Shown here piece by piece: positions 1 to 64,000 of a stretch of 64,000 nt of DNA. A model generated the notes under the pieces. It made no database searches. It worked only from the letters and a program-made list of their open reading frames with translations, and was not told the DNA's origin. The position numbers and the translations under genes are program-made. Positions within the stretch are counted from its first letter, which is position 1; the number at the start of each line of letters is the position of its first letter. The stretch comes from Verrucomicrobiota bacterium. Lineage in GTDB: Bacteria; Verrucomicrobiota; Verrucomicrobiia; Palsa-1439. The stretch covers positions 35,731 to 99,730 of the forward strand of contig VHCW01000001.1 of the NCBI GenBank assembly GCA_016871575.1. The letters are read 5' to 3'.

Positions 1-281
1 AACACGTGCTGGTACAAGAACAGCAAGGCGCTGAACGCTTGGTTCTGAGTTGAGGCGCTGACCCTGCCTTTTACAGCCAGGTGCGTCAGGAACTCGCGCA
101 CGTGTATTGCAGTCAACTCTTGCGGATGGCGTTTCCCGTGGAAGTAAATGTAACGTTTGATCCACTGGACATAAGTCTGTTCGGTGCGCAGGCTGTAATG
201 TTTGAAACGGCAGACCTGCCGAACCTGATCAAGCAATTTTGGCTTGTGAGCTGCCGTTGCGCTCGGTAAACTGCTGTCCAT
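1..281 (-). CDS. intI: Integron-integrase-like tyrosine recombinase, N-terminal part. The gene runs off the window start and its ATG is at 279-281 on the minus strand.
   Basis: Reverse-complement translation of 1..281 reads [93 protein letters not shown]. From memory of IntI1, this matches its N-terminus (..[33 protein letters not shown]....[22 protein letters not shown]). The ORF tool missed it because it is partial; the + strand ORF at 81..269 is its antisense shadow. Confidence 0.72.
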   Translation of the reverse strand, partial: [93 protein letters not shown]

Positions 282-391
282 GAAGCTGGTTCATAACAAA
301 CAAGGCGACCAATGGCCAGCCGAATTAGGCGACCGTCAGTCGCCTTTTTCTACGACCTTAGGTCGTCTAATTATAAGTTCGGTGAAGTAGA

Positions 392-1375
392 ATGAATAGC
401 CCATTGCACATTCTCACATCTGTCATTGTAACGGCACTATTCTGCGGGTGTAATTCGGTTGCTGAATACGGAGGGAAACTTTCGTCTCCGAAAGAAGCTC
501 ATGTGGATTTGTCGGATCAAACTCTGACGAAGTTCGTTGATGGTTCCAGCCAGCTACTGTTTCGATATCTGGCCGGAAATCCCCGCTGGGAGATACGCGA
601 GGAGCGTGGTCTGCGTTACGCAGTTCGCCTTGAGCGTGTTGATGGAGAGTTCGAGACCACGCTCAATGGATTCTACTCGACCTCCAACGGCGGCGCGGTG
701 CGACAGACACGCGTCCTCATCTCGTTTGGCAAGGCGTACGGTTTTGGTCGCGAGCGGGGAAACATTACCCGAACGGAACCAGGTCAGAAGGACGTTTCAC
801 TGATCGTTGAGGGAGACCACGCAGGAACCCCCGGGAACTCGTCTTACACAATCATTGCGGGGGGAAATGTATTTCTTGAAATCTACGATCAAGAACCGGC
901 ACTTACTCGCACGTTTACCCAGACGGCCTTCAATGAAGTGTCCGCAGAATTGCGCGATGTAATTGCGCACCGTGAGTCGATTGAGAAGACCGGTATCCTT
1001 CCCGTACCAGAGCATTACCCAAAGCCCCTCCCACGAAAGAAGTATTTCGAGGTGAAGGATGGCATGCAGCCGGGGATATACTTGATCGCTGCGGCGGTTA
1101 ATCCCACTGAACCCGGATATGCATACATCAAGGCCTTCAATACCAAGACCGGGGAGAGATTGTCTGAGGAGCGGATGACTCCCCGCTCAATTCGTTATTT
1201 GGGTTGGTCGGACGATGGGAAGACATTCTTTCCATACGGATCGGAGGTCACGGTCTATGAAGGCGACTGGAGTTCGACTTACGAAGCTCGTTTTGAGCTT
1301 TGGCATCGATCGGACAAGGGTGCTGAGAAGAAACTCGACGAGACAACCAGATTGATCAACGGATGGCAGCGATGA
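392..1375 (+). CDS. Hypothetical secreted or lipoprotein-like protein. It is the first gene downstream of and divergent from intI, and its GC content is clearly lower than the rest of the window.
   Basis: 327-aa ORF with an N-terminal hydrophobic signal (LTSVIVTALFCGC). No recognisable catalytic motifs. AT-richer codon usage than neighbouring genes. Confidence 0.55.
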   Translation: MNSPLHILTSVIVTALFCGCNSVAEYGGKLSSPKEAHVDLSDQTLTKFVDGSSQLLFRYLAGNPRWEIREERGLRYAVRLERVDGEFETTLNGFYSTSNGGAVRQTRVLISFGKAYGFGRERGNITRTEPGQKDVSLIVEGDHAGTPGNSSYTIIAGGNVFLEIYDQEPALTRTFTQTAFNEVSAELRDVIAHRESIEKTGILPVPEHYPKPLPRKKYFEVKDGMQPGIYLIAAAVNPTEPGYAYIKAFNTKTGERLSEERMTPRSIRYLGWSDDGKTFFPYGSEVTVYEGDWSSTYEARFELWHRSDKGAEKKLDETTRLINGWQR

Positions 1376-1447
1376 ACTCAGAATCACCGAACAAGGCGGT
1401 GCAGGCAACGTCGCTCTGCGCCGTGCCTGACCTTTGAAGTTCGGCGT

Positions 1448-2212
1448 TCACTTCCCAGCCTTGTTGAGATGCTTGTCGAAGAAGCCGAGCACCAACGGAC
1501 GGAGGTCGCGTTGTTTCGGCTGTAAATGAAACGTGTGCGGCGCGCCCTCGATGATGACGAGTTCGTGCGCGACACCGGCTTTCGTGAGCGCGGCGGCGAG
1601 TTCGCGGGAACGCGCGACATCAACAGTTTTGTCGGCAGTGCCGTGCAGGATGAGGAACGGCGGATCATTCTTGTCGAGGTAGCGCAACACCGCTGTCACG
1701 GGAAGTTCGCCTGCGGGCAGTTCGCCGACTTTCATGTAGAGCGGGCCGTACATGTCCACGACGCAACTCACGCTTGACGGGACATCGCCGTAGGGGTCTT
1801 TCGGTTCGAGGCCGTCGCGGGGCTGGGTGACGCCGACCATCGCGGAGAGATGTCCGCCAAGATAGGGATTGTCGAAGTCGCCCTCGCGCGCTTTGAACTC
1901 GTCGAGGCTGACGCACACACCGGCATCGCGGAGTTTTTCCAGTGTCTTCTCGATGCCGCACGCCTTGACGCTGTCGGCGAGGTCGTTGTGCTCGCAACCA
2001 GCCCGAAGCAACAGCTTGCGGTACGGGCTGACCGGGAGATCATAGATCAACTTCTTCGCAAGTGCGATAAAAATTCCGTTCCGGTTCTCCATCCGCCGTC
2101 GGATGTCGGCGACCGCTTGGTCGTGAGTCACTGGCGTCCGAAGGAACCGGCGAAGCCCGCCGGCCAGCCGCGCCAGTTGCCTGATTCGCGCCAATCTCAT
2201 TATGCGGCGCAT
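1448..2212 (-). pseudogene. Chimeric ORF, probably a gene remnant. An N-terminal ~110-aa segment paralogous to the N-terminus of the adjacent adenylating enzyme is fused to the C-terminal Asp/His half of an alpha/beta hydrolase, and the nucleophile region is missing.
   Basis: ORF 1448..2278 (alternative start M23 at 2212). Residues ..SPYRKLLLRAGCEHNDLADSVKACGIEKTLEKLRDAGVCVSLDEFKAREGDFDN align with ..SPYLPLLRRAGCAYEDIADGVRREGLEKFLARLKSAGVWVSFDEFKSAQQDFNN of ORF 2264..3790. The C-terminal part carries the HGTADKTVD and APHTF motifs of the dienelactone-hydrolase/prolyl-oligopeptidase family, but no GxSxG nucleophile elbow was found. Confidence 0.4.
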
Positions 2213-2263
2213 GATTGTTTCCTTGCGTGGCGGGCGCAATGAAATATTCTGCAAACAACACAC

Positions 2264-3790
2264 ATGACGTGGCGACAAGGCACATCCTATTTGCGGTTTC
2301 TGGCAGGGCTGCGGCAGTTCCTGAATTCACCGGTTTCATTTGAACAAGCGCGCGCCGCCCTGGCGCACGCGCTCCAACACCGGGAGGAAAACTTCCTCCA
2401 GATGCTCCAGCAATGTGTTTATGCAAATCCCGCCAGCCCGTACCTGCCGCTTCTGCGTCGGGCAGGCTGCGCCTACGAGGACATCGCCGATGGCGTGCGC
2501 CGCGAGGGGCTGGAGAAGTTTTTGGCGCGCCTGAAAAGCGCGGGCGTCTGGGTGTCGTTCGACGAGTTCAAGTCCGCCCAACAGGATTTCAACAACTACG
2601 CTCTCTCGGCCACCTGTGAGGTTTCGTCCGGCGGCAGTTCGGGTCAAACAGCCCGAAGCCACTTGGACTTGGATTACCTGGAGTTTCGCAGTTACTACGA
2701 TCATTTGTTCTTCCAGATGCTGGATTTGTATCGAGTGCCGATGGGGCTTTGGTATCCCAAACTCCCGGCAGTCACCGGCGTTGGGAACTGTCTTCGTTAC
2801 GCCAAGCTGGGCAAACCAGTGGACCGCTGGTTTTCCCTGCTCGCAACGGATCAGGTCAAATCCGGCCGCGCATTGTCCTTTGCCACCGACCTGATGGTTT
2901 GGGCCAGCCGGTTGTCCCGCCGCCCGTTGCCGATGCCGGAACTGCTCGAAATGGACAAGGTGGACACGGCGCTGGATTGGATACTTCAACAGCGGCAGAA
3001 CACCGGCCGCTGCGCTTTTCAGAGTTATCTCAGCCAGGTAATCCGCATCGCCCAAGCCGCCAAAACTCGCGAAACGGACTTGTCGAGTGTGGTGTTTATC
3101 GTCGGGGCGGAGCCGTTGACAGCAACCAGACATCGCGAGATCGAAGCCGTGGGCGCCCGTGTTTATTCCCGCTATTTTGCCAGCGAAATCGGCAGCATCG
3201 CGCTGGAGTGCGGTTGTCCCTGTGAGATTGGCGACTATCACCTGGTCACTCCCAGTGTCGCCGTTGTCACCGACGGCCCATCGCTTCTGTTCACCTCGCT
3301 CCTGCGTTCCGCGCCCAAAGTCTTGATCAATGTCCAACTGGGCGACAGCGGCATCTTGGAAGACCACGATTGCGGTTGCCTGATCGGCGAACTGGGGCTG
3401 CGCACGCACGTGCGCCAAGTGAGCAGTTTCCGGCGCGCCAAAAGCGAGGGCATGACCGTCCCCCACCGGGACCTCTCGCGCCTGATTGAAGAAGCGCTCG
3501 TTCCCAAGTATGGCGGCTCCTCGCTTGACTATCAGTGGATCGAACGCGAAGATGCGCGCGGTTTGACGCGGCTTTGTCTGCGTGTCCATCCGGACCGCGG
3601 CGCCATCAGCGAAACGGAAATGGTGGAAACCATTCTGGCGTGGTTGCGCCGTGGCGACGCCGGGTTGCCGCTGGCGGCGGAACTGTGGCGGAAAGCGGAC
3701 ACCATCCAGATTGTGAGGGAAAGACCCCAACAGACCGCGTTGGGCAAGACCGTGACCGTTGTTCGAGATGAAACGAAAACAAAACATTGA
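2264..3790 (+). CDS. Adenylate-forming enzyme of the PaaK/F390-synthetase family (phenylacetate-CoA ligase family, CapK-like).
   Basis: 508 aa. It has an SSGGSSGQTA motif resembling the ANL/PaaK phosphate-binding loop and a C-terminal HDCGCLIGELG motif resembling the CxCGR motif of F390-synthetase/PaaK-type enzymes. Its stop overlaps the start of the next gene. Confidence 0.55.
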   Translation: MTWRQGTSYLRFLAGLRQFLNSPVSFEQARAALAHALQHREENFLQMLQQCVYANPASPYLPLLRRAGCAYEDIADGVRREGLEKFLARLKSAGVWVSFDEFKSAQQDFNNYALSATCEVSSGGSSGQTARSHLDLDYLEFRSYYDHLFFQMLDLYRVPMGLWYPKLPAVTGVGNCLRYAKLGKPVDRWFSLLATDQVKSGRALSFATDLMVWASRLSRRPLPMPELLEMDKVDTALDWILQQRQNTGRCAFQSYLSQVIRIAQAAKTRETDLSSVVFIVGAEPLTATRHREIEAVGARVYSRYFASEIGSIALECGCPCEIGDYHLVTPSVAVVTDGPSLLFTSLLRSAPKVLINVQLGDSGILEDHDCGCLIGELGLRTHVRQVSSFRRAKSEGMTVPHRDLSRLIEEALVPKYGGSSLDYQWIEREDARGLTRLCLRVHPDRGAISETEMVETILAWLRRGDAGLPLAAELWRKADTIQIVRERPQQTALGKTVTVVRDETKTKH

Positions 3791-4511
3791 CCCCGATCCG
3801 AGAGTGACCATCCGCGTCATTCACGACTGCAACTTCCATTGCCCGCGCTGCTCCACCTTCAGCGTCCCCGGTCACCCCGCCCGGATGCGGCTTCCCCAAT
3901 TTCGACGCGCCATCAACATCCTTGTCCGGGAAAAGTTCCATGGCGCCCTCACCATCTCCGGCGGCGAACCCACGCTCCATCCGCGCCTGCCCGACATGAT
4001 TCGCTACGCCTCGACGCAACTGCCACAATCCACCCTCATCGTCTTCACCAACGGAAGCTGGGTCGGCGCGAAAAACTGGAAGCGCGCCCTGCGCGGATTG
4101 CTGGGCGGACCGAACGTGGTCATCCACTATTCATTCGACCGCCAGCACGTTGAAGGCGCGTCTCGCGCCGCCGGCGCGGACATGAAAACCGCGCTTTTTG
4201 ACCGGGCGCGGCAATTCGTTCGCGCCACGCCTCCCTCGCGATTTCGGATGGCGTTCAAGGGCGCGTTGCCCGAGGCAAAACAATTTCTCCACCCGCTTGG
4301 CCATGTCCCGATCTACCTCATTCATTTCGAGAAACAACCCGCACGACGACGGAAGAAACCCGGCGTTCTCGCCGTCGAGGTGAGCCGGGACAACCGGATG
4401 GAAGTGTTCCCGACGCTCGGTCACATCCCGCGCGGCGAATCGCTCGGCGGACTGGAAACGCTGGCCGAAGCGCTGCAATGGAACCGGAAGGCTCTTCGCG
4501 ATGCCCGCTGA
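3759..4511 (+). CDS. Radical SAM enzyme, short form without an auxiliary cluster domain.
   Basis: CNFHCPRC (Cx3Cx2C) near the N-terminus, ISGGEPTL, FTNGS. It overlaps the upstream gene by 23-32 nt and the downstream gene by 11 nt, consistent with translational coupling. Confidence 0.75.
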   Translation: MFEMKRKQNIDPDPRVTIRVIHDCNFHCPRCSTFSVPGHPARMRLPQFRRAINILVREKFHGALTISGGEPTLHPRLPDMIRYASTQLPQSTLIVFTNGSWVGAKNWKRALRGLLGGPNVVIHYSFDRQHVEGASRAAGADMKTALFDRARQFVRATPPSRFRMAFKGALPEAKQFLHPLGHVPIYLIHFEKQPARRRKKPGVLAVEVSRDNRMEVFPTLGHIPRGESLGGLETLAEALQWNRKALRDAR

Positions 4512-5418
4512 AAACCTCTCCATTGAACTGAAGATCACCGACCGCTGCAACCAGCAGTGTTTCCACTGCATGAACGATGACCAGCCGTCGGCGGGACGCG
4601 ATCTCGACTGCGAATTGTTCCTCCGCCGGCTGGACGAATGGGCAAGCGGCCGCGCACAGTCCGCCGTCAACTTCACCGAAGTCCGCATGACCGGCGGCGA
4701 ACCGCTGTTGAACTTGCCGGCCGTGACCATCATCGGAGAGCGTTGTCGCCGATTGCAGGTTCCTTGCGGCATCAACACCAACGCGACGTTGCTCGATGAA
4801 CCGGCTCTCGCCCTTCTCCACGCCACCGGACTCTCGACCATCAAAGCCTCCTTCGACAGCCTCGACGAAGATGTCTGGCGCGCGATGCGCGGCTCCGGCC
4901 TTTCGCCGGCAAGGACTGCCGGAGGAATTCGCCGGGCTGTGGCTGCCGGTTTTCATGTCATTGTGCGGTTCACCTTGTGCGCGCACAATCGCAGCCAGTT
5001 GCTCCCCTGTTACCGGGCCGCCCGCGACTGGGGCGTCCACAAGTTCCAAGTCAAACCAATGATCCCCGCCGGTCGCGCCGCCGGCGCCGATTCATTTCTC
5101 GACATCCCCGAACTGCGCCGCGCCATTCAAGAACTCTCCGAAATCGTTTCCGGCCCGGCTGCCGCTCCCGAAATCCTTTGCTGGCCGCCGGACTACGCCG
5201 CCGGACTCGCGGCGCGGCCTTGCGGCAACATGACGAAGATGTACATCGGCACGGATGGAAGCGTGTTCGATTGCAACTACCTCAGCGACCCTCCGTTTGC
5301 CTCGCTGCGCGAGCAGAGCCTCGAAGAAGCCTGCCGCCACCGGCATCGTCGCACCGAAACAACAACCGGCGGGCACTGCGTGCTCGCCGGTTGTCCCGCA
5401 TGGTCGAGTTGTTGGTAA
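4501..5418 (+). CDS. Radical SAM enzyme with a Cys-rich SPASM/twitch-like C-terminal auxiliary domain.
   Basis: CNQQCFHC (Cx3Cx2C), MTGGEPLL, INTNATL. C-terminal Cys-rich stretch: YIGTDGSVFDCNYL....CRH...GGHCVLAGCPAWSSC. Confidence 0.75.
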   Translation: MPAENLSIELKITDRCNQQCFHCMNDDQPSAGRDLDCELFLRRLDEWASGRAQSAVNFTEVRMTGGEPLLNLPAVTIIGERCRRLQVPCGINTNATLLDEPALALLHATGLSTIKASFDSLDEDVWRAMRGSGLSPARTAGGIRRAVAAGFHVIVRFTLCAHNRSQLLPCYRAARDWGVHKFQVKPMIPAGRAAGADSFLDIPELRRAIQELSEIVSGPAAAPEILCWPPDYAAGLAARPCGNMTKMYIGTDGSVFDCNYLSDPPFASLREQSLEEACRHRHRRTETTTGGHCVLAGCPAWSSCW

Positions 5419-5587
5419 GCACTCCGTCAAACTTGAATGGAAGGGGGCGTTTGTAGTACCGCACGCAGTCCCATGTCGTTTCGGGACGGAGTGCGGGCCG
5501 TTTGGATGCGACGGCCTCCCGCAACGCCACTTCGCTTCGCTGCGTGGCTCACTACGAACCGCCCATTGAATATAGTTTGAGGACGGG

Positions 5588-6901
5588 TTACACCAATTTG
5601 TCGCAGCCGGTGCTGATCGGCTCGAAGTGGCCGGGGCCGGGCTTGAGTTTTTCCTGCGGCGGCACAAGGTCCTGCTTGGAGCCGTTCATCAGCCAGTCCC
5701 ACGAAATCGTGCGGCCGGTGTAGGCGGCCGTGCGCAGGCCGACGGCCGTCAACGTGGTCTCGGCAATGCGCTTGCCGTGGTTGATGACCTTGCCGGCGCG
5801 GATGCTCTTGAGCATGTCAATGTGTTCCTGCTCCTGGCCGTTCACGCTTTGGCCCTCGTACTTCCACGGGTTCTCGCCGGTGATGGTGCCGTTGAGGTCG
5901 CTCGCCCCCTTGGTGCCGACGATTTTTTCGCCCATGCGATTGGTTCCGGGGCCGTGCCCGGTGAACGCGGTGCAACGGGCGCCGTTGGCGTATTCCATTT
6001 CGCCAAAGACGTGGTCCCAGATGTTGCCGTTGTATTTCTGCCAGTCGGCGTCGCTGCCGTCGTTGTATTTCTTGCAGACTTCCTTGGCGCTCTCGCTGTA
6101 GTCGCGGCACTGGCGTCCGCCGACGGCCATGAATTTCTTCGGCGGCCCGTCGAAACACCAGTTGAGCATGTCAATGTCGTGGATGGCCTGTTCGACGATC
6201 TGGTCGCCGCTGAGCCAGGTGAAATGATACCAGTTGTGGCATTGCCATTCGAGTTCGCTCATCCCTTCGCTGTCCTTGCGGTACCAGATGCCGCTGCCGA
6301 ACCAGTAACACTGTCCGCCGACGAGTTCGCCCATCTGCCCGGCGTGGATCCGCTTGAGCAACTCCACGCGGCTGAATTCGTGCCGGCGCTGCGTGCCGGC
6401 CACGATGGCCAGTCCTTTCTCCTCGGCGATCTTGGCCGCTTCGATGACCTGACGACAACCAACCACGTCAGTCGCCACCGGTTTCTCGGTGAAGATGTGC
6501 TTGGGCTTCGGCGCTTTGAGCGCGGCGAGCATCTGGCGCCCGCGAAACGCCGGCGCGGTGGCCATGACGAGCAGGTCGCACTCGGTCTGCGCCAGTTTCT
6601 CGTGGCAATCGAAGCCGTGGAAGATGTGGTCGTCCTTGATCTTGACGCGGTCCGCGTACTTCGGGTCCGCCTTCAATTTCTCGCGGCCGGTCATCGCTTT
6701 CTGCTCGAAGAGGTCGGCGCAGGCGATGACTTCGGTGCCGGGATCAGCGATGAGGCATTGGCGGATGGCGCCGTTGCCGCGCCCGCCGCAGCCAAGCCAG
6801 CCGACCTTGATGATGCCGGAGCCGGCGGCGTGAACGCGGTTCATGGCGCCGGTGACCAGGGCGGCGGCGCCGAGTGTTTGGGTGGTGGGTGTCGTTGACA
6901 T
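5588..6901 (-). CDS. Gfo/Idh/MocA family NAD(P)-dependent oxidoreductase with a twin-arginine (TAT) signal peptide.
   Basis: N-terminal signal followed by the Rossmann motif IIKVGWLGCGGRGNGA. An AAGGAG ribosome-binding site lies 7 nt upstream of the ATG at 6901. The + strand ORF 5627..6898 is a GC shadow. Confidence 0.85.
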   Translation of the reverse strand: MSTTPTTQTLGAAALVTGAMNRVHAAGSGIIKVGWLGCGGRGNGAIRQCLIADPGTEVIACADLFEQKAMTGREKLKADPKYADRVKIKDDHIFHGFDCHEKLAQTECDLLVMATAPAFRGRQMLAALKAPKPKHIFTEKPVATDVVGCRQVIEAAKIAEEKGLAIVAGTQRRHEFSRVELLKRIHAGQMGELVGGQCYWFGSGIWYRKDSEGMSELEWQCHNWYHFTWLSGDQIVEQAIHDIDMLNWCFDGPPKKFMAVGGRQCRDYSESAKEVCKKYNDGSDADWQKYNGNIWDHVFGEMEYANGARCTAFTGHGPGTNRMGEKIVGTKGASDLNGTITGENPWKYEGQSVNGQEQEHIDMLKSIRAGKVINHGKRIAETTLTAVGLRTAAYTGRTISWDWLMNGSKQDLVPPQEKLKPGPGHFEPISTGCDKLV

Positions 6902-6913
6902 GGGAAAATCTCC

Positions 6914-8248
6914 TTATTGCTTCTTGCCTTTGCCCTTGCCCTTGCCGCCTTCCTGTTTCTTCTTCGGCGCCTCGGTGATCCAACCGGCCAACTGATATTT
7001 GCCGGGAACGGCAACCGGAGCGACCGGATAGGAATCCTTGAGCTTGAGGCCCGGCGGCGGCAGGAGGTTGAGGTCGCACTTCACGGTGAACCAATTGCGG
7101 GTGAACTGCCGCATCGAGTAGGCGGACTCGCGCGCCATGATCGCGCTGAGCGTGCTCTCGGCCACGGTTTTGCCTTCGTTGAGCGGATTGCCGCTGCGAA
7201 TGCTGGCGATGAGGTCCGTGTGCTCCTGCACGTAGGGATCGGTCGCTTGCCCCTCGAACTTCCACGGTTTCTCGCCGGTGATGGAGGCGTTGCTGTTGTC
7301 CAGATTCGCCACGCCCTTGGTCCCGACGATGCGTTCGCTGACGCGGAAGTCCGCGCCTTGGATTTGACGGCAGGTGCTGAGTGTCCGGACATCGCCCGGA
7401 TAAAAGAACTCCGCGCCAAAGTGATCGTAAATGTTGCCGTACTCCTCGCCCGTGCGGAACTGGCGCCCGCCAACAGCGTGAACGGAGTCAGGCAACGCGT
7501 TGAACGCCCAGTTGACGACATCAATGTTGTGCATGTGCTGCTCGACGATGTGGTCGCCGCTGAGCCACGTGAAATAGAGCCAGTTGCGAAGCTGCCACTC
7601 GACGTCGCTCTGGCCGGGTTCGCGTTTCTTGACCCAGAGGCCGCCTTGGTTCCAGTAGCATTGCGCCGAAACGAGAGTTCCAATGTCGCCGCCGTGGATG
7701 CGTTTCATCGCCTCGATGTAGTGCGCCTGATGGCGGCGCTGCGTGCCGGCCACGACGCCGAGTTTCTTCTCGGCAGCCTGTTGCGAGGTCTCAAGGACCA
7801 TCTTGATGCCGGTCGGGCAGACGGCGACGGGTTTTTCCATGAACACGTGTTTGCCCGCTGCGATGGCAGCCGCGAAATGAAACGGACGAAACCCCGGCGG
7901 CGTGGCGAGGATGACAAGGTTCACGTCAGCCAACGCCAGCACTGCCTTGTAGGCGTCCAGCCCGGTGAAACACCGGTCGTCGGGGACTTCAAATTGTTTC
8001 TTCAACGCGGCCAGCCGGTCGCCGAAGGCGTCGGCCAGCGCGACGATCTTCACGCCATCCGACGACGCCACGCAATTCTTCGCGGCGCCGGTGCCGCGCC
8101 CGCCGCAGCCGATGACGCCCACGCGGATGGTGTCGGTGGATGCCGCCCAGAGGTTGCGTGTGAACGCGCTGTTGAGGGCGAGGCCGCCGGTGAGGACCGC
8201 CGTGTTCCGGAGGAACTGGCGGCGAGTAAGACTGTTTCTATTTGCCAT
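6914..8248 (-). CDS. Gfo/Idh/MocA family oxidoreductase with a TAT signal peptide.
   Basis: MANRNSLTRRQFLRNTAVLTGGLALNSA, then IRVGVIGCGGRGTGAA. Start chosen at the internal ATG (codon at 8246-8248), because the upstream part of the ORF is low-complexity. Confidence 0.85.
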   Translation of the reverse strand: MANRNSLTRRQFLRNTAVLTGGLALNSAFTRNLWAASTDTIRVGVIGCGGRGTGAAKNCVASSDGVKIVALADAFGDRLAALKKQFEVPDDRCFTGLDAYKAVLALADVNLVILATPPGFRPFHFAAAIAAGKHVFMEKPVAVCPTGIKMVLETSQQAAEKKLGVVAGTQRRHQAHYIEAMKRIHGGDIGTLVSAQCYWNQGGLWVKKREPGQSDVEWQLRNWLYFTWLSGDHIVEQHMHNIDVVNWAFNALPDSVHAVGGRQFRTGEEYGNIYDHFGAEFFYPGDVRTLSTCRQIQGADFRVSERIVGTKGVANLDNSNASITGEKPWKFEGQATDPYVQEHTDLIASIRSGNPLNEGKTVAESTLSAIMARESAYSMRQFTRNWFTVKCDLNLLPPPGLKLKDSYPVAPVAVPGKYQLAGWITEAPKKKQEGGKGKGKGKKQ

Positions 8249-8343
8249 GATGTTGTTGCTCCTGCTGGGATGGTGATGCGAAACTTGCGCGGAAGATACC
8301 AAGTCCACCCCGAAACGCAAGCAGATGCTTCTTCTTTGTTGGC

Positions 8344-10143
8344 TCAACCGATGGCCCGCAACACCTCGATCACACCGGCGCCGCCGCCGGGGGACATCAG
8401 GTAGAGGCCGTCCCAACCTTCGCGCTTGACCCGGCGAATTTGCCCGCTGGCAATCTCGCGCCCGGCCTTCGCTTGATCGTCCAACGTCTCGAATGCGGCG
8501 AGCCGGTTCAGGATTTCGTCGGGCAACACGACGCCGGGCACTTCGGCGACGCGACGGGCCTGGTCGAGACTGGCGAGCACCATCACGCCGACCAGAAACG
8601 CGCAGTTGCCGCCGCGGAATGTCTCCAGCGCGGCCAGCGGTTCGTGTCGGAACGCGGGCTGGGTCATCACGTAGTCGGCGCCGTTGTCGAGCTTTTGCCG
8701 GAGCTTGTCCAGTTCGCGCCCGCGGTTGACCGCTTCCGTCTCGAACCCGGTGCCGATGGTGAAATGGGTGCGCGGGTCGGCTTGTTTGCCGAGCGGCGCG
8801 CCGCCAAAATCCACGCCGGCGTTGAGACAGGCATGTGTGAGGCGCACCATCGCCGGCGAATCGAGGTCGAAGACGGCCGTCGAACGCGGATACGTCGGCG
8901 ACATCTTCGGCGGATCGCCGGTGATGAAGAGGACGTTGTGAATGCGGTTGGCGTGATAACCGATGAGCCGGCTTTGGATGCCCATCAGATTCAGGTCGCG
9001 CGCGGCAAAGTGCGGGATGAACTCCAGCGCGCCGCCGAGCTGGCCGCGAACGATGTGGATGAAATCGCCGGGCGGCATCAACGGGATGCCGCGCGATCCA
9101 TCGGTGATGTCCACGGCGTCAGCCAGCCCGCTGGCGCTCAGTTGGCGGATGAAATCCACTTTGTGCTGGAGGGCCTTCGCGTCCGTGCCCCGCGGCGGAA
9201 GGAGTTCGACGCTGACGGCAAACTCGCCATCCACAATTTTGCGCGAGAACGGCCCGTTGGCGCGTTTCTCGGCGTCACCCGCCGCCGGTGTGGCAGCGGT
9301 GTTGACGACGGCAACGCTGCGGGTTTGGCGGGAGCGGAGGTAATTGTGCATCTCGCGAATGTGCGGCGGATGCACCTCGCAACAGCCGCCGATGAGCCGC
9401 ACGCCGCGGTCAAGAAAACTGCGGGCGAGTTTGCCGACGTACTCCGGGTTGACGTTGGTCATGAACCGGTGGCCGATGCGCTGGAAACCGCCGCCGTTGG
9501 GCATCACGGAGAGCAGCACGCCGGGAAAATCCTTCACGGCCTCGACAAAAGCGTCGGCGTCCCACGGCGCGCAGCAGTTGACGCCGGCGACGGGCACGCA
9601 CCGGGCGCGCATCCGCGCGACGAAGCCAAGCGGGTCGGCTGGGTCGGTCAGTTCGGCGATGAGCGGCGGAAGATTGGGATGCGATTGGACGACGTCGAGC
9701 GCGCTCTCCAAGTCGGCAAGCGAGCGGAACGTCTCCAACAACAACGCGTCGGGCTTGGCGGCGGTGAGCGCCTCGATCTGTTCGCGGTCAGCGCCGGGAC
9801 CGACAGACGCGAGGATGAACACCGGCTCCGCGGGCTGGAATCGGGCGATGGCGTCGCGGGCGATCTGGACGCCGGCGCGGTTGATGGCGGCAGCCTGCTT
9901 GTCGAGGCCGAACAATTGGAGCGCGGAGCGGTTGCCGCCGAAGGTGTTGGTCTTCAGGCAGCGCGCCCCGGCGGCGAGGTAGGCGAGGTGGATCTCCTGG
10001 ATCAGTTCAGGGCGGTCGAGATTGAAGGATTCATAAACATGGTTGGCCTCCGAGAGCCGGCCCGTGCGCTCGAAGAGCAGCGAACCCATCGCGCCGTCCG
10101 CCAGCAACGGCCCGTCGCGCAATGTTGTCAGGAAATCTGTCAT
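8344..10143 (-). CDS. Bifunctional homocysteine S-methyltransferase / 5,10-methylenetetrahydrofolate reductase (MTHFR).
   Basis: The N-terminal half has the S-methylmethionine/homocysteine methyltransferase (Pfam S-methyl_trans) fold (..LLADGAMGSLLFERTG..CLKTNTFGGN..). The C-terminal half is MTHFR-like (..VSVELLPPRGTD....FITGDPPK..). Start taken at MTDFL. Confidence 0.7.
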   Translation of the reverse strand: MTDFLTTLRDGPLLADGAMGSLLFERTGRLSEANHVYESFNLDRPELIQEIHLAYLAAGARCLKTNTFGGNRSALQLFGLDKQAAAINRAGVQIARDAIARFQPAEPVFILASVGPGADREQIEALTAAKPDALLLETFRSLADLESALDVVQSHPNLPPLIAELTDPADPLGFVARMRARCVPVAGVNCCAPWDADAFVEAVKDFPGVLLSVMPNGGGFQRIGHRFMTNVNPEYVGKLARSFLDRGVRLIGGCCEVHPPHIREMHNYLRSRQTRSVAVVNTAATPAAGDAEKRANGPFSRKIVDGEFAVSVELLPPRGTDAKALQHKVDFIRQLSASGLADAVDITDGSRGIPLMPPGDFIHIVRGQLGGALEFIPHFAARDLNLMGIQSRLIGYHANRIHNVLFITGDPPKMSPTYPRSTAVFDLDSPAMVRLTHACLNAGVDFGGAPLGKQADPRTHFTIGTGFETEAVNRGRELDKLRQKLDNGADYVMTQPAFRHEPLAALETFRGGNCAFLVGVMVLASLDQARRVAEVPGVVLPDEILNRLAAFETLDDQAKAGREIASGQIRRVKREGWDGLYLMSPGGGAGVIEVLRAIG

Positions 10144-10299
10144 CGCCGGCACAGTATAGTGAAACCGCGCCGCTGACAATCCTGCATCCGCCCCACCCGT
10201 ATGAATTTCATGCTACAGATGTAGCACGGAATTCATCTTGCGGGAGGGTTGCGCGCGGGATGTTTGACAGGGGCGGCGGGCGCGGCGTATAAGGGGTGC

Positions 10300-10773
10300 A
10301 TGGAACATCTTTGGGCGCCCTGGCGCATCCGTTATATTTTGGAACCAAAGGAAACCGGCTGTTTTTTCTGCCGCAAATCGCAGGAAGCCGACGACGCGAA
10401 GAACCATATTTTGATCCGCGACCGGACCTGCTTCGCCCTGCTCAACACGTACCCGTACAACCCCGGCCACCTGATGGTCGCGCCCTACAAGCACACCGGA
10501 AACCTCGATGACCTCGCCGAACAGGAACTCGGCGACCTGATGCTGTTGACGCGACGCTGCAAAAATCTTCTCGCCAAGGCGCTGAAGCCGGACGGCTTCA
10601 ACATCGGAATCAATTTCGGACGCGTCGCCGGCGCGGGCGTCGAGGACCACGTGCACGTGCACATCGTGCCGCGCTGGAACGGCGACACCAATTTCATGCC
10701 CGTGCTCGGCGACGTGCGGGTCATCCCGCAGGCGCTCGACGAACTCTACGCGGAACTTCGCAAGCAGGCATAG
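10300..10773 (+). CDS. HIT (histidine triad) family hydrolase.
   Basis: HVHVHIVPR histidine-triad motif. Start placed at MEHLWAPW. Confidence 0.8.
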   Translation: MEHLWAPWRIRYILEPKETGCFFCRKSQEADDAKNHILIRDRTCFALLNTYPYNPGHLMVAPYKHTGNLDDLAEQELGDLMLLTRRCKNLLAKALKPDGFNIGINFGRVAGAGVEDHVHVHIVPRWNGDTNFMPVLGDVRVIPQALDELYAELRKQA

Positions 10774-10788
10774 CCAGGAGCCTTCACT

Positions 10789-11496
10789 GTGGAGAACGCT
10801 GAACCGAAAGCGACACTGGCGCCTGTCACGGCTTGCATCGCGCCTTCGCTTCGCGATCGCGTGCGGCTGGCGCAGGGATTTTATTTTCTGTTTTTCGGCG
10901 GCATGGCCTCGGTGGTGTTTGTGGCAGAGATGACGCTGGCCACGGCGCCCCGTTCATTTTCCACGCCGTTGTGCGCCGGCAGCCTGTTGGCGATGCTGGT
11001 CGGTGCGTGGCGATTGCACTGTGTCAAAACACTCGGCATGGAATGGGCGCAATCGGTCCGGTGCCTGCTCATTGCGACGGCGTTGCTGGCGTATCTGTTT
11101 CCGTTTCTCTGGGCTTGGCGGCAGTTTCCCAGGAATTTTTATTTCTGCTGTCATGGCCTCGCGTTTCTCGGAATGCTGATCCTGACCGTGATGGCGATGT
11201 CGGTCGCCAGCGCCGCGCTGGCGCGGGCGGCGGGACGGACAGGGCTGACCTGGCAGATGGTGTTGAGCTTGGTCACGGCGCTCGTGATCCAACTCGCGCC
11301 GTTTACCTATCTGGCGCGCCTGCTGGCCGGCGGCGTCATGCAGGGCGAAGACGTCATGATGAAACTGCAAGCCTTCGTCGCGCATGTTCATCTATTCTGG
11401 GTGATCCTGTGGCTGCTGCCGTTCACGTTGTCGCTCTCCTTGGTCTGGACCGCCAAGGACATCGCGCTGGAACAATTGCTGGACGCAAAACAATAA
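10789..11496 (+). CDS. Hypothetical integral membrane protein.
   Basis: Multiple hydrophobic segments and no conserved motifs. The antisense ORF 10833..12209 is rejected as a shadow. Confidence 0.4.
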   Translation: MENAEPKATLAPVTACIAPSLRDRVRLAQGFYFLFFGGMASVVFVAEMTLATAPRSFSTPLCAGSLLAMLVGAWRLHCVKTLGMEWAQSVRCLLIATALLAYLFPFLWAWRQFPRNFYFCCHGLAFLGMLILTVMAMSVASAALARAAGRTGLTWQMVLSLVTALVIQLAPFTYLARLLAGGVMQGEDVMMKLQAFVAHVHLFWVILWLLPFTLSLSLVWTAKDIALEQLLDAKQ

Positions 11497-11498
11497 GC

Positions 11499-12194
11499 TT
11501 ACGAAAAACTGCGGGTGATCCGGCCTGGCTGGCGGCGCAGCAGCGGATCAGTCACGATCATCCGCACTGCGTTCCAAATCGTTTCCGGTGGACTGTGCCG
11601 CTCGATGCGCCCCGCGCGGATGGCCGCGAACAACGACAGCACCGTCGGCTCGGCGTCCACCAGCGAGTAATGCTGGCCGAACATCCAGAGGTTGTGCGCA
11701 TCGGATGTCGCCACGACGGTCTTGCCGTGCGCGGCGGCGACGCGAAGGGCCTTGCGGTTGGAATTCAGCCACGTGAAATGCAGGTGGCAATACTCGATCG
11801 CGTCGAACACGTCCATGTAGCGTTCCAACCAGCGATGCAGGCTGTGTTTGAAGAAATACGGATGCGGCGCCATCATCAACACATCGTCGCCGCGCTCGCG
11901 CCGCAACGCGCGCAGATCATCGAGTGTCCGGAGCTGTTCGCACTCGCGCTGGCTGATGTTGTAGAGCAACACATCGCCGTGCGGCGATTCCCATTCGACG
12001 CCGCGCACCAGCAACACGCCTTTGCTCCGCGCGTAGTCGAACACCCGCTCATCGTCGAGCACCACGCCGTGCAACGTCACCGCCAGCGCGCCGAAGCCGA
12101 GCGCCGCCGCCTTGTCAATCACCGCTGTCGCCGGGTGCGGCAGGCCATCCTCGGGGTCTTCGCCGGCGTGCGTGTGGAGGTCCACCTTGATCAT
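11499..12194 (-). CDS. PHP (polymerase and histidinol phosphatase) domain metal-dependent phosphoesterase.
   Basis: MIKVDLHTHAGED..., typical of the N-terminus of PHP-domain proteins. Its start overlaps the AddA-like stop (ATGA). Confidence 0.7.
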   Translation of the reverse strand: MIKVDLHTHAGEDPEDGLPHPATAVIDKAAALGFGALAVTLHGVVLDDERVFDYARSKGVLLVRGVEWESPHGDVLLYNISQRECEQLRTLDDLRALRRERGDDVLMMAPHPYFFKHSLHRWLERYMDVFDAIEYCHLHFTWLNSNRKALRVAAAHGKTVVATSDAHNLWMFGQHYSLVDAEPTVLSLFAAIRAGRIERHSPPETIWNAVRMIVTDPLLRRQPGRITRSFS

Positions 12195-15100
12195 TTCAGC
12201 ACCAGATAGCGGTCGGCGGTCACTGCGTAGAGTCCGAGTTCCTTGACGGCCTGGCCGGTGGCAGCCTGCCAGCAAGTCCGGTATGACTCCAACTGCACCC
12301 GATATTGCTCCAGCAACGTTTCCGGTCTTTCCATGCGGTCGGTTTTGTAATCCACCAACACCCAGCCGTCCGCCTCCTCAAAGGCCAAATCAATCACTCC
12401 GCGCACCAGTCCATCCGCCAACGCCACCACCACCGGCGCTTCCGCCAACCGCCGCTGGGCCTTCTGCGCCCGCTGCCACAATTCCGACTTCACCACCTTC
12501 CCCGCCACCGCCACCGCCTCACCGGCCAGCGCAACATCCAATTCCGCCGCCCGCAACGCCGACACTGCCGCCGCGTGCAAATCGCCGGCCGGCTCACGCA
12601 TCGCCGTTTGCAACAACAAATGAATCACGCTCCCCCAACGCATCCCGTCACCGTCCGTTCGCGCCATCACCGCCGCCGTTGCCGGCTTCGCGGCGCGCGT
12701 CGCGTAGGTTGGCGTTTTGATTGTCTCCCAACGCGCGGCAATCGCCGCGCGCGCCGCCGCCACGTCCGCGCCCGTCAACGTGACCGGTTTCGTCACCGGC
12801 GCCGATTGCGGTCCCGGATCCGGCAATGCCGCCGCATCTTTCAGCGCCGGTTCCAATGGATTCCACGGATTCGATGCCGCGCGTTTGTCGCGCAACGACA
12901 CGATCAACTGGTCCCGCGCCCGCGTTGCGGCGACGTAGAGCAGCCGGTTTTCCTCCGCCTGCCGGAACTGCGCTTCGCGTGCGGCGAGTTTTTCCCAATC
13001 CAGCGGATGCGCGAGCAACGATCCCCTGCCAAACGCGTTCGTCGCGCCGTACAACGCCAAGTGCCCGGTCACCCGCGCGCCGCGCCGGTCCACGTGCAAT
13101 TCCACCTCGTGCTCGCTCGCGCCGGCCGGGTCGGCCAGGAAGACCACCGGCGCTTGCAGTCCCTTGACCTTGTGCAAATTCATCACGCGCACCGCGGCGC
13201 CGGTCGGCGCGGTCGCCGATGCGCCGTCGTGCGGTTCATCCGCCGTTGCCCACCGTCCCAACTGTTCCACCATCGCCGCCGCCGTCGGCCAGTCCGCCTG
13301 CCCGGCGCGCAACAACTCCAGCGCCTTGCCGAGGCTGCCGGCTTCCACGTCGCCGCCCGGCGCGCCGGCCGCCAGCGGCAACAAACCGAGGTCGTTCGCG
13401 ACCCGTTCCACCGCAATCACCGGCGCCAGCGACCCCAACCACTCCGCAAACCGGCGCAACACCGCAAACGCTTCGCCCATCGGCCCGGTCGCGTCGCTCC
13501 GCCAATCAAACCGCCCGCCGGCGCGCCGGTGGGCGTACAGTTCCTCGTCGCTGAACCCGAACAACTCGCTGCGCAACGCCGCCACGACCGCGACCGGGTT
13601 GTCGGGTTCGAGCGCGGCGCGCAACGCGGCGTGCCAGAGACCGAGTTCGCGCACTTCGTTGAGCGAACTGCCGCCGGTCACCTCGTGCGGCAGGCCGAGT
13701 TGTTGCAGCGCGTCGGCGTACACGCTCAGCCGGTCCTTCCGTCGGGTGACGATGAGAAAATCTCCCGGCGTCCGGCCCGATGCGCGGATGTGCCGCGCGA
13801 TGAAATCCGCCTCGGCAACCGCGATGTCGCTCTGATTGTCGCCGGTGACCTTGACCTGAAAAACGGCGGCATCAGCGGGTTGCTCCTCGCGCCCCACCAA
13901 AAACGGCACATACCCCGGCGCGACTTCGTTCGCCGCGGCGGGGAAGAACTTGCCGCCGCCAAACACCGCGTTCACCCAATCCACCACCGGCCTGGCCGAG
14001 CGGAAGTTCGCCGACAGCGTGACGACCGCGCCGCCGGTGTCCTGGATGATTTGTTTCACCGTGTTGTACGTCACGATGTCGGCGCGGCGGAACCGGTAGA
14101 TGGACTGCTTCGGGTCGCCGACCACAAACAACGACCCCGGCGCGGGCCGGCACTTGCGCCAGTCGCGTTCGCGCAGGTTCTCGGCGGTCAACAGCAACAT
14201 CACTTCGGCCTGCACCGGGTCGGTGTCCTGAAACTCGTCCACGAGCACGTGCGTAAACCGGCGGCGGAAGTATTGCCGGACTTCGGGGCGCTCGCGCAGC
14301 AGCTTGGCGGCGAGCAACAACAAATCCTGGAAATTCAATCCGTGCGCCGCCTCGCGTTGCCGGTCATAGACGGCCCGCACGCCCTGCAACACGCGCAGCA
14401 CCGACGGATACCGGTGCGCCCGCCACGCCGTCACGAACGGCCCGGCCACGTCGTCGCAAAACTTGTCCCACTGTTCGTGTTCGCGCAACGCCTGTTCCTT
14501 GCCGTTGGGCCAATACTTGTGCGTGCACTTGCGGCCCGGTTTGAACTGCTCCAGAATCTCCGCCACTTCCGAGCGGCGCGCCAGGTCGTGCGAGCGCAAC
14601 ATCCGCAGCACGCGACGGAACAATCCTGCCAACTCGTCCGTGCCATTCGGATCCGGCAGGTTTTTCTCCATGTGCGCCGCGTATTCGCGCAGCGCCGCCA
14701 CCGCCGGCATCAACGCCGGCGCCGGCACTTCGGGCGCGGGCCAGTCGTGCACATCCGGGTAGTTGGCGAACCGTTGGAACGCCGGCCACAAATCCGCCAG
14801 CGGGATGCCGAGTTCATCCAACTCGTTGAGCAGCGAATCGTCCTTTGCGAACAACTCGTTTGTGAAGTTTTCCCACGCCTGATGGCGGAGCCGTCCGTCG
14901 CGTTCGTCGTCGAGTTCCTCGAAATCCGGGTCCACGCCCGCCTCGACCGGCCGCTCGCGCAGCAGTCGCCCGCAAAACGAATGCACCGTGCTGATCTGGC
15001 ATTGCGCCGCCTGGGGAAGTTTCTCACGCAACCGCTCGCGCAGTTCCGCCGCCGCCTTGCGGGTGAACGTCACCGCCGCCAGCGTGTCGGCGCTGCATTT

Positions 15101-15235
15101 GCCGGCATTGACGAGCGCGACGATGCGGTTCACCATCGCCGTGGTCTTGCCGGTGCCGGCGGCGGCCTCGACGATCATTGTCGTGTCGAGTTGCGCGGTG
15201 ATTTTGCGGCGCTCGTTGTGGTCGGGAGGGTTCAT
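12191..15235 (-). CDS. addA: AddA-like ATP-dependent helicase/nuclease (UvrD-family helicase with a C-terminal PD-(D/E)XK nuclease).
   Basis: Walker A motif AAAGTGKTT. C-terminal nuclease motif ..VDYKTDR. The start at MNPPDH overlaps the upstream gene by 4 nt. Confidence 0.78.
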   Translation of the reverse strand: MNPPDHNERRKITAQLDTTMIVEAAAGTGKTTAMVNRIVALVNAGKCSADTLAAVTFTRKAAAELRERLREKLPQAAQCQISTVHSFCGRLLRERPVEAGVDPDFEELDDERDGRLRHQAWENFTNELFAKDDSLLNELDELGIPLADLWPAFQRFANYPDVHDWPAPEVPAPALMPAVAALREYAAHMEKNLPDPNGTDELAGLFRRVLRMLRSHDLARRSEVAEILEQFKPGRKCTHKYWPNGKEQALREHEQWDKFCDDVAGPFVTAWRAHRYPSVLRVLQGVRAVYDRQREAAHGLNFQDLLLLAAKLLRERPEVRQYFRRRFTHVLVDEFQDTDPVQAEVMLLLTAENLRERDWRKCRPAPGSLFVVGDPKQSIYRFRRADIVTYNTVKQIIQDTGGAVVTLSANFRSARPVVDWVNAVFGGGKFFPAAANEVAPGYVPFLVGREEQPADAAVFQVKVTGDNQSDIAVAEADFIARHIRASGRTPGDFLIVTRRKDRLSVYADALQQLGLPHEVTGGSSLNEVRELGLWHAALRAALEPDNPVAVVAALRSELFGFSDEELYAHRRAGGRFDWRSDATGPMGEAFAVLRRFAEWLGSLAPVIAVERVANDLGLLPLAAGAPGGDVEAGSLGKALELLRAGQADWPTAAAMVEQLGRWATADEPHDGASATAPTGAAVRVMNLHKVKGLQAPVVFLADPAGASEHEVELHVDRRGARVTGHLALYGATNAFGRGSLLAHPLDWEKLAAREAQFRQAEENRLLYVAATRARDQLIVSLRDKRAASNPWNPLEPALKDAAALPDPGPQSAPVTKPVTLTGADVAAARAAIAARWETIKTPTYATRAAKPATAAVMARTDGDGMRWGSVIHLLLQTAMREPAGDLHAAAVSALRAAELDVALAGEAVAVAGKVVKSELWQRAQKAQRRLAEAPVVVALADGLVRGVIDLAFEEADGWVLVDYKTDRMERPETLLEQYRVQLESYRTCWQAATGQAVKELGLYAVTADRYLVLK

Positions 15236-17805
15236 CGCCGGCAGATGCTCCGGTAATCGCAGAACGCGCAGTCGTCCGCATCGGTCGTTGCCGCAAACGT
15301 GCCGGCGGCGATCAGGCCGCGCAACCGCACCAGCAGTTCCGGCGCGCCCGCCAGTTGCAGGGGCGTGAACGTGATCCGCTCGCCGCGTCCTTTCTCCGTG
15401 GGGAAGAAATAGCCGAACGACACCACCGGCTTGCCGTAGTGCGCCCGCGCCAGTTCGATGTACACCGCGTGCTGCAAAATCCGGCCGCCATTGAACGGGT
15501 CGTCGCGTTTGGTGCGGTAGGGCGACGGGCTGCCGGTCTTGTAGTCCCACAACGCCAGTCCCGCGTCCGTCTCGTCCACGCGGTCAATCCGTCCGCGCAG
15601 ATGAATCGTCGTCCCGTCCGGCAACGCCACCGGCACGCCTTTGATGTCGCGCTCGAAATCAATCGGTTTCCCGTCGAATGTCTCGGCGGCGAAAATCCGC
15701 GCGGCCCGTTCCAGCCGCCGGCAATCGCGACGGAACACGCCTTCGTTGGGCGGCGGGAATTTCTCGCGGTAACGACTGATCCGTTGTTCCAACACAGCAG
15801 ACAACGCCGCGCCGTCGCGCAGGTGCCGGTGAAAGACCTCGTGCAAGAGCTGGCCGAACTCCGAGGGCGGCAGCCAGCGTTCCGTGTCCAATTCCAACTC
15901 TTCCGGCTCCTGCAAGCCGAGCGCGTAGTGGAAGAAATACCGCAGCGGACACGTCCCGACTGCTTCCAGCCGGTGCGGCGAGAACAACCGGTCCGCCGCG
16001 ACCGCCGGGTCGAGGTCCGGCCCCGCGGCCGGCACGTGGCCGTCGAACGGGGTGAACTCGTCGCTGCCGCGTTGCGCCGCCGCGCGTTGGCCGCGGCCGA
16101 GCCACGGGAAACGTTCGCCGATTTGTTGTGCCGCGTCGCGCACCGGTCCCGCGGCGCACAAACGCCAGAGCCACCACTCGGTTTCCGAGAGCGCTTCCGC
16201 TTCGGTTGCCGGTGCGGTGGCGGCTGTTTTCGCCGCCGGCAGGACAACACCGGGGAAAAGCTCGCTGTCATCGGCCACGTTGCGGCTCGCGTAACTTGCC
16301 GTGACCGTGCCGCGCAACCGGGCGCGGAGGTGTTCAAACGCTTGCGCCGCTTCCGCGCGGCGGTCTTGCGATTGCGCCAGGCCGAGCGGCTCGCGTTCGC
16401 TGTCGAGCAACACCGGGTCCTGCCGGCCGGCGGGCGGAAATCGGTCGGCATCCAAGCCGACGATGAACGTGTGCGGACGCCCGGAATGTCCGCCGTTCTC
16501 CCAACCGGCCACGTAGAGGTGGCCGGGACGCGGGCCTTGGCCGAGCACGCTCGTCTCGCGCAGCAACGCCAGCAGCCATTCGCGGACATTGATCGTGTCG
16601 TCGCCCGCCGGCAACCACGACGCCAACTCGGCGATGCGTTCCTGCAGGATCTCGCGGGTGTAGTTGTCGAGTTCGTTCAAGCATCGGGCGTGTTTTGCAA
16701 GAAACTCGGCAGCGGCTTCGAGCGGCGGACGGACGGCCAGAGCGAGCAATCGCGCCACCGGCGAATGCAACGCGCGCAACGCGTCGCGCCGGCGCTGCAA
16801 GGCCGGCTTGTGCTCGTCGTCCGCTTCCTCTGCCTGCTGTTGGAGGCCGGTGATCTGCGCGTCGAGTTGGGAGAGATACCGGTCGCGCCCGAAACCGATG
16901 GGCACAACGCGCAACGCGGCGGCGAGGTTACCGGGAATGCCTTCCAGCAGGCCGTCGCGGATCATTGCGACGAGCGCGGTTTGCGGAAAACCGTCGCTGC
17001 TCCATGCCAGCCACGCGGCAAGCGCGCGGCTCGGCCGGGAGTAGCGCGCCGGTATGCCCTCGGCAAAGGTGACCGGCGCGTCGAGGTTCTCGGCCAGTTC
17101 GTAGCAGCGCGGCACGTAGGTGCCGGCGTCGGTGTGGAGGATTTCGACTTCGTCGAGCGGCCAGCCGTTGGCGAGGCAGCGGCGGAGGACTTCGCGGAGT
17201 TCGTTCGTTTCGCCGACGGCCGTGAAGGCGTCGGTGAACGCCGGCGCGGGCGGTTCATCCACCGGCAAGATGGTGTGGGGAATTTCCTGGAGCGGGCCGA
17301 TATCGAGGTCGGCGGGGACAAGGACGGTCGCGACCGGGAGGTCGCTCCCACGAGCCAACTGGAACAGTTCGGCGTCGTCCACGAGATGATGTTTGTCCAA
17401 CTCCTGCTGGTAACCGCGCAGGAGGGCGAACAGGTCGCGGCCTTTGGCGGCGGCTTCGAACCGGCCGCGTTCGATGTCGTCAGGTTCGACGCCGGCCAGG
17501 CGGAGATCGTGGAGCGTGGCGGCGAGGCGCTCGGCGAGGGCGAGGCTGGGGCGAAGTCCGCCGAGGTAGCCGGCGCCGAGTTGTTTCAGGAGCCGGGCGG
17601 CGAGGACGACGCGGCCGAGCGGAGTGATGAGTTGGCGTCCGTTGAGTTTTGGCCCGGCGAGTTCGAGGGCGAGTGAAAGCGGGGTGTGGAGGCGGACATT
17701 GACGACGGGCTGCCCGGCGCGGGCGCAGGCGTCGAGCCACTGGAGGCCGACGCGGCGGTTGGGGCAGAGCAGCCATTTTTCCCGGAGCAAATCCGTGCGC
17801 GCCAT
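15232..17805 (-). CDS. addB: AddB-like PD-(D/E)XK nuclease subunit with a C-terminal Fe-S cluster motif.
   Basis: C-terminal ..WDYKTG.. and CAFCDYRSIC (Cx2Cx5C), with a distal Cys in GTCPLRY. Start chosen at MARTDLL (17805). The long 5' extension of the ORF is GC-shadow-like. Confidence 0.7.
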   Translation of the reverse strand: MARTDLLREKWLLCPNRRVGLQWLDACARAGQPVVNVRLHTPLSLALELAGPKLNGRQLITPLGRVVLAARLLKQLGAGYLGGLRPSLALAERLAATLHDLRLAGVEPDDIERGRFEAAAKGRDLFALLRGYQQELDKHHLVDDAELFQLARGSDLPVATVLVPADLDIGPLQEIPHTILPVDEPPAPAFTDAFTAVGETNELREVLRRCLANGWPLDEVEILHTDAGTYVPRCYELAENLDAPVTFAEGIPARYSRPSRALAAWLAWSSDGFPQTALVAMIRDGLLEGIPGNLAAALRVVPIGFGRDRYLSQLDAQITGLQQQAEEADDEHKPALQRRRDALRALHSPVARLLALAVRPPLEAAAEFLAKHARCLNELDNYTREILQERIAELASWLPAGDDTINVREWLLALLRETSVLGQGPRPGHLYVAGWENGGHSGRPHTFIVGLDADRFPPAGRQDPVLLDSEREPLGLAQSQDRRAEAAQAFEHLRARLRGTVTASYASRNVADDSELFPGVVLPAAKTAATAPATEAEALSETEWWLWRLCAAGPVRDAAQQIGERFPWLGRGQRAAAQRGSDEFTPFDGHVPAAGPDLDPAVAADRLFSPHRLEAVGTCPLRYFFHYALGLQEPEELELDTERWLPPSEFGQLLHEVFHRHLRDGAALSAVLEQRISRYREKFPPPNEGVFRRDCRRLERAARIFAAETFDGKPIDFERDIKGVPVALPDGTTIHLRGRIDRVDETDAGLALWDYKTGSPSPYRTKRDDPFNGGRILQHAVYIELARAHYGKPVVSFGYFFPTEKGRGERITFTPLQLAGAPELLVRLRGLIAAGTFAATTDADDCAFCDYRSICRR

Positions 17806-17886
17806 CTCTGCCAGCGCGGACAAAAAAACCGCGGCGCTTTTGCGTGGTGTTTTGGCCGGAAAATTGTTAGTTGTTTCCACGAGACG

Positions 17887-18999
17887 ATGAAGATTTTGGC
17901 GAAGTATATCATACGGCAGGTGGTCATCACGCTGTTTTTCAGCCTCGGCGTGTTCACCTTCGTCCTGTTGTTGGGGCGGATGCTGAAGAAACTCAGCGAG
18001 ATGCTGGTGAACCGTCACGTGAGCCTGGAGTCCATCGGGATGTTCATCGTGCTGCTGATGCCGTACGTGTTGAGCTTCACGCTGCCGATGGCGTTGCTGG
18101 CGGCGACGCTGCTGACGTTCGGGCGGATGAGCGCGGACAATGAGATCACCGCCATGCGGGCGAGCGGCATCGGGCTGGGCCGCGTGGCCGCGCCGGTGAT
18201 TTTGCTGGCGGCGGCGATGATGTGCGTTTCCCTGTACGTCAACACGACGCTCGCGCCACGATGCCGGCTGGCGTTTCGGACCCTGTTTCTGCACGTGAGC
18301 ACCCACCAGCCGGAGGCGTTGATTGAGGAGAAGACGTACGTGAAGGATTTTCCGGGTTACGTCATCTACGTCGGCAAGAAAAACAAGAATGTGATCGAAG
18401 ACATCACGTTGTACACGCTCGGCGCGGGCGGCAACGTGGCGTCGAGCTTGCGGGCGCAGCGCGGCATCATCACGGGAAAACCGGCGGAGCGAAAAGTCCT
18501 GCTGGAACTGTACCACGTGCGCGGCGAGATTCGCGACCCGAAAGACCCGACCGATCCGCGCAAGATTCGGCCGGGGATCACTGCGGAACATTACCCGGTC
18601 GAGCTTGACCTGGGGGCCGTCTATCAACAAACGATGACATCGCGCGGCGTGCAGGAATTGCAGATGCCGGAGCTGTTGGCCGAGATCCGCCATTTGCAGG
18701 CAAAAGGGCTTTATCCGTCGGTGGCCTTGATGGAGGCGCACCAACGCGTGGCGGGGGCGGTGGCGTGTGTCGCCTTTGTGCTGATTGGCATTCCGCTCGG
18801 CATCAAGACCAGCCGGCGGGAAACCTCCATCGGGATTGCGATCAGCCTCGCATTGTCAGTGGCTTATTATTTTACGATGGTGCTTGCCAACGCGCTCCGC
18901 AACAAACCACACCTCTTTCCAGAAGCGATTTTGTGGATGCCCAATCTCGTCTTCGAGTTGCTCGGCTTGTGGTTGCTCTGGCGCCTGTCGCGCGTTTAG
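17887..18999 (+). CDS. LptF/LptG family lipopolysaccharide export permease (YjgP/YjgQ).
   Basis: MKILAKYIIRQVVITLFFSLGVFTFVLLLG..., the typical LptF/G N-terminus. Confidence 0.78.
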   Translation: MKILAKYIIRQVVITLFFSLGVFTFVLLLGRMLKKLSEMLVNRHVSLESIGMFIVLLMPYVLSFTLPMALLAATLLTFGRMSADNEITAMRASGIGLGRVAAPVILLAAAMMCVSLYVNTTLAPRCRLAFRTLFLHVSTHQPEALIEEKTYVKDFPGYVIYVGKKNKNVIEDITLYTLGAGGNVASSLRAQRGIITGKPAERKVLLELYHVRGEIRDPKDPTDPRKIRPGITAEHYPVELDLGAVYQQTMTSRGVQELQMPELLAEIRHLQAKGLYPSVALMEAHQRVAGAVACVAFVLIGIPLGIKTSRRETSIGIAISLALSVAYYFTMVLANALRNKPHLFPEAILWMPNLVFELLGLWLLWRLSRV

Positions 19000-20621
19000 C
19001 GCCACGTGACGCTGAATCCGCGCTCGACGGCCTGCGCCCAGATGACCGCAACTTCGATTTCGCCTTTCGCAGGCCGGTACTCGTGTTGGCCGCTGTCCAG
19101 AAACCGGGGTTCGCGGAACGGCTCACCATTGAGATGCCCCTGCGCCACACCGGACCGGGTGACGAGGGTGTAACGCGCCGGGATGGAAATGTGAAATGGT
19201 ATCGGTCGCATCGAGGCCGGTTCCGGCGCCGTCAACCGGTGCCCCGCCACGCGCAACCGGCCGACAACGAGAAATTGACTTTGAAAAAACTCCTGGGCTG
19301 CCTTGGGAAACCCGCGCAGATTTTCGACGGCAACACACGCGCGCGTGGCGATGACGCGATCCACAATGTCATCAAGAGGTTCGCCCCGGTCAATCCGATG
19401 CATGGTGATGGCCACCAACGCATAGAAATAGGGCCGGCGTCGAAAGATCGTTTCCCCTTTCCGGTCCATGATGTAGTCGCCGGGATCCGTGAGCTGAAGC
19501 ACTTGCTGCAGCAGTTGCTCCTGTGCGCGGGGATTCCACTCATACCGAAACCGGTGATGGGCAAACAGGAGCACTCCGATCTCAAGGAGCACGACCCACA
19601 CCGGCCCCAAGGCCAACAGCAACGGCGCGAGCAACGCCATCACAAGCGGAACGGTCGGCAGCAACACGCCTTGATGAAGCGTGGGCGAGAACTGCCAAAA
19701 CACGACGGTAAATGAGCCGGTGAACAGAAGCACCGCCGCGCGTTTCACCCCCAGTTCCAGGCTTGGCGCGCGCCGGATCATTTCGCGCGCGCCCCAGCAC
19801 ACCAGCGCCGACGCCACAAGGAAGACCGGCCACCACCAGAGACTTGCGCGGAGAGAATCAACGCTGGCGATCGCATTGAAACCGAACGCCCAGCGGATCA
19901 GGTCCCCCAACAGTCCCTTCCAAACAAGGAACCCGATCAACCCAAGCGGAACAATGGCCGCCCCAAGACTCGCAATCGCGATGAACTTGATCGCCTGTTG
20001 TAGCGACAGGCGCGACCTCAGTTCAGGCACCAGTGCGACCAGCGCCACCAGCGTGATGCCAACGCACAACAACAACCAGACTGTTCTCTGCGAAACAGCA
20101 ACCGACGCACCGGCAAAAAAACCAGCCACGAGTGCGCGCCTCCACGTAAGCGGCCCACTGAGAAGCGCGGTCATTCCCAGCATCCAGACGGCGCCCCACA
20201 AGACATCCGTGCGGAATTGAAGCGCCACAAACATGAACGGCCCCAGCCACATCAGGAAAATGACCGCCCACAGCCCAACCCGTCTGGAATATAAGGCGCG
20301 ACTGATTGCATACGTGCAAACAATCATCACCACCGACAGCGGAATCATCTCCAGACGCATGACCGACACGATGTCGGCGCGTTCGCCGGCAGCGGCAAAC
20401 AGCGGCGCGCACAGCAAATGAAACAAGGGCATGTTGTTGGCAAAGATGTCGCGGTACTGCGCCAATCCCTGCGTCCAGCCCCAGACGATGTGCATGTGTT
20501 GCGTCTCATCCGGGTCAATGATCCAGTGAAACACGTGCCACAACCAGAGACTGACCCCCAGCGTCAGCAGTACGCCTGCCAACACCTTTTCGCGACGCGA
20601 CATGGATTCAACCGAGGACAT
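18996..20621 (-). CDS. Polytopic membrane protein, probably an ArnT/PMT-like (GT39/GT83-type) glycosyltransferase.
   Basis: More than 10 predicted transmembrane segments with an N-terminal DPDETQH loop. The family assignment is weak. Confidence 0.45.
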   Translation of the reverse strand: MSSVESMSRREKVLAGVLLTLGVSLWLWHVFHWIIDPDETQHMHIVWGWTQGLAQYRDIFANNMPLFHLLCAPLFAAAGERADIVSVMRLEMIPLSVVMIVCTYAISRALYSRRVGLWAVIFLMWLGPFMFVALQFRTDVLWGAVWMLGMTALLSGPLTWRRALVAGFFAGASVAVSQRTVWLLLCVGITLVALVALVPELRSRLSLQQAIKFIAIASLGAAIVPLGLIGFLVWKGLLGDLIRWAFGFNAIASVDSLRASLWWWPVFLVASALVCWGAREMIRRAPSLELGVKRAAVLLFTGSFTVVFWQFSPTLHQGVLLPTVPLVMALLAPLLLALGPVWVVLLEIGVLLFAHHRFRYEWNPRAQEQLLQQVLQLTDPGDYIMDRKGETIFRRRPYFYALVAITMHRIDRGEPLDDIVDRVIATRACVAVENLRGFPKAAQEFFQSQFLVVGRLRVAGHRLTAPEPASMRPIPFHISIPARYTLVTRSGVAQGHLNGEPFREPRFLDSGQHEYRPAKGEIEVAVIWAQAVERGFSVTWR

Positions 20622-20755
20622 GTGTGATTGTGCGGCACCTTGGCCGTCTCATTCGACAAAAACTGATAACCCATCCGGACTTGTGGTGGGAAGCACAAAA
20701 ACACCGGCGCTCAAGAAACGCCGCTGCCGTCTGTCAACTCGGTGAGGATGATAAC

Positions 20756-20956
20756 TTAGAGTTTAACGACGTTCTGGGCCTTCGCGCCTTTGGCATCCTC
20801 GATCAGGTCGAACTCGACGACCTGCCCCTCAGCCAGCGTCTTGAATCCCTCTCCCCGGATGGCCGAGAAATGCACAAACACATCAGGACCGCCGTCCCGC
20901 TGAATGAACCCATAACCCTTCTTGTCGTTGAACCACTTGACTGTGCCGCGAGCCAT
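20756..20956 (-). CDS. cspA: Cold-shock protein of the CspA family.
   Basis: [33 protein letters not shown]..., 66 aa, with a long 5' UTR. Confidence 0.92.
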
Positions 20957-21075
20957 ACTATACCTCCGATACTAAACAAAAATCGCGATCGTTCAACGTG
21001 TTCGACCGCGATTCTACGTCAATTATTCATATTGCTTGTATCCGCGCGCCTTATACCAAGCGAAGGGGGCGTTTG

Positions 21076-23449
21076 TCAAAAAGTTTCCTTCCCCTCCGAA
21101 ACATCAAGAAATTCGCGGACTTTGCGGGCCAGGTTGGTGGGGGTATAGGGTTTTTGGAGAAAGGCAGTGTGGCTTTCTTCAATGCCTTCCTGCGTCAGGA
21201 CATCGCGGGTGTAGCCGGACGTGTACAACACTTTCAATGTCGGCCTTGTCTGCCGCAGTTTCACCACGAGGTCGCGGCCGCCCATTTGCGGCATCACCAC
21301 GTCGGTGAGCACAAGATCCGGCTGGATGCCGGGGGTGTCTGCCAGCAACGCGAGTGCCTCAACGCCGTTGGACGCGGGCCAGACGGTGTAGCCTTGTTCG
21401 CGCAACACGGTCGTGGCCAGCAAACGCAGCGCCGGCTCATCCTCGACGACGAGGATGATTTCGTTGCCCCGCGGCAACGCGGTGGAAGCGGGTGGAGGTT
21501 TGTACGAGGCCGTTTCGCCGGGCAGGCGGGGCAAATAGACTTTGACACACGTGCCCCGACCCGGCTCGCTGTACACCACGATGTGACCGCCGCTTTGCTT
21601 GACGATGCCATAGCTCGTGGCCAAACCGAGGCCGGTGGCGTGTCCGTCCTTCTTGGTGGTGAAGAATGGCTCGAACAAATGCGCCTGCACCTCGGGCGAC
21701 ATTCCGACGCCGGTATCGGTGACGGACAACAGCACGCAATCGCCGGTTTGGATGTCGTGGTGTTTGCCGGCATAGCTTTCGTCGAGCGTGGCGTGGGAGG
21801 TGGCAATGGTCAGTGTGCCGCCCTGCGGCATGGCGTCGCGGGCGTTGACAGCGAGGTTGAGAATGACCTGCTCGATCTGGCTGGGGTCGGTCCGGATGAG
21901 GCCGATCGGATCGGCAAGAGCGGTCCGCAAGAGGATGTCATCGCCGAGCACGCGGTGCAGCATGTGGCTCATTTCGGTGACGATCTGGTTCAGGTTGAGG
22001 ACGACGGGTTGCAGGACTTGCTTGCGGCTGAAGGCGAGCAACTGGCGTGTCAGATGCGCGGCGCGATAGGAGGCTTTTTCGACTTCGACAGCCTCGCGGC
22101 GCAACGGGTCATATTGCGGAAGGCGTCGCAGGATGACCTCATTGTAGCCCATGATGGCGGTGAGGATGTTGTTGAAATCATGGGCGACACCACCGGCGAG
22201 GCGGCCAATGGCTTCCAACTTGTTCGTGCGGCGGAGTTGTTCCTCCATGCGGCGGCGTTCCGTGATGTCCTGTTTGACGGCGATGAAATGCGTGATTTGC
22301 CCTTGGGCGCCATAGACGGGAGTGATCGTCTGCTCCTCGGTGTAGAGAGTTCCGTCCTTGCGTCTGTTGATCATTTCGCCCTGCCAGATGCGACCATTCA
22401 GGATGGTGTCCCAAAGTTCCTGGTAGAAACGGCGCGTATGCTGGCTGGACTTGAGGAAACGCGGGTTGCGGCCGATGGCTTCGGCGGGTTCGTAGCCGGT
22501 CAGGCGGCTGAAAGCGGGGTTGGCCCAGATGATGCGGCCGGCGCGGTCGGTGATGAGGATGCCGTTGGCTGCGGCTTCCACCGCGCTGGATTTCAACAGC
22601 AGTTCCTCTTCGGATCGCCGGCGCTGGGTGATGTCGTGGTTGATTTCCAGTGTGCAGAGTTTGCCGCCGATGCGCAGGGGGACGGTAATCCACTCGAAAT
22701 AGTTCTCCTTGCCGTCGGGCCGTATCCATGAGGAGACGCCTCGATAAGGCATTCCAGCGTCACGGGGCTGTCGCAGTTGGGCTTGCTCGGAAGGGCTGAG
22801 CGCGGAACGGGTCAACTGGGTGAGGTCTGGGCAATTCAACAATTCATCGCGGCCGCGGCCGGACATTTCGACGAAACAGTCGTTGCAGAACACGAGTTTG
22901 CGGTAGAACCGTTGCGTTCCGTCGGCGGCGCTGTATTCGGCGCATTCGACCATGGCGATGCCGTCTCGGGCATACTCCAGCAGCAGTCGGAATCGTTGTT
23001 CGCTGGCGCGCCAGATTTCCTCCATGCGGCGGCGCTCGTTGATGTTGCGCACGTTTGCCAAAATGCAGCTCCGGCCGGCAATCTGGCAGGGCCGCAACGC
23101 CACCTCCACCCAGAATCGCTCGTCATTGTGCCGTCGGGCAAGCCACTCAAACGTTTGGGGGCCTTCCTGAAAGGCGCGACGAATCCATTCCTGCGCGTCC
23201 TGCGCCGAATGCGGAGGCTGAATGCGGAGGCTTGCCATCGCTCCACAACTCAATATGATGTCCGACAATTTGCTCGCGGGTGCATCCGTACATTTCCAAG
23301 GCGGCGCGATTGACATCAAGCACCATCCCGCTGACAGGATCGTGCAGGAAGATGGCATCGCTGGTGTTGTTGTACACTTCGCGATACACCGCATCGTTAT
23401 CCGGCAATCGTTGGTTCGTTGTCTCTGGCACGCTTGCGTTTTCTCCCAC
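21076..23449 (-). pseudogene. Hybrid sensor histidine kinase/response regulator with N-terminal PAS domains, frameshifted near the 5' end by a 13-bp tandem duplication.
   Basis: Three PAS-like segments; HisKA (HDFNNILTAI); HATPase_c (GTGLGLATSYGIV); receiver (ILVVEDE...DLVLTDVVMPQMGG). The first PAS domain is split between ORF 23147..23449 and ORF 21076..23457. Removing one copy of gaatgcggaggct (23207..23232) joins them in frame. Confidence 0.7.
23207..23232. repeat. Perfect 13-bp tandem duplication (gaatgcggaggct x2) inside the sensor kinase gene.
   Basis: Read directly in the sequence: ...cgccgaatgcggaggctgaatgcggaggcttgccat... Confidence 0.85.
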
Positions 23450-23505
23450 GATTCCAACCTTACCGCTCCGGGGCGGTCAAGTCCAGTGGCTTGTGAAATT
23501 ACCGC

Positions 23506-25080
23506 TCACTTCGCAGCAGGGGCGGCTGGGACCACTGGGACCGCAGGCTCCGCGGGGGTCGCCGCGGGCGGATTGCGGTCGGCGGCGCAACGGAAACCGA
23601 CACGATCCGAACGCCACTCGCGCAAGTTGGTGGTCATGCGCACCGTGACCGCAAGGTTGGTGCTGGCCCAGTTGCCGCCGCGGATGACGGCGTTGTTGCG
23701 GTTGGATGTGTCGGTCCATTCGCTGACGCCACCGGCCATGCCAATGACGCCGTAAGGGCTTTTGTCCTTGGCAAACCGATAGACGGAGTACCAACGAAAT
23801 AATTTGTCAGTTCCATCCCAAGCACAAATGTTCTTGAACTCGTTGCCCCACGGAAATGCGCGCCCATCGGTGCCGCGCGCGGCTTTTTCCCATTCCTCCT
23901 CGGTGGGCAGGCGTTTGCCGCGCCAGTTGGCGTAGGCCCAGGCGTCAAACCAATCCACGCCGAACACGGGCGAATCCCACGTGATCCACGCGCCGTTGAG
24001 CAATTGACGGCTCTTGATCGCCTCGACAATCAGTTCCCAGTTCGCCGGCACGTGAAGTTTTTTCCGCGGGGCAAACGGATGCTCGCGCACCTCGTCCTTC
24101 AAGGATGCCTCCACGAATTCCTTGTACTCGCCGAAGGTCACTTCATAACGGTCAATCAAGAACGCCCCCAGTTTCTTGCGCTCATTGTTTTGATAAATGA
24201 ACTCACCGGCCGGCACCTCGACCATCGTGCCGATGTCGGTGGGGCGCTCGGTGGTCGTTGGACGCTTCGCGCGCATCAGCGACCAAGCCAACCAACCGAC
24301 GCCGCCAATCAACGCCAGCAACACCGCGACGCCGGTGATGACAAGCACCGGGGAGGCGCGCCGTTTGGCCACCACCGGCGCGACAGGCGGTTTGCGGGTG
24401 GCGGCCGGAAACAACTCGCGCTCCAACGCGGTGGCCGCCGCTGCCACTTCGGCCAGCGAGGAGAATTTTTTGCGGCTCTTCGTGTCCATCAACCGTTCGA
24501 CAAAGAAGCCGACGCGGCGACTGACGGTGCCGGCGGCGTTGGCCAGCGTCGCCACCAGCACGCCGAGCGTTTCCACGTCCTGCTCGGGCGAGCGGCTGCC
24601 GGGGCGCTCGGCGGGCTGGATGTTGATCATCTTCACGTGCCCGGCCTTGTTGGGAAGCAGGTTCGCCTCCAGCGGCGGCTGGTGCGGCACCTTGTTTTTC
24701 CAGAGCGCATCGAGCGTCGTCGCGATTTCGGCGACCATCCGCAACAAGCGGCGCTCGTCGGCGCGGCCGGACACGTTTGCCTTGCGCAGAAACTCGCGCA
24801 ACGGCGGCCCGTCCATCAATTCCATCGCGCAGTAGTGAACACCGCCGGCCGTGCCGACTTCATAGACGGCCACGACGCCGTCGAGGGAAACTTGGGCCGC
24901 CTGGCGGGCCGAGGCGAGGAATCGCTCGACTTTGTTCGGGTCGGCGGTCAGTTCCGGCAACAACACCTTCAGAGCCACCGGGCGGTTCACCGCCGTCTGC
25001 ATGGCGCGATACACCGGCCCCCATCGGGTCTGCCCGATTTGCTCCTCGATGAAATACGGACCTAGCATCGTGCCTTCCAT
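23506..25080 (-). CDS. Ser/Thr protein kinase with a transmembrane segment, fused to a C-terminal formylglycine-generating-enzyme (FGE/SUMF1) sulfatase domain.
   Basis: Kinase N-lobe (VALKVL...). C-terminal ..WGNEF...GGNWAS...RVGFRCA, the FGE-sulfatase family signature. A GAGGAA ribosome-binding site lies upstream of the ATG at 25080. Confidence 0.78.
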
Positions 25081-25087
25081 GCGTTCC

Positions 25088-25657
25088 TCACGGGGTTGAG
25101 ATTTCGAGTGTCATCGTATCTTGTGGTTGCTGCCGATAAAACGTCCGCACCGTGCAACGGGACACCGGCACGACGCCATCATAGCGCGCCGCCAGCGTCT
25201 TGACAGCAAAATTTTCCCACGCCACCGGCACGGCAAGCCATTCCACGCGCTGCGAGCCGTCCGTCAACTGCCATTCCACGCTCACGTGCGCCGCCGCGGC
25301 GTGAAACTCCCGCTCGCCCGTCTGCGCCCGCAACTGCAACTGCAACAGCACGCCGTCGCGGTGCGCCCGTTGAATCTTCAACGACGGATTCAACAACGGC
25401 TCCGACACGGTCGCCGTGGAGGCGGTCACAAGGCCGGTGACCAGCGGCGAGATGGTGTTGCTGGCGGCCGTGTTGCTCGATAACAGCGTGTACAATTCCA
25501 CGATTTCCGTTGATTGGACGGGCATCCGCGGCGAACGGTGCGACTGGAACAACCACACCAACAACGCGACTTCGCCAAGAATCAACAACGCCACGCAGAC
25601 AGCCGCCGCAATTTGCAGGCTGTCGAGCGGGCGCCGGTTTTGTTCGTGCTGTTCCAC
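25088..25657 (-). CDS. Hypothetical membrane-anchored protein, directly upstream of and co-oriented with the kinase-FGE gene.
   Basis: One N-terminal transmembrane helix ([22 protein letters not shown]). Confidence 0.4.
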
Positions 25658-25737
25658 CGTCGGTTTTATCTTAACATAATGTCGCCTGATTTCGCAGTGG
25701 AAACTTCGCGCCCGCCACGCTAGACTGAAAACAAGTC

Positions 25738-26646
25738 ATGCATATTCGCTGTCAGAATTGCGGGGAACGCCTGGTCGCGCCGCCGTTGCAGCCAACGGAG
25801 ACAACGGCGGAACTGATTTGTCACGCCTGCGGCGTCACCATGCGCGTGCGCCGGCCGGCGGCACCGGCCAAAGACCCGCATGCGGGCCGCGCCCTCAACC
25901 CCGCCGAGGGGGAACCGCGCCCCTCCGAACACACGTGGAGGCGCGTCTTTGAACCGGTGCCACGCCTGCTCATCTATCTGGCCGGCTTCGGCGTGGCCGT
26001 GGTGTTGCTCTCGCCGTTCTGGGTGGTCTGGTTGCAGGAACGCTACGCGCGGAACCCGATCATTCTCAGCGACGACACCGCCGACATCGCGATGTCCCCG
26101 GCCACCAATCCGGCCATGCCGATCATGACGGTGCCGGATCTTCCGTCAACCACGCTTGACCAGTATCACAACGTGCGCCTCGAAGCGGGCCGCGAGGACG
26201 TGCAGCACCGTTTCAACCTGACCCTCCAGAACACCCGCGGCATGGAACCGGAAATCTACGAGGCCACCAAGGGCATCGAGTTCGAGCGGTTCACCGCGCA
26301 TTTCTACAACAGCACGATGAAGGAAGTCTGGCTGGTCCGCCGCGAACAACGCACCTTCGCCGACGCCATTCAAAAGGACTTGGTCGAGCAGTTCAGCGCG
26401 CCTGTCGAGCAATCGGAAATCGCCGGGCCGCTTCCGTCCAGTTCCCCGTTCAGCTTGGGCGGCAACGAACTGGCACGCAAACTGGAGGGCTTTGCCTTTC
26501 ACCGCAGCCTGATATGGACCGACGCCCAATATCGCGTCGAAGCCGTCATCCACTACAGTTCCGCCGATCCCGCGGAATGCCGCTCGATGCTGGCGCTGCA
26601 CATGAGCGCCTACGCGTGGTTGAAAAAACGCCAGCCATTGCGCTGA
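25738..26646 (+). CDS. Hypothetical zinc-ribbon membrane protein.
   Basis: N-terminal CxxC...CxxC (MHIRCQNCGERL...ICHACG) and one transmembrane segment. Confidence 0.4.
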   Translation: MHIRCQNCGERLVAPPLQPTETTAELICHACGVTMRVRRPAAPAKDPHAGRALNPAEGEPRPSEHTWRRVFEPVPRLLIYLAGFGVAVVLLSPFWVVWLQERYARNPIILSDDTADIAMSPATNPAMPIMTVPDLPSTTLDQYHNVRLEAGREDVQHRFNLTLQNTRGMEPEIYEATKGIEFERFTAHFYNSTMKEVWLVRREQRTFADAIQKDLVEQFSAPVEQSEIAGPLPSSSPFSLGGNELARKLEGFAFHRSLIWTDAQYRVEAVIHYSSADPAECRSMLALHMSAYAWLKKRQPLR

Positions 26647-26781
26647 CAGATCCGAACCCCATGCCGCAGGGGTGATCAGGGTTTCTGCCCCGGCACAGGT
26701 CGCGACCGACGGTTTCCCGCTTGTTGCGGCACGGGGACAAACAAACAACGCGGTCAGGAGTCCTGCGCCGAATGGGTGTGC

Positions 26782-29226
26782 TCAGCCCCAGAAGCGGCAA
26801 AGTTCTGTCTCCAACCCTTCGTGGCCGCGCGCTTCCACCAGCGCCTCCGACCAGTCCGGCGGAAACAGTGTCGTGTACTGCGTCTGCTTGAACCGCTGGC
26901 AGACCAGCACCGCCACGCCGCGATCCGTCTCATTGCGGATGAGCCGGCCGACGGATTGAATCACCCGGTTCATGCCGGGATAGAGGTACGCAAACGCGAA
27001 ACCTTTCCCGTGCTTCTGGTCGTAGTAGCGGCGCATCAGCTCGCGCTCGAAACTGACCTGCGGCAACGCCGGGCTGACGACGATGACGCCGATCAATTGC
27101 TCGCCGGCGAAGTCCACGCCCTCGGCAAACAAGCCGCCCTGCACTGCCAACACCAATTTCGGCGGTTCTGTTGTTTGCAGCGAGGACAGCAACTCCGCCC
27201 GCTGGGCTTCGTTCATCTTCGGCGTTTGCACGAGCAATTCTATTCCACCATCGTCAAGCCGGTCCGCCACTGATTTCAGGAAGTCGTAGCTTGGAAACAA
27301 TGCCATGTAGTTGCCGCGCCGGGCCTGCGCGGTCGCCGCGATGATGTCGGCGATTTTGCCGTAGTTGGCCCCGCGCGCCCGGTACGTTGTCAGCACGTTC
27401 GGCACGACAATGATCCGACGGTTCTCCTTGGGAAACGGCGACGGCAGACTCAACGTGTCTGTCCGTTCCGCGCCGAAGCCGAGCATCTGACGGTAAAAAT
27501 TCATCGGCGCCAAGGTCGCCGACATCGCGATGACGCTGTGAAATCCATCGAGGCGCTCCGCCAACAGTCGCGACGGGTCTTTGCACACGATTTGAAGCGC
27601 CTGGCCCGGCGACGAATCGAACACGTGCGAAAATTCCTCGCCGTCCATTGCCAGCACCGCGCAGTACCGGCTGAACTCGGAGAAGAACTCCTCGACCGGA
27701 TCATCGGGAATCGCGCGCCCGCCGGTCGCCTTGTCGAGTTGGTAGCGGATGGCGAGTTTGTTGAATGCCGCCTTCAAATCCTCGAAGTGCGCCCGCGGCG
27801 CATCAACGACAATTTTCTCCGCCGCCGCACGCGGTTCCTCATCCTCCAACTGGCTGCACTCGTCGCCTTGCCGCCGGGCGAGCGACTCGAACACATCGTC
27901 AATCACGCTGAGCCATTTGCGGATGTCCCTGGCCAGCGATGGTTCGAGGTGACGGAGGTTTTTGCCGACTTCGTGAAGTTGCCGGCGCCGCAACACCGGC
28001 GAATAGTAGTCCATCGCGCGCTGGAGAAGATTGTGCGCCTCGTCAATCACCAGCACCGCGTCGGAGTAATCTTCGTCGAGGAAGAACCGGCGGAAATAAA
28101 CCTGCGGATCGAACACGTAGTTGTAGTCGCACACGATCGCGTCGGTCATCTCCGCCAGCATCAACGCGAGCTCGAACGGACAGACGCTTACGCCGCGCCC
28201 GGCGTCCATTGCCATCTGCGGCGTGACGAGCCGTTTGTCGAGCAACCGCTCCAGCGCGCCGGTCTGCTGGACTTTCAGCGTCATGTTCTGGAGGAACGGG
28301 CAGAACTCCTCGCGGCAGGCATAGACGGAGTTGATGCACATCTTTTCCCGCGCATGGATCTGGACGGCGCTGTTGCCCATCGGCCGCACCGTCGCCATCG
28401 CAATCGCCTGTTGCGTGTTCTTCGCCGTCACAAAAAACACGCGGCGGTCGTTCGCCAGCGCGTCCTTCACGACCGGGAAAAGCGCACCCGCCGTCTTGCC
28501 GATGCCGGAAGGCGCGTTGACGAGCAGGTGCCGGCCTGATGCCAGCGCGCGCTCGACGCCGGCGATCATCTCGTCCTGATGCCGGCGCGGCTTGGGATGC
28601 GGGAAGGCCAGCCCGCCTGCAAGCAAACGGCGCGCCGCGTGTTGGCGTTCCTCCTCGACGGCCCGCGCGATGAGGAGGCGGACCCGCTCGGCAATCAGCT
28701 GCCCGCAATCGTCAAACGGCCCGGCGAACTCAAACTCCTTGCGCGCGCCGTCCGCGACGTTGATGAACACCAACCGTCCGAGCGTCACCTTCTGTTCCTG
28801 CACCGTGATGAAGAAACAATAGAGACGGAGTTGTTCCACATAGTGCGGGTGCGTGTCAGCCGCCAATGCTCCGAATGAGGGCGGCGCGAGCACGACGGAC
28901 TTGATTTCCTCGATGATCGTCGGTTCGCCTCGAAACACGCCGTCAATCCGTCCTTGGATGGTCACGGCGAATCCGTCCACGTCGGTCTTGTGGCGCACAG
29001 TGATTTCGCTCGCATAAGCAGCGTGCCGATTGGCCTGCGCACATTGATAGTCCGCGTGCGCCTCGCGTCCCAAGTTCATCCGCACGAACGCGCTGACGCC
29101 GCCAATGCGCCCGGCCGTGGCCAACGACTCGGCCAGTAGATCGCCGACGCCCAGCGAGACCTTCTTGTTCTTGAGATCAATTCGGACTGCCATCGGCCGG
29201 AGAACATACAACGCCGTCTTGCGCAT
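26782..29226 (-). CDS. DinG/XPD (Rad3) family Fe-S helicase with a ~200-aa N-terminal extension resembling a PD-(D/E)XK nuclease.
   Basis: NAPSGIGKT Walker A; VIDEAHNL DEAH box; Cys-rich Fe-S insert (MCINSVYACREEFCPFL). The N-terminal segment has ..IDGVFRGEPTIIEEIKS.., compatible with a D...E.K nuclease motif. Confidence 0.72.
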   Translation of the reverse strand: MRKTALYVLRPMAVRIDLKNKKVSLGVGDLLAESLATAGRIGGVSAFVRMNLGREAHADYQCAQANRHAAYASEITVRHKTDVDGFAVTIQGRIDGVFRGEPTIIEEIKSVVLAPPSFGALAADTHPHYVEQLRLYCFFITVQEQKVTLGRLVFINVADGARKEFEFAGPFDDCGQLIAERVRLLIARAVEEERQHAARRLLAGGLAFPHPKPRRHQDEMIAGVERALASGRHLLVNAPSGIGKTAGALFPVVKDALANDRRVFFVTAKNTQQAIAMATVRPMGNSAVQIHAREKMCINSVYACREEFCPFLQNMTLKVQQTGALERLLDKRLVTPQMAMDAGRGVSVCPFELALMLAEMTDAIVCDYNYVFDPQVYFRRFFLDEDYSDAVLVIDEAHNLLQRAMDYYSPVLRRRQLHEVGKNLRHLEPSLARDIRKWLSVIDDVFESLARRQGDECSQLEDEEPRAAAEKIVVDAPRAHFEDLKAAFNKLAIRYQLDKATGGRAIPDDPVEEFFSEFSRYCAVLAMDGEEFSHVFDSSPGQALQIVCKDPSRLLAERLDGFHSVIAMSATLAPMNFYRQMLGFGAERTDTLSLPSPFPKENRRIIVVPNVLTTYRARGANYGKIADIIAATAQARRGNYMALFPSYDFLKSVADRLDDGGIELLVQTPKMNEAQRAELLSSLQTTEPPKLVLAVQGGLFAEGVDFAGEQLIGVIVVSPALPQVSFERELMRRYYDQKHGKGFAFAYLYPGMNRVIQSVGRLIRNETDRGVAVLVCQRFKQTQYTTLFPPDWSEALVEARGHEGLETELCRFWG

Positions 29227-29257
29227 GTCCCGCCTTTTGCGTTAGAATTCCCTCACC

Positions 29258-30328
29258 ATGACTGAACTCACCTCCGCTGAACGTGTCCGTCGAGTCCTGC
29301 AGCGACAGGAACCCGACCGCATCCCTCACTTCGAGTGGATCATTGATCGCAAGGTCCGCAACGCCATCCTCCCCGGCGCCAACATGGAGGAGTTCACCGT
29401 CCGCATGGGACTCGACGCCATCCTCGTCGGCCCCGACTACAAGAAGGAGCAGATCGCGCCGAACCAGATCCGTAACGAATGGGGCGCCATCCTCGAATAC
29501 GGCGAGGAAGAATACGGCATGCCCGTCGGCGGCCCGATCAAGACCATCGAAGACCTCAATATCTACACCCCTCCCGACCCGCTGGCGACGGGCCGGTTCG
29601 CCAGCCTCGAACGCGTCGTCAAAACATACAAAGGCAAACTCGCCATCGGCATCCATCTCAACGACGTCCTCTCGATTCCGCGAAACTTGATGGGCTTCGA
29701 GTATCTTCTCGAAGCGTTCGCTGCCGAGCCGGAACTCATCAGCGGCCTCGTCGAGATGTCCGTCGCCACCAACATCAAACTTGCGCAGGAAGCCGCCCGG
29801 CGCGGCGCCGAGTTTGTCGTCACCGGCGACGATTACGCCTCGACCGAATCGCCGTTCATGTCGCCGACGATGTTCCGCGAACTGCTCTGGCCCGGTCTCA
29901 AACGCGTCATCGCCGGGTTTCACGATGCCGGGCTGATTCACATCAAGCACACCGACGGCAATATCCGTCCGTTGCTCGATATGATCCTCGACAGCGGCAT
30001 TGATTGTCTCGACCCGATTGACCCTCTGGCTGGGATGGACATTGGCGAGTTGAAACAGAAGTACGGCCACAAGATTGCGCTGAAAGGCAACGTGGACTGC
30101 GCCCACACGTTGACCAACGGCACCGAGCGCCAGGTCGTTGACGAGACCCGCGAAGTCATCCGCAAAGCCGCCACCGGCGGCGGCCTCATCGTTTCGTCGA
30201 GCAACAGCATCCACTCCGGCGTCAAACCCGGCAACTACCTCGCCATGTGGAACGCCATCCGCGCCTACGGCCAGTACCCGATCCAATTGGATGGTTGGCA
30301 AGGCACCGGCGCGCATGTCTCGTTCTAA
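29258..30328 (+). CDS. Uroporphyrinogen decarboxylase (URO-D) family protein; the non-heme URO-D-like type common in sugar-utilisation loci.
   Basis: 356 aa with the typical URO-D-family architecture. The family call is weak. Confidence 0.6.
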   Translation: MTELTSAERVRRVLQRQEPDRIPHFEWIIDRKVRNAILPGANMEEFTVRMGLDAILVGPDYKKEQIAPNQIRNEWGAILEYGEEEYGMPVGGPIKTIEDLNIYTPPDPLATGRFASLERVVKTYKGKLAIGIHLNDVLSIPRNLMGFEYLLEAFAAEPELISGLVEMSVATNIKLAQEAARRGAEFVVTGDDYASTESPFMSPTMFRELLWPGLKRVIAGFHDAGLIHIKHTDGNIRPLLDMILDSGIDCLDPIDPLAGMDIGELKQKYGHKIALKGNVDCAHTLTNGTERQVVDETREVIRKAATGGGLIVSSSNSIHSGVKPGNYLAMWNAIRAYGQYPIQLDGWQGTGAHVSF

Positions 30329-30331
30329 GCC

Positions 30332-31861
30332 ATGAACTACCTTGTTGGCATTGATCTTGGTTCGACCAGCCTGAAAGTGGTCATCTTCGACACCGATGGT
30401 CGCGTCGTGTCCGCCGCGAACCGCCCGACGGAGTTGTTTCATCCGTACCCGGACAATCCGCAGTGGGCAACATGGGACCCGCAACAAATCTGGAACGGCG
30501 TGTGCGAAGCTTGTTGTGAAGCGGTCGCGCACCTCGACGACATGAAGAGTATCCGCGCCGTTGCGGTCACCGGCATGGGCATGGACGGTGTGCCGATAGA
30601 CAAAGACGGCAAGTGGCTCTATCCGTTCATCAGTTGGCATTGTCCGCGCACCGCGCCGCAGCATCAGTGGTGGCTCGAACACATCGGTGCCGCGAAACAG
30701 TTCTCCATCACCGGCAATCCCGTCTGGGCGATCAACACCGCGTTGCGCCTGCGCTGGATGCGCGAACACGAACCCGCCATCCTCGACAAAGCCGACAAGT
30801 GGCTTCTCATCGAGGACTTCCTTAACTTCCAACTCTGCGGCGAACGCGCCACCGACTACTCGATGGCGTCGAACACGCTGCTCTTTGACCAGCGCACGCG
30901 CGCTTACTCCGACGAGTTGCTGAAACTTTCCGGCATCGAGCGCCGGTTGCTCTGCGAGCCGAGACCGAGCGGGACGTTGCTCGGCAAAGTTCATCAGGCT
31001 GCCGCCGACGTCACTGGCTTGCCGGTGGGCACGCCGGTCGTGCTCGGCGGACACGATTTCCTGTGCGGCTGCCTGCCGGTCGGCGCGTTCAAACCCGGCG
31101 TCGTCCTCGACGTGACGGGGACGTGGGAAATCATCGTGACCGCCGCGTCGAAACCGATTCTCACCGATGCGGCGCGTGAAATGGGGTTGTGGATTGACTC
31201 CCATGTGGCGCGCGACATGTATGCGGCGATGGGATCCGCCGTGTCCGCTGACATGCTTGAATGGTTCCGTCGAAACTTTGGTTTTGAGGAAGCGCAGAAA
31301 GCGCCGACCGAAGGAGGCGCAGACTGGGATTACCTCATGGCCGCCGCTGCCGCCGCGCCAGCGGGTTGCGATGGCGTGATGTTCCTGCCGCACATGTCCG
31401 GCAGCACGATGCCCGTGATTGACCCGCAATCGCGCGGCGCGTTCATCGGCTTGCGCAACACGGCAACCAAAGGCCACATGCTCCGCGCGGTGATCGAGGG
31501 ACTCAACTACCAGTTCCTCCAGATCCTCGCCGGGCTGGACAAAGGTCTCGGTTTGCGTTGCGACAAGCTCATCGCCGTCGGCGGCGGGACGCGCAATCAA
31601 TTCTGGATGCAGAACCGGGCCGACATGCTCGGCCAGCCGTTTGAGGTCCCCGAAGTCGAGGAAGCCACGCCGCTCGGCGCCGCCATTCTCGCCGGCATCG
31701 GTGTGGGCATTTACCGCGATGAACAAGAGGCGTTCGAGCGTGTCTATCGTCCCGGCAAAGTGTACGAGCCAACGCGCGCATTGGCGGCTGATTACGCTGA
31801 CCGGTTCAAAATCTTCGAGAAACTCTACCCGGCGTTGCAACACATTCACCGCGCACTGTAG
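30332..31861 (+). CDS. FGGY family carbohydrate kinase (xylulokinase/rhamnulokinase-like).
   Basis: N-terminal LVGIDLGSTSLKVVIFD. Length 509 aa. Confidence 0.85.
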   Translation: MNYLVGIDLGSTSLKVVIFDTDGRVVSAANRPTELFHPYPDNPQWATWDPQQIWNGVCEACCEAVAHLDDMKSIRAVAVTGMGMDGVPIDKDGKWLYPFISWHCPRTAPQHQWWLEHIGAAKQFSITGNPVWAINTALRLRWMREHEPAILDKADKWLLIEDFLNFQLCGERATDYSMASNTLLFDQRTRAYSDELLKLSGIERRLLCEPRPSGTLLGKVHQAAADVTGLPVGTPVVLGGHDFLCGCLPVGAFKPGVVLDVTGTWEIIVTAASKPILTDAAREMGLWIDSHVARDMYAAMGSAVSADMLEWFRRNFGFEEAQKAPTEGGADWDYLMAAAAAAPAGCDGVMFLPHMSGSTMPVIDPQSRGAFIGLRNTATKGHMLRAVIEGLNYQFLQILAGLDKGLGLRCDKLIAVGGGTRNQFWMQNRADMLGQPFEVPEVEEATPLGAAILAGIGVGIYRDEQEAFERVYRPGKVYEPTRALAADYADRFKIFEKLYPALQHIHRAL

Positions 31862-31938
31862 CGCTTTATTGGGCAACCGGGACGATGCTTGACAGAGCAG
31901 GCAGGCATCCTTATCGTGCCGCAGAGAAGGATTCATCC

Positions 31939-34731
31939 ATGTGCCGCGCACATTTCTTTTGTATGCTGGCAGCCGCGTTGTCCTGTGTGGCCGCGGCCGA
32001 AACATTGACGCGCGAGCGGATTGAGGCTGACTGGCAGCGTCAGGACGAAGTTCGCGGGATTCCGGTCACTGGCGGCCCGGTCACGCCGGAGGAGGACGCA
32101 GCGGGAGGGTGCGACGGCGTGCGTGAGGGCGCGTTTGGATTCCACACCGCGCGGGAAGACCGTCCTTGGTGGCAGGTGGACCTCAAGCGGTCATGGTCGC
32201 TCGATCAGGTGTTGATCTACAACCGTTGCGATGAGCACCCCGAACGCGCTGCCCGACTGATCGTGCTGGTTTCCGCTGACGCGAAGAACTGGCGGGAGGT
32301 TTACCGGCACGACGGCACGGTGTTCTACGGGTACCGCGATGCGCGCCCGTTGTCGGTGAACCTGACGGAGATAACTGCCCGCTACGTCCGCATTCAATTG
32401 CCCGAACAAGACACGTGCCTGCACCTCGACGAGGTGGAAGTTTATGCGGCCAGTCATCGCAATCTTGCGCTTGCCATGCCGGCCATGCAAAGCAGCGTCA
32501 GCCCGTTGTCGCGACGTCATCGTCCCAAACTGATAAAGCCGGAACCGTACTCGGTCGCGCATGTGGTCGAGCGCGGCCTGCAATTGGCCGAAAGCTTGCG
32601 ACGAATGGGCGTCGCGGTTGATGCGGAAGAAACTGCGCTTCAGCAGATGTCCAAAGAACCCAATCGGAAAAACTATTTCCGTGCCCGTTGGATGGTGCGA
32701 GGGCTTGCCTTGCGAAATCCGTTGCTGGATTTTGATCGCGTATTGTTCGTCCAACGCGAGCCAGCGCGGTTCAAGACCAGCGCCAAGTCAGGTTGGTACA
32801 CCCACATGTCCGACCAGTATTACGGCTGGTTCACGCGACCGGGCGGCAGCCTGTATATCTTGGAAAGATTCAAGACCGACAACCCGACTGTTCGCTGCCT
32901 GACGCCATCGTTTGCTCCCGGCACGATTGTCCGACCGGAACTTTCCTATGACGCGAAGAAGGTCTTGTTCGCCTACAGCAAACATTATCCCGGCCTGATT
33001 GACCTGCCGGACAAGCTCGACAAATCGAAGATTCCCGAAGACGCGTTCTTCCAGCTTTACGAAATGCGTCTCGACGGTTCCGGCCTGCGCCGGCTCACGC
33101 ACGGCAAGTATGACAACTTCGACGGCCACTATTTGCCGAACGGCGAGATCGTGTTCCTTTCGACGCGTCGCGGCGAAGACCCGCAATACACGAAGGTCAC
33201 GGCGCGCCAACCGCGCGCGAACCGTTGCGACAGTTACGTCCGTTGCGGCGGCGACGAGTTCCGTCCTGTCGCCGTCTATACGCTGCACGTAATGGACGCC
33301 AACGGCGGGCGCATCCGGCCGATTTCGCCGTTCGAGATGTTCGAGTGGGAACCGAGCGTGGACCACGAAGGCCGGATCATTTACTCGCGCTGGGATTACG
33401 TGGACCGCGAGGCGATGCCGTACATGAGCCTCTGGGCGACATTCCCCGACGGCACCGGCACGCAGGCCATCTTCGGCAACTACACGCTCAATCCACATTG
33501 CATGTTCGAGCCGCGCGCGGTGCCCGGCTCCCGCAAGTTTGTTTTTACCGCCTCGGCGCACCACGCCAACACTGCCGGCAGCCTCGTGTTGCTCGACCCG
33601 CGCAAAGGCACCGACGGCAACGCGGCGATGAGCCGGCTCACGCCCGAAGTGCCGTTCCCCGAAATCGAAGCGTGGCCCGACACCTACTACGCGAATCCGT
33701 ATCCGCTCTCCGAGGAACACTACCTGACCGCGTGGAGCGATCAACCGTTGCGCCAGACCGGCCACGAGCTTGGTGCGGCAGCGATGGGCATTTATCTCTT
33801 CGATGTCTTCGGCAACCTCAACCTGCTCTGGCGTGACGCGACGCTCTCCTGCATGTATCCGATCCCGGTTCGTCCACGGACAGTTCCGCCGCAACTCGCT
33901 GCCACAACAGAGTGGGACGGCCTGCAAACTGGCCGAATGGTGGTGATAGATGTTTACCAAGGCTTGGAAGCTGTTCCGCAGGGAACCGTTCGCGGCCTGC
34001 GGCTCGTCGGTGTCCCGCCCAAGAACCATCCGCGCATGAATTATCCGGTGATGGGACTCACCAGACATGATCCCGGCAAGTTTGTGCTCGGCACCGTGCC
34101 GGTCGAGGCGGACGGCTCTGCTTATTTCGAGGCGCCATCGGGTGTGCCGTTCTTCCTGCAAGCGCTCGACGCCGACGGCATGGCCGTCCAAACCATGCGC
34201 AGCGCGACGTACCTTCAGCCGGGTCAACAAGCCAGTTGCGTCGGCTGCCACGAACACCGCCACACCGCTCCGCCCAGCCGCGCGCCGTTGGCGGTGCGAC
34301 GCGCCCCCTCGCGTATCCAACCCGGCCCTGACGGTTCCTGGCCGTTGAACTATCGAACATTGGTTCAGCCCCTGCTTGAAAAGCATTGTGTCAAATGCCA
34401 TCAACCCGGCGCGGTGGCCGCAAAGTTTGACCTCACGCCGGCAAAGTCGTATCAGTCGCTCGCCAATTATGGCGCTCCGAGCTTGAAAACCCATGTCGTG
34501 ACCTATCATCGCCAAGGCCGCTCATCGCCGGGCACCGGTCCTTCCCGCGAGAGCGCGCTGCTGCGTCACCTTCGCCAAGGACACAATAAGGTGTCGCTAA
34601 GCGCCGACGATTGGAACCGGCTCGTCACGTGGATGGACACCTACGGTCAGCAGTTTGGATCGTTCAGCCCCGCCCAAGAACAGCAGTTGATCGAGCTGCG
34701 CCAGAACATGGCCACCGTGTTGGCGAAGTAA
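31939..34731 (+). CDS. Large secreted protein with an N-terminal F5/8 type C (discoidin) domain, a central beta-propeller-like region and two C-terminal CxxCH motifs.
   Basis: Signal peptide MCRAHFFCMLAAALSCVAAA. WWQVDLKRSWSLDQVLIYNR is the discoidin signature. CVGCH and CVKCH lie near the C-terminus. Start chosen at the signal peptide. Confidence 0.6.
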   Translation: MCRAHFFCMLAAALSCVAAAETLTRERIEADWQRQDEVRGIPVTGGPVTPEEDAAGGCDGVREGAFGFHTAREDRPWWQVDLKRSWSLDQVLIYNRCDEHPERAARLIVLVSADAKNWREVYRHDGTVFYGYRDARPLSVNLTEITARYVRIQLPEQDTCLHLDEVEVYAASHRNLALAMPAMQSSVSPLSRRHRPKLIKPEPYSVAHVVERGLQLAESLRRMGVAVDAEETALQQMSKEPNRKNYFRARWMVRGLALRNPLLDFDRVLFVQREPARFKTSAKSGWYTHMSDQYYGWFTRPGGSLYILERFKTDNPTVRCLTPSFAPGTIVRPELSYDAKKVLFAYSKHYPGLIDLPDKLDKSKIPEDAFFQLYEMRLDGSGLRRLTHGKYDNFDGHYLPNGEIVFLSTRRGEDPQYTKVTARQPRANRCDSYVRCGGDEFRPVAVYTLHVMDANGGRIRPISPFEMFEWEPSVDHEGRIIYSRWDYVDREAMPYMSLWATFPDGTGTQAIFGNYTLNPHCMFEPRAVPGSRKFVFTASAHHANTAGSLVLLDPRKGTDGNAAMSRLTPEVPFPEIEAWPDTYYANPYPLSEEHYLTAWSDQPLRQTGHELGAAAMGIYLFDVFGNLNLLWRDATLSCMYPIPVRPRTVPPQLAATTEWDGLQTGRMVVIDVYQGLEAVPQGTVRGLRLVGVPPKNHPRMNYPVMGLTRHDPGKFVLGTVPVEADGSAYFEAPSGVPFFLQALDADGMAVQTMRSATYLQPGQQASCVGCHEHRHTAPPSRAPLAVRRAPSRIQPGPDGSWPLNYRTLVQPLLEKHCVKCHQPGAVAAKFDLTPAKSYQSLANYGAPSLKTHVVTYHRQGRSSPGTGPSRESALLRHLRQGHNKVSLSADDWNRLVTWMDTYGQQFGSFSPAQEQQLIELRQNMATVLAK

Positions 34732-34858
34732 AATACTCCGTTTACGGCTGCTCAGTTCTGAGGGTTGTCAGGACTCGACCCCACCGATTATGAGAACTCG
34801 GCCCCGATTCCCTTTACCTGCGAGCACTGATCAAACTCGAAGGTATAAATCCCTAGCG

Positions 34859-35986
34859 TTACCTGTAGGTTTTCTTTTTACAAAGTATAGGCATTTGTGA
34901 GTTCGACGATGATCCCATATCAAGCAGGTGGTCTTGGATTGTATCAATCGCTTTCCAACCGGGAGGGATGCGGGAGTCGTGTCGTTCAATGAATCGGTGC
35001 GTCCAACTGGTGGAACTCGTATGGAAGCCAATTATCGCCTTGGAGCAATATTCAGTCAGTCCCACTGCGTCAAGGAGCACCCGGATGTCTCCAGGGTAGC
35101 GTACGAGGTCTTGCCAATCAGCGACATCATAATCAACCCCGAATTCCGCTCTAACTGCGCCTAGAATGTCATCAGAAATTCTGTATTTCCTCTTTGTAAT
35201 GCGAAACCGAAGCGCATTTGCCCTCTCGACGGTTGACATTGATGCCTTCAAGTCTAAGTTTGCTGGCCAGCACCCTTGGAATAAGGTCACCCCGTCTGCT
35301 CCAATTATCTTCAAGGCTATACCTGTTATATTGGGAGGGCGGAACTTTATGGTTTCTTGGAAAGAACCAGACCGTCTGGTCGCCGACCCGCACTTCGTCG
35401 TGAAACCGGGACAATCAACGATTACGGCTTTCCCCGCTGCAATTGGCGGCACATGAACCCGGTCTATCTGCATCGCGTGTGCAGATTTGTCAGATTTTAT
35501 AATCACATTCTGTGGCGGAATTGTCAGATGTTCCGAATCGAGAGGCGATGGATACGCTTCGAATCTGTAAGAAGCATCTATTACGAGTCCTTGTAGTGAT
35601 AGGGTGCTTTGGGAGAGCCTGACTCGAAGAAACTGGCGCAGTAGACTGGGTTTTCGCACGAAGGTGTAATGAATAACAACGAGAGGACGATGTTCGGTGT
35701 TTCGATCTTCTTCCAAAGGAATTGAGGAATCGTTCTCGTTGATTTGAGCGATCACCGCTTGAACTGCAAATGGCGGACTCCTGCTTGCCGGAATGTAAAG
35801 ATTGAGTGGGAGACTGGAAGAAAGTCGAGGAGCTTTTGAGACGTCTGAATAGAATTCCGCTTCAGCCGCCGATACCTCCTTCCGAGCAAGATTCTCTATC
35901 GTATCTTTGGCAATCGTTGAACCAGAATACATGACTGTGATTGTGGAACATATGATCAATATCAGTGTTTTCATATGAGAGTCCAT
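34859..35986 (-). CDS. Orphan secreted hypothetical protein encoded on a low-GC islet.
   Basis: Signal peptide MKTLILIICSTITVMYS. The GC content of 34740..36330 is visibly lower than the flanks. No motifs recognised. Confidence 0.5.
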   Translation of the reverse strand: MDSHMKTLILIICSTITVMYSGSTIAKDTIENLARKEVSAAEAEFYSDVSKAPRLSSSLPLNLYIPASRSPPFAVQAVIAQINENDSSIPLEEDRNTEHRPLVVIHYTFVRKPSLLRQFLRVRLSQSTLSLQGLVIDASYRFEAYPSPLDSEHLTIPPQNVIIKSDKSAHAMQIDRVHVPPIAAGKAVIVDCPGFTTKCGSATRRSGSFQETIKFRPPNITGIALKIIGADGVTLFQGCWPANLDLKASMSTVERANALRFRITKRKYRISDDILGAVRAEFGVDYDVADWQDLVRYPGDIRVLLDAVGLTEYCSKAIIGFHTSSTSWTHRFIERHDSRIPPGWKAIDTIQDHLLDMGSSSNSQMPILCKKKTYR

Positions 35987-36181
35987 CAGCCTCCGACGGT
36001 GATGCTCATTTCGTTGCTCCATTGGCCGACTTGTTGGTCGCCGACACGATAAATGGCGCGGTATTTCCATTTGACCAGCGTGGCGGGTGGCGGACAGGTG
36101 TCGGTGTAGCCGGGTGTGGTGTCGAACGCGAACTTCATCCAGCAATGAAGTACGGTAATCGGCGAGAGAAAGAAGTCGGTC

Positions 36182-36220
36182 GCTATTCGCTGTTGCGCTG
36201 TTGCGCTGTTGCGCTGTTGC
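36182..36220. repeat. 8-bp tandem repeat, (gctgttgc)x4 plus one degenerate copy, in the upstream region of the low-GC gene.
   Basis: Read directly: cgctattcgctgttgcgctgttgcgctgttgcgctgttgccagag. A second repeat, atttttgctgct x2, lies at 36295..36318. Confidence 0.8.
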
Positions 36221-36326
36221 CAGAGATGAAGCGTGTCATTTCATTTGTCTCCGGTCGGCATCTATAAGGCTCCGGTTTCCCAAAAGTCAATGTTATTTTT
36301 GCTGCTATTTTTGCTGCTGGCAAATC

Positions 36327-37751
36327 TTACAGCCGGCTCCGTTTGGCGTCGCGCAGTTGCTCGAAGAGCTTGGTCAATGTCGCGACAATCTCCGGATGCT
36401 CACGATAAACGTTCTTCGTTTCGCCGGGGTCGGCGGCGAGGTCGTACAGTTGCATCGGCGGTGCGTCGGGTTTGAGTTTGCCGTCGGGCGTGTAATCACT
36501 GTTGACCATGCCGACTTGCGAGAACTTGAGATAGGGAGCACGTTCAGTTTTCTCCGTCGAGTAACCGGAGCCTTGCCCCATCACCAGTTTCCAGTTTCCC
36601 TCACGCACAGCCCAGATGTCCTCCTGCTTCCTGTGCCGAAACAGGGATGAAGAACGCGCCTGCACGATGAGATTCGTTCGCGAGCCGTTCTTGCCGAGCA
36701 GCAACGGCAGCGCGTCGAAGCTGTCCTCGCCGACATCGGCGGGCAATGTCTGGCCGGTCAGCGCGGCGAACGTGGCCAGCATATCGGTGAGGCAGAGCAA
36801 CTGTTCCGACTTTGTTCCGACTGGAATGTGGCCGGGCCAGCGCGCGAGGAACGGCACGCGATTGCCGCCCTCCCACGCGTCGCCTTTCTGTCCGTTGAAC
36901 GGCGCGCACGGGCGATGACCAGTGGGGAAACCTTCCCGCTCATACACGCCGCCGTTGTCGCTGGTGAAGATGACGAGCGTGTTGTCGGTCAACTTGAGCC
37001 GGTCGAGCGTGGCGAGCAGTTCGCCGACCGACCAGTCCAACTCGTGAACGAAGTCGCCGTACTTGCCGGCCTGACTGGTGCCGGCGAACTTTGCGTTCGG
37101 CGTAAGTGGCGTGTGGATGTTGTTCGGCACGTAGTGGAGATAGAACGGCTTGTCTTTATTGCGTTCGATGAACGCGATAGCTTTCTCGTGCAGCACGCGG
37201 GCATTCTCGTCGTTCTTCATGGTGAGCGTCGGTGTGATGCGATGATCTTCGACGTATGGTCCCCAGCGATTGCTGACATCGCCAAAGAAATAATCGAAGC
37301 CGACCTCCAGCGGTCCCGGCTTGAGTTCGCCTTTCCAGTCCACACGTTGTTTCGGCGTTCCGAAACCGAGATGCCATTTGCCGACGATGCCAGTGGTGTA
37401 GCCGGCCCGCTTCAGCAGCGACGCGGTCGTCATTCGCCCCTCCTCGATCAACAGCGCCGCGCCGGGTGACGCCCAACAGACTTGCGACCGCCGGCACGGG
37501 TAGCGTCCCGTCAATACACCGTACCGCGTCGGACAACACACGCCCGCCGGCGTGTGCGCATCGGTGAGTCGGATGCCTTCCTTAGCGATGCGATCAATGC
37601 CGGGCGTCTTGAGCTTCGTCGCGCCTTGGCACGAGAGATCGTTATAGCCGAGGTCGTCGGCGAGGATGAGGACAATATTTGGTTTTACGAAGGCCCCCGC
37701 GAGAGATTGGCCACAAAACAGAGCCAGCCAGATGGCAAAGATGCGTTTCAT
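36327..37751 (-). CDS. Sulfatase (arylsulfatase family) with a signal peptide.
   Basis: IVLILADDLGYND and CCPTR (the C-x-P-x-R formylglycine motif). Confidence 0.88.
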   Translation of the reverse strand: MKRIFAIWLALFCGQSLAGAFVKPNIVLILADDLGYNDLSCQGATKLKTPGIDRIAKEGIRLTDAHTPAGVCCPTRYGVLTGRYPCRRSQVCWASPGAALLIEEGRMTTASLLKRAGYTTGIVGKWHLGFGTPKQRVDWKGELKPGPLEVGFDYFFGDVSNRWGPYVEDHRITPTLTMKNDENARVLHEKAIAFIERNKDKPFYLHYVPNNIHTPLTPNAKFAGTSQAGKYGDFVHELDWSVGELLATLDRLKLTDNTLVIFTSDNGGVYEREGFPTGHRPCAPFNGQKGDAWEGGNRVPFLARWPGHIPVGTKSEQLLCLTDMLATFAALTGQTLPADVGEDSFDALPLLLGKNGSRTNLIVQARSSSLFRHRKQEDIWAVREGNWKLVMGQGSGYSTEKTERAPYLKFSQVGMVNSDYTPDGKLKPDAPPMQLYDLAADPGETKNVYREHPEIVATLTKLFEQLRDAKRSRL

Positions 37752-37816
37752 GGCAACTGTGATAACTAATCTGTCATTGAGTTTCAATCTTCGAGGATAG
37801 AACTGACAGCATTAAA

Positions 37817-38548
37817 TTACAGCAGCTTGGTTTTGCCGGGAATGGCGACGGGATAGATGCCGTCGGGGCCGGGTTTCACGGGTGGTTCCGTCTTCATCGT
37901 GATCTCGCCTTGCGGCGGGAAGGCGAACTTCGAGTCCATCGTTTCCTTCCACGTGAGTCGCTTGCCGGTGTAAGCGGAGAGCTGGCCGAGCACCGTGACC
38001 ATCGTGGAGTCAGCCAATACCTTTGCACCGCGCATTGGCTTGCCGTCACGGAGGGTCTTTAGGAACTCCTTGTGCTCTTGGATGTAAGGTGTGCTGTCTG
38101 GCTGCAAGGGGTCGGCCTTCCAAGTGATGTTTCCTTTCAAGTCCATGATGTAAGGCTGTCCCATGGCCGGAAAACAGCACCGCCCTTTGCTGCCGTGGTA
38201 CATGTCCTTGGTCATTCCATAGCAGCCGAAGGCGGTTCGACAAGAACCATAGATACACAAGCCGCTGGGATACTCATAAGTGACATGATGATGATCGAAG
38301 GAAGTGCCCATCGAGCCTTGGAAATGCGTGGAGCGGCCGCCCATTGCGTAAGCCGCCTCCGGCATCACGTCGCCGATGGTCCACAACGCCGAGTCGAGAT
38401 TATGAATGAGCGATTGCGGGATGTCGGCACCCTGCATCCGCTTGACCGCCGCGTGCGCGAAGCGACTCACATCGGGTGCGCCCACCAAAGTGCCGACGGC
38501 GGCGATGGCGGAAGTCTTCAGGAACTCATGACGAGTGGGGCGCTTCAT
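37817..38548 (-). CDS. Truncated Gfo/Idh/MocA paralog: a TAT signal peptide joined directly to the C-terminal alpha/beta domain, with no NAD-binding Rossmann domain.
   Basis: MKRPTRHEFLKTSAIAAVGTLVGAP... then ..HHVTYEYPSGLCIYGSCRTAFGCYG.., which aligns to the C-terminal halves of the full-length paralogs at 5588, 6914 and 57427. Confidence 0.55.
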   Translation of the reverse strand: MKRPTRHEFLKTSAIAAVGTLVGAPDVSRFAHAAVKRMQGADIPQSLIHNLDSALWTIGDVMPEAAYAMGGRSTHFQGSMGTSFDHHHVTYEYPSGLCIYGSCRTAFGCYGMTKDMYHGSKGRCCFPAMGQPYIMDLKGNITWKADPLQPDSTPYIQEHKEFLKTLRDGKPMRGAKVLADSTMVTVLGQLSAYTGKRLTWKETMDSKFAFPPQGEITMKTEPPVKPGPDGIYPVAIPGKTKLL

Positions 38549-38630
38549 GGTGTGTCCTTTGGTTGGCAATGAAAACACCATGTCCGTCAATCCACTTTGA
38601 CAAAACAGTCCGCCACCCTATTCCCCCAGA

Positions 38631-38672
38631 AGTCGCGGGATTTTGTTATAATTATAACAGAATTCCGCGACT
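38631..38672. promoter_or_regulatory. Near-perfect 21-bp-arm palindrome (19/21 matches), AT-rich at its centre, between the PQQ-propeller gene and the truncated Gfo/Idh/MocA gene. It is a candidate operator or RNA stem-loop.
   Basis: agtcgcgggattttgttataa|ttataacagaattccgcgact. Both flanking shadow ORFs translate it as ..FCYNYN(K/R)IPRL.., confirming the dyad. Confidence 0.45.
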
Positions 38673-38705
38673 CGTGTGCCGGAAGTTTTTGTCATGACGA
38701 AACCG

Positions 38706-40184
38706 TCAGCGCGCCGGGTGGTTGCGGAGCGCGTACAACCAGCCGTTGAACGTGGAAAAAAACAGCGTCTCATCCGCGGCCACCGCCGAGGAGAACACCG
38801 GCATCCCCAGCCGAACCGTATCAAGCACCTTCTTTTCCTTGCCGGCGGCCAGTATCCAGAAAGTTTTCATTGTCGGCAGGTAAATCTTGCCGTCAGCCAC
38901 CAACGTCGAGGACCAGAGCACTTCGCCGGTTTCGTGAATCCAATGGACGTGGCCGTTGTCTGCATCAAGACAATGGATTCGGCCGGCGATGTCGGCGACG
39001 TACAGCAGGCCGTCGGCGATGGAGACGGTGGACAACGTGCGGTCGAGTCCCTGATAACGCCAAATCTCTGTGCCTTGCGCGGCGTCCAGACACCAGAGCG
39101 CGCCGCGACCGCGGCCATGTTCGGGGTCGCGCCCGATGGGCACGTAGATGCGGTCGTTGTGCAGGACGGGACAGGCGACAATCGCGCTGGTCCCGGTGTA
39201 ACTGCTCTCGTTCTTCTTGTTGAGCGATTTCCGGAGCCGTTTATCGCCGAGCGAATACAGCGCTGCCCAGTTCAGGTTGCCGACCGGCCGCCGGTACTCG
39301 GTCGGAACACAGTCGAAACGCCACACGGTTTTCAACGTGGCGGCATCGAACGCGTAGCACCAGCCGTCGCCCGCGCCGAAAAAGAGCAACTTGCGTCCGC
39401 GCACCGTGCCGAGCGACGGCGTGGACCATTGGCCGTGAAAAATGTTCGGCCCGATCTCGCGGGCGTCATCGGCAGCCACGAGTTGTCCCGTGCGTTTGTC
39501 CAGCGCGATAACACTTGGCGCATCCGGCGCGGGCGTCGGACGGTCGTCGTAGTGGGGAGCCAGCGCATCGCGGTCGGTGCCGTTGGACGTGCAGACGTAC
39601 ACCAGGTCGCCATCCACGAGCGGCGAGCCGTTGCAGGCATCGGAGGGACGGATGCCGTACTTCCACAAGTCAAAACTCCAGATTCGCTGCCCCGTGTTGG
39701 CGTCGAGGCAGAGCACCTCGCAACGGTGATTGACGAAATAGACGCAATCAGCCTCGATGGTGGCGGTGGAAACGATGCCGAGATTGCTGGTGATCCAGCC
39801 CAGCATGAATTTCCGGCCCGGCTGGATTTCCCTGGGAAACACGCGATACGGCTCCTCGTATTGCCAGAGCACTTTCCCGGTGCGCGCATCGAGACACTTG
39901 AACGTTCCTTTCCTCGGCTCGCCCCCGCCCACGTACACCTTCCCGGCGGCGACGGACGGGGATGGATACATGACCATGTTGATCTTCACGCCCCAAGCGA
40001 CGTTGGTGGCGGTGCCGACGAGGACATGGCCCTTGGCATTGTTTTTCTCGCCAAAGGAAAACATCGCCGGAAGGTTTCGCTCCGCCGAGACCATGTTCTT
40101 GGAGTGCGACCCGCAAAACTCCGGCGAGTCGCCCGCCATCGCGGGCAAGGCCAATAACAGAAAAAGCAATTTCATTGGTGCCAT
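38706..40184 (-). CDS. PQQ-like beta-propeller repeat protein with a signal peptide.
   Basis: MAPMKLLFLLLALPAMA signal. Repeated ..G.VYVG/..DG.LY.. blades typical of PQQ/BamB-like propellers. Confidence 0.7.
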   Translation of the reverse strand: MAPMKLLFLLLALPAMAGDSPEFCGSHSKNMVSAERNLPAMFSFGEKNNAKGHVLVGTATNVAWGVKINMVMYPSPSVAAGKVYVGGGEPRKGTFKCLDARTGKVLWQYEEPYRVFPREIQPGRKFMLGWITSNLGIVSTATIEADCVYFVNHRCEVLCLDANTGQRIWSFDLWKYGIRPSDACNGSPLVDGDLVYVCTSNGTDRDALAPHYDDRPTPAPDAPSVIALDKRTGQLVAADDAREIGPNIFHGQWSTPSLGTVRGRKLLFFGAGDGWCYAFDAATLKTVWRFDCVPTEYRRPVGNLNWAALYSLGDKRLRKSLNKKNESSYTGTSAIVACPVLHNDRIYVPIGRDPEHGRGRGALWCLDAAQGTEIWRYQGLDRTLSTVSIADGLLYVADIAGRIHCLDADNGHVHWIHETGEVLWSSTLVADGKIYLPTMKTFWILAAGKEKKVLDTVRLGMPVFSSAVAADETLFFSTFNGWLYALRNHPAR

Positions 40185-40233
40185 CTTTATAAAACAGGCG
40201 GGCTTGCACAAGGCAGAATTGCCGGGTAATGCT

Positions 40234-41427
40234 GTGATTGTGGTGAAGCTGCTATTGCTGCTGGTTGCGTGCGTGTCCGTCCAAGCCATGGACGGCAAGG
40301 TCTTCTGTGGCTATCAAGGCTGGTTCAACGCCGAGGGCGATGGCGCCGAACGCGGCTGGACGCACTGGACGAAAGGCAAAGGCACACCGACCGCCGCCAA
40401 CATCAAGGTGGACCTCTGGCCCGATGTCTCCGAACTCGGCCCAGACGAACGCTTCGCCACCGGGCTGCGGTTCCCCGACGGACGCGTTGCCGAGGTGTTC
40501 AGCTCGTTCAAGCGCGAGACCGTGCTGCGCCATTTCCGCTGGATGCGCGACTACGGCATTGATGGCGCGTTCGTCCAGCGGTTTGCCGTCGGACTTCAAG
40601 ATCCGCGCGTCCGCCGGCATACGGACACAGTGTTGGCGCATTGCCGCGAAGGCGCAAAGCAATATCAACGCGACTACGTCGTGATGTACGACCTTACGGG
40701 CCTGCGTGCGGACCGTGTCAGCACAGTGCTCGATGACTGGCGGCAGCTCACCGTCACCAACGACACCGCCTACCTTCGACACCGCGGCAAACCGCTCGTC
40801 ACCGTCTGGGGCGTCGGCTTCAACGACGACCGCGCCTACACGCTCGCCGAGTGCCGCCAACTCGTCGAGGCGCTCAAACGCGGCGGCTGCTCCGTCATGC
40901 TCGGCGTGCCGACTTACTGGCGCGAATTGAAACGCGACGCCGTTGCCGATCCCGCGCTCCACGACATCATCCGGCTCGCCGACATCGTCAGCCCGTGGAC
41001 CGTCGGACGATACGCAGATGTCCAGAACCACGCCAAAAACACGCTCCCCGCTGACATCGCTTGGTGTCGCAAGAACAAGCTCGATTATCTGCCGGTTGTC
41101 TTTCCGGGATTCAGTTGGCACAACATGAAAGGCGACCAACTCGACAAGATTCCGCGCCGGCGTGGCGCATTCCTTTGGTCGCAGTTTGCCGCCGTCAAAC
41201 GCGCCGGGCTGAACGCCGCTTACGTGGCGATGTTCGACGAAGTGGACGAAGGCACCGCCATCTTCAAGTGCGAACCCCAACCGCCCGCTGGCTTTCTCGG
41301 ACTCGAAGGATTACCGAGCGACTACTACCTGCGCCTGACCGGCCTGGGCGGCAAACTGCTCCGCGGCAAGATTCCCACCACCGACCGGCCGCCCGGCTTG
41401 ACAAACGCACCAGCGCTGGTACGCTAG
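40234..41427 (+). CDS. Secreted putative glycoside hydrolase (GH99-like/WbsX-like family).
   Basis: Signal (V)IVVKLLLLLVACVSVQA with a probable GTG start, then ..KVFCGYQGWF..W..W. The family assignment is tentative. Confidence 0.5.
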   Translation: MIVVKLLLLLVACVSVQAMDGKVFCGYQGWFNAEGDGAERGWTHWTKGKGTPTAANIKVDLWPDVSELGPDERFATGLRFPDGRVAEVFSSFKRETVLRHFRWMRDYGIDGAFVQRFAVGLQDPRVRRHTDTVLAHCREGAKQYQRDYVVMYDLTGLRADRVSTVLDDWRQLTVTNDTAYLRHRGKPLVTVWGVGFNDDRAYTLAECRQLVEALKRGGCSVMLGVPTYWRELKRDAVADPALHDIIRLADIVSPWTVGRYADVQNHAKNTLPADIAWCRKNKLDYLPVVFPGFSWHNMKGDQLDKIPRRRGAFLWSQFAAVKRAGLNAAYVAMFDEVDEGTAIFKCEPQPPAGFLGLEGLPSDYYLRLTGLGGKLLRGKIPTTDRPPGLTNAPALVR

Positions 41428-41434
41428 CCCCGCA

Positions 41435-41503
41435 ATGAACCAAAACCTTAACCTGCTCGGTCTGCTGGCTCTGCCCCGAAAGCTTTCGGGGACGGTGGGT
41501 TAA
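41435..41503 (+). CDS. leuL: Leucine leader peptide (22 aa, 7 Leu) for attenuation control of leuA.
   Basis: atg aac caa aac ctt aac ctg ctc ggt ctg ctg gct ctg ccc cga aag ctt tcg ggg acg gtg ggt taa, translating to MNQNLNLLGLLALPRKLSGTVG. Confidence 0.7.
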   Translation: MNQNLNLLGLLALPRKLSGTVG

Positions 41504-41523
41504 GGTCTGCACTAGAAAAATCA

Positions 41524-41560
41524 ACCCACTGTCGCCGCGAGCGATGGTGGGTTTTTGTTT
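41524..41560 (+). terminator. Intrinsic terminator/attenuator hairpin (acccac...gtgggt followed by ttttgtttt) in the leuA leader.
   Basis: aacccactgtcgccgcgagcgatggtgggtttttgtttt. An upstream segment, ggtgggttaagg, can alternatively pair with aacccac (anti-terminator) or with aaccttaacc inside the leader ORF. Confidence 0.65.
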
Positions 41561-41596
41561 TCCATCACACTCGCGACGCTGTAGAAAGAGACCAAC

Positions 41597-43135
41597 ATGA
41601 GCGAACAAGTCTATATCTTCGACACGACGTTGCGCGACGGCGAGCAATGCCCCGGCGCGTCCATGAACACCCGCGAGAAACTCGAGGTCGCGCGCCAGCT
41701 CGCCCGCCTCAAGGTGGACATCATCGAGGCCGGCTTTCCCATCGCCAGCGACGGCGACTTCGAGGCGGTCAAGGCCATCGCGACGGAGATTCAGGGGCCG
41801 TGCATCGCTGCCCTGGCGCGGACGCACGAAAAAGACATCGTCCGCGCCGGAGAAGCGATCAAGCCGGCGGCAAAACGACGGATCCACACATTCAGCTCCG
41901 GCAGCGACATCCATTTGGAGACGATGCTCAAGATATCGCGCGCGGAGAACATCAAGCGTTCTGTCGCGGCGATAAAACTCGCCCGCCAGTTCACCGACAA
42001 CGTCGAGTATTCCGCGCAGGACACGACGCGTTCGGACCGCGAGTATCTCGTCGAGCTGTACACCGCCTGCGCCGAGGCCGGCGCGACCACGTTGAACATC
42101 CCCGACACCGTCGGCTACGCGATTCCGCACGAATACGGGGCGTTGATCGCGTTTCTCATCGAGCGGATCAAGGTGCCCGGCTTGATCTACTCCGTGCACT
42201 GCCACAACGACCTCGGCTTGGCCGCGGCCAACTCGCTCGCCGCCGTCAAGGCCGGCGCGCGCCAGATCGAGTGCGCCATCAACGGCCTCGGCGAACGCGC
42301 CGGCAACACCTCGCTCGAAGAAGTCGTGATGGCGATCAAGATGCGCCCCGAGGTCTTCGGCGGGGTGACGACCGGCATTGACACGCGCCAGATTTACCCG
42401 GCGAGCCGGCTCGTGTCGCACCTCACCGGCATGGTCGTGCAGCGCAACAAAGCCATCGTCGGCGACAACGCCTTCGCCCACGAATCCGGCATCCACCAGC
42501 ACGGCATCATCGCGAACCGTTGCAACTACGAGATCATGAGCGCCGAGGATGTCGGCCGCTCCAGCGAACTCACATGGGGCAAACACATGGGGCACCATGC
42601 TGTCCGCAAGAAACTCGCCGAGATGGGCTACACGCTCAGCGACGCCGAGATCAAGTCCATCACCGACAGCATCAAGGCGCTCGCCGACAAAAAGAAACAC
42701 GTGTACGACGAAGACGTCCGCGCCCTTGTGGAAGGCCAGTTCACCGAGGTGGTGCAGACTTGGAAACTCGACTACCTCAGCGTCATGACCGGCACCATCC
42801 CGACCGCCAGCGTCCGCCTCCTGAAAGCCGGCAAGAAAGAGCCGGTCGCCGACGCCGGCACCGGCGACGGCCCGATTGACGCCACGCTCAAGACCTTGGA
42901 TCGCATCACCGGCGTCAAGGGCAGCTTGATGGACTTCAACGTCGCCAGCGTCACGCGCGGCGAGGATGCCATCGGTGAAGTCAGTGTCCGCGTGGATTTC
43001 AACGGCCGCATCGTCACCGGCAAAGGCAGCAGCACCGACATCATCGAAGCGAGCGCACTCGCGTACTTGAACGCCCTCAACCGCCACCTCGACGAACAGC
43101 AAAGACGTTGCGCCGCCGATAAACCAACGCAGTAA
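41597..43135 (+). CDS. leuA: 2-isopropylmalate synthase.
   Basis: MSEQVYIFDTTLRDGEQCPGASM..., 512 aa. Confidence 0.92.
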   Translation: MSEQVYIFDTTLRDGEQCPGASMNTREKLEVARQLARLKVDIIEAGFPIASDGDFEAVKAIATEIQGPCIAALARTHEKDIVRAGEAIKPAAKRRIHTFSSGSDIHLETMLKISRAENIKRSVAAIKLARQFTDNVEYSAQDTTRSDREYLVELYTACAEAGATTLNIPDTVGYAIPHEYGALIAFLIERIKVPGLIYSVHCHNDLGLAAANSLAAVKAGARQIECAINGLGERAGNTSLEEVVMAIKMRPEVFGGVTTGIDTRQIYPASRLVSHLTGMVVQRNKAIVGDNAFAHESGIHQHGIIANRCNYEIMSAEDVGRSSELTWGKHMGHHAVRKKLAEMGYTLSDAEIKSITDSIKALADKKKHVYDEDVRALVEGQFTEVVQTWKLDYLSVMTGTIPTASVRLLKAGKKEPVADAGTGDGPIDATLKTLDRITGVKGSLMDFNVASVTRGEDAIGEVSVRVDFNGRIVTGKGSSTDIIEASALAYLNALNRHLDEQQRRCAADKPTQ

Positions 43136-43157
43136 CGGCAACAGTCAGTAGTCGAAA

Positions 43158-44648
43158 TCAGGACGCAGGCGGCGCGACACTGGCGTCTTCTGTTCCCTCG
43201 GAAACGGGTGGTGCAGGAGCCGCTTCCTTCACCGGCGTATCGGGAGCCGGTGCCGGGTCTGGTGGCGCCAGTTCAGTTTCAGGTTTCGATTCTGGTTTGG
43301 CCTCAGCCGGCGGCTTGTTCTCCAACGCCCAGAGCCGGCCGTCGGCGAACTCGACGACGCTGCCTTCCATGATCAGCCAGTGCAGGTCGGCCATGAACCG
43401 GTCTTGATCGGCGATCTGGAGGTTGTCGGCAAGCTGTTTGCGGACGCTGTCGGGATGAGCGCGGAGGAAGGTGATGATCTTCTGGATCTGGTCGCTCAGG
43501 CCGTCGAGGCTCTCGACGCGTTTCGGTTTGATGTGGCTGACGTAGGTGACGCCTTTGCGGTGCTTGAAGAAGTGGAAACCATCGGGCCGGAGCCGGTCGC
43601 TGAGGGTCTGGGCGCTGCGCAACGGAAACCGCCATTCGCTGACGAAGGCGATACGCAACGCTTCACTCAGGGCCACCCATGTTTGTTGACGGCTGGCAAC
43701 GCCGCTGATCTGGAGTTCCGTGTTGCTGGTGACAAGCGCGTCCAGGTGTGTTTCGGCGAGGTGTTTCTCGACTTCCTCGCGCGAGGCGAACGCTTTCGGT
43801 TCGGGACAGAGGAGGCAGTGGAACTCGGTGACGAAGCTCTTGGACTCGACCCATTGTTTGACGACGGCTTCGTCCTTGACGGTCTGGATGCGGGAGCGGA
43901 ATTCGTCGAACGACATGTGCCGGAGGCGGCGTTGGTGGAAGCGGACGATGGTGGCCTGGTAGTCGTGGTAGTTGGACGGACCGAAGATTTCGCCGGTGAT
44001 GCTGCAACGGTTGACGGAAGCGAAGTTGCCTTTCGGCGGGTCGCAGGGTTTCTTTTCGGCGCGACAAAGTTTGTCGGCGTGCCGGCGGAAGACGTGGCGC
44101 AACGCCTCGTCCTTGCTTTGGAAAACGGTTTCGTCGGCGAGCGCGAGGAACAACGGGGCGCGCGTGCCGTCGGCGCCGGGCTTGAGGGCGAGTTTGAGGA
44201 CGTGGCGCTCGGGTTTGTTGAGGATGAGCTTGGCGACGTCGAAGAGGGCGTAGGCGCGCGGCGAATGTTTCATCGTCTCGATCATTGCGGCGAGGCCCTT
44301 TTCTTCGGGGAGGAAACTGATCTCGACGTTGGCCGGAGCGGGTGGCCTTCGCTCGATGGGCGGAGCCGGTCGGCGTTCCATTGGGCGATGTCCTTCGCGT
44401 CCGGGCGGGCGGTCGCGGCGCGGCGGTCCGCCTTCGCGGCGGGGTGGCCGGTCTCCCGGTGGCCGCGGCGGACGATCACCCTGTGGCCGCGGTGGGCGGC
44501 GGTCGCGGTCGCCTCGGTCGCGGCGGGGCCGGTCGGGATCCTCGCCGGCGTGGTTTTCGTAGGATTTGGGTGCGGACTTGAGCCATTCCGGAACGATGTT
44601 AAGTTCGTCCAGAGGCAAAGATTGGTTGTCGGGATTCGGCGTGGTCAT
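43158..44648 (-). CDS. Hypothetical protein with an Arg/Pro/Asp-rich low-complexity N-terminal region.
   Basis: RDRGDRDRRPPRPQGDRPPRPPGDRPPRREGGPPRRDRPPGREG imperfect repeats. The C-terminal ~330 aa are of ordinary composition. Confidence 0.5.
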   Translation of the reverse strand: MTTPNPDNQSLPLDELNIVPEWLKSAPKSYENHAGEDPDRPRRDRGDRDRRPPRPQGDRPPRPPGDRPPRREGGPPRRDRPPGREGHRPMERRPAPPIERRPPAPANVEISFLPEEKGLAAMIETMKHSPRAYALFDVAKLILNKPERHVLKLALKPGADGTRAPLFLALADETVFQSKDEALRHVFRRHADKLCRAEKKPCDPPKGNFASVNRCSITGEIFGPSNYHDYQATIVRFHQRRLRHMSFDEFRSRIQTVKDEAVVKQWVESKSFVTEFHCLLCPEPKAFASREEVEKHLAETHLDALVTSNTELQISGVASRQQTWVALSEALRIAFVSEWRFPLRSAQTLSDRLRPDGFHFFKHRKGVTYVSHIKPKRVESLDGLSDQIQKIITFLRAHPDSVRKQLADNLQIADQDRFMADLHWLIMEGSVVEFADGRLWALENKPPAEAKPESKPETELAPPDPAPAPDTPVKEAAPAPPVSEGTEDASVAPPAS

Positions 44649-44725
44649 GGCTGTAAAAACGGTCTACAAAGTGATGCGTTGACGGGAAAAGGTCAAGACA
44701 GTAAAGTAAGGCAAATTTTGTTGCT

Positions 44726-44801
44726 GGGGGTGTAGCTCATTTGGTAGAGCGCCTCGTTCGCAACGAGGAGGTAAGGGGTTCGAGTCCCCTCACCTCCACC
44801 A
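44726..44801 (+). tRNA. tRNA-Ala (anticodon CGC), with an encoded CCA end.
   Basis: GGGGGUG acceptor stem with a G3:U70 pair, anticodon loop UUCGCAA, T-loop UUCGAGU. The cloverleaf folds cleanly by hand. Confidence 0.85.
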
Positions 44802-44812
44802 GCCTTTCTACA

Positions 44813-45934
44813 ATGCAATTGGTCGTTCCCAATCGTGCACCTCTGAGCAGCGAGGAACTGCAACGTTACTCGCGGCACCTGATTTTGCCGGAGGTCGGTC
44901 GCGAGGGGCAGGAGCGGTTGAAGGCGGCGAAGGTGTTGCTGGTCGGCGCCGGCGGACTGGGCTCGCCGGTGGCGATTTACCTCGCGGCAGCCGGCGTCGG
45001 GACAATCGGCATGGTGGACTTCGACGTGGTTGACGCGAGCAATCTGCAGCGTCAGGTGCTTCACTTCACGAGCGACGTCGGCAAACCAAAATTGCAGAGC
45101 GCCTGCGAGAAACTCACCGCACTCAATCCGAACCTGGCGTTTGTCGGGCATGAGACGCGGCTGACGACATCGAACGCGCTGGAGATTGTGCGCGGCTACG
45201 ACGTGGTGGTGGACGGGACGGACAATTTTCCGACGCGCTATCTGGTGAACGATGCGTGTGTGTTGTCAAAGAAGCCGAATGTCTATGGTTCGATTTACCG
45301 ATTCGATGGGATGGCGAGCGTGTTCGCGCCGCACCTCGGCGGGCCGTGTTACCGGTGCTGGTACCCGGAGCCGCCACCGGCGGGCGCGGTGCCGAGCTGC
45401 GCGGAGGCGGGCGTGATCGGCGTGCTCCCCGGTGTCATCGGCAACATCCAAGCGACGGAAGCCATCAAGCTCATCCTCGGCGCGGGCGAGCCGTTACTGG
45501 GGCGGCTGTTGCGGTTCAACGCGCTGGCAATGAGTTTCCGCGAACACCGGATCCCGCGCGACCCGAACTGCCCCTTGTGCGGGCCAAACCCGACTATTAT
45601 TGAACTGAAGGAGATTCCCATGACCTGTTCCCCCGATGACATCAGCGTCGAGCAACTGAAGGCGATGCGCGAACGGAAGGAGGATTTCGTACTGGTGGAC
45701 GTGCGCGACCCGGACGAGTTTGCCGTGAACGAGATTGCGGGCAGCGTGAAGCTGCCGTTGCCGGAGTTGCCGCAACGGTTCGGCGAGTTGCCGAAGAGCA
45801 AGCTGCTTGTATTGCACTGCAAGGCCGGCGGACGCAGTGCGCGGGCGCTGAAGTTTCTGCGGGAGCAGGGCTACACGCGGCTGAGGAATTTGGCGGGCGG
45901 CATCACGGCGTGGGAACAACGTTGTCGAGATTGA
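44813..45934 (+). CDS. moeB: Molybdopterin-synthase/thiamin-type E1-like adenylyltransferase (MoeB/ThiF) with a C-terminal rhodanese domain (MoeZ-like).
   Basis: LLVGAGGLGSP Rossmann motif, CxxC pairs, and a C-terminal rhodanese segment (..VLHCKAGGRS..). Confidence 0.8.
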   Translation: MQLVVPNRAPLSSEELQRYSRHLILPEVGREGQERLKAAKVLLVGAGGLGSPVAIYLAAAGVGTIGMVDFDVVDASNLQRQVLHFTSDVGKPKLQSACEKLTALNPNLAFVGHETRLTTSNALEIVRGYDVVVDGTDNFPTRYLVNDACVLSKKPNVYGSIYRFDGMASVFAPHLGGPCYRCWYPEPPPAGAVPSCAEAGVIGVLPGVIGNIQATEAIKLILGAGEPLLGRLLRFNALAMSFREHRIPRDPNCPLCGPNPTIIELKEIPMTCSPDDISVEQLKAMRERKEDFVLVDVRDPDEFAVNEIAGSVKLPLPELPQRFGELPKSKLLVLHCKAGGRSARALKFLREQGYTRLRNLAGGITAWEQRCRD

Positions 45935-45956
45935 CTGTGTTGGGTATAAGAAGCGC

Positions 45957-46751
45957 ATGGCAATTCATCCGACAGCGATTGTGAGTCCGCGGGCTGAGCT
46001 TGATCCGACCGTGGAGGTGGGACCCTATGTGATCATCGAGGACAACGTGCGCATCGGCGCGGGCACGCGCGTGATGGCGCGCGCGTTCCTGACCGGCCAC
46101 ACGGAGATCGGGCGTGATAACCAGATCCACATGGGCGCCGTGATCGGGCACGAGCCGCAGGACGTGAAGTTCACGCCGTCCACGCTCAGTTATCTGCGGA
46201 TCGGCGACCGCAACATTTTCCGCGAGTACTGCACGGTGCATCGCGCCACGGATCCGGAGAGCGCGACCATCATCGGCAACGATTGTTTCCTGATGGCCAC
46301 CGCGCACGTCGGGCACAATTGCGTGATCGGCAACCAGGTGATCATCTGCAACGGCGCGCTGGTGGCGGGCTACGTGCACGTCGGCGACCGCGCCTTTTTG
46401 TCAGGCTGCGTGCTGATTCACCAGTTCACGCACATCGGGCGGCTGGCGATGTTTTCCGGCGGCGCGCGCGTCTCGATGGACGTGCCGCCGTTCACGCTGG
46501 CGGCGGAACGCAACGAGGTGCACGCGCTGAACCTGATCGGCCTGAAGCGCGCCGGCCTCAACCCGCCAACCATCACGGAGTTGAAGAAACTGTTCCGTCT
46601 TTTCTACCACTCCGGCTTGAACGGGACACAGGCGTTGGCCGAAGCGGCGAAGGATGGGGTTTTTGTGACGGCCGAGGCGAAAGAGTTTATTGATTTTGTG
46701 AAGCGCTCCCCGAACGGGATTTGCCCGGGGCCGGCGCAGGCTGCTCATTGA
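45957..46751 (+). CDS. lpxA: Acyl-ACP--UDP-N-acetylglucosamine O-acyltransferase.
   Basis: MAIHPTAIVSP...; hexapeptide repeats; 264 aa. Confidence 0.85.
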   Translation: MAIHPTAIVSPRAELDPTVEVGPYVIIEDNVRIGAGTRVMARAFLTGHTEIGRDNQIHMGAVIGHEPQDVKFTPSTLSYLRIGDRNIFREYCTVHRATDPESATIIGNDCFLMATAHVGHNCVIGNQVIICNGALVAGYVHVGDRAFLSGCVLIHQFTHIGRLAMFSGGARVSMDVPPFTLAAERNEVHALNLIGLKRAGLNPPTITELKKLFRLFYHSGLNGTQALAEAAKDGVFVTAEAKEFIDFVKRSPNGICPGPAQAAH

Positions 46752-48672
46752 GCGGCGTCTTGGCGCGCATCTCCGCCAATCGTTGGTCGCGTTCCTGTTT
46801 TTCCCGGAACTTGGCAAGCGCCTCGGCGGCATTGTCGCGCACAAGGCTGTTGTCGTCGTTGAGGGCGCGGCTGAGCAACGGTTGCGCGGCAGGATCGCCA
46901 ATCTGACCCAATGCCCATATGACAGCCGCGCGGACGCGCGCTTCCTTCTCGCGATCGCGCCGCCATGCGGTGACGCCTGTGCCGGAGCCGTCTTGGATGA
47001 CGAGGCCGGCCGTGCCCTGCTGCGTAAGCTGTTCGTAATAGACGCGCACGGCGTCTTGGAGGGGATTGACAGCGCGGGAATCGCCGATGTGGCCAAGCGA
47101 GTAGGCGGCTGTGGCTTGAAGTTCAATGCTGGTGGATTTCAATCCGTGCTTGATGAGCGGCTCGACTGCTTCGGGGGAGCGCAATTCACCGAGGGCGGTG
47201 GCCACAACGCCTTTTTGTTTGATCACGTCGAGTTTGATTTTATCGGCAAGAATGTCGTTCTTCGTTTTCAGGACAAGGCCAGCCTCCCCACCGTCGGGCG
47301 CGTCGAGTTTTGTCAGCAGCGCAATCAATGCAGGCACGGCAGAACGGTCGCCGAGTTTGCCGAGGGCCTCGGCCGCGGCGCTGCGGACGAAACTGTTCTC
47401 GTCGTGCAACAACGGGATCAGCTTGGACGTGGCATCCTTCTCTTGCAGGCGGCCAATCGCTCGCGTGGCCGCGGCGCGGACATGGGGATTGGCGTCGTTG
47501 AGCTTGTCCATCAATGTTTTCGCGCCCGTGCGCTCGCCGATTTTCTGCAGCGCGTCCACAGCCGCCAATCGCACGATGGGGCTGGGGTCGTTGATGGCTT
47601 CGTTGACCGCCGTCAGTTGGTTCGTGCCACCAAGGGCGCCGAACACATCCATGATTTGCCCGCGCACCTCGGCGTGGGAATTGGTAAGGTGTTTCGTCAA
47701 TTCCGGCAACGCCCCAATGCAGCGCCCCGCACACATGGCCCTCGTCGCATGAAAGGAGACGTTGCGATCGTCTGAGACCATCGAGTCCACCAAGGCTTTC
47801 ACGGTTTGGTCGGCATTGGCAAAAGTGAGCGCATCGGCGGCGCGGTCACGGACAAGGGCAAATTCGTCGGAACGCAGGATGTCAATGATGGCCTCCGAAA
47901 TCTTCGCTTGGGAAGAAACCGGTCCATTGCGTGTTCCCAGCGCGGACACAGCCGCCGCGCGCACGTGCCAATCGGTATCCTTCAAGGCTGTCTCCAACGC
48001 CTTGATGGCCTCCGGACTCTTGTATGCCGACAGGGCGCCGGCCGCCGCGGTGCGCACTTCGACACTGGGATCCTGCAGGCGCTTGATAAATGCCTGCTCG
48101 CTGGTTGGGTCGCGTTTGACGGAGGCTGCCCGAACCGCCTCCATTCGCACCATCGCGTTCTCATCGTCCATGGCGCCAATCAAGGTGGGCAGGATATTCT
48201 TGTCACCGGTCCGCCCAAGCGTGGCAACGGCCAACCGCCGAACTTCGGGCCGTTGGTCTTTGAGTGCTGCAATGTCGGCGGGCGCCAGAACAATCTGTCG
48301 CAATCGGACGAGCGCACCTGAGGCCGCCATGCGTACTGATTCACTGTCATCCTGCAACAATGACCAGAGCAGCGTGGCGCCGCCCTGTTCGCCCAGTTCC
48401 GCAAGCAAAAGAATCACGAGCAGCCGAATTTCGCTTCGCGTGTCTTTGGCCAGTTGCGCCAAGACCTCGATGGCACGGGGCGCATTTTCCAGTTTGCCTT
48501 GGATTTCCTTGACGGCCTCGGATGGGTATTGCTCGCTGAAATGACACTGGCGATAGGCGCGCTCCAGCCGCTTGTCCACCGGCGCTGCAGCATGACTGGC
48601 CAATGCCATCCCGGCGATGAGAAATAGCATGACACGCCAAGAACGGGACGGAGATGACAAAAACAGGTTCAT
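46687..48672 (-). CDS. Secreted HEAT-repeat (PBS-lyase HEAT-like) protein.
   Basis: Signal peptide, then many repeats of ..VR..A..ALG.. spacing. Its 3' end overlaps the 3' end of lpxA by 65 nt (convergent). Confidence 0.6.
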   Translation of the reverse strand: MNLFLSSPSRSWRVMLFLIAGMALASHAAAPVDKRLERAYRQCHFSEQYPSEAVKEIQGKLENAPRAIEVLAQLAKDTRSEIRLLVILLLAELGEQGGATLLWSLLQDDSESVRMAASGALVRLRQIVLAPADIAALKDQRPEVRRLAVATLGRTGDKNILPTLIGAMDDENAMVRMEAVRAASVKRDPTSEQAFIKRLQDPSVEVRTAAAGALSAYKSPEAIKALETALKDTDWHVRAAAVSALGTRNGPVSSQAKISEAIIDILRSDEFALVRDRAADALTFANADQTVKALVDSMVSDDRNVSFHATRAMCAGRCIGALPELTKHLTNSHAEVRGQIMDVFGALGGTNQLTAVNEAINDPSPIVRLAAVDALQKIGERTGAKTLMDKLNDANPHVRAAATRAIGRLQEKDATSKLIPLLHDENSFVRSAAAEALGKLGDRSAVPALIALLTKLDAPDGGEAGLVLKTKNDILADKIKLDVIKQKGVVATALGELRSPEAVEPLIKHGLKSTSIELQATAAYSLGHIGDSRAVNPLQDAVRVYYEQLTQQGTAGLVIQDGSGTGVTAWRRDREKEARVRAAVIWALGQIGDPAAQPLLSRALNDDNSLVRDNAAEALAKFREKQERDQRLAEMRAKTPLNEQPAPAPGKSRSGSASQNQ

Positions 48673-49703
48673 TGCGGGTACCCCGGTCCGCGTTTGATCC
48701 GTCCGATGCCCTTGGACACGGCGTGCGTGAGTCGCGGCAGCCCCTTGTCGAGAAATTCCTTCGGCAACATGGTCGTCGCCGTCACAGTGGGACCGTCCAC
48801 TTGGATTTGCGCCCGCTTCAGCGCATCCAATCCCACCATTGATGTTCCGGAGCCGCCGGTGCGGAGCCGTCCCAACCCCAGCCCCATCATGCGCAAGTCG
48901 GAAAGCATCTGGGCCAGGTTGCGCGCTTTTTGCGGGTCGTAACTAAGCGCCACCATCTCAAAGCGGAACGCATCCAGCGAGATTTTGCCCTTGATCAAGA
49001 CAACAGCAATGTACGGGCGGAACTCCTCGGTAAACAGTTTGCCCGGATCCGGCAGAACGGCGATAAACGAAACGGGGTCGTGCAGGTAATTCTCGACGAT
49101 GGGATATTGGCCGGCAATGCCGGCTTCGATGACTTCGCGCTGGCGTTTTTCCACCTCCTTGTTGGCGAGGATCAACACCTCGCGCCCGAGCAAGGACAAT
49201 CCGCGTTGTCCCAAGCTAAAGAACTGCTCGTTGAGAGAACTGCGCCAGTATCCATCGGTGCTGAACCGCGGGAGGTAGGCGGGGACCAGATTGCCAAACA
49301 CATGGATGGCCACGTCGCGCAATTCCCCCTCCGAGCGGAAGGTGATCAGCATCATCGCGATATCGCCGTGGGCCAGCGCCTGTTCGGAGCCGACGGCATG
49401 GCTGAGCGCTTCCTTGATCTGTTCGAGCAACGGCGGGTTGTCCCCGAAAGCCATCTGGAGAAAGGCCGCGGAAAATTCCTTGCGCGCCGGCGTTTTGACA
49501 ATCATTTCATCACGACGGGCGGCTTCCTGGACAGCATCGCGCACTTGCTTGGCTTCCTCGGCCACCCGGCGATAGCGCTGGGAGACATTGAGCGCCAAGC
49601 CGCCGCCGGCAATCAACAGGACAACCAGCAGCGTCCACACCCATGCGCTGATGTTTTTGCCTTTGCGTCCTGCGGGCCTGTTACTACGCGCCGCCATGGT
49701 CAA
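48669..49703 (-). CDS. Hypothetical membrane-anchored protein; a member of the MotA/ExbB-like operon.
   Basis: Single N-terminal transmembrane helix (NISAWVWTLLVVLLIAGGGLAL). Confidence 0.45.
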   Translation of the reverse strand: MTMAARSNRPAGRKGKNISAWVWTLLVVLLIAGGGLALNVSQRYRRVAEEAKQVRDAVQEAARRDEMIVKTPARKEFSAAFLQMAFGDNPPLLEQIKEALSHAVGSEQALAHGDIAMMLITFRSEGELRDVAIHVFGNLVPAYLPRFSTDGYWRSSLNEQFFSLGQRGLSLLGREVLILANKEVEKRQREVIEAGIAGQYPIVENYLHDPVSFIAVLPDPGKLFTEEFRPYIAVVLIKGKISLDAFRFEMVALSYDPQKARNLAQMLSDLRMMGLGLGRLRTGGSGTSMVGLDALKRAQIQVDGPTVTATTMLPKEFLDKGLPRLTHAVSKGIGRIKRGPGYPQ

Positions 49704-49707
49704 CTCG

Positions 49708-50343
49708 TTATTGTACTCCTACAACTTGTCCGCCGGCGCCGAACTTGATCGGCTCATCAATGCCGAGCATTTCCCAACCAGTGTCGAACCCTCGTTCGTC
49801 GGCCAGAAAACGCGCCTTGCGGAACACTTGGAAACTATCATCTCGCACCAGAAATGCAATATACTGTTTCTGCGGGTCCAATTGATTCAGGATGATCTGA
49901 AACTTGCCGGCGGCGCGGTCCACGTCTTCCACGCTCTCGCCGCGCGCCTCCTCGCGGGGTTCCAGCGCCATGATGGCGGTCAACAGATAACTGGGATTGA
50001 CACGGTAATACTCATTGGTCACCTGGCGTCCCAGCAGGGCCTTGAGAAAACCGCTCAAATCGCCGCTGCGAACACCGGGCGTGACGGAGTTCAAAAGCTC
50101 CGCCACCTGGTCGTCCAGCGCGGCTTTGTTGACATTGAACAACTCGTTGTTGCGGCACTCAAAGAAATACGCGGTTTTGCCGGTGACGATGGTCTTGGGC
50201 GTCATGCGCAGTTCGGGCACCTTGGTCGCCTCGAACACCGTGATGATGGTCGCCATGAACAACGCCGAGATCGAAATGGTCAGGATGTCGCAAAACGACG
50301 TCAAGAGCATCTCGGGGTCGCTTTTTTTGATTCTGGCTGCCAT
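49708..50343 (-). CDS. ExbD/TolR-like membrane protein; second copy in the operon.
   Basis: N-terminal ..EMLLTSFCDILTISISALFMATIITV.. resembles the ExbD transmembrane anchor. Confidence 0.4.
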   Translation of the reverse strand: MAARIKKSDPEMLLTSFCDILTISISALFMATIITVFEATKVPELRMTPKTIVTGKTAYFFECRNNELFNVNKAALDDQVAELLNSVTPGVRSGDLSGFLKALLGRQVTNEYYRVNPSYLLTAIMALEPREEARGESVEDVDRAAGKFQIILNQLDPQKQYIAFLVRDDSFQVFRKARFLADERGFDTGWEMLGIDEPIKFGAGGQVVGVQ

Positions 50344-50349
50344 GCCTCG

Positions 50350-50847
50350 CTATTCCTCCACGACACCCAGGGAGCGGAGCGCTTCGCTCCAGTTCACCTT
50401 GAAGTCCGCGTCAATCACATCATAACCGATGTCAATCGGTCGTTTGCCCAACAGACTCCGCACGGTGCGGTACAAATCAATGGACTTCGGGCGCACCATC
50501 ACGATCACATACTCCTCTTCCCGTTTTTCCTGAATCTTATCCAGCATCTTCTCCAACTCGTTGCCGGGGCGTTGGAGGTTCTCCCAGGTCAACTTTTTGC
50601 TGCCGGGGTAGAGCATGATATACTCGGGGCCGCAATCAATGTACGAGGGCACTTTGGGGTTGTGCGGCGATGACCGGCTGCTGCTGAATAATTTGAAGGA
50701 AACCACCTTGACCAGTTTCGGGTTCAGCGCGATGCGCAACGCGATGACGAACAGGATCAGGCAGATCAAGCCTGTCACGATGGACATGACAGACAGGAAT
50801 CCGGTGACATCCAGATCCGTCTTCATCTTGGTGCGTTTTCTGGCCAC
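50350..50847 (-). CDS. ExbD/TolR-like biopolymer transport protein.
   Basis: ..LDVTGFLSVMSIVTGLICLILFVIAL.. and a C-terminal ..EYVIVMVRPKSIDLYRTVRSLLG.. resembling the ExbD periplasmic domain. Confidence 0.5.
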   Translation of the reverse strand: MARKRTKMKTDLDVTGFLSVMSIVTGLICLILFVIALRIALNPKLVKVVSFKLFSSSRSSPHNPKVPSYIDCGPEYIMLYPGSKKLTWENLQRPGNELEKMLDKIQEKREEEYVIVMVRPKSIDLYRTVRSLLGKRPIDIGYDVIDADFKVNWSEALRSLGVVEE

Positions 50848-50868
50848 GAGAAGAACGTCTCCGTCAGG

Positions 50869-52698
50869 TTAGTCTTCGGCCCGGGTTTCCTGGAACACCA
50901 CCTTGCGCGGCCGCGACAACTGCCGCAACAACTCGTCGCTGGCCGAGAGGTGCGTCCGCAGGTTCGCCAGTGTCTGGCGGAACTCGTCAGAACTGCCAAC
51001 CTGCCGCAGCGTGGTTTCCACCGATTGCGTGGTGCGCAGCACCTTGTCAATTTCGATGCCAATCCGTTGGATGGATTGGAGTTGCTCGTTGAGCGAGTCC
51101 ACGGAAGCCTGGATGCGCCCGCTGTAATTCGCGGAAGCGGCATCCATGGTGCTCACCGCCTGCTTGAAGGTGTCTCCCAGTTGCAGTGCCAGTTTGTTGA
51201 AGTCGGCGACCATTTTCTCCCAGCGCGTGATTTCCTTCCGGTCCAACTCCGCAATGGCGCTCAGGTATTTCTCGTGGGCCTCGGCAAACTGGACGGACTG
51301 GCCCCGGCTGACCGTGGCGATTTGCTCGGACAACTGCTGGAACCGATCGGACGACTTCAAATCGGTTTTTGCCTGAAGTTCCAGATAACGCTCCTGCGCC
51401 CTGCGGAATTCATCGGGCATCTGGAGGGACAATCGCTTCATTTCGTCCATCAGTCCGTTCATGCGGGCAACCTGTCGCTCCTCCATTTCGGTCAATGATT
51501 GTCCCATCTTTTGGGACTGTTCGTTGAGTTGCTGGGCCAGGCACTGGGTGCCCAGATGGAACGCATTGGCGACGCCTTCCAGTTTGACGCCAAGCTGCGA
51601 CCCCAATTCGCCGACGCGCCGCTCGTAGTTTTGCGCAAATTCATCGTACTTCTGGTTGATGAGATCGCCGGCCTTGGTGATGGCCCGCGTGAAAACTTCC
51701 TCGTAGCGGTCGGGATTCGGCAACCGGCGAAAACCGGCGTCAATGGCTTGGGCCAATTCCTCGATGGGGAACTTCTGTTGCGCCGTGACGCTTTCGATTC
51801 CCTGGCGAATCGCCTGCGCCATTTCTTCAATGGGGAACGCGTTTTTGGTCAGCTCCGATTCCGTTGGCAGACGCAAGACGAGGCTGTTCTCGGTCAACTC
51901 GTCAATGGACTCCATCATCCCTTCCTCGACCTTTTCCATCACCAAGCTGCTGAACGCCGCGATGGTGGCAAAAATCAGGCCCAACAACGTCGTGTAAAAC
52001 GCCACGCCAAGGCCCGTTGTGATCAAGCCGACTTGCACCTTGATCGCTTCCGGCGTGACCGCGCCCTGCAAGAAGCCAGCAAAATTGCTGACCGCCAAGC
52101 TCACGCCGTACACCGTCCCGATGAACCCCAATACCGGCAGTGCCCAGATGAACAAGCGATTCAGACGGAACGAGGTGTCAGAAGCCGCAGCGTCCAACTC
52201 GGATTCCTCCTTGGCCATGTCCGCGGCGCGGTCCGAGCTTTGCGTGTTCACATACACGGACAAGACGCGCGTGACGCGGGTATAACAGATGCTCTCGGTC
52301 AACTCCGTGTTCGCGGTGAGCCTCTCGAAGGCCATCACCACTTCTTCCATGTTGCGCAAATTCAAATTGGCAGGCACCACTTCCCCTTCTGTCCGGGCCC
52401 GTTCCTTGCGCACGCGGAGCATCTTCAGGATGATGCCTACGACGGAAACCGCCCACATAAAGGTGATCAAGAAAGTGAAGACAGCGTTGTTGGGATCCCA
52501 ATTCGGCTTGCCTTCCTTCAAGGCCGCCTCCGCCGCGTGTCCGATAAACACGTCGCGCACGAACGAATTGGCTGGCAACGGCCACAACGCGCCAAAGATC
52601 ACAAGGGCAAGGGCAAGCCCTCCTCCCAGCATGATTGCAAGAGACACGCTTGTTGTGGGGCGTTTATGTGTTGGAAACTCAGCTTTATATGTAGCCAT
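50869..52698 (-). CDS. MotA/TolQ/ExbB proton-channel family protein with a ~350-aa C-terminal coiled-coil extension.
   Basis: ..LPVLGFIGTVYGVSLAVSNFA.. MotA/ExbB signature helix. The C-terminal half is heptad-rich (EE/QQ/LL). Confidence 0.68.
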   Translation of the reverse strand: MATYKAEFPTHKRPTTSVSLAIMLGGGLALALVIFGALWPLPANSFVRDVFIGHAAEAALKEGKPNWDPNNAVFTFLITFMWAVSVVGIILKMLRVRKERARTEGEVVPANLNLRNMEEVVMAFERLTANTELTESICYTRVTRVLSVYVNTQSSDRAADMAKEESELDAAASDTSFRLNRLFIWALPVLGFIGTVYGVSLAVSNFAGFLQGAVTPEAIKVQVGLITTGLGVAFYTTLLGLIFATIAAFSSLVMEKVEEGMMESIDELTENSLVLRLPTESELTKNAFPIEEMAQAIRQGIESVTAQQKFPIEELAQAIDAGFRRLPNPDRYEEVFTRAITKAGDLINQKYDEFAQNYERRVGELGSQLGVKLEGVANAFHLGTQCLAQQLNEQSQKMGQSLTEMEERQVARMNGLMDEMKRLSLQMPDEFRRAQERYLELQAKTDLKSSDRFQQLSEQIATVSRGQSVQFAEAHEKYLSAIAELDRKEITRWEKMVADFNKLALQLGDTFKQAVSTMDAASANYSGRIQASVDSLNEQLQSIQRIGIEIDKVLRTTQSVETTLRQVGSSDEFRQTLANLRTHLSASDELLRQLSRPRKVVFQETRAED

Positions 52699-52807
52699 GG
52701 TGGTCTGACTCCTGTTGCTTGATTCAACGTCTCAATTCTGCCAGATGAACACTCGCTCGTAACCTCTTGTTACATTCCTTTAACAAACCGATTACGGCAT
52801 GTCAACG

Positions 52808-52834
52808 CCCAACTTTCCCAACTTTCCCAACTTT
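52808..52834. repeat. 9-bp direct repeat (cccaacttt x3) roughly 110-135 bp upstream of the MotA/ExbB-like gene.
   Basis: Read directly: gcccaactttcccaactttcccaactttgggc. Confidence 0.8.
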
Positions 52835-53212
52835 GGGCGCGGTGGCGGTCGTAGGCTTTCTGAAAGTCGGCGGGATCGAGGAAGGCGAACACGTGCAACT
52901 TGCGCCCTTCCATGCGGTCTTTGCGGTTGACGAAAAATTCCCGAATCTCCGCGTAAAACTTCTCACAGCGCCGGGCGATCATGTCGCCGTGCGCGCAGCA
53001 ATGGATGACGAAGTGCTCGGTCTCGCCGTTTTTCCCCAGTCGGTGATCTGCTTGTCGGAAAGCTGCTCGAACGGTTTCTCGTCGCGATAGGCATTGCGGG
53101 CTGGCGGCATGGCCGGTGCGGCAGCGGCAGTGGAGGCGGAAGGCTTGAGCCGCTTCTCGCCTTCCGACACAACCTTCAAATCGCCGGCCGTGCGGCCCCT
53201 GGCGACGATGTG

Positions 53213-53476
53213 CTACTTGACGGCCACGTCCGAAAGAGGCGACGGCGCCATGCTGAGCAGTTTGATCGTCAATGCAACCTTCTGCGTGCGCTCGGCCACC
53301 TCCGGGGTGTACTGCTTTCCGCCCGGCACTGGTGTGACTGTGCCGCGCTTCTTGACCACACGGGAACTCTCTTCCTTCTTCTCCGCGTTCACCTGGACCG
53401 GCAACAATCCCTGCGCCGCCGAGCCTGATACCAAAAGCCAAGCGGCCAGCAATACGAACAAGATGTGTCGTGTCAT
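53213..53476 (-). CDS. Small secreted hypothetical protein.
   Basis: Signal peptide MTRHILFVLLAAWLLVSGSAAQG; Lys/Glu-rich mature part. Confidence 0.4.
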   Translation of the reverse strand: MTRHILFVLLAAWLLVSGSAAQGLLPVQVNAEKKEESSRVVKKRGTVTPVPGGKQYTPEVAERTQKVALTIKLLSMAPSPLSDVAVK

Positions 53477-53499
53477 GTCCCGTCCTCTTGTTGAATGCG

Positions 53500-54567
53500 T
53501 CAATTGACGGTTGAGGCCAAACGTTTGTTGTAATCATCCGTCATCAATGCCTCGATCAACTCCTCCAAATCCCCCTGCAAAATCGCCGGGAGATTCTGGA
53601 TGGTCAAGTTGATGCGGTGATCGGTCACGCGGTTCTGGGGAAAGTTGTAGGTGCGAATCTTCTCGCTGCGGTCGCCGGTGCCGACCTGGTCGCGCCGCGT
53701 CGCCGACATCCTCGCGGCCTCCTCTTCCTGTTTGTGGGCGAGGAGGCGCGAACGGAGAACGCGCAGCGCCTTGTTCTTGTTCTTGAGCTGGCTGCGCTCG
53801 TCGGCGCAACGAACGGTGACGCCGGTGGGTTTGTGGACGATGCGCACGGCGCTGTCGGTGGTGTTCACGCCCTGGCCGCCGGGGCCGCCGGCGCGGCAGA
53901 CGCTGATGTCGAGGTCTTCGGGCTTCAACTGGATGTCCACGTCCTCCGCTTCGGGCAACACGGCGACCGTGGCCGCCGAGGTGTGGATGCGGCCTTGCGC
54001 CTCGGTCTCGGGGACGCGCTGGACGCGGTGAACGCCGCTTTCGTAACGCATCTTCTTGAAGACGTCCTGACCGTTGACGGAGAAGATGATTTCCTTGAAG
54101 CCGCCGCGTTCGCTGGGGCTGGTGTCCATGATCTCGACCTTCCAGCCTTGGGTGTCGGCGAACTTGTTGTACATCCGGAAGAGGTCGCCGGCAAACAAGG
54201 CCGCTTCCTCGCCCCCGGTGCCGGCGCGGATCTCGACGATGGTGTTCCGTGAATCGTTGGGATCCGGCGGAACAAGGCCACGTTGAACGTCGCGGTCGGC
54301 GCGTTCGAGGTCTCGTCGGAGCGGTTCCAGTTCGGACTTCGCCAGTTCGCCCAGTTCCGGGTCGGCGACGAGTTTCTCGTTTTCGGCGATTTGTTTCTGG
54401 AGCGCCTGCCAACGGTCGGCATCGGCAAGGAGCTTGCGGACGCGCTGGAGTTCGCGCGCGAGGTCGCCGGCGCGGCGCTGGTCGGCGAAGACGGCGGGAT
54501 TGGACAACTCGGCTTCGAGGTCGCCGGCGCGTTTGCGGAACCGGTCCAGGTTGGGCAGGGCGTTCAT
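53500..54567 (-). CDS. prfA: Peptide chain release factor 1.
   Basis: GGQGVN (the GGQ motif) and a P-E-T tripeptide (RF1-type PxT). Confidence 0.9.
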   Translation of the reverse strand: MNALPNLDRFRKRAGDLEAELSNPAVFADQRRAGDLARELQRVRKLLADADRWQALQKQIAENEKLVADPELGELAKSELEPLRRDLERADRDVQRGLVPPDPNDSRNTIVEIRAGTGGEEAALFAGDLFRMYNKFADTQGWKVEIMDTSPSERGGFKEIIFSVNGQDVFKKMRYESGVHRVQRVPETEAQGRIHTSAATVAVLPEAEDVDIQLKPEDLDISVCRAGGPGGQGVNTTDSAVRIVHKPTGVTVRCADERSQLKNKNKALRVLRSRLLAHKQEEEAARMSATRRDQVGTGDRSEKIRTYNFPQNRVTDHRINLTIQNLPAILQGDLEELIEALMTDDYNKRLASTVN

Positions 54568-54627
54568 GGGGAAAAAAGAAAGATTCGCCCCGAAAGGTTC
54601 CGGGGCGAATCTTTGTTGCGAAAACAG

Positions 54628-54831
54628 CTACTTGGCCTTGGCGTAGCGCTTCTGGAAGCGTTCCACGCGGCCGGCGGTGTCCACGTACTTCTGGGTGCCG
54701 GTGAAAAAGGGATGGCATTTCGAACAGATGCCGATGCGCATATCCTTGTGGGTGGAGCGGGTCTTGAAGACCGCGCCGCACGCGCAGTGGATGACGGCAT
54801 CATCGTATTTGGGATGGATTTTTTCCTTCAT
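54628..54831 (-). CDS. rpmE: 50S ribosomal protein L31.
   Basis: MKEKIHPKY...CACG...[10 protein letters not shown]. Confidence 0.9.
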
Positions 54832-54882
54832 GGCTAAGGGTCGTGGAACGTAGCGAAAGGCTCCTGGTGTTGCAAGCGGAAT

Positions 54883-56124
54883 TTACAGGAACTTTTTGAC
54901 GATGATGGCGGCGTTATGGCCGCCGAACCCGAGCGAGTTGTTGAGGCAGACGTTCACTTTCGTCTGGCGCGCCTTGTTCGGGACGTAATCAAGGTCGCAC
55001 TCGGGGTCGGGTTCTTCGTAGTTGATGGTCGGCGGAACAATCTGGTCCCGAATGGCAAGCGCACAGGCGGCCGTCTCAACGGCGCCGGCGGCGCCGAGCA
55101 GGTGCCCGGTCATGGATTTGGTGGAACTCATGGCGAGCTTGCGGGCGTGGTCGCCAAACACAACCTTGACGGCAGCCGTCTCGCATTTGTCGCCGACGGT
55201 CGTGGAGGTGCCGTGGGCGTTGATGTAGTCAATCTCGTCGGGACGGAGTCGGGCATCCTGCAAGGCGGCCGCCATGGCGCGGGCGGCGCCTTCGCCTTCG
55301 GGGGCGGGGGCGCTCATGTGATAGGCGTCGCCGGTGATGCCGTATCCAGCAATCTCACAGTAGATGCGCGCGCCGCGGGCTTGGGCGTGTTCGAGCGATT
55401 CCAGAATGCAAACGCCGGCGCCTTCGCCCATGATGAAACCGTCGCGCCCCTTGTCAAAGGGACGGCTGGCGCGCTCAGGCTCCTGGTTGCGGGTGCTCAT
55501 GGCGCGCATGGAGCAGAACCCGGCGTACCCGACCCGGGTAATGGCGGCTTCGCTGCCGCCGGCGATCATGACTTCGGCGTCGCCGTGCTCGATGATGCGG
55601 GCGGCTTCGCCGATGGCGTGCGTGCCGGTGGCGCAGGCGGAGACGACGGACAGGTTCGGGCCTTTCACGCCGAGCAACATCGAGACATAGCCGCTGGCCA
55701 TGTTGACGATGAGCATCGGGATCATGAACGGGGAGACGCGCTGCGGGCCTTTCTCAAACAGGACGCGGGCCTGGTCCTCGATGGTTTCCATGCCGCCAAT
55801 GCCGGAGCCGACGAGGACGCCGATGCGGTTGACGTCTTCCTTCGCAAGGTCGAGACCGGAATCGGCAAACGCCTTCCGGGAGGCGCCGACGGCGTATTGG
55901 ACGAAGCGGTCGGTGCGGCGGATTTCCTTGACGGGCATGTGCAATTCCGGTTTGAAGTCCTTGACTTCGCCGCCGATCTTGGTGTCGAAATTGGCGGAGT
56001 CGAACCGGGTGACCGGGGCGATGCCGCTGCGGCCCTGCAACAGGTTTTGCCAGAATGTCTCCAACTCACACCCGACGGGTGTGATGACTCCCATGCCTGT
56101 GATGACGACTCGACGATGATTCAT
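54883..56124 (-). CDS. fabF: 3-oxoacyl-ACP synthase II.
   Basis: MNHRRVVITGMGVITPVG...; 413 aa; active-site Cys and His-His present. Confidence 0.9.
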   Translation of the reverse strand: MNHRRVVITGMGVITPVGCELETFWQNLLQGRSGIAPVTRFDSANFDTKIGGEVKDFKPELHMPVKEIRRTDRFVQYAVGASRKAFADSGLDLAKEDVNRIGVLVGSGIGGMETIEDQARVLFEKGPQRVSPFMIPMLIVNMASGYVSMLLGVKGPNLSVVSACATGTHAIGEAARIIEHGDAEVMIAGGSEAAITRVGYAGFCSMRAMSTRNQEPERASRPFDKGRDGFIMGEGAGVCILESLEHAQARGARIYCEIAGYGITGDAYHMSAPAPEGEGAARAMAAALQDARLRPDEIDYINAHGTSTTVGDKCETAAVKVVFGDHARKLAMSSTKSMTGHLLGAAGAVETAACALAIRDQIVPPTINYEEPDPECDLDYVPNKARQTKVNVCLNNSLGFGGHNAAIIVKKFL

Positions 56125-56211
56125 TGGCCCTCTTGCCGTTAGACAAGCGGGGCATAAAGCGCTGTGAGACCGGCTGCTTTATGCCCCGAACAGCTTCATT
56201 GCGGACCGGGA

Positions 56212-56457
56212 CTACTTCTCGCCTCGTTCCTCAATGTACTTGATGACATCGCCGACGGTCTGCAACTTCTCGGCGTCCTCATCGGGAATCTCTGCGCCAA
56301 ATTCCTCCTCAAACGCCATGACCAGCTCGACGGTGTCCAACGAGTCGGCGCCGAGGTCCTCGATGAACTTCGCTTCGGGGGTGACTTGGTCCGGGTTGAC
56401 GCCGAGCTGCTCGACAATGATTTCTTTTACGCGATCCTGCACTGGTTTTTCTGCCAT
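56212..56457 (-). CDS. acpP: Acyl carrier protein.
   Basis: ..[15 protein letters not shown]..; an AAGGAG ribosome-binding site lies upstream. Confidence 0.92.
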
Positions 56458-56530
56458 GTGGATTTCTCCTTGTTGTGTAAACGGTTTTGTTCTTTATGCG
56501 GAACTGGTGTTCTTGTCAAAGGTTTCTTGC

Positions 56531-57277
56531 CTAAATCCTCAGGCCGCCGTCCACGCCGATCACTTGGCCGGTGACGTAGCTGGACAGGTCGCTGGCCAGA
56601 AACAGCACCGCGTTGGCGACATCGTCGGGCTGTCCCATCCGGGCAAGGCCGATGACGTCGGTCTGCATCTTCTTCTGTTCTTCGGTCAACTGGTCGGTCA
56701 TCGCCGTCTGGATGAAACCGGGCGCGATGGCGTTGGCGCGGACGCCGCGCTTGGCGTATTCCTTGGCGACCGTCTTGGTCAAGCCAATCATGCCGGCCTT
56801 GGAGGCGGAATAGTTGGCCTGCCCGGCGTTGCCGAGGACGCCGACGATCGAGGCGATGTTCACAATGGCAGCGCCTTGCTGTTTCATCATGGACGGAAGC
56901 AGTCCCTTCGTGAACAGGAACGCGCCTTTCAGATTCACATCCAGCACCAGGTCCCAATCCGCCTCGCTCATCCGCAACAGCAGCCCATCGCGCGTGATGC
57001 CGGCGTTGTTGACGAGGATGTCAACGCGGCCGAATTCCGCCACGATCTTCTTGCACGTGTCGGCAACCTGGGCGCCGTCGGTGACATTGACGGCATACGC
57101 GTGCGCCTTGACGCCGAGCGCAACCAGACCGTCGGCCACCCTCTGGGCGTTCTCCAGCATCACGTCGCAAACCGCAATGGACGCGCCTTCGCCGGCGAGC
57201 CGCCGTGCGATGGCTTCGCCGATGCCGCGTCCGCCGCCGGTGACGACGGCGACCTTGTTCTCCAAGAGTTTCTGCAT
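56531..57277 (-). CDS. fabG: 3-oxoacyl-ACP reductase.
   Basis: VAVVTGGGRGIGEAIA...NAG...YSASKAG. Start placed at MQKLLENK. Confidence 0.9.
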   Translation of the reverse strand: MQKLLENKVAVVTGGGRGIGEAIARRLAGEGASIAVCDVMLENAQRVADGLVALGVKAHAYAVNVTDGAQVADTCKKIVAEFGRVDILVNNAGITRDGLLLRMSEADWDLVLDVNLKGAFLFTKGLLPSMMKQQGAAIVNIASIVGVLGNAGQANYSASKAGMIGLTKTVAKEYAKRGVRANAIAPGFIQTAMTDQLTEEQKKMQTDVIGLARMGQPDDVANAVLFLASDLSSYVTGQVIGVDGGLRI

Positions 57278-57426
57278 GGCGGTTTCTGTAGCGAGGCGGC
57301 TATTGGCTGTCAACACCAATATGCAAAATGAACAACTTCTGTGTTTCCATTGAATTGGACTTGCGGCGGCGCGGCGGCTGTCGTACAACACGCCGCATCA
57401 CGCAACTACGAAAGGAACCTCATATT

Positions 57427-58779
57427 ATGATCACAGTCGGCATGGATCGTCGTCAATTCTTGAAGAGCGCCGGGCTGGCCGCCGCCGGCGTGGCGCTGGC
57501 CCAGGCTCCCGCATTCGGCGAGCGCATTCAATCCCGGCGGAAACGGTTTTGTCCGCCCGACCGCAAATTGCGGATCGCGGCCATCGGCTGCGGCGGCAAG
57601 GGCACCAGCGACATTGACAATTCCACCAGCGAAGAAATCGTCGCGCTGTGCGACGTGGATTGGGACCGCGCCAAGAAAACCTTCGAGAAACACCCCGATG
57701 TGCCGAAGTTCAAGGATTACCGCAAGATGTTGCGCGAGATGGGCGACAAGATTGATGCGGTGACGATTTCGACGCCCGACCACATGCATTACCCGCAGGC
57801 GATGCTGGCGATGGAAATGGGCAAACACGTTTATGTGCAGAAGCCGATGGCGCACACCGTGTGGGAATGCCGGAGGATGGCCGAAGCCGCCCGCCAATAC
57901 GGCGTCGTTACCCAGATGGGCAATCAGGGTCACGCCGGCGAAGGCATCCGCCTGGTGAAGGAATGGATTCAAGCCGGCGCGATCGGCAAGGTGCGCGAAG
58001 TCCACATCTGGACGAACCGCCCCATCTGGCCGCAAAACATTCAACGCCCCGCCACCGATGAACCGGTTCCGGAAACGTTGGACTGGAACCTCTGGCTCGG
58101 CGTCGCTCCCCAGCGTCCCTACAATGGTTGCTACGTGCCGTTCAAATGGCGCGGCTGGTGGGATTTCGGCTGCGGCGCGATTGGTGACATGGCCTGCCAC
58201 ACGATGGACGCGTCGTTCTGGGGATTGGATTTGACGGCGCCCCTCAGCGTCGAGGCCGAGGTGGACGGCGGCAACGAAGAGACTGCCCCTGCCGGCTCGA
58301 TCATCACCTTCCAGTTTGGCGCGCGCGGCAACATGCCGCCGGTGACAATGAAATGGTACGACGGAACCAAATCGCCGGCGCCGCGCCCGAAAGAGTTGGA
58401 AGCGGACCGCAAGATGTCCAAGTCAGGCCAGCTCATCATCGGTGAGAAAGGGACGATCATGGACACGACCGATTACTGCAACAGTCCGCGCCTGATTCCC
58501 GAGTCGCGGATGAAAGATTTCCAACGTCCCCCCAAGACAATTCCCCGCGTCCCCGGCGCCTGCCCGCACAAGGAATGGATCGCGGCCTGCAAAGGCGGCC
58601 CGATGTGCGGCTCGAACTTCAATTACGCCGCGCTGCTGACGGAGACGTCGTTGCTCGGCAACGTCGCGGTCCGTTGCGGCAAGAAGTTTTTCTGGGACGG
58701 CATGAACCGCTGGAACATCAGCATCGCCGGGCAGCCGGAGATCACGAAGTATCTGCGGAAGACATACCGGAAATTCTGA
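57427..58779 (+). CDS. Gfo/Idh/MocA family oxidoreductase with a TAT signal peptide.
   Basis: MDRRQFLKSAGLAAAGVALA... then LRIAAIGCGGKGTSD. An AAGGAA ribosome-binding site lies upstream of the ATG at 57427. Confidence 0.85.
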   Translation: MITVGMDRRQFLKSAGLAAAGVALAQAPAFGERIQSRRKRFCPPDRKLRIAAIGCGGKGTSDIDNSTSEEIVALCDVDWDRAKKTFEKHPDVPKFKDYRKMLREMGDKIDAVTISTPDHMHYPQAMLAMEMGKHVYVQKPMAHTVWECRRMAEAARQYGVVTQMGNQGHAGEGIRLVKEWIQAGAIGKVREVHIWTNRPIWPQNIQRPATDEPVPETLDWNLWLGVAPQRPYNGCYVPFKWRGWWDFGCGAIGDMACHTMDASFWGLDLTAPLSVEAEVDGGNEETAPAGSIITFQFGARGNMPPVTMKWYDGTKSPAPRPKELEADRKMSKSGQLIIGEKGTIMDTTDYCNSPRLIPESRMKDFQRPPKTIPRVPGACPHKEWIAACKGGPMCGSNFNYAALLTETSLLGNVAVRCGKKFFWDGMNRWNISIAGQPEITKYLRKTYRKF

Positions 58780-58929
58780 CACCCCCCGCAAAGAAATAGC
58801 TGTATGCCGGGCGGCTGATGCGGCTACACGGCAGCGCGTGCGCACCAGCAAGTCTCTCAGACTTGAAGTGATGGATTGACATCCGTCGTCAAAGTCTGCA
58901 TGTTGCGCCTGCTTTAGAAACTGAAGCTC

Positions 58930-60210
58930 ATGATGGCATCAGAAGTCAAACCCTCAGGAAGGGTGGCAGAACAGAAGGCCGCCACAGTGCACCTGACACG
59001 TCGCGTGTTGGTGTTGCTGTGGTTTTTGGCTGTTGTGCCGTGGGTGCTGGTCGGGATGTTGTGGGTTCAATCGCGCCCGGCAACTCCGAAGAAGAACGGG
59101 ACCAACGGCTATTATGGGAGCAACATCAAGCTGACAGGCCGCTGCCAGCCGGGTCCGTGGGGCGATTTGGACTACACCCGCATCATCCTGGAACCACCCG
59201 ATGAGTATATGGACCTGAGCGAAACGGTTGCCGCGGAATCCCGGTGGTTTTTCAAGGGCCAATCACGCCCCAACGTGGAACAATACCTGGAAAGCATCGG
59301 CATGACAGCCCAACAGCGCGCCGATGGACTCTGGGAGCAATCAGTGCAAGGCGTTGTTTTCAAGCCGTCACCGGCGGTTGTCTTCGGGCTGACCCCGGAA
59401 GCGCGCGCCCGGCTCTATGGGTACTTGGCGGAATGTGAAGAGAATTTTGCGCAGGCCAATGCGTACCGGTTCCACAGCGACAAGGTGGACGAATGGTTTG
59501 GAGCGACCGATCTGCGCCCCGAAACGGTGCGGCTGGTGCGCCACTATTTGTACCGCCAAGGCACGTCGCTGGCGTTTGCCGACCGGAACATGGTGTTTCC
59601 GAAGTTGCCGGATGATGAGGAGCGGAGACGTCTATTGAAAGTGTTGTCGCGCCGGGCAGCGTTGCGCGTGCGATTGAGTGTGACACGGGACTCTGATATC
59701 ACTGCATTGACTTCGTACTGGAGCATCGGGGGACGCTCCAAGGATATCGAGCCGATGCTGGAATCGTTGGCGCGCTTGCCCGGAGGCACCAGCATTGACA
59801 TCGCGCACCTGTTGCCGCGGTTTGTGCGGATCCACCTTTACACCTATCCGAACCCCGTGATGGTTCCGGTCGCCGCGCCCTTGAACTGCCACTGGAGTTC
59901 GCTCAATTTTTTCCGATCAACGTTCGACGACAGCTTTGCAACAGTCGAGGGAGCGACCAAGGGGTTTCTGGAAAACTATTACGAAATCGTCGGGACGCCA
60001 CGGCTGGGCGACATCCTGCTGTTCACGCTGCCTTCCGGCGGCTCCATCCATTCGTGTGTTTATGTCGCCGATGACATCGTGTTCACCAAGAACGGCATCT
60101 CCCTCAGCGCGCCGTGGATTCTCATGTCGTTGGAAGACGTGAAAGCCTACTACACCTCCAGCACCGACCTGAAAATTCGCGTCCTGCGCCCCAAGGAGCG
60201 ATTGGGCTGA
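58930..60210 (+). CDS. Hypothetical membrane-anchored protein. A C-terminal Cys/His-containing segment may be a permuted papain-like fold, but this is weak.
   Basis: One N-terminal transmembrane helix. C-terminal ..LFTLPSGGSIHSCVYVADDIVF.. Confidence 0.4.
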   Translation: MMASEVKPSGRVAEQKAATVHLTRRVLVLLWFLAVVPWVLVGMLWVQSRPATPKKNGTNGYYGSNIKLTGRCQPGPWGDLDYTRIILEPPDEYMDLSETVAAESRWFFKGQSRPNVEQYLESIGMTAQQRADGLWEQSVQGVVFKPSPAVVFGLTPEARARLYGYLAECEENFAQANAYRFHSDKVDEWFGATDLRPETVRLVRHYLYRQGTSLAFADRNMVFPKLPDDEERRRLLKVLSRRAALRVRLSVTRDSDITALTSYWSIGGRSKDIEPMLESLARLPGGTSIDIAHLLPRFVRIHLYTYPNPVMVPVAAPLNCHWSSLNFFRSTFDDSFATVEGATKGFLENYYEIVGTPRLGDILLFTLPSGGSIHSCVYVADDIVFTKNGISLSAPWILMSLEDVKAYYTSSTDLKIRVLRPKERLG

Positions 60211-60262
60211 AATTGCCTTTTTGTCATTGCCCGACCGCGCGCCGCCACTCTACAGTGCGGCC

Positions 60263-61591
60263 ATGAAAGTCAACAAGACAGTTTCCTTCCTGGCTGGTGC
60301 ATTTCTTGCGGCATCCGTTCACGCCCAGGGAAACCAGGCAGTCTTGGATTTGCTCCTGCGCAAGGGATTGATCACGTCTCAGGACGTGCAGGAAGTCAAA
60401 GCCAAGCTGGACGAAGACTTGGCGCGCAGCATCGAAGAACATAACAAGATCAAAACCGGTTCCTGGGTTGACCGCATGACCTTCTACGGCGACCTCCGAT
60501 TGCGTGTGGATAACATCTCCTACGAGGAAAGCCTTCAGAAAAGCGACCGCCTCCGGTTCCGCGTCCGCCTGCGGCTGGGCGTGGACTGGAAACTCACCGA
60601 CTGGGCCACCGTCGGCGCCCGTCTCGGTTCCGGCGAAGGCTATCCCGGCGCAAACTTCCAGACGTTCACCGACACCTTCCGCAAGAAACCGATCCACATT
60701 GACGCCGCCTACGTCACCCTCCAACTGCCAGACCACGACTGGATCCGCGTGACGGCCGGCAAAATGAACAATCCGATCTGGCAGCCGCAATTTAATTCGC
60801 CGATGGTCTATGACATTGATGTCACCCCGGAAGGTGTTGGCGAACAGCTTTCCCTGACATTCGGCGACAACAAGCAACATCGTCTCTTTGCCAATTTCGG
60901 ACAGTTTGCCGTCAAGGAGTTTGCCTCCGACTCCGACGACATTTACATCTTCGACCTCGAAGCGGGCGCCGAATTGAAAACGTCCCGCCTCAAACTCACC
61001 GCCGCCGGCGGCTACCTCTTTACCCACAACCTCGCCAATACCAACTACAAGGTCGGCGACTCATTCACCCTTGGCAACGCCACCGTCGTCAGCGCCCCCG
61101 GCGTCACCAACTACTTCGCTGACTTCCACGTCGCTTACGCCCGCGCCGAAGCCGCGTGGACGCTTGCGGACAAGCCGTTTCTCGGCACCCCGGTCATGCT
61201 GACCCTTGGCGGCGAATATCTCAAGAACCTCGCAAGCGCCTACAAGAACGTTCCCGATTCACCGGATCAAACCGACGGTTGGAGCGTTCAACTCGCCTTC
61301 GGACAGGCCAAGAAAAAAGGCCAATGGCAGGTTGCTTACCAGTACAAACACCTCGAAGCCGATGCCACGTGGGATGCGATTGCGGATTCCGAGTGCGGCT
61401 GCGGCGGCACCGACCGCAAAGGCCATGTTATTCGCGCCACCTACAATCTGCAGGACTGGTGGCAGGTCGTATTTACCTCGTTCATCGTCGAGAAAATCAG
61501 CAACCGCCCCAACGCCAACTCCCACAACCAACAGGGCATTCCCGGCGAAAATATGCTGCGCCTCGCGCTCGACACACAGTTCAAATTCTGA
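60263..61591 (+). CDS. Putative outer-membrane beta-barrel porin-like protein with a signal peptide.
   Basis: MKVNKTVSFLAGAFLAASVHAQG signal. Alternating amphipathic beta strands and a C-terminal aromatic residue (..QFKF). Confidence 0.5.
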   Translation: MKVNKTVSFLAGAFLAASVHAQGNQAVLDLLLRKGLITSQDVQEVKAKLDEDLARSIEEHNKIKTGSWVDRMTFYGDLRLRVDNISYEESLQKSDRLRFRVRLRLGVDWKLTDWATVGARLGSGEGYPGANFQTFTDTFRKKPIHIDAAYVTLQLPDHDWIRVTAGKMNNPIWQPQFNSPMVYDIDVTPEGVGEQLSLTFGDNKQHRLFANFGQFAVKEFASDSDDIYIFDLEAGAELKTSRLKLTAAGGYLFTHNLANTNYKVGDSFTLGNATVVSAPGVTNYFADFHVAYARAEAAWTLADKPFLGTPVMLTLGGEYLKNLASAYKNVPDSPDQTDGWSVQLAFGQAKKKGQWQVAYQYKHLEADATWDAIADSECGCGGTDRKGHVIRATYNLQDWWQVVFTSFIVEKISNRPNANSHNQQGIPGENMLRLALDTQFKF

Positions 61592-62429
61592 GCGCCACAT
61601 CCACGACCACCGCCGCCAAAAAAACGACGCTGATGATCGCATTCATCCGGAAAAACGCCGCATTCAAACTTACCGCGTCCTGTTTCCGCGCCAACACGTG
61701 TTGTGCCGCCAAACACACTGCGATAATTGCCAACCCGGCGTAATACACCCATCCCAATCCTGCCACCCAACCAAACCCCGCCAGCGTCAATGCCATCACG
61801 GCATGCGCCCATCGTGCAAACCGCAGGCTCTCCGCGATTCCCAACCGCACCGGCAATGAGCGCAGTCCCAGCGCCTTGTCCGCTTCATAATCCTGCGTCG
61901 CGTATATGATGTCGAACCCGACCAGCCAGAACACCACTGCCAAGCCCAACACCACCGGCGGCCAATCGAAGTGACCGGTGACCGCCAGCCAAGCTCCCAC
62001 CGGCGCGACTGCCAGCGCCAATCCTAAAAAGAAATGCGAGAAATCCGTGAACCGTTTCGTCAGCGAGTAAAAGAAAACAATCACCAACGCCACTGGCGAC
62101 AACACAAAACAAATCCGATTGATGAAGTAGCAAACAGCTACAAACAACGCTCCACTACTCCACACCAAAACCCACCCCTCCAATTTGCTGATTTTCCCCG
62201 CCGGCAAATGTCGTCCCGCCGTCCGCGGATTCAGCGCGTCGAACTTCCGGTCCACGATCCGGTTGAATCCCATCGCCGCCGTCCGCGCGCAAACCATCGC
62301 CGCCAAAATCAACAGAAACAATCGCCACCCCGGCCACCCCCGCGCCGCCACGACCATGCTCGCCAAAGCAAACGGCAGCGCGAACACCGTGTGAGAGAAC
62401 CGGACGAACTCCAAATACTTTCGAATCAC
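61581..62429 (-). CDS. UbiA family prenyltransferase (4-hydroxybenzoate polyprenyltransferase/MqnP-like).
   Basis: NRIVDRKFD Asp-rich motif and multiple transmembrane helices. Confidence 0.8.
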   Translation of the reverse strand: MIRKYLEFVRFSHTVFALPFALASMVVAARGWPGWRLFLLILAAMVCARTAAMGFNRIVDRKFDALNPRTAGRHLPAGKISKLEGWVLVWSSGALFVAVCYFINRICFVLSPVALVIVFFYSLTKRFTDFSHFFLGLALAVAPVGAWLAVTGHFDWPPVVLGLAVVFWLVGFDIIYATQDYEADKALGLRSLPVRLGIAESLRFARWAHAVMALTLAGFGWVAGLGWVYYAGLAIIAVCLAAQHVLARKQDAVSLNAAFFRMNAIISVVFLAAVVVDVALRI

Positions 62430-63115
62430 AACAACCCAATCTCCCGAAGGCTCACATAATCGCAGTCCCGCCCTTCGGTGCGACGGCCCAAAATAATGTG
62501 GTCGTGGACGTTGATGCCGAGTAACTCGCCGGCTTTGACGAGGCGTTTGGTGATGGCGATGTCTTCGCTGCTCGGCGTCGGGTCGCCGCTGGGATGGTTG
62601 TGCGCAAGGATCACGCCGGCGGCGGAAGCAGTGATGGCGTCCTTGAAGACCTCGCGCGGCTCGACAATGCTCGCGTTGAGCGAGCCGAGCGACACGGCGC
62701 AGGTCTTGATAAAAGCATTCTTGGTGTTGAGGAGAATGACGCGGAACGATTCGCGGTCGAGCAGCCGCATTTCCTCGCGCACCAGTTCCGCTGCGTCGGC
62801 GGGCGTCGTGATGATCGGCTGGCGTTCGTGGGCGCGCGCGCGGAGATGACGCGCCAGCATGAATGCGGCCTTCAGTTGAATGGCTTTGGTCTTGCCGACG
62901 CCTTTGATCTTCGCGATTTCTTCCAGCGGCGCGCGCGCCAGCCCGTCCAGTGTGCGGAACGTCTTGATGAGTTCCTGCGCGACCTGTACCGCCGACATTC
63001 CCTTCGTGCCGGTGCGCAGCAGAATCGCAAGCAACTCCGCGTCACCCAGCATCTCGGCACCGAGTCGTGCGAGTCGTTCGCGCGGACGGTCGTCTGCCGG
63101 CATGTCGCGGATCAT
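62426..63115 (-). CDS. radC: DNA repair protein RadC (JAMM/MPN+ family).
   Basis: ..HNHPSGDPTPSSEDIAITKRL..; HhH-like N-terminal part. Start at MIRDMPADD. Confidence 0.85.
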   Translation of the reverse strand: MIRDMPADDRPRERLARLGAEMLGDAELLAILLRTGTKGMSAVQVAQELIKTFRTLDGLARAPLEEIAKIKGVGKTKAIQLKAAFMLARHLRARAHERQPIITTPADAAELVREEMRLLDRESFRVILLNTKNAFIKTCAVSLGSLNASIVEPREVFKDAITASAAGVILAHNHPSGDPTPSSEDIAITKRLVKAGELLGINVHDHIILGRRTEGRDCDYVSLREIGLL

Positions 63116-63374
63116 GTAACGAAATTCCGGCCGAGCCTCGCCGATTTGTGAGCGTGGACTGTCGCTATTCATTTTTATTGTGTCGCCTTCGTTCCGTATC
63201 CTTAACTACGCTAGGCGCACGCCGTGAGCCTGCCCGCGTTCGCAGGCCGCACCTTCGAAGAAAATTCAGTAGGCTCATCACTCAATAACGATGACCGACC
63301 AGTTCCGGAGTGTCGAGCAAATATTTTTCCGTGATTGCATACGGACTCGTTGATTTGATAATCTTTCGGATGAA

Positions 63375-63680
63375 ATGAATCCTTTACATCCACAGTCAGA
63401 GCGAAAGCCGTTCTTCGATTTCAAAGTCGAGGATATTTTCTGGATCAGCGGACATGGCGCTGTTGTCACCGGGACGGTCATCAAGGGAGCAGTCAGGGCG
63501 GGGGCGGCAGCTTTCCTCAAGAAAGCGAATGGCGAAACGAAACCCATAAGAATTACTGGAATTGAGGGATTCCGGAAAATCCTCAAGGAGGCGCTAATGG
63601 GAGAGAATGTTGGGCTGACGATTGCTGATTTGGATAAGGACGATTTCGATATCGGAGATGTTATCACATTTGAATCGTGA
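63375..63680 (+). CDS. Small protein resembling EF-Tu domain 2 (translation-factor beta-barrel), in a lower-GC region.
   Basis: ..FKVEDIFWISGHGAVVTGTVIKGAVRAG....ITGIE.FRKILKEALMGENVGLTI.. has the same pattern as EF-Tu domain II (..[22 protein letters not shown]....GVEMFRK.LDEG.AGDNVG..). Confidence 0.45.
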   Translation: MNPLHPQSERKPFFDFKVEDIFWISGHGAVVTGTVIKGAVRAGAAAFLKKANGETKPIRITGIEGFRKILKEALMGENVGLTIADLDKDDFDIGDVITFES

Positions 63681-64000
63681 GTAGAACCGGCGAACTTTGC
63701 GATTATCTTCCCCCGGAGTGTGTTCCGCTGATTGACAAGTGGATTGGGGATTATGGCGTGGAATGTTTGATCGTCTCGACGCGAAAAACTAAACGGGGTG
63801 ATTGCAGACACAACCGTCGTACCGGCCAAGTGATTATCACGCTGAATGCCGACAACAACAAGTACCGTTTTCTTCTTACGCTGATCCACGAACTAGCACA
63901 CGCAAGAGTATTTCGTGAATCCGGTTTTGCAGGCAAGCCGCACGGCACTCCGTGGAAAAACGTTTTGCGACAGATGGTTTTTGAGGTGAAAGCACTCGGT
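63676..64000 (+). CDS. SprT-like zinc metallopeptidase domain protein. Partial: it runs off the window end. Its GTG start overlaps the stop of the upstream mini-ORF (GTGA).
   Basis: ..GQVIITLNADNNKYRFLLTLIHELAHARVF.. (HExxH). Confidence 0.45.

Follow-up and report, generated by a model that had tools for sequence, protein, structure and literature searches.

At the left edge of the DNA analyzed here, a stretch of 64,000 nucleotides (the window), a minus-strand gene starting at position 281 lies divergent from a low-GC open reading frame (ORF) at 392..1375. The question raised by this locus was whether the pair is an integron with a gene cassette and, if it is, whether the integron can still act. 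An earlier note on this DNA had proposed a cassette-poor, sedentary chromosomal integron of the kind known outside Proteobacteria. The analysis indicates that the locus is very probably a decaying chromosomal integron of an uncultured freshwater bacterium of the Verrucomicrobia.

An integron integrase without its catalytic tyrosine

The minus strand from 281 to 1 translates to 93 residues (codons 1-93 of intI), corresponding to the N-terminus of an integron integrase. The fragment matched Pfam PF13495 (E 5.6e-30) and positions 1-78 of the TIGR02249 "integron integrase" model, which agrees with the family proposed in the earlier note. PF02899 matched too. Both protein segments on which that proposal was based are present, and the two IntI1 segments quoted for comparison were exact. 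At least 5000 plasmids carry the 22-letter IntI1 segment with 100% identity. Both IntI1 segments sit in an ORF beside the blaCARB-2 and aadA2 cassettes of plasmid pAsa5-3432, and this ORF is 47% identical to the window IntI over 99 aa.

The left part of the integron lies outside the window and is known solely from metagenome contigs that are 99.5-100% identical to the window's first 1770-2760 bases. The full intI was read from these contigs. It spans 9009..9890 in L001 and encodes a product of 293 aa. Against TIGR02249 (cut-off 265) the product scored 402.2 bits, with positions 1-277 of the 315 in the model covered, compared to 109 bits for XerC (cut-off 335) and 105 bits for XerD (cut-off 330). 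Since it scored 294 bits against NF011946, the IntI1-type equivalog with a cut-off of 435, it is not a class 1 integrase. The best solved match was VchIntIA (PDB 2a3v, E 5.5e-79). The IntI-specific additional domain, an insertion between patch III and box II that XerC/D lack and that the earlier note had wanted to see in the full protein, was present as a patch that aligned without gaps to VchIntIA (up to residue 281) and to seven relatives, with many columns invariant. The 293-aa protein already bears the NCBI name "integron integrase". By its profile matches and alignment the gene is assigned to the integron integrases.

The closest full-length IntI relatives were 76-81% identical. Their intI genes are divergent from arrays of small ORFs without Pfam matches, with attC sites between the ORFs. 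The composition of the whole intI is near that of the host (GC 0.58, GC3 0.70). The intI fragment in the window is below the window mean GC, and the window's first 400 bases have a GC content of 0.507.

The 293-aa IntI terminates at ...HLLENGTV, short of the box II histidine and of the catalytic tyrosine. Its catalytic set R-K-H-R-H-Y is incomplete, with the first four residues kept as R146, K171, H277, and R280 (own numbering). About 120 relatives of about 320-338 aa all retain the box II histidine and the tyrosine. The similarity of the intI DNA to relatives decays past codon 291. Beyond this codon lies a palindromic repeat element of about 75 bp, followed by the remnant of an esterase paralog. 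In the 420 bp downstream, all frames were free of any remnant of box II or of the LGH...Y motif. The identical 293-aa product was encoded on nine independently assembled contigs from several samples. Tyrosine recombinases without the nucleophilic tyrosine cannot cleave DNA. The truncated IntI is presumably inactive and, because it is C-terminally truncated and has no catalytic tyrosine, the integron platform is presumably dead in cis. No second intI was found within the 64-kb window.

The attI region and its palindromes

A simple attI site was located at 365..383 on the plus strand. It is comprised of an L box GTCTAAT at 365-371, the spacer TATAA, and a core or R box G/TTCGGT at 377-383, where the slash marks the crossover. 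The crossover was placed between 377 and 378 by alignment with L007 and L008 and by the start of foreign cassette homology at 377/378. The core lies at a distance of 96 bp from the start codon of intI. At the left border of attI is the conserved motif AGCCGAATTAG (318..328, plus strand), which contains GCCGAAT, resembling an L box. The motif is kept as AGCSGAAWTAG in L007, L008, L018, L052, L059, and L077, and related forms were found in L020, L025, L027, and L028. The mean column identity of the attI region (window about 318-383) was 82% across three integrons.

Two palindromes had been described in the spacer between intI and the ORF, and both were found where they had been reported. Palindrome 1 (AGGCGAC-cgtca-GTCGCCT followed by TTTTT, 327..349, plus strand) shows compensatory changes among relatives. 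Together with its T-run it resembles an intrinsic terminator of the cassette strand. Palindrome 2 (ACGACC-tta-GGTCGT, 352..366, plus strand) shares the half-site GTCGYC with palindrome 1, and its 3' arm enters the L box. Double-sided changes were present in four of its six pairs across five integrons. For both palindromes together they were present in 6 of 13 pairs, a value reached by 0 of 500 shuffles. Because they are conserved and covarying in related verrucomicrobial integrons, both hairpins can be assigned to the conserved attI of these integrons.

No sigma-70-like promoter was detected in the intI-cassette spacer, and neither an intI promoter nor a cassette promoter was identified there. 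The cassette would be expressed from a promoter in the 30-bp stretch that separates the core from the T-run. The twin palindromes seem unlike the LexA box of Verrucomicrobia. They may be bound by integrase as accessory sites, may have a regulatory role, or may act as a terminator. A more far-reaching suggestion, which is tentative and somewhat doubtful, is that, in one clade of verrucomicrobial integrons, they form an attI module not described before, in which four half-sites co-evolve with their own integrase and palindrome 1 with its T-run also serves as a terminator insulating the cassettes from intI-side transcription. If true, cassette expression and recombination would be organized unlike those of class 1 and Vibrio integrons. 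The attI junction free of a cassette is predicted to read …TATAAG/TTCGGCGTTCA… or, as a synthetic junction, …TAATTATAAG/TTCGGCGTTCACTT….

The cassette and its attC site

The sole integron gene cassette is 1062 bp long and spans 378..1439 on the plus strand. It was delimited by homology blocks shared with foreign copies. The window was 77% identical to L017 over 378..1442, homology to L098 began at 377, and homology to L104 ended at 1437. The flanks of L017, L098, and L104 are unrelated to the window, and one of the foreign contexts is a cassette array of 40% GC. Homology to unrelated contexts runs from the attI core G/TTCGGT (377-383) to the attC R' box GTTCGGC (1439-1445). The GC content of the cassette is 0.527 compared to 0.609 for the window, and its composition is atypical in both hosts. 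Close copies of the cassette, with nucleotide identities of 72-86%, sit in several other contexts, which argues for recent mobility of the cassette family. For 80 metagenomic homologues of the 392..1375 ORF, no intI was found within 6 kb.

The attC site is 60 bp long (1386..1445, plus strand), with R'' ACCGAAC at 1386-1392 and R' GTTCGGC at 1439-1445. R'' matches the reverse complement of the attI core at 377-383 exactly and is complementary to the bases with which the cassette begins. Folding gave -19.9 kcal/mol for the bottom strand (z -4.07, 0 of 200 shuffles) and a weaker -15.3 kcal/mol for the top strand (z -1.86). In the fold an R stem is followed by an unpaired spacer and then by a bulged inner stem. 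The spacers are asymmetric, and the canonical extrahelical bases are not assignable in this fold. The attCs located 3' of the ORF in L017 and in L104 are homologous to this site, whose 3' end is in addition similar to the third L008 attC. Other members of the cassette family bear attCs of their own in which the cassette start and R'' are likewise complementary, for example GTTGGCAGTA / TACTGCCAAC in L106.

The earlier note had reported neither a core site nor an attC, but both exist (GTTCGGT, 377-383; ACCGAAC...GTTCGGC, 1386-1445). They were missed because the core here is GTTCGGY rather than the canonical GTTRRRY. Canonical attC boxes are R'' RYYYAAC and R' GTTRRRY, spaced 57-141 bp. The boxes of this site keep the invariant AAC and GTT, 60 bp apart, and have G/C, not Y/R, at position 4. 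The relatives L008 and L018 likewise have GTTCGGC in their arrays or in attI. GTTCGGY appears to be a working core variant in this clade, and scans for the canonical motif would miss such sites.

Thirty-three attCs were gathered from the arrays of 14 related integrons, and their MAFFT/RNAalifold consensus retained a 7-bp R stem alone. This consensus was too weak for a covariance search. A heuristic scan for complementary NNNNAAC/GTTNNNN boxes combined with bottom-strand folding gave three matches in the 64-kb window, with 1386-1445 among them, and one match in the reversed control. The matches at 34249-34340 (plus strand) and 9147-9045 (minus strand) were dismissed as lying inside long ORFs. 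A first search based on chain properties returned 1030 matches and was discarded as too permissive. An Rfam 15 scan of the window found only a tRNA; Rfam 15 contains no attC family. A second cassette starting from TTCGGC was not found, as no GCCGAAC...GTT partner was present in the window or past the esterase start in L001. The right-hand boundary of the array is a chimeric ORF at 1448..2278 (minus strand) with its stop codon 2 bp from R'. It is comprised of the C-terminal part of an esterase (BD-FAE/S9) and an N-terminus paralogous to the 508-aa ORF at 2264..3790.

The cassette ORF (392..1375, plus strand) encodes 327 aa and has a lipoprotein signal (…ALFCGC), in keeping with its earlier description as secreted or lipoprotein-like. 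The product is for the most part beta-sandwich. A beta-rich domain forms its N-terminal part, and a helical linker leads to an Ig/FN3-like beta-sandwich at the C-terminus. No matches were found for it in NCBIfam, PHROGs, or a sequence profile search of PDB. A PT-HINT identity was rejected, the Pfam match being below threshold (E 0.0018, 18.9 bits compared to a cut-off of 27.7). The ORF has a GC content of 0.524 and a GC3 of 0.564, compared to means of 0.612 and 0.76 (sd 0.073) for the 38 other long ORFs of the window. The low GC described earlier is real; the ORF has the lowest GC in the first 34 kb, and another low-GC ORF lies at 34859-36145. The homology blocks end at the G/TT recombination points and the attC travels with the ORF; for this reason what had been offered as a possible first cassette can be identified as a genuine gene cassette, the first and only one.

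Integron status and comparison with known systems

In Cury et al. 2016 (PMC4889954) a complete integron is an intI with one or more attC sites close by, and Verrucomicrobia are among the integron-carrying phyla in that study. By this definition the locus is a complete integron: intI has one attC within 4 kb, and attI lies by the intI 5' end. The integron is chromosomal and was the same in all sampled contigs, with nine of nine sampled population contigs carrying the element with the cassette in place. In the nearest relatives by MutL (81-90% identity) the element and the ORF at 392..1375 are absent at the locus. A sedentary chromosomal integron is one present in all genomes of a species or one with more than 19 attC sites (PMC4889954), and the array here, with one attC, does not reach that size. 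The proposed cassette-poor, sedentary chromosomal integron was borne out as to its chromosomal location and its one cassette. The word sedentary fits in part: the element is identical across the sampled contigs, but it is absent at the locus in the MutL-nearest relatives.

The locus could also be read as an XerC/D- or phage-type recombinase gene beside an ordinary resident gene, the palindrome after 392..1375 being a shared terminator of convergent genes. The window holds only 93 N-terminal residues of the recombinase, SAM-like N-domains are common to Xer proteins (as in the PF02899 match), the ORFs at 392..1375 (plus strand) and 1448..2278 (minus strand) are convergent with a hairpin between them, and the canonical GTTRRRY is absent. 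This reading conflicts with the Xer scores far below their cut-offs and the TIGR02249 score well above its own, with the IntI-specific patch, with homology that stops at G/TT points and a hairpin that travels with the ORF, and with relatives defined by MutL that have no such ORF at the locus. Its probability is close to nil, and it is already refuted if the matching contigs represent the full gene.

It is very improbable that the integron is still functional. The stop at 293 aa would have to be an artefact of assembly or sequencing or else a programmed frameshift, unless the short protein is itself active. R146, K171, H277, and R280 and the whole DNA-binding architecture are intact, and the intI composition is near that of the host. 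However, the same product recurs on nine independently assembled contigs from several samples, and the downstream stretch holds the palindromic repeat and the esterase remnant instead of an LGH...Y motif in any frame. The inability of tyrosine-less members to cleave DNA is also established knowledge of the family. A platform inactive in cis might still be used in trans as a one-site cassette store, with another integron integrase in the genome or in co-resident bacteria excising the cassette and putting it back. Both attI and attC look intact with R''/R' pairing preserved, close cassette copies occur elsewhere, and CALINs, like orphan attC sites, have been described as frequent (PMC4889954). 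Such use is unlikely given the single intI in the window and the same occupied state of every sampled contig.

Under the preferred reading, a chromosomal integron in decay, an IntI-family tyrosine recombinase would have been encoded divergently from attI. At G/TT (377/378), this recombinase would have recombined attI with the attC bottom strand of a circular cassette, in its folded form. This insertion would have brought in the 1062-bp cassette with a promoterless lipoprotein gene, its own ribosome-binding region, and the 60-bp attC. The 3' end of intI would have been lost later, leaving the gene degenerate past codon 291 and followed by the palindromic repeat and the esterase-paralog remnant. 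With neither the second box II histidine nor the catalytic tyrosine, the product would be unable to cut DNA, and the cassette would be frozen in place unless another genomic integrase acts in trans.

The element is an ordinary decaying member of a well-known element type. Integrons in Verrucomicrobia were already known, and knowledge of how integrons work is unchanged by this case. It provides a well-delimited decaying non-proteobacterial chromosomal integron, with a truncated integrase and one frozen cassette, in which comparison, not a model, gave the positions of the recombination sites to the base. It also provides a cassette-borne lipoprotein family common to Verrucomicrobia, Bacteroidota, and arrays of very different GC.

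Like other decaying integrons and intI pseudogenes (In0, CALIN-type remnants), the element has lost integrase function and kept its recombination sites. It is not an In0, as an attC is present, nor is it a CALIN, which requires two or more attC sites with no intI. Pseudogenes of intI were found near 15 of 279 CALINs (Cury et al., PMC4889954). The environmental chromosomal integrons of non-Proteobacteria, classed as complete integrons (PMC4889954), share with it an intI divergent from attI, a G/TT-bounded cassette, an attC with a folding bottom strand, and a cassette gene without known function. The window element differs from them in having one cassette, an intI cut before box II, and the core GTTCGGY, not GTTRRRY.

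The window IntI is collinear over residues 6-281 with VchIntIA (PDB 2a3v), the IntI4 integrase of the Vibrio cholerae superintegron, and the collinear stretch includes the IntI-specific insertion. VchIntIA is full length (320 aa) with the catalytic tyrosine and serves well over a hundred cassettes. In comparison the window IntI is without the last 37 or so residues, and its array is one cassette. The class 1 integron (IntI1, attI1, Pc inside intI1) has the same divergent layout, and its integrase has the N-terminus that is 47% identical over 99 aa. Both attI regions combine a simple site with extra upstream repeats, which are two palindromes in the window and the direct repeats DR1 and DR2 in class 1. 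Unlike class 1, the window has a terminator-like hairpin between intI and the core, and a promoter placed like the class 1 Pc would therefore be blocked.

The integrase gene and its truncation

The minus strand of the window from position 281 leftwards (281..1) encodes 93 residues. This N-terminus hit PF13495, a SAM-like N-terminal domain (E 5.6e-30), and aligned with model positions 1-78 of the 'integron integrase' family TIGR02249. Both segments quoted in the earlier note, which had read an intI N-terminus here, were present in the translation. The IntI1 strings given there for comparison were exact, and in at least 5000 plasmids one of them occurs with 100% identity. Both lay within an ORF adjoining the blaCARB-2 and aadA2 cassettes of plasmid pAsa5-3432, which was 47% identical to the window integrase over 99 aa. 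This shortened class 1 intI1 (L182, NZ_CP038103.1 114933-117998), used as a check, breaks off after ~100 aa and runs on in frame into a GroEL-like C-terminus (…GGMGGMGGMDF).

Six contigs that encode the exact product of the 327-aa ORF extended the sequence leftwards; they were 99.5-100% identical to the first 1770-2760 bases of the window. Contig L001 (JGI 3300020222, Ga0194125_10001129, 45 kb), in which position 9610 corresponds to window position 1, contains the complete intI at 9009..9890 (-). Ga0194125 is linked to 'K_DeepCast_250m', a sample from Lake Tanganyika. An NCBI protein under the name 'MAG: integron integrase [Verrucomicrobia bacterium]' is identical to the 293-aa product. The product scored 402 bits against TIGR02249 (cut-off 265). 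The best solved homologue was VchIntIA (2a3v; E 5.5e-79), collinear over residues 6-281, and this alignment passes through the IntI-specific insertion, as proposed for checking. The gene encodes an integron integrase. Identity as XerC or XerD was rejected, as the equivalogs scored only 109 bits (XerC; cut-off 335) and 105 bits (XerD; cut-off 330). The class-1-type equivalog NF011946 reached 294 bits against a cut-off of 435 and a class 1 integrase was also rejected.

The relatives of the integrase (~120 listed) are all about 320-338 aa in length compared to 293 aa here. In the alignment the window integrase ends at …HLLENGTV* while the relatives carry on past that point, and TIGR02249 coverage stops at model position 277 of 315. 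DNA similarity of intI to its relatives fades directly after codon 291. No box II remnant was found in any frame of the 420 bp between the intI stop codon and mutL, which contain degenerate sequence (~43 nt), a palindromic element of ~75 bp and an esterase paralog's decayed 3' end. The length is not an assembly accident, since gene calls on 9 contigs from several samples gave the same product. In tyrosine recombinases strand cleavage is abolished when the nucleophilic Tyr is lost. As this Tyr is missing, we infer that the 293-aa integrase is inactive. The integron reading of the earlier note is supported, but the truncation, which lies outside the window, had gone unnoticed.

The palindromic element (CCGGTGTAGTGGCCGCCGTCCCGGCGGC…GGCGGCCACTACAAC) is present in two copies left of the window (L001 8897-8972 and 7505-7576). 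One copy is just past the truncated intI end and the other is in frame within the mutL linker, where it encodes AAGVVAAVPAAMSLPIPAAGDGGHYNQ. No copy was found in the 64-kb window. The repeat brings to mind the Rickettsia type of intragenic palindromic element. Between the element and mutL, L001 8747-8900 (-) holds the decayed 3' remnant of the esterase paralog (…AVVAWHDFIRAPAEQ…NWLALGFFEKHLK*). The final 27 bp of this remnant share 93% identity with the esterase tail at window 1448-1490, so the integron has esterase 3' ends on both sides.

The cassette and its attC site

The ORF at 392..1375 (+), described in the earlier note as a possible first cassette, was found at these coordinates. A 78%-identical homologue (P0125) is located in L017, a locus of 40% GC with a same-strand array of small unknown ORFs and a HipA toxin module. 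Window and L017 were 77% identical (blastn) over a block beginning exactly at window 378 (TTCGGTGAAG…) and ending at 1442 (…GAAGTTC), with unrelated flanks. Homology to L098 begins at 377 and homology to L104 ends at 1437. These limits are the positions expected of a cassette bounded by G|TT, and such limits in foreign contexts are the decisive evidence for the cassette. The low GC of the ORF was confirmed (GC 0.524, GC3 0.564) against 38 other long ORFs of the window (mean GC 0.612; mean GC3 0.76, sd 0.073). It was compositionally foreign in both hosts, with a GC of 0.52 compared to 0.61 in the window and 0.49 compared to 0.32-0.40 for its neighbors in L017.

The earlier note reported no canonical core (GTTRRRY) or attC site, but a core GTTCGGT was found at 377-383 and an attC at 1386-1445. 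The 60 bp 3' of the cassette ORF travel with the ORF between contexts. The R'' box (ACCGAAC, 1386-1392) is the exact reverse complement of the core, as expected when the R' box of a circular cassette is split on integration. The 3' box (GTTCGGC, 1439-1445) ends the site, and this end (…gcctgacctttgaaGTTCGGCg) almost matches the 3' end that the third attC of L008 has (…ggctgacctttcacGTTCGGCg). The bottom strand folded at -19.9 kcal/mol with a z of -4.07 (0/200 shuffles) compared to only -1.86 for the top strand. The L007 and L008 arrays obey the same chain rule, each R'' being complementary to the preceding R', as do more distant cassette family members, e.g., L106 (GTTGGCAGTA…TACTGCCAAC). Several features thus mark these 60 bp as a putative attC.

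In the AT-rich array of L017 (7722-8000), an 82-aa ORF precedes the homologous cassette with a gap of only 30 bp, and the junction GGTA|TTCGGT has A before TT where G would be expected. It therefore appears that the upstream attC is degenerate or overlaps with the ORF in front of it.

The 327-aa cassette protein has a lipoprotein-type signal (…ALFCGC; …LLCAC in the L017 homologue). In its family of about 126 detected members, among them Rariglobus (Verrucomicrobia) and Winogradskyella (Bacteroidota), no protein has a Pfam domain or informative name. The product is probably a cell-envelope binding-type lipoprotein.

The attI region

The hairpin with T-run (327-349) and the palindrome (352-366) were both located as first described. 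The closest full-length integrase relatives, P0002 (81%, L007) and P0004 (76%, L008-L010), are encoded divergently from arrays of small ORFs without Pfam hits. Their spacers between intI and array aligned to window 230-400 with 82% mean column identity, both hairpins included, and the alignment ends at …AATT(A)TAA|GTT…. The junction is GTTCGGT in the window (377-383), the canonical GTTGGAC in L008 and GGTAGGC in L007. The architecture is also kept in more distantly related verrucomicrobial integrons, where the palindrome sequences differ, e.g., GACGCC-aatct-GGCGTC TTTTTTT ACGCC-attat-GGCGT in L018. The conserved order is AGCSGAAWTAG, palindrome 1 and T-run, palindrome 2, an L-box-like GYCKAAT, 4-5 nt and GTT. 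In a 5-sequence alignment 92% of palindrome cells pair and 6/13 pairs have double-sided changes, values reached by 0/500 shuffles. Both palindromes share a half-site within each integron, which changes in concert between integrons. This would fit binding sites of a co-evolving protein encoded by the element itself. The palindromes may instead act as hairpins or as a terminator.

Genomic setting and comparison with known integrons

The array holds one cassette; no GCCGAAC…GTT partner for a second was found, either in the window or in L001 beyond the start of the esterase. A heuristic attC scan of all 64 kb gave three hits compared to one in the reversed control, and only 1386-1445 was intergenic. 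No other intI-like sequence was found in the 64-kb window. Left of the integron are mutL, a Zn-ribbon gene, and URO-D and amidohydrolase genes. Relatives with MutL 90, 87, and 81% identical keep the synteny of the mutL side, with a 296-387-aa gene without Pfam hits upstream of mutL in the integron's place. Neither intI, the cassette ORF nor the esterase was found within 8 kb in these relatives. Because they lack the integron here, the element sits at a synteny break and is lineage-specific, and it appears not to be a conserved 'sedentary' feature at genus or family level. The 'cassette-poor, sedentary chromosomal integron' of the earlier note fits as to cassette-poor and only in part as to sedentary.

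The ORF at 1448..2278 (-) is chimeric: its N-terminal ~140 aa and the start of the 508-aa ORF 2264..3790 are paralogous, and in the chimera an esterase C-terminus is fused on. Contig L001 (regions 11057-12876 and 18646-20495) parts from the window after position 2740. It contains a duplicate, 124 bp long, of window 1735-1858 as well as the N-terminal half of the esterase, and its end is window 64000..62151 in reverse orientation. Either an inversion polymorphism of ~67 kb or a chimeric assembly is indicated. Window 2264-5418 comprises the 508-aa ORF, which has no Pfam hits, and two radical-SAM genes (3759-4511, 4501-5418) and could be a peptide- or metabolite-modification cluster. Two atypical ORFs without Pfam hits, of 428 aa (34859-36145 (-), GC 0.49, GC3 0.48) and 255 aa (52770-53537 (-), GC3 0.555), compared to a window mean GC3 of 0.76, may be other horizontally acquired genes. 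A single tRNA gene (44726-44798 (+)) was the sole Rfam match in the window.

Verrucomicrobia were already known to carry integrons (PMC4889954). The locus has the structure defined as a 'complete integron', that is intI with one or more attC sites (PMC4889954). The integrase is a truncated copy, the array is minimal and the core is a GTTCGGY variant.

What the first reader, a model, noticed from the sequence alone, without database searches (positions are those of the whole stretch)
1448..2700. Divergently encoded paralogous ~110-aa N-terminal modules, one fused to half of an alpha/beta hydrolase
ORF 1448..2278 (minus strand) and ORF 2264..3790 (plus strand) start back-to-back; their annotated 5' ends even overlap by 15 nt. 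They encode clearly homologous N-terminal segments (SPY..LL.RAGC...D.AD.V...G.EK.L..L...GV.VS.DEFK......F.N). The plus-strand copy continues into a full PaaK/F390-synthetase-like adenylating enzyme. The minus-strand copy instead continues into only the Asp/His half of an alpha/beta hydrolase, with no nucleophile elbow. This looks like a local inverted duplication plus fusion, leaving a recombination scar or chimeric pseudogene. It sits next to a site-specific recombinase, which fits an unstable accessory region.
Basis: seen in the sequence. Interest (0 to 1): 0.5.

Follow-up and report, generated by a model that had tools for sequence, protein, structure and literature searches.

The report
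Chimeric pseudogene at an inversion junction
The odd "half ligase, half esterase" gene is debris from a chromosome rearrangement: an esterase gene was split by an inserted piece of DNA, and a 531-base inverted repeat left by that event now lets a 68-kb stretch of chromosome sit in either orientation in the population.

Summary
The minus-strand ORF (database gene call 1448-2212, 254 aa) and the plus-strand 508-aa gene share 42% identity over 113 aa (E 4e-27). The minus ORF continues into only the Asp/His half of an esterase, starting three residues after the nucleophile serine.

The ORF is a three-piece chimera:
- 10 nt of the ligase operon leader;
- 343 nt from the 5' end of a different PaaK-like ligase paralog;
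- 412 nt of esterase 3' half, joined through a 9-nt microhomology.

The esterase 5' half, with the serine, survives about 68 kb away. It lies outside the window and abuts an inverted 531-bp second copy of window 2203-2733. Independent metagenome assemblies show both orientations of the 67.6-kb segment between the two copies, and all four junctions were recovered.

In the other orientation the esterase halves lie 874 bp apart, in ancestral synteny, flanked by a 124-bp duplication.

The fusion is unique to this population and lacks the catalytic parts of both parent families, so it is most likely a pseudogene. The neighbouring recombinase is an integron integrase truncated before its catalytic tyrosine and shows no sign of involvement. 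This is ordinary rearrangement biology, unusually well documented.

The parts
1448..2212 (-). Chimeric ORF P0001 (254 aa plus stop; FJ395_00150): leader-derived start, ligase N-terminal fragment, esterase C-terminal half
   Evidence: The exact protein is on record in NCBI and JGI on 7 contigs. No other protein in 5.8 billion clusters combines the two halves.
1448..1859 (-). Esterase 3' half (codons 119-254 plus stop). It keeps Asp194 and His226 and lacks Ser, the signal peptide and the first five strands.
   Evidence: blastn gives 90% identity to L001 10411-10835, inside an intact 273-aa esterase gene. Pfam and PDB alignments agree.
1735..1858 (-). 124-bp esterase segment that is present twice: here and at the 3' end of the separated esterase 5' half
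   Evidence: The second copy is L007 8037-8160, 96.8% identical.
1850..1858 (-). 9-nt microhomology GGCGGACAT (Gly-Gly-His) at the ligase-fragment/esterase junction
   Evidence: The same 9-mer, allowing the third codon positions to differ, ends the N-module in the ligase paralog (GGCGGCCAC) and follows the nucleophile in the intact esterase (GGCGGTCAT).
1860..2202 (-). N' fragment: the first ~114 codons (helical N-terminal microdomain) of a PaaK-like ligase from a different subfamily than the neighbouring gene. It has no P-loop.
   Evidence: Identity is 60% to P0275, 52% to P0240 and 42% to the neighbour; 67.8% nt to L027 1171-1470. The native ATG is at 2200-2198. It lies outside the 531-bp repeat.
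2203..2733 (+). Left copy of the 531-bp inverted repeat: 61 bp of operon leader plus the first 470 bp of the ligase gene. The ATG of P0001 (2212-2210) lies in it on the other strand.
   Evidence: The second copy is in L007, L011, L017-L020 and L024-L026. All 11 differences fall in 2389-2617. The repeat is bounded on the left at 2203 and on the right at 2733.
2264..3790 (+). Intact PaaK-like (ANL superfamily) ligase, 508 aa, first gene of a ligase-rSAM-rSAM operon
   Evidence: The family profile hits PaaK structures at E 1e-10. The AF2 model has pLDDT 93.2 and matches 2y27 at E 1.8e-17. G494-K495 and the GGSSG loop are conserved.
3759..5418 (+). Two radical SAM genes (250 and 305 aa) co-transcribed with the ligase
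   Evidence: Pfam Radical_SAM. The same three-gene order occurs in P0202's contig, L028 and L033.
2734..64000 (.). The part of the 67.6-kb invertible segment that lies in the window. It continues to about position 70310 of the same contig.
   Evidence: Window 62151-64000 equals L007 1-1850 at 100%, and the esterase 5' half ends at L007 8160. NCBI protein numbering puts the esterase 5' half (MBM3858099) 57 genes after P0001.
1..281 (-). First 94 codons of an integron integrase gene that is truncated, outside the window, before its catalytic tyrosine
   Evidence: Window 1-2740 equals L007 10886-8147. NCBIfam TIGR02249 scores 402 bits over model positions 1-277 of 315, and the translation ends HLLENGTV*.

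Best explanation
The minus-strand ORF is a non-functional chimera left at a breakpoint of a complex chromosomal rearrangement.

Shown:
- An esterase gene that is intact in relatives is split here.
- Its 3' half (from three residues after the nucleophile Ser) is joined through a 9-nt microhomology to a 343-bp 5' fragment of a PaaK-like ligase paralog.
- That fragment is joined in turn to the leader of the resident ligase-rSAM-rSAM operon.
- The esterase 5' half, with the Ser, is joined tail-to-tail to a second, inverted 531-bp copy of that leader plus the first 470 bp of the ligase gene.
- The two 531-bp copies are inverted repeats, and the 67.6 kb between them is found in both orientations in assemblies of the same population.
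- In state B the two esterase halves are 874 bp apart, co-oriented and in ancestral synteny, with a 124-bp direct duplication on either side of the insert.
- State A, which is this window, is the flipped form.

Inferred:
- The primary event was a microhomology-mediated, template-switch-type insertion of an 874-bp composite (inverted operon 5' end plus paralog 5' end) into the esterase gene.
- The flip arises by recombination within the 186-bp identical block (2203-2388) of the repeats.
- The chimeric product, which lacks the ligase P-loop and all ligase catalytic motifs and lacks the esterase nucleophile, has no enzymatic function.
For: Homology and missing nucleophile.

Intact orthologous esterase and the synteny break exactly at window 1859.

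All four junction types were recovered from independent assemblies:
- A-left: the window, L008, L009, L010.
- A-right: L024, L025, L026. In addition, the NCBI protein numbering places the esterase 5' half and the 173-aa repeat ORF (MBM3858099 and MBM3858100) on the same 123-kb contig, 57 genes after P0001.
- B-left: L007, L011.
- B-right: L027, 100% identical to window 2203-13790.

Repeat boundaries, microhomologies and the 124-bp duplication.

State B is collinear with relatives L001 and L005 (radC-hflX-miaA-...-esterase).

The fusion architecture is unique (cluster of one; no other N-module/hydrolase fusion).

The N-module is the helical microdomain that precedes strand 1 and the P-loop of a PaaK-like fold.
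Against: - The ORF is intact and has a Shine-Dalgarno-like AAGGAA 7 nt before its ATG (sequence).
- N' keeps every family-invariant residue and covers exactly one structural subdomain, so a functional neo-protein is not excluded.
- No donor for N' was found (best match 60%), so the single-event template-switch history is inference.
- Both orientations come from short-read assemblies that must cross a 186-bp exact repeat. No single sample was shown to hold both states.
- The sequence of this contig beyond position 64000 could not be read directly.
Confidence: 0.8

Rival explanations
1. P0001 is a functional new protein. The helical N-terminal microdomain of a PaaK-like ligase, fused to a C-terminal esterase fragment, would act for example as a binding partner or decoy for the neighbouring ligase.
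For: The frame is intact, the ATG is preceded by an SD-like motif, and all invariant residues of the N-module are kept (own comparison with the sequence printed). The fragment boundaries coincide with the helical microdomain, residues 1-110 of the model. PaaK N-terminal microdomains are proposed to mediate protein interactions (PMC7497051).
Against: All copies are identical, so there has been no time for decay and intactness says little. The esterase half lacks strands 1-5 and cannot form the fold. The architecture is unique to one population. The start codon and SD lie by accident in the reverse complement of the operon leader, and in the other context the same ATG opens a 33-codon ORF.
Confidence: 0.07
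2. Only one orientation exists in nature. The other set of contigs are assembler mis-joins through the 531-bp repeat.
For: Many contigs end inside 2263-2760 (L015, L017-L020, L008, L009), which shows that the repeat troubles the assemblers. No single sample was shown to hold both left junctions.
Against: Each of the four junctions was assembled, seven times for state A and three times for state B, in different samples and with different pipelines (JGI, ENA, Logan, NCBI MAG), including contigs of 123 kb, 45 kb and 23 kb. Assemblers usually break at unresolved repeats rather than join them. The chimeric ORF itself is outside the repeat and is identical in six assemblies either way.
Confidence: 0.1
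3. One reading: the N-module is a recent local inverted duplicate of the adjacent gene's 5' end that then fused to the hydrolase.
For: The two modules are head-to-head and homologous.
Against: Identity to the neighbour is 42% aa, against 60%, 52% and about 68% (nt) to members of another subfamily, including a paralog in the same genome. The true recent duplicate of the neighbour's 5' end is the 531-bp repeat, 98% identical (11 differences in 531 bp), and it excludes N'.
Confidence: 0.03
4. The rearrangement or the flipping is catalysed by the adjacent integron integrase or another site-specific recombinase, making this a programmed switch.
For: An integron integrase gene and an attC-like hairpin lie within 1.5 kb.
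Against: The integrase is truncated before the catalytic Tyr. The junctions show 9-nt and about 1-nt microhomologies and a 124-bp duplication, not GTTRRRY sites. The repeats are 531-bp gene fragments, not short recombinase sites. No invertase was seen in the flanks examined.
Confidence: 0.03

Closest known systems
Large chromosomal inversions between inverted repeat copies that coexist in a bacterial population (for example the S. aureus hsdMS-flanked inversion, PMC6778178)
   Same: Two near-identical inverted repeats flank a large segment. Both conformations are found. SNPs inside the repeats mark where exchange occurs. Short-read assemblies are troubled at the repeats.
   Different: The repeats here are 531-bp remnants of a rearrangement, against 1,748-bp functional paralogous loci. 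The segment is 68 kb rather than a large part of the chromosome. No phenotype is known. In S. aureus the inversion was independent of recA; here the mechanism is untested.
Chimeric ORFs or pseudogenes at breakpoints formed by microhomology-mediated illegitimate recombination or template switching (FoSTeS/MMBIR-type insertions; my own knowledge, not checked in the literature here)
   Same: Junction microhomology of 9 nt, an inserted inverted copy of a locus from tens of kb away, extra filler from a homeologous gene, and a duplication of the target around the insert.
   Different: The 124-bp target duplication is long, and the donor of the filler could not be found, so a one-piece foreign fragment is an equally good source.
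PaaK-type phenylacetate-CoA ligases and PaaK-like ligases NatL2 and AjiA1 (2y27, 4r1l, 6siw, 6wuq)
   Same: The plus-strand gene shares the fold, the Gly/Ser-rich loop and the C-terminal Gly-Lys. It also has an N-terminal helical microdomain.
   Different: Identity is only 14-16%. The protein is about 80 residues longer, with a larger helical N-module. There is no Pfam hit. It is coupled to two radical SAM genes, and its substrate is unknown. The minus-strand ORF holds only the microdomain.
BD-FAE / Abhydrolase_3 carbohydrate and acetyl esterases (6nkf, 6xyc, 5ao9)
   Same: The intact relative P0002 aligns over the whole fold with the Ser-Asp-His triad.
   Different: The window ORF holds only the last 136 residues. 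The other 178 residues are in a separate truncated ORF.

Membership tests
alpha/beta hydrolase (BD-FAE / Abhydrolase_3 esterase): minus-strand ORF | Nucleophile elbow G-x-S-x-G | tested here: not met
   The esterase part starts at GGH, three residues after Ser136 of GGSAGG in P0002. The serine sits in the separate 188-aa ORF P0121.
alpha/beta hydrolase (BD-FAE / Abhydrolase_3 esterase): minus-strand ORF | Acid and histidine of the triad | tested here: met
   GTAD194 and GAPH226 align with D213 and H245 of P0002 and with HGDQD/GAGH of 6nkf.
alpha/beta hydrolase (BD-FAE / Abhydrolase_3 esterase): minus-strand ORF | Complete eight-stranded core | tested here: not met
   Only the last 30-35% of the Pfam profiles is matched. 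DNA homology to the intact gene starts at its codon 138.
PaaK-like ANL adenylating enzyme: plus-strand 508-aa gene | Sequence and fold homology to solved PaaK ligases | tested here: met
   Profile against PDB: 9s3l E 1e-10, 4r1l E 3e-9. Foldseek: 2y27 E 1.8e-17, TM 0.66 on the target.
PaaK-like ANL adenylating enzyme: plus-strand 508-aa gene | Gly/Ser-rich phosphate-binding loop and C-terminal catalytic Lys | tested here: met
   SSGGSSG lies at 121-127, with G124 nearly invariant. G494-K495 are invariant in 14 sequences and K495 in 45. Their assignment as catalytic motifs rests on general knowledge of ANL enzymes.
PaaK-like ANL adenylating enzyme: plus-strand 508-aa gene | Adenylation or ligase activity and substrate | not testable with these tools
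   No biochemical data exist, and no characterised close relative was found.
PaaK-like ANL adenylating enzyme: minus-strand ORF | Presence of the catalytic core (P-loop onwards) | tested here: not met
   Homology ends at residue 118, before strand 1 and the P-loop of the model.
Integron (neighbouring element) | Integron integrase above the family threshold | tested here: met
   TIGR02249 scores 402 bits against a cut-off of 265.
Integron (neighbouring element) | Integrase complete, with catalytic tyrosine | tested here: not met
   The model is matched over positions 1-277 of 315, and the product ends HLLENGTV*.
Integron (neighbouring element) | attC site after the cassette | tested here: inconclusive
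   Window 1384-1445 has ACCGAAC...GTTCGGC ends. Its bottom strand folds at -19.9 kcal/mol, z -4.0. No attC model was available.
Programmed invertible switch (invertase plus short inverted repeats) | Short recombinase sites and a cognate intact invertase nearby | tested here: not met
   The repeats are 531-bp gene fragments. The only recombinase in the flanks read is the truncated integrase.
Inversion polymorphism between inverted repeats | Two inverted homologous copies, with all four junctions observed | tested here: met
Inversion polymorphism between inverted repeats | Both states within one population or sample, and dependence on RecA | not testable with these tools
   Only consensus contigs were available. 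The states differ between samples of one JGI series.

The most novel reading that the evidence does not exclude
The 68-kb flip is not neutral. In state B the ligase-rSAM-rSAM operon sits directly downstream of, and co-oriented with, GNAT, asparagine-synthase-like and MurF-like genes, and near an NMT1 gene plus a second ligase paralog. Together these form one biosynthetic cluster. In state A, this window, the operon keeps only 61 bp of its native upstream region and is 68 kb from its partners. The repeat pair would then work as an accidental on/off (phase-variation-like) switch for an uncharacterised PaaK-like/radical-SAM pathway. The chimeric ORF, whose start codon and ribosome-binding site lie in the repeat, would be expressed as a helical-microdomain protein in both states.
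Probability: 0.07. Interest if true: 0.55.

Novelty: new member of a known kind. Interest (0 to 1): 0.27.

Why it matters
As biology this is modest. It is a clean, fully reconstructed case of a gene-fusion ORF arising from illegitimate recombination, and of the leftover repeat then making a 68-kb core-genome segment invertible in a natural freshwater verrucomicrobial population.

Practically, it warns that FJ395_00150, FJ395_00440 and FJ395_00445 are gene fragments and should not be annotated as enzymes. It also warns that the contig order here is one of two states.

The more interesting object is next door. A PaaK-like ligase family has no Pfam model: 56 clusters by word search and more than 1,000 representative clusters by exhaustive search. 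Part of it is coupled to two radical SAM enzymes across several phyla, and its product is unknown.

Tried and rejected
- Exact-pattern scans of genome contigs and metagenome contigs with a 36-nt esterase-5'-half pattern found nothing. Those collections evidently lack these samples.
- The exact look-up of the first rSAM product failed because of a different start call.
- The window's own 123-kb contig was never returned as DNA. Its far junction therefore had to be inferred from NCBI protein numbering and from other assemblies.
It succeeded after listing of cluster members gave it an id.
- The 45-sequence alignment was too diverse for the search for related loci. A 14-sequence one worked.
- Pfam and NCBIfam give no family for the ligase.
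- Rfam finds nothing in 1-6000.
- The promoter scan found nothing, which is not informative for this phylum.

Rejected models:
- A simple two-break inversion between the esterase gene and a full-length paralog. It predicts the esterase 5' half joined co-directionally to the paralog's 3' part, which is not seen.
- An intact second gene carrying an identical N' module. None is present in 5.8 billion clusters.
- A head-to-head pair of ligase paralogs as a conserved architecture. None of 9 other loci has two copies.
Full report
**1. The observation**

ORF listing and sequence show a minus-strand ORF 1448-2278 (TTG start) and a plus-strand ORF 2264-3790. NCBI and JGI both call the minus gene from the ATG at 2212 (254 aa; P0001 = MBM3858042.1, FJ395_00150). 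The two starts are therefore 51 bp apart rather than overlapping.

BLASTP of the two products gives 42% identity over 113 residues without gaps, E 4e-27. At DNA level this appears as 72%-complementary inverted repeats.

Residues 119-254 of the minus product match only the C-terminal ends of alpha/beta-hydrolase profiles.

**2. The esterase half**

A database search with the minus product found the exact protein and then about 1,800 ordinary 270-300-aa esterases that cover only its second half. The best is P0002 (273 aa, 93% identical).

P0002 aligns with solved esterases and has Ser136 (GGSAGG), Asp213 and His245. The window ORF begins its esterase part at GGHLSAMVG, three residues past the serine, and keeps Asp194 and His226.

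At DNA level, window 1435-1859 is 90% identical to the 3' part of the intact gene in relatives. The homology stops at 1859.

**3. The other half, and two arrangements**

Contigs carrying the exact P0001 protein fall into two classes.

- *Class A* (the window, L008, L009, L010). P0001 is followed by the intact 508-aa gene.
- *Class B* (L007, 45 kb; L011). P0001 is preceded by a 188-aa ORF, P0121. This is the esterase 5' half with the GGSAGG serine and a signal-peptide-like start. Between the two lies a 173-aa ORF on the opposite strand, which is a copy of the first 157 codons of the 508-aa gene.

L007 is the reverse complement of window 1-2740 on one side. At its other end it is identical to window 62151-64000 in the forward sense.

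All differences between the window and L007/L011 lie in 2389-2736. The B contigs therefore carry a distinct copy of the ligase 5' end.

NCBI protein numbering shows that the window's own 123-kb contig also carries P0121 (MBM3858099) and the 173-aa ORF (MBM3858100). They lie 57 genes after P0001, behind hflX, an arylsulfatase gene and a Gly-zipper gene.

Three further assemblies (L024-L026) show what lies beyond that second copy: the 3' end of a MurF-like gene and an intergenic region, then sequence identical to the window from 2203.

A 23-kb contig (L027) shows the same upstream region joined to the window-type copy. It is 100% identical to window 2203-13790.

All four junctions of an inversion are therefore on record:

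| Junction | Assemblies |
|---|---|
| A-left | 4 |
| A-right | 3, plus the NCBI gene order |
| B-left | 2 |
| B-right | 1 |

The repeat is window 2203-2733 (531 bp). It has 186-bp and 116-bp identical blocks around a 229-bp core that holds 11 SNPs. Nine of these are synonymous, and the two replacements match the residues of relatives. The segment between the copies is 67.6 kb.

**4. Which state is ancestral**

In state B the order is radC ... hflX, miaA, sulfatase, Gly-zipper, esterase 5' half, [insert], esterase 3' half. This follows the order in relatives that have the intact gene (L001, L005).

In state B the ligase operon also lies directly after co-oriented GNAT, asparagine-synthase-like and MurF-like genes. 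These have an NMT1 gene and a 495-aa ligase paralog on the other strand.

State B is therefore the older orientation. It is an esterase gene interrupted by 874 bp, made of the reverse complement of 2203-2733 plus 343 bp of N'. The insert is flanked by a 124-bp direct duplication of esterase sequence. State A, the window, is the flipped derivative.

**5. Junction anatomy**

- *N'/esterase.* The junction lies inside GGCGGACAT (Gly-Gly-His). These nine bases are shared by the ligase family (DFDNP.LGGH) and the esterase (SAGGH).
- *Esterase 5' half/repeat.* At most one or two shared bases.
- *Repeat/N'.* The join is at 2202/2203, two to three bases before the native ATG of N' (2200-2198).
- *Annotated start.* The ATG at 2212 and an AAGGAA seven bases upstream of it lie in the reverse complement of the operon leader. 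In the other context the same ATG opens only a 33-codon ORF.

These are signatures of illegitimate, microhomology-guided joining, not of site-specific recombination.

**6. What N' is**

N' is not a copy of its neighbour. Identity is 42% to the 508-aa gene, 52% to P0240, 60% to the best of 1.84 billion representatives (P0275), and 67.8% (nt) to the 495-aa paralog of the same genome.

It keeps every invariant residue of the family's N-terminal region (against the sequence). It therefore came recently from a working gene. The donor was not found.

The family profile hits solved phenylacetate-CoA ligases and PaaK-like ligases (E 1e-10 to 1e-8). A confident model (pLDDT 93, pTM 0.91) matches PaaK1 and relatives (E 2e-17). 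In the model, residues 1-110 are a helical microdomain and strand 1 and the Gly/Ser loop follow at 117-127. N' is that microdomain and nothing more.

In the exhaustive search the module always sits at the N-terminus of ligases of about 500-560 aa, or of fragments that continue into ligase sequence. No other fusion to a hydrolase exists. None of nine other loci has two family genes head-to-head.

**7. The recombinase**

The gene that begins at window 281 on the minus strand is an integron integrase by NCBIfam (402 bits). It ends at HLLENGTV*, before the tyrosine box.

The 327-aa ORF between it and the scar looks like a cassette:
- GC content is lower.
- It is flanked by AAGTTCGG(T/C)G.
- It is followed by an attC-like hairpin.
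- It replaces two unrelated ORFs of the relative.

Nothing links this element to the breakpoints.

**8. Verdict**

The finding is one junction of a reconstructed rearrangement: a chimeric, almost certainly dead ORF. The proposed origin (local inverted duplication of the neighbour, helped by a recombinase) is not.

The added result is a 68-kb inversion polymorphism mediated by a 531-bp repeat that the same event created. In the window's state it separates the ligase-rSAM-rSAM operon from the rest of its cluster.

The phenomenon belongs to well-known classes (PMC6778178 gives a comparable reversible inversion). Interest is low to moderate.

**9. Open points**

- The donor of N'.
- Whether the 874-bp insert arose by template switching in place or arrived as one foreign fragment.
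- The cause of the SNP-rich core of the repeat.
- Whether both states coexist within a sample.
- Whether the flip affects operon expression.

Noticed in passing
window 1-1447 (and L007 10606-11487): This looks like a degenerate chromosomal integron. The integron integrase (TIGR02249, 402 bits) is truncated before its catalytic Tyr. The low-GC 327-aa ORF (392-1375) is flanked by AAGTTCGG(T/C)G at 373-382 and 1436-1445. An attC-like hairpin lies at 1384-1445 (bottom strand -19.9 kcal/mol, z -4.0). The relative L001 has two unrelated small ORFs in the same slot.
   Followed up: partly
window 2264-5418; L027 2-6301; L028, L033: An uncharacterised PaaK-like ligase family has no Pfam model (56 clusters by word search, 1,090 representatives by exhaustive search with its N-module). 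In Verrucomicrobia, Deltaproteobacteria and Acidobacteriota it is followed by two radical SAM genes. Here it is part of a larger cluster with GNAT, asparagine-synthase-like and MurF-like genes, and with an NMT1 gene plus a second ligase paralog.
   Followed up: partly
window 5423-5580 and L027 6319-6463: A 158-bp element lies just after the second rSAM gene. A 78%-identical inverted copy lies about 150-295 bp upstream of the ligase start, so the three-gene operon is bracketed by inverted repeats. Only two copies were seen, and there is no Rfam match.
   Followed up: partly
window 229-382 and 1435-1859 versus L001: The esterase region and a short stretch by the integrase start are 90-95% identical to a lineage whose flanking core genes (ubiA, radC) are only 65-75% identical. 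This suggests recent exchange of this small region between lineages.
   Followed up: no
window 5588-8416: Two tandem paralogous Gfo/Idh/MocA oxidoreductase genes (437 and about 444-500 aa) on the minus strand are 68-70% identical to each other at DNA level.
   Followed up: no
P0342, P0395: Two database proteins start as this ligase family and then continue into unrelated sequence (an SRP/FlhF-like GTPase in P0342). They may be other rearrangement or assembly chimeras in the family.
   Followed up: no

What the first reader, a model, noticed from the sequence alone, without database searches (positions are those of the whole stretch)
23147..23457. Perfect 13-bp tandem duplication frameshifts the first PAS domain of a hybrid sensor histidine kinase
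The motif gaatgcggaggct occurs twice in direct tandem (23207..23219 and 23220..23232). On the coding (minus) strand this splits a single PAS domain between two frames. ORF 23147..23449 ends ..IVGHHIELWSDGKPPHSASAFGAG..; ORF 21076..23457 resumes ..MASLRIQPPHSAQDAQEWIRRAFQEGPQTFEWLARRHNDERFWVEVALRPC... Deleting one 13-bp copy gives a seamless ..WSDGKPPHSAQDAQEWIRRAF.. PAS core and a ~786-aa intact kinase. The current sequence therefore represents one of three things: a recent inactivating mutation (pseudogenisation or adaptive loss of a sensor); a reversible slipped-strand on/off switch; or an assembly error. Notably, the duplication creates an in-frame ATG (MASLR) that could drive an N-terminally truncated kinase lacking the first PAS domain.
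Basis: seen in the sequence. Interest (0 to 1): 0.7.

Follow-up and report, generated by a model that had tools for sequence, protein, structure and literature searches.

The report
Frameshifted sensor kinase gene, real mutation
A perfect 13-base tandem duplication has broken the first sensor (PAS) domain of a signalling kinase gene in an uncultured Lake Tanganyika Verrucomicrobium; it is a genuine recent mutation carried by the whole sampled population, not an assembly error, but it is an ordinary kind of gene-disrupting mutation.

Summary
GAATGCGGAGGCT occurs twice in perfect tandem at 23207..23232, and shuffled sequence gives none. On the minus strand it shifts the frame inside the first PAS domain of a cytoplasmic PAS-PAS-PAS-HisKA-HATPase-REC hybrid histidine kinase. 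Removing one copy restores a 780/786-aa protein whose N-terminus matches the whole Pfam PAS_9 profile. That protein aligns without gaps across the site to four 775-aa orthologues (73-77% identity), three of them shown to share upstream synteny.

Assembly error is effectively excluded. The same duplication sits in five further contigs that are 99.99-100% identical to the window. Three come from Lake Tanganyika samples assembled separately with metaSPAdes, and two from Logan assemblies of SRA runs. No intact allele was found in the protein collections.

The event is recent. The two copies are identical, all catalytic motifs downstream are intact, and dN/dS of both gene parts (about 0.2-0.3) shows no relaxation.

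The best reading is a recent frameshift, fixed or dominant in the population, that destroys PAS1. The product is then either null or an N-terminally truncated kinase made from a weak internal ATG. A reversible switch is mechanistically possible but has no support here. GenBank annotates the locus as two overlapping 'PAS domain S-box protein' genes, with no pseudogene flag seen. Interest is low.

The parts
23207..23219 (-). 13-bp unit, copy 1 (+ strand GAATGCGGAGGCT; mRNA sense AGCCTCCGCATTC)
23220..23232 (-). 13-bp unit, copy 2, identical to copy 1. Either copy is the +13 nt insertion relative to the orthologues.
23147..23431 (-). N-terminal fragment CDS, from the conserved GTG start (VPETT...; the mechanical ORF starts 6 codons earlier at 23449). 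It encodes the first part of PAS1 (profile 1-38) followed by a 23-aa out-of-frame tail and a TGA stop.
   Evidence: GenBank calls it a 101-aa protein (P0127).
21076..23238 (-). Downstream kinase ORF from the internal ATG (MASLR..., 720 aa = P0001). It holds the C-terminal part of PAS1 (profile 42-103), PAS2, PAS3, HisKA, HATPase_c and REC. GenBank calls a 746-aa version starting at 23316.
23035..23362 (-). PAS1 (residues 30-134 of the repaired 786-aa protein), interrupted by the duplication at about profile position 39-41.
   Evidence: coordinates converted by hand
22624..22899 (-). PAS2, a weak match (PAS_9 24.4 bits, below the 27-bit cut-off when scanned alone).
22258..22587 (-). PAS3, a strong match covering the full PAS_9 profile.
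22018..22206 (-). HisKA dimerisation and phospho-acceptor domain; H-box AHDFNN intact.
21526..21888 (-). HATPase_c catalytic domain; N, G1 (DTGVG), F (FEPFFT) and G2 (GLGLA) boxes intact.
21118..21456 (-). C-terminal receiver (REC) domain; the EDE acidic pocket, the phospho-acceptor Asp (LTDVVMP) and the conserved K (QKPY) are intact.
23475..23494 (-). Conserved upstream element ACAAGCCACTGGACTTGACC, in the short intergenic region before the kinase start. It is nearly invariant in three orthologous loci. Its role as a promoter or operator is an inference only.

Best explanation
This is a genuine, evolutionarily recent 13-bp tandem duplication (+1 frameshift) in the coding sequence of a soluble PAS-PAS-PAS-HisKA-HATPase_c-REC hybrid sensor histidine kinase. 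The host is an uncultured Verrucomicrobiota bacterium from Lake Tanganyika.

Shown:
- The duplication is real and is the consensus allele in every independent assembly of this population that could be retrieved.
- The ancestral state is a single copy.
- The break falls about 40% of the way into the first PAS domain, so neither reading frame encodes a complete PAS1.
- The remaining 720 codons are undamaged.

Inferred:
- Ribosomes starting at the native GTG (23431) make a 94-aa dead-end peptide: the first part of PAS1 plus a 23-aa nonsense tail.
- The kinase body can only be made by internal initiation at ATG 23238 or a nearby start. That start has a poorly spaced GGAG and lies within a translated region.
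- The gene is therefore most likely a null or strongly hypomorphic allele, that is, a young pseudogene. At best it yields a kinase blind to whatever PAS1 senses.
- The duplication arose by a replication or repair error. Precise loss of one copy could restore the gene, but nothing indicates that this is a programmed or frequent event.
For: Duplication and frames.

Domain split: the repaired N-terminus gives PAS_9 1-103/103 at 55.5 bits, against fragments covering 1-38 and 42-103.

Ancestral single copy: four 775-aa relatives at 73-77% identity. Three of them were fetched as loci. They share the upstream neighbours (a 187-189-aa gene and a Pkinase+FGE-sulfatase gene) and a conserved GTG start, and they align gaplessly over the site.

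Not an artefact: the exact 720-aa product, whose first residues exist only because of the duplication, is on 7 contigs. The five loci fetched (L001-L005) all carry both copies and are 100% identical to the window, or differ by 2 SNPs in 14 kb. Three are JGI samples 3300020083, 3300020074 and 3300020603. These are three of 24 Lake Tanganyika samples, each assembled de novo on its own with metaSPAdes 3.12 from 2x150 Illumina reads. Two are Logan assemblies of SRA runs.

Recent: the two copies are identical. dN/dS of the orphaned N-fragment against the orthologues is 0.20-0.31, and of the rest 0.17-0.23, compared with 0.16-0.25 and 0.17-0.21 among the orthologues themselves. The H, N, G1, F and G2 boxes and the REC Asp/Lys are all intact.

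No intact allele: nothing between 77% and 100% identity in the 5.8-billion-cluster search. The cluster members are 720, 746 and 558 aa only. Exact look-ups of four start variants of the repaired protein all failed.

Weak internal start: GGAG ends 2 nt before ATG 23238.
Against: No read-level data could be examined. A minority single-copy allele within samples cannot be excluded, and consensus assemblies would hide it.

The two Logan runs may be the same physical samples as the JGI ones, so the firm count of independent samples is three.

The complete integrity of 720 downstream codons also fits a product that is still made and still selected.

Persistence as the consensus allele in several samples, and across at least two haplotypes differing by 2 SNPs, could mean the allele is tolerated or favoured rather than simply decaying.

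The two metagenome DNA scans returned nothing at all, not even the known contigs. The N-terminal protein search had poor sensitivity. The absence of intact-allele fragments is therefore only moderately informative.
Confidence: 0.8

Rival explanations
1. Adaptive domain loss. The selected product is an N-terminally truncated kinase (PAS2-PAS3-HisKA-HATPase-REC) translated from ATG 23238, or from the ATG at 23316 used by GenBank. The mutation rewires or uncouples signalling rather than abolishing it.
For: The duplication puts an ATG preceded by GGAG in frame with the kinase body. Two gene callers predict such a product: 720 aa in JGI/Logan and 746 aa in NCBI. All catalytic motifs are intact and the downstream part shows no relaxed selection. 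The allele is the consensus in several samples.
Against: Intactness and low dN/dS are equally expected for any very recent frameshift, because pairwise dN/dS is dominated by the long pre-mutation history. The GGAG-ATG spacing of 2 nt is outside the usual functional range (established knowledge). The ATG lies inside the translated N-fragment ORF, 88 nt before its stop. The product would carry about 60 residues of an unfoldable partial PAS domain (profile 42-103).
Confidence: 0.2
2. Reversible slipped-strand on/off switch (contingency locus). The population toggles between one and two copies of the 13-mer to switch the sensor kinase off and on.
For: A perfect tandem duplication can be lost precisely by slippage or recombination between its copies (established knowledge). 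Reversible duplication inside a two-component sensor gene is a known way of phenotypic switching: the 661-bp duplication in Pseudomonas tolaasii pheN (Han, Pain & Johnstone 1997, listed in the references of PMC12124856). Tandem-repeat copy number has been described as phase-variable in M. tuberculosis (PMC12817950).
Against: There are only two copies of a 13-nt unit, not the multi-copy 1-8-nt tract typical of contingency loci. All retrieved contigs carry the two-copy state, and no one-copy or three-copy allele was found. The orthologues have different DNA at the site and no repeat, so the site is not a conserved switch. No microhomology flanks the unit.
Confidence: 0.07
3. Assembly or sequencing artefact. 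The true genome has one copy.
For: The source is a metagenome-assembled genome and no reads were inspected here.
Against: The same 26-bp structure appears in separate de novo assemblies of three different samples (metaSPAdes), in two Logan assemblies made with a different assembler, and in the 123-kb MAG contig. A 26-bp feature lies well within a single 150-nt read, so the novel junction sequence must be present in reads. Illumina errors do not generate 13-nt insertions (established knowledge).
Confidence: 0.03
4. Programmed recoding. A +1 ribosomal frameshift or transcriptional slippage in the overlap restores a full-length kinase.
For: The kinase frame is open through the whole N-fragment region (ORF 21076..23457), so a +1 shift anywhere in the overlap would join the two parts.
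Against: The overlap has no homopolymer run of 6 or more and no recognisable +1 slippery site with a stimulatory SD (read). A shift at the N-fragment stop (GUU UGA) would replace about 19 PAS1 residues (AQDAQEWIRRAFQEGPQTF) with a 23-residue nonsense segment. The orthologues need no recoding.
Confidence: 0.01

Closest known systems
Frameshift pseudogenes made by short tandem duplications (ordinary spontaneous insertion mutations)
   Same: A perfect short direct duplication, not a multiple of three, inside a conserved domain. The gene is otherwise intact, and single-copy orthologues show the ancestral state.
   Different: Here the allele is seen as the consensus in several natural samples rather than in a single isolate. 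No flanking microhomology is present. The public annotation treats the two halves as two genes.
Pseudomonas tolaasii pheN: reversible 661-bp duplication within a two-component sensor gene causing colony phenotypic switching (Han, Pain & Johnstone 1997; cited in PMC12124856)
   Same: A tandem duplication inside a sensor-kinase gene that disrupts it and could in principle be reversed by loss of one copy.
   Different: 13 bp against 661 bp. Reversion, phenotype and population heterogeneity were shown for pheN, and none of them is shown here.
Simple-sequence-repeat contingency loci (slipped-strand phase variation, e.g. homopolymeric tracts in Bordetella pertussis, PMC1891110; tandem-repeat copy-number variation in M. 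tuberculosis, PMC12817950)
   Same: A change in repeat copy number toggles the reading frame.
   Different: Those tracts have many copies of short units and show variation between and within strains. This is a two-copy 13-mer with no observed variation.
Soluble multi-PAS hybrid histidine kinases (PAS-HisKA-HATPase_c-REC; often auto-labelled 'CckA-like' by KEGG-based pipelines)
   Same: The domain order and all catalytic motifs match. Thousands of homologues were found.
   Different: PAS1 is interrupted. The 'CckA' labels on distant homologues are automatic names, and no evidence here supports CckA orthology.

Membership tests
Hybrid sensor histidine kinase (HisKA/HATPase_c with fused receiver) | HisKA domain with phospho-acceptor His in an H-box | tested here: met
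   PF00512 34.2 bits against a 26.9 cut-off. AHDFNN is identical in the orthologues.
Hybrid sensor histidine kinase (HisKA/HATPase_c with fused receiver) | HATPase_c domain with N, G1, F and G2 boxes | tested here: met
   PF02518 80.6 bits. NLAVNARDA, DTGVG, FEPFFT and GLGLA are all present.
Hybrid sensor histidine kinase (HisKA/HATPase_c with fused receiver) | C-terminal receiver domain with acidic pocket, phospho-acceptor Asp and conserved Lys | tested here: met
   PF00072 70.8 bits. VEDE, LTDVVMP and QKPY are conserved.
Hybrid sensor histidine kinase (HisKA/HATPase_c with fused receiver) | A single uninterrupted reading frame encoding sensor plus transmitter | tested here: not met
   The +13 nt shifts the frame within PAS1. 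The native start leads to a stop at 23147. This makes it a disrupted member.
PAS domain (PAS1) | Complete PAS profile match | tested here: not met
   The match is complete only after one copy is removed in silico (1-103/103, 55.5 bits). In the actual sequence the fragments cover profile 1-38 and 42-103 in different frames.
Phase-variable contingency locus | Copy-number heterogeneity of the repeat between or within populations | tested here: not met
   All five fetched loci and the window carry exactly two copies. No intact allele was found in the protein collections. This was tested on consensus assemblies only.
Phase-variable contingency locus | High-frequency reversible switching | not testable with these tools
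   This needs read-level variant frequencies or culture experiments.
Phase-variable contingency locus | Repeat tract conserved at the site in relatives | tested here: not met
   Three orthologous loci have a single, sequence-divergent copy.
Pseudogene (recent) | Disrupted frame relative to intact positional orthologues | tested here: met
Pseudogene (recent) | Loss of expression or function | not testable with these tools
   No transcript, protein or phenotype data are available.

The most novel reading that the evidence does not exclude
The 13-bp duplication is a naturally occurring, reversible genetic toggle in a free-living freshwater Verrucomicrobium. It would switch a cytoplasmic multi-PAS hybrid kinase between a full-length PAS1-regulated form and an off or PAS1-less form, with the two-copy state currently dominant in Lake Tanganyika. 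It would then be a bet-hedging device outside the pathogen world, where such switches are mostly known.
Probability: 0.06. Interest if true: 0.5.

Novelty: new member of a known kind. Interest (0 to 1): 0.2.

Why it matters
The main value is practical. The public annotation of this MAG lists two overlapping 'PAS domain S-box protein' genes (101 aa and 746 aa, MBM3858057.1), and JGI/Logan call a 720-aa gene. The locus is really one frameshifted hybrid kinase, so it should be flagged as disrupted.

Biologically, it is a clean example of a very young gene-disrupting mutation that is the consensus allele in several independent samples of a wild freshwater population. It could serve as a marker for that population, or as a small case study of sensor loss in nature.

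It opens no new mechanism unless read-level data show that the site toggles.

Tried and rejected
1. Two scans of metagenome contigs for the junction found nothing, not even the known Lake Tanganyika contigs. One used a variable gap to catch 1-3 copies; the other used the left flank plus one unit. That collection evidently lacks them, so the scans say nothing about allele frequencies.

2. The genome-contig scan with the repaired protein returned only distant multi-PAS kinases (34-57% over part of the length) and no orthologue. The species or genus is not among the representative genomes, or the peptide patterns missed it.

3. A second protein search used only the repaired N-terminal 156 aa, to catch short intact-junction fragments. 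It produced 12 candidates and a single hit, the GenBank 101-aa frameshifted fragment. It even missed P0001-P0005, so its negative result is weak.

4. Exact look-ups of four start variants of the repaired protein and four of the N-fragment were all absent.

5. Programmed frameshifting or transcriptional slippage was considered and rejected for lack of slippery or homopolymer motifs.

6. A transposon-excision footprint, meaning a retained 13-bp target-site duplication, was considered as the origin because the unit has no flanking microhomology. It could not be tested, since no related contig with an insertion at the site was available, so it remains speculation.

7. A sigma-70-like hit on the antisense strand at 23232..23259 is the only one in 2.7 kb, against 0.4 expected by chance. 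It would also exist in the single-copy ancestor, so it was judged not meaningful.

8. GC3 frame statistics agree with the frame switch at the duplication but are weakly discriminating.

Full report
**Observation**

The + strand at 23207..23232 reads GAATGCGGAGGCT GAATGCGGAGGCT, flanked by ...ctgcgcc and tgccatc.... Tandem Repeats Finder reports period 13, 2.0 copies, 100% matches and score 52. The copies are identical, and the repeat can be neither extended nor rotated. So the endpoints are unique and carry no microhomology.

A perfect tandem duplication of 13 nt or more is expected about 0.001 times in 64 kb of random sequence. Twenty shuffles of the window gave none.

Deleting one copy in silico gives one 786-codon ORF reading ...WSDGKPPHSAQDAQEWIRRAF....

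**What the gene is**

The repaired protein matches Pfam PAS families (three stretches for PAS_9), HisKA, HATPase_c and Response_reg, all above their curated cut-offs. It has no hydrophobic segment: the maximum Kyte-Doolittle 19-residue mean is 1.38. It is therefore a soluble PAS-PAS-PAS-HisKA-HATPase-REC hybrid histidine kinase.

Scanned alone, the repaired N-terminal 149 residues match the entire PAS_9 profile (1-103/103, 55.5 bits). The real N-terminal fragment covers only profile positions 1-38, and the real downstream ORF resumes at position 42. The duplication therefore cuts PAS1 about 40% of the way in, and neither frame encodes a foldable PAS1.

Downstream, the H-box, the N, G1, F and G2 boxes, and the receiver's acidic pocket, Asp and Lys are all intact. 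They are identical or nearly identical to the orthologues.

**Ancestral state**

The large protein search found four 775-aa relatives at 73-77% identity over 98% of the repaired protein (P0002-P0005). Three of them were fetched as loci. In all three:
- The kinase follows the same upstream genes as in the window: a 187-189-aa gene, then a Ser/Thr-kinase/FGE-sulfatase fusion.
- The gene starts at a conserved GTG CCA GA(G/A) (VPE...).
- That start is preceded by a nearly invariant 20-nt element.

They are positional orthologues. The protein and codon alignments run across the duplication site without a gap. One copy is therefore ancestral, and the second copy is an insertion in the window's lineage. 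The native start in the window is thus most likely GTG 23431, giving a 780-aa intact protein.

**Real or artefact**

The exact 720-aa product MASLRIQPPHSAQ... begins with residues that exist only because of the duplication. It is recorded on seven contigs. The five loci fetched all contain both copies. They are 100% identical to the window over 7.9-14.2 kb, except L001, which differs at two positions (window 29135 and 15171).

Three of the loci come from JGI samples 3300020083, 3300020074 and 3300020603. These are three of the 24 Lake Tanganyika water samples that were each assembled de novo on their own with metaSPAdes 3.12 from 2x150 Illumina reads (Tran et al., bioRxiv 10.1101/834861). Two more are Logan assemblies of SRA runs; whether these are the same physical samples is unknown.

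The cluster also holds GenBank protein MBM3858057.1 (746 aa, 'Verrucomicrobia bacterium' MAG) on a 123,288-bp contig, presumably the source of the window.

A 26-bp structure lies inside single reads, and its junction must exist in the reads to be assembled. Several assemblies and two assemblers agree, so an artefact is very unlikely (about 3%).

**Age and population status**

Several lines point to a recent event:
- The two copies are identical.
- The orphaned N-fragment still has dN/dS of 0.20-0.31 against the orthologues, compared with 0.16-0.25 among the orthologues themselves.
- The 655-codon remainder has 0.17-0.23, compared with 0.17-0.21 among the orthologues.
- There is no second lesion anywhere in the gene.

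The frameshift is therefore very young relative to the divergence from the nearest relatives (dS about 0.6-0.85).

No intact allele was found:
- Nothing lies between 77% and 100% identity in the 5.8-billion-cluster search.
- The members of the 100% cluster are 720, 746 and 558 aa.
- Exact look-ups of four start variants of the repaired protein failed.

These are consensus-level tests, so a minority allele in the reads cannot be excluded. Two DNA scans of the metagenome collection were uninformative because they did not even find the known contigs. A protein search with the N-terminus alone had poor sensitivity.

**Consequence**

The steps below are inferred, not shown.

Translation from the native GTG ends after 94 residues, made up of 71 native residues plus a 23-residue nonsense tail. 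The kinase body needs internal initiation. The in-frame ATG at 23238 was not created by the duplication: it spans the GAT GGC codons upstream of the repeat, and the duplication only brought it into frame. Its GGAG ends just 2 nt before the ATG, and the site lies inside the translated N-fragment ORF, 88 nt before that ORF's stop. Other genes nearby show only sporadic SD motifs, so initiation there cannot be excluded. Any product would start with about 60 residues of an incomplete PAS domain.

I therefore rate a null or hypomorphic allele (a young pseudogene) as most likely. A truncated, PAS1-blind kinase that is expressed and perhaps selected gets about 0.2.

**Reversible switch**

Precise loss of one copy would restore the gene, and there is precedent for reversible duplications in sensor genes. 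Pseudomonas tolaasii pheN has a 661-bp example (Han et al. 1997, cited in PMC12124856). Tandem-repeat copy number has also been described as phase-variable (PMC12817950).

Against this, the present site has only two copies of a long unit, shows no observed copy-number variation, and carries no repeat in the orthologues. I give it about 0.07.

Programmed recoding is rejected because the overlap has no slippery or homopolymer motif.

**Comparison and verdict**

This is a new instance of a well-known kind of event: a short tandem-duplication frameshift in a two-component sensor gene. It is slightly unusual in being documented as the dominant allele across several samples of a wild population, and in being annotated in public databases as two or one intact genes.

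Interest is low (0.2). The only route to higher interest is read-level evidence that the site toggles.

Noticed in passing
window 23213..23224 (+ strand), ORF 23222..23755 (+): On the antisense strand the duplication places GGAGG (copy 1) 4 nt upstream of ATG (copy 2), creating an SD-ATG pair at the head of a 177-aa antisense ORF. The single-copy ancestor has no SD there. Nothing suggests the ORF is a gene.
   Followed up: partly
window 23475..23494 (- strand); L086, L087 and L089 upstream of the kinase start: A 20-nt element ACAAGCCACTGGACTT(G/T)ACC is almost invariant in the short intergenic region upstream of the kinase in the window and three orthologous loci, although the proteins are only 73-77% identical. 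It may be a promoter or operator.
   Followed up: partly
window 21076..23452 (GenBank MAG annotation): GenBank annotates two overlapping CDSs, both named 'PAS domain S-box protein': a 101-aa one (P0127) and a 746-aa one (P0121 = MBM3858057.1). JGI and Logan gene calls give a 720-aa protein and no N-fragment. None of the database entries seen names the locus as frameshifted.
   Followed up: yes
window 23506..25080 (- strand): The gene immediately upstream of the kinase is a 524-aa fusion of a Ser/Thr protein kinase domain with an FGE-sulfatase domain. This adjacency is conserved in all three orthologous loci fetched, whereas the downstream neighbour differs (a cold-shock-domain gene here, an EF-G-like gene in at least one orthologous locus). 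It hints at a functional link between the two signalling proteins.
   Followed up: partly
window 36188..36220 and 36294..36318: Two perfect tandem repeats lie in the non-coding gap between two minus-strand ORFs: an 8-bp repeat CGCTGTTG x4.1 and a 12-bp repeat TATTTTTGCTGC x2.1.
   Followed up: no
window 52808..52834: A perfect 9-bp x3 tandem repeat (CCCAACTTT) lies near the 3' end of minus-strand ORF 52770..53537. Its length is a multiple of three, so it preserves the frame.
   Followed up: no
window 44726..44798 (+): A single tRNA gene (Rfam RF00005, 69.7 bits) is the only Rfam gathering-threshold hit in the window.
   Followed up: no
window 29135 and 15171 versus L001: These are the only two differences between the window and the contig from JGI sample 3300020083 over 14.2 kb. 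At least two near-identical haplotypes therefore share the duplication.
   Followed up: partly

What the first reader, a model, noticed from the sequence alone, without database searches (positions are those of the whole stretch)
34735..36330. ~1.6-kb low-GC islet encoding an orphan secreted protein, bounded on its promoter side by two different simple tandem repeats
The base composition drops sharply immediately after the stop of the 948-aa gene (34731) and recovers at the sulfatase gene (36327). The islet encodes one signal-peptide-bearing protein with no recognisable domains. Its upstream region carries (gctgttgc)x4 (36182..36220) and (atttttgctgct)x2 (36295..36318). The pattern suggests a horizontally acquired or fast-evolving gene whose expression could be modulated by repeat-number variation.
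Basis: seen in the sequence. Interest (0 to 1): 0.55.

Follow-up and report, generated by a model that had tools for sequence, protein, structure and literature searches.

The report
Mobile low-GC cassette encoding secreted lectin-like protein
The low-GC islet is real and was gained by insertion, but its gene is not an orphan: it is one of a family of small swappable gene cassettes that collect just after the stop codon of a conserved, unnamed gene, and it encodes an exported protein with a C-type-lectin-like binding domain.

Summary
Window 34733..36319 has 49% GC against 61%, the lowest stretch of that size in 64 kb, and both tandem repeats are real.

- **Acquired:** the closest relative has an unrelated 173 bp at this site.
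- **Not an orphan:** the gene (371 aa, from the ATG at 35974) has a signal peptide and a rare N-terminal domain with two relatives. Its C-terminal domain has over 200 relatives, is absent from Pfam and models as a C-type-lectin-like fold.
a "50-aa ORF" (35986..36138) is the last 50 codons of an unnamed 227-310-aa gene, here called X.

In related metagenome contigs, diverse lower-GC genes begin right after the X stop codon.
- One contig holds three cassettes, each preceded by a 46-nt copy of the X end.
- Two 99.7%-identical strains diverge exactly at that stop codon.
- A motif, GAGTCCTGAYAAC, closes cassettes in five places, including here.

The 8-mer array sits in a conserved promoter-like leader. 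It has 4, 5 or 7 units in three related leaders, but is identical in five assemblies of this population. Phase variation is therefore unsupported.

The recombination enzyme is unknown. The junction forms no hairpin, so these are not integron attC sites.

The parts
34733..36319 (-). The islet: a 1587-bp inserted cassette, read on the minus strand, downstream of and co-directional with the sulfatase gene
   Evidence: In relative L006 this stretch is replaced by an unrelated 173 bp, while both flanks align at 87-88% nt. GC 0.492 is the lowest 1587-nt window of the 64 kb.
34746..34778 (-). Cassette end element: TCGAGTCCTGACAAC followed by ..AACTGAGC, about 80 nt after the stop of the cassette gene and 15 nt from the stop of the 948-aa gene
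   Evidence: GAGTCCTGAYAAC (at most 1 mismatch) occurs at six sites in five independent sequences. Each site follows a cassette gene downstream of X and has the same orientation as X: window, L048, L075, L081 (twice) and L115. About 1.2 such matches are expected by chance in 1.03 Mb.
34859..35974 (-). Cassette gene, 371 aa (stop included): signal peptide, rare N-terminal domain, C-type-lectin-like C-terminal domain
   Evidence: ORF. The ATG at 35974 is conserved with homologue P0004, while the upstream ATG at 35986 is not. GC3 0.47.
35909..35974 (-). Predicted Sec signal peptide (residues 1-22, MKTLILIICSTITVMYSGSTIA)
   Evidence: Read from the sequence. Conserved in P0004 and P0017. No dedicated predictor was available, so this is an inference.
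35240..35902 (-). N-terminal domain (residues about 25-245) of a rare family
   Evidence: The only relatives among 1.84 billion representative proteins are P0004 (238 aa, 1e-28) and P0017 (263 aa, 2e-15). The AlphaFold model is poor here. No PDB sequence match.
34871..35227 (-). C-terminal domain (residues about 250-368) with a C-type-lectin-like fold
35986..36138 (-). Remnant of the last 50 codons plus stop of a family-X gene (the "50-aa ORF"); its TGA overlaps the non-conserved ATG at 35986
   Evidence: In 75 metagenome loci this sequence is mostly the C-terminal end of a 227-310-aa protein ending at the same stop. The window holds nothing of X upstream of it. The start codon is ACG in L040 and L041.
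35986..36035 (-). Core repeat of about 46-50 nt (end of X) that precedes each cassette in arrays
   Evidence: Three copies lie between cassettes in L115, 95-98% identical to this stretch over the first two copies (the third extends into the gene start at 79%), although the resident X of L115 is only about 38% identical in protein.
36188..36220 (-). Octanucleotide array (CAACAGCG)x4 in the leader
   Evidence: TRF score 66. The homologous position in L040 has (CACCCGCG)x4 plus TACCCGCG. In L041 it has CAACCGCG, (CACCAGCG)x5, CAACCGCG. No other array of this kind occurs in 1.03 Mb of loci.
36261..36290 (-). Conserved promoter-like site TTGACT-18 nt-TATAGA (-35 at 36290..36285, -10 at 36266..36261)
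   Evidence: Similarity to L040 starts exactly at the -35 hexamer. L040 and L041 have TTGACT-18-TATACG. The consensus scanner did not call it because position 6 of the second hexamer is not T. This is an inference.
36294..36318 (.). 12-mer duplication (TATTTTTGCTGC x2.1) at the islet/host junction
   Evidence: TRF score 50. It lies between the end of similarity to L006 (36320) and the start of similarity to L040 (36290), and is absent from both.
31885..34731 (+). Left flank: 948-aa protein (F5/8 type C plus hydrazine-synthase-alpha-like middle domain), convergent with the cassette
   Evidence: Pfam. Orthologue in L006 at 91% aa.
36327..37787 (-). Right flank: sulfatase, upstream of and co-directional with the cassette
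   Evidence: Pfam Sulfatase 2e-53. Orthologue in L006 at 88% aa. No terminator-like site between it and the cassette.

Best explanation
The islet is a small mobile gene cassette acquired by a Lake Tanganyika Verrucomicrobiota bacterium. It sits between a sulfatase gene and a convergent 948-aa gene.

**Cargo.** The cassette carries one gene for a Sec-exported protein. Its C-terminal C-type-lectin-like domain most likely binds an extracellular ligand, such as a glycan or a surface protein. That role is inferred from the fold alone.

**Cassette family.** The cassette belongs to a family that accumulates directly after the stop codon of a conserved, uncharacterised gene called X here. X encodes 227-310 aa, and its conserved C-terminal end looks like a fibronectin-III-type domain by eye (not tested).

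**Cassette anatomy.** Each cassette begins with a copy of the last 46-150 nt of X. In the window's close relatives, each ends with an element of about 30 nt containing GAGTCCTGAYAAC.

**Mechanism I commit to.** Cassettes move by recombination at these two conserved ends. A recombinase encoded elsewhere probably acts on the junction of the end element and the X-end core. Cassettes can therefore be added in tandem, swapped, or dropped at secondary sites such as this one.

**This copy.** The 5' part of X is gone. A conserved promoter-like leader containing a slippage-prone octanucleotide array stands in its place. Expression is therefore from this leader, from read-through of the sulfatase gene, or from both.

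**The repeats.** The array changes unit number and unit sequence over evolutionary time. Nothing shows that it acts as an on/off switch. The 12-mer duplication is a junction scar.

**Shown versus inferred.**
- Shown: the insertion, the domain content, the X remnant, the arrays and the breakpoint at the X stop codon.
- Inferred: the recombination mechanism, the promoter, export and ligand binding.
For: **Insertion.** L006 aligns to window 32411-34732 and 36320-37685 at 87-88% nt, with an unrelated 173 bp in between. Composition is atypical at z about -4, and GC3 is 0.47 against 0.74.

**Protein.**
- 250 homologues at E<=1e-3 and a domain alignment.
- AlphaFold gives pLDDT 87.7 for the C-terminal domain.

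**X remnant.**
- 75 loci encode a relative of the 50-aa sequence; in most of those not cut by a contig end, it forms the C-terminal end of a 227-310-aa protein with the same stop.
- The window holds only the last ~50 codons of X.

**Cassette behaviour.**
- L115 reads: X end | 46-nt copy | 174-aa gene | end element plus 46-nt copy | 86-aa gene | copy | P0004 (a homologue of the window's N-terminal domain) | convergent uvrA. The cassette genes have GC 0.44-0.50 against 0.64-0.66 for the flanks.
- L081 shares uvrA with L115 at 87% nt but holds a different cassette.
- L048 and L045 are 99.7% identical over 2097 bp up to the X stop codon and unrelated after it.
- The L048 cassette recurs at 81% in L056, behind a truncated X.
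- Six loci carry 2-3 X-end copies.
- 61 downstream genes fall into 36 clusters and mostly have lower GC than X.
- The end motif is found only at cassette ends and always in the same orientation.
- L081 carries about 50 nt of the 3' end of the window's 948-aa gene between two end motifs, as expected from imprecise transfer out of a window-like site.

**Leader.** It is shared with L040 and L041 from the -35 hexamer to the X remnant, yet different genes follow. The array has 4, 5 or 7 units.
Against: - No recombinase was found beside any cassette array or among the window ORFs that were scanned.
- The X-end copies differ in length (46 to 150 nt) across loci. This fits homologous recombination or decay as well as site-specific recombination.
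- The junction has no secondary structure.
- The end motif was seen only in the closer relatives of the window's X type.
- The window's copy is not next to an X gene, so its arrival here needs a secondary or illegitimate event.
- The L006 comparison alone cannot distinguish gain in the window's lineage from loss in L006.
- The promoter is only a conserved consensus-like match.
Confidence: 0.6

Rival explanations
1. One reading: a horizontally acquired orphan gene whose expression is switched by changes in tandem-repeat copy number (a contingency locus).
For: Two perfect tandem repeats lie upstream of the gene. The octanucleotide array differs in unit number (4, 5, 7) among three related leaders, so it does slip over time.
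Against: Copy numbers are identical in five assemblies of the population. The array lies after the conserved -10-like hexamer and before any conserved start codon. It is not in a conserved reading frame, so length changes would alter neither promoter spacing nor frame. The 12-mer duplication is absent from the related leaders. The gene is not an orphan.
Confidence: 0.1
2. Cassettes are exchanged purely by homologous recombination after DNA uptake. The conserved X end serves as one arm and a conserved neighbouring gene or the end element as the other. No dedicated recombinase or specific site is involved.
For: X-end copies vary in length from 46 to 150 nt but all end at the stop codon. No recombinase was found nearby. 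The substitutions between X remnants are mostly synonymous (8 synonymous to 2 non-synonymous between window and L040; a 7-of-9 count gave binomial P about 1e-3) although L040 and L041 lack a start codon. This fits repeated conversion from intact X genes.
Against: L115 has three tandem cassettes, each preceded by a 46-49-nt copy that is 93-98% identical to copies in other genomes, while its own X is only about 38% identical in protein. A conserved end element follows cassettes. The window's cassette sits at a site with no X gene.
Confidence: 0.3
3. The islet is ancestral at this site and was deleted in the L006 lineage. Its low GC would then reflect relaxed or different selection on a fast-evolving secreted protein rather than transfer.
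For: Only one close relative with this junction was available. Every contig carrying the identical sulfatase also carries the islet.
Against: GC3 is 0.47 against 0.74. The islet carries a fragment of a gene (X) that is otherwise absent from the window. It also carries both cassette boundary elements found in unrelated genomic contexts. L006 has an unrelated 173 bp rather than a simple deletion scar.
Confidence: 0.1
4. The 50-aa ORF is a genuine small protein or leader peptide, translationally coupled to the downstream gene through the TGATG overlap.
For: In the window it has an ATG, 50 codons and a stop that overlaps an ATG. JGI called it as a gene. Substitutions against L040 are mostly synonymous.
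Against: The ATG is ACG in L040, L041 and L042. The overlapped ATG at 35986 is not conserved in L115, where the conserved start corresponds to 35974. The sequence is the second half of a domain in full-length X proteins. Copies of only 46 nt precede other cassettes.
Confidence: 0.08

Closest known systems
Integron gene cassettes, including CALINs (attC clusters without an integrase) and solitary cassettes inserted outside att sites (PMC4889954; 10.1101/2022.09.11.507474)
   Same: Both have co-oriented single-gene units of atypical composition, stacked in tandem next to a fixed anchor and separated by a repeated boundary sequence. Content differs between close strains. Solitary copies occur elsewhere in the genome and are expressed from nearby promoters.
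   Different: The boundary is not an attC. It forms no hairpin (z-scores +0.8 and +1.7 against shuffles) and has no RYYYAAC/GTTRRRY pair. The repeat is the coding 3' end of a protein gene and lies upstream of each cassette gene. No IntI-type integrase was found nearby.
Genomic islands that integrate into the 3' end of a gene and leave a duplicated 3' fragment, such as tRNA- or tmRNA-targeting islands and tandem accretion of cis-mobilisable elements (from general knowledge)
   Same: Direct repeats made of a gene's 3' end bracket foreign, compositionally atypical DNA. Tandem accretion occurs at one anchor gene.
   Different: The units here are 0.4-2.5 kb with one gene each and no integrase of their own. 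The anchor is a protein-coding gene of unknown function. In L115 the resident X keeps its own divergent, complete end, and the foreign-type copy follows it.
Orphan C-terminal modules downstream of rhs and cdiA genes, and silent partial gene copies used for cassette exchange (from general knowledge)
   Same: Truncated copies keep only a conserved segment of the main gene, followed by variable content. Recombination through the conserved segment swaps the variable part.
   Different: Here the conserved segment ends at the stop codon and the variable part is a separate gene, not a fused domain. No toxin or immunity signature was found (PADLOC and Pfam negative).
Bacterial C-type-lectin-like domains: invasin/intimin D-terminal domain, Legionella Lcl C-terminal domain, Bdellovibrio Bd2740 C-terminal domain
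   Different: There is no sequence match to any Pfam lectin-like family or to any PDB chain. The family has its own motifs (ADWNDL, RHYFIERHDH, LGSW), and the window protein has lost part of the last one.

Membership tests
Integron cassette / CALIN | attC site: an imperfect palindrome of 50-150 nt that folds into a hairpin, with inverse core RYYYAAC and core GTTRRRY | tested here: not met
   The complete inter-cassette junction of L115 and both window ends fold no better than shuffles on either strand (z +1.65, +0.76, -0.52, +1.03). No complementary core pair is visible in the sequences.
Integron cassette / CALIN | Tandem, co-oriented, mostly single-gene units separated by a repeated recombination site | tested here: met
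   L115 has three units, each preceded by a 46-49-nt repeat. L075, L081, L084, L087 and L097 have two copies each.
Integron cassette / CALIN | Integron integrase (IntI) next to the array (required for a complete integron, not for a CALIN) | tested here: not met
   No recombinase domain was found in the neighbours scanned in L047, L075, L081 and L115, or in 18 window ORFs. The scan was not exhaustive.
Phase-variable contingency locus (simple-sequence repeat switch) | Repeat tract lies inside the coding frame or between the -35 and -10 hexamers, so that unit gain or loss switches expression | tested here: not met
   The array (36188..36220) lies 41 nt downstream of the conserved -10-like hexamer. 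It lies upstream of the X remnant and the gene, in a stretch with no start codon and no coding-type conservation.
Phase-variable contingency locus (simple-sequence repeat switch) | Copy number varies within a population | tested here: inconclusive
   The window and four other Lake Tanganyika contigs all have 4 and 2 copies. These are consensus assemblies, and no reads were available.
Phase-variable contingency locus (simple-sequence repeat switch) | Copy number differs between related loci or strains | tested here: met
   4, 5 and 7 units in the window, L040 and L041/L042, with a different unit sequence in each.
C-type lectin-like domain (fold level) | Structural similarity to solved C-type lectin-like domains | tested here: met
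C-type lectin-like domain (Pfam Lectin_C, DUF1566, FGE-sulfatase) | Sequence match to the family profile | tested here: not met
   No Pfam hit for the window protein at E<=0.01, or for ten family members at E<=0.1.
C-type lectin-like domain (functional lectin) | Ca2+ and carbohydrate-binding residues (EPN/QPD and WND motifs) | not tested
   No residue-level superposition was made.
Horizontally acquired genomic islet | Atypical composition, and absence from the syntenic site of a close relative | tested here: met
Horizontally acquired genomic islet | Adjacent tRNA gene or mobility gene | tested here: not met
   The only tRNA in the window is at 44726..44801. No integrase or transposase was found among the ORFs scanned.
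Orphan (ORFan) gene | No detectable homologue | tested here: not met
   The word-indexed search found only the protein itself. Exhaustive phmmer found 250 hits at E<=1e-3 and 33 at E<=1e-10.

The most novel reading that the evidence does not exclude
X and its 3' end define a previously undescribed gene-capture platform. It works like an integron but uses a linear site of about 80 nt that forms no hairpin, made of the end element plus the coding end of X, and a recombinase not encoded next to it. It stacks and exchanges single-gene, low-GC cassettes, mostly for secreted or membrane proteins, in Verrucomicrobiota and in other lineages whose genomic GC ranges from about 0.36 to 0.69. The window's islet would be a solitary cassette that escaped to a secondary site and acquired its own promoter leader.
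Probability: 0.3. Interest if true: 0.8.

Novelty: new variant of a known kind. Interest (0 to 1): 0.55.

Why it matters
A low-GC islet carrying one secreted protein is ordinary in itself. What matters is the context it exposes.
- A conserved, unnamed gene has a stop codon that marks a sharp recombination breakpoint.
- Behind it lie single-gene cassettes with defined ends, which differ between strains that are otherwise 99.7% identical.

If this is a dedicated capture system, it would be a route of accessory-gene flow in abundant but poorly studied freshwater and soil bacteria, running alongside integrons. It would also give a simple sequence handle, the X-end core plus the end motif, for finding such cassettes in metagenomes.

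The work also puts a fold on a domain family with more than 200 members that is missing from Pfam.

Tried and rejected
**Family and database searches**
- Pfam, NCBIfam, PHROGs and PADLOC on the 375-aa and 50-aa products: no hits.
- Word-indexed homologue search: only the protein itself. Searches with the alignments returned 8 and 2 proteins.
- PDB sequence and profile searches for the whole protein, the C-terminal domain, the N-terminal domain and X: nothing significant.
- Pfam, PHROGs and NCBIfam on X: nothing.
- Two family searches failed on a bad coordinate.

**Structure**
- The full-length AlphaFold model was poor outside the C-terminal domain, and its Foldseek search of the PDB was meaningless.
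- A Foldseek search of viral structures (BFVD) with the domain model found nothing, so there is no phage link.
- The afdb50 library was unavailable.

**RNA and tRNA ideas**
- Rfam on 34600-36500 at E<=1: no family, so no known riboswitch or leader.
- Minimum-free-energy folds of the three leaders share no common structure beyond small GCG/CGC hairpins within the array. Three sequences were too few for a covariation test, so none was run.
- I considered whether GGGTCGAGTCC in the end motif is a tRNA T-arm remnant. No complementary stem exists, and ARAGORN finds only a distant tRNA-Ala.

**Other ideas**
- An attC-like hairpin was rejected.
- A diversity-generating retroelement target was considered because of the lectin-like fold. 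No reverse transcriptase or template repeat was seen in the islet or its flanks.
- The consensus promoter and terminator scan did not call the conserved TTGACT-18-TATAGA site and found no terminator after the sulfatase gene.
- A search for an islet-free allele carrying the identical sulfatase found none.
Full report

Yes. The window averages 61% GC. The 1-kb bin 35001-36000 has 48.3%, the lowest in the window. In 200-nt bins starting at 34700-35900, GC stays between 0.455 and 0.525.

Defined by comparison with a relative (section 3), the islet is 34733..36319. Its GC of 0.492 is the minimum of all 1587-nt windows in the 64 kb (z about -3.8 to -4.2). The third-position GC of its gene is 0.47, against 0.74 +/- 0.085 for 37 other long ORFs.

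Tandem Repeats Finder reports CGCTGTTG x4.1 at 36188..36220 (score 66, the best in the window). It also reports TATTTTTGCTGC x2.1 at 36294..36318 (score 50). Only four arrays in the window reach a score of 50, and these two lie 75 nt apart.

**2. The gene is not an orphan.**

Curated libraries find nothing, and the word-indexed search finds only the protein itself. An exhaustive phmmer search of 1.84 billion representatives gives 250 hits at E<=1e-3. These hits split the protein in two.

- **N-terminal domain.** Residues 5-244 match only two short proteins: P0004 (238 aa, 40% identity) and P0017 (263 aa). P0004 aligns from its own Met1 to Met5 of the 375-aa frame. The nucleotide context CATATGAAAAC is conserved in the P0004 locus, while the upstream ATG is not. 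The real start is therefore the ATG at 35974, giving 371 aa that begin MKTLILIICSTITVMYSGSTIAKD. This is a typical Sec signal, judged by eye. The JGI gene call starts 14 codons further in, at Met19 of the 375-aa frame, and so loses the signal.
- **C-terminal domain.** Residues about 250-370 belong to a large family that is often repeated in tandem and combined with Big_2, TIG or PKD domains. Its motifs are ADWNDL, RHYFIERHDH and LGSW. It is absent from Pfam and from PDB sequences.
- **Limits.** The N-terminal domain could not be modelled. Foldseek searches of the PDB (with the poor full-length model) and of viral structures gave nothing.

**3. The islet is an insertion relative to the nearest relative.**

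The 948-aa neighbour places the organism among Verrucomicrobiota (Limisphaerales/Pedosphaerales-like MAGs).

In the closest relative, L006, the 948-aa protein is 91% identical and the sulfatase 88% identical. The two convergent genes there are about 190 bp apart. At nucleotide level, L006 aligns to window 32411-34732 and 36320-37685 at 87-88%. An unrelated 173 bp replaces the window's 1587 bp.

The same islet is 100% identical over the shared 2.1-4 kb in four other contigs from the Lake Tanganyika study. No islet-free contig with the identical sulfatase was found.

**4.

The ORF 35986..36138 (50 aa, GC3 0.725) was called as a gene by JGI. A metagenome scan found 75 loci that encode a relative of it.

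- In most loci not cut by a contig end, the 50 residues are the C-terminal end of a 227-310-aa protein that stops at the same place. The conserved tail reads WKYRAIYRxxDQQVGQWS.
- This family, X here, has no Pfam, PHROGs, NCBIfam or PDB match.
- The window contains only the last ~50 codons of X, so the "ORF" is a remnant.
- Its ATG is ACG in the two related copies that share the same truncation point, L040 and L041/L042.
- Substitutions between the remnants are nevertheless mostly synonymous: 8 to 2 between window and L040 (a 7-of-9 count gave binomial P about 1e-3), whereas all changes just upstream are non-synonymous. I read this as exchange with intact X genes rather than translation of the remnant.

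**5. The end of X is a cassette boundary.**

- L048 and L045 are 99.7% identical over 2097 bp up to the X stop codon and unrelated after it.
- L115, which carries P0004, is an array: X end | 46-nt copy of the window-type X end | 174-aa gene | 46-nt copy | 86-aa gene | copy | P0004 | convergent uvrA.
  - The three cassette genes have GC 0.44-0.50, against 0.64-0.66 for X and uvrA.
  - The first two copies are 95-98% identical to the window, although L115's own X is only about 38% identical to window-type X proteins.
- L081 shares uvrA with L115 at 87% nt but holds a different cassette, a zinc-ribbon plus trypsin-like protein.
- The L048 cassette recurs at 81% in L056, behind a truncated X.
- Six loci hold two or three X-end copies.
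- Across 61 loci, the gene after X falls into 36 clusters and usually has lower GC than X.

**6. Cassettes also have a conserved far end.**

GAGTCCTGAYAAC (at most one mismatch) occurs at six sites in five independent sequences: window 34776..34764, L048, L075, L081 (twice) and L115. Each site follows a cassette gene and has the orientation of X. About 1.2 matches would be expected by chance in 1.03 Mb. Hits with two mismatches are at chance level.

In L115 this element abuts the next 46-nt copy, so the full junction is the end element plus the X-end core.

In L081 two end motifs bracket about 50 nt of the 3' end of the window's 948-aa gene, at 46 of 50 identical positions. This is the same neighbour arrangement as in the window, and it suggests an imprecise transfer from a window-like site.

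The junction does not fold into a hairpin on either strand, so these are not integron attC sites. No recombinase was found in the neighbours or window ORFs that I scanned.

**7. The repeats.**

The window, L040 and L041/L042 share a leader that starts exactly at a TTGACT hexamer. The leader runs TTGACT-18 nt-TATAGA (TATACG in L040 and L041), then an octanucleotide array, then the X remnant. Different genes follow in each case.

| Leader | Array |
|---|---|
| Window | (CAACAGCG)x4 |
| L040 | (CACCCGCG)x4 + TACCCGCG |
| L041/L042 | CAACCGCG + (CACCAGCG)x5 + CAACCGCG |

So the tract turns over by slippage with homogenisation of units. However, it lies after the -10-like hexamer and outside any conserved frame. 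It is also identical in five assemblies of this population.

Rfam finds no known RNA here, and no common fold is evident.

The 12-mer duplication lies between the end of host similarity (36320) and the start of leader similarity (36290). It is absent from both L006 and L040, so it is best read as a junction scar.

A 16/22 direct repeat flanks the islet: 34736-34757 against the last codons of the sulfatase gene at 36337-36358. It may be a target duplication or it may be chance.

**8. Verdict.**

The best reading is a solitary member of a family of X-linked gene cassettes carrying an exported, lectin-like binding protein. The mechanism of movement is inferred (recombination at the two conserved ends), and the enzyme is unknown. 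A purely homologous-recombination route remains a serious rival.

The closest known systems are integron cassettes, including CALINs and solitary cassettes (PMC4889954; 10.1101/2022.09.11.507474), and islands that target gene 3' ends. The defining attC hairpin was tested and is absent, so I file this as a new variant of a known kind rather than as an integron.

Noticed in passing
L045 3935-4792 and L048 1241-2098: Two contigs are 99.7% identical over 2097 bp up to the stop codon of the X gene and unrelated immediately after it. This is a strain-level breakpoint exactly at a stop codon.
   Followed up: partly
L115 1-4167 and L081 1-6240: Both loci have X and a convergent uvrA (87% nt identical between them). 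L115 holds three cassettes between the two genes. L081 holds one unrelated cassette plus a 147-aa ORF.
   Followed up: partly
L081 2255-2368: About 50 nt of the 3' end of the window's 948-aa gene (46/50 identical) sit between two copies of GAGTCCTGAYAAC, far from any 948-aa-type gene.
   Followed up: partly
L007, L008, L013, L015, L021, L025, L028 and others: The 948-aa family (F5/8 type C plus hydrazine-synthase-alpha-like middle domain) occurs as 2-5 tandem paralogues in related Verrucomicrobiota MAGs. The 257-aa ORF at window 37817..38590 (no Pfam hit) recurs beside them in L016, L030 and L032.
   Followed up: no
window 34859..35974 (JGI call P0001): The public gene call starts at Met19 of the 375-aa frame and so removes the signal peptide. 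Annotation pipelines would therefore miss that the protein is exported.
   Followed up: yes
window 1-1375 and 63001-64000: Both ends of the window are also low in GC (0.52 and 0.514). ORF 392..1375 has GC 0.524 and GC3 0.564, with no Pfam hit. These may be further foreign islets.
   Followed up: no
window 52808..52834 and 23207..23232: A perfect (CCCAACTTT)x3 and a perfect 13-mer x2 are the other two tandem repeats in the window that score 50 or more.
   Followed up: no
window 34736-34757 and 36337-36358: An imperfect 22-nt direct repeat (16/22) flanks the islet. The second copy is the last codons of the sulfatase gene. It may be a target duplication or chance.
   Followed up: partly
L039/L040 1502-2140, L044 downstream of X, L081 403-2238: Several genes downstream of X start with a double zinc-ribbon (C-x2-C ... 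C-x2-C) followed by a membrane or protease part. This is a recurring cassette cargo type.
   Followed up: no
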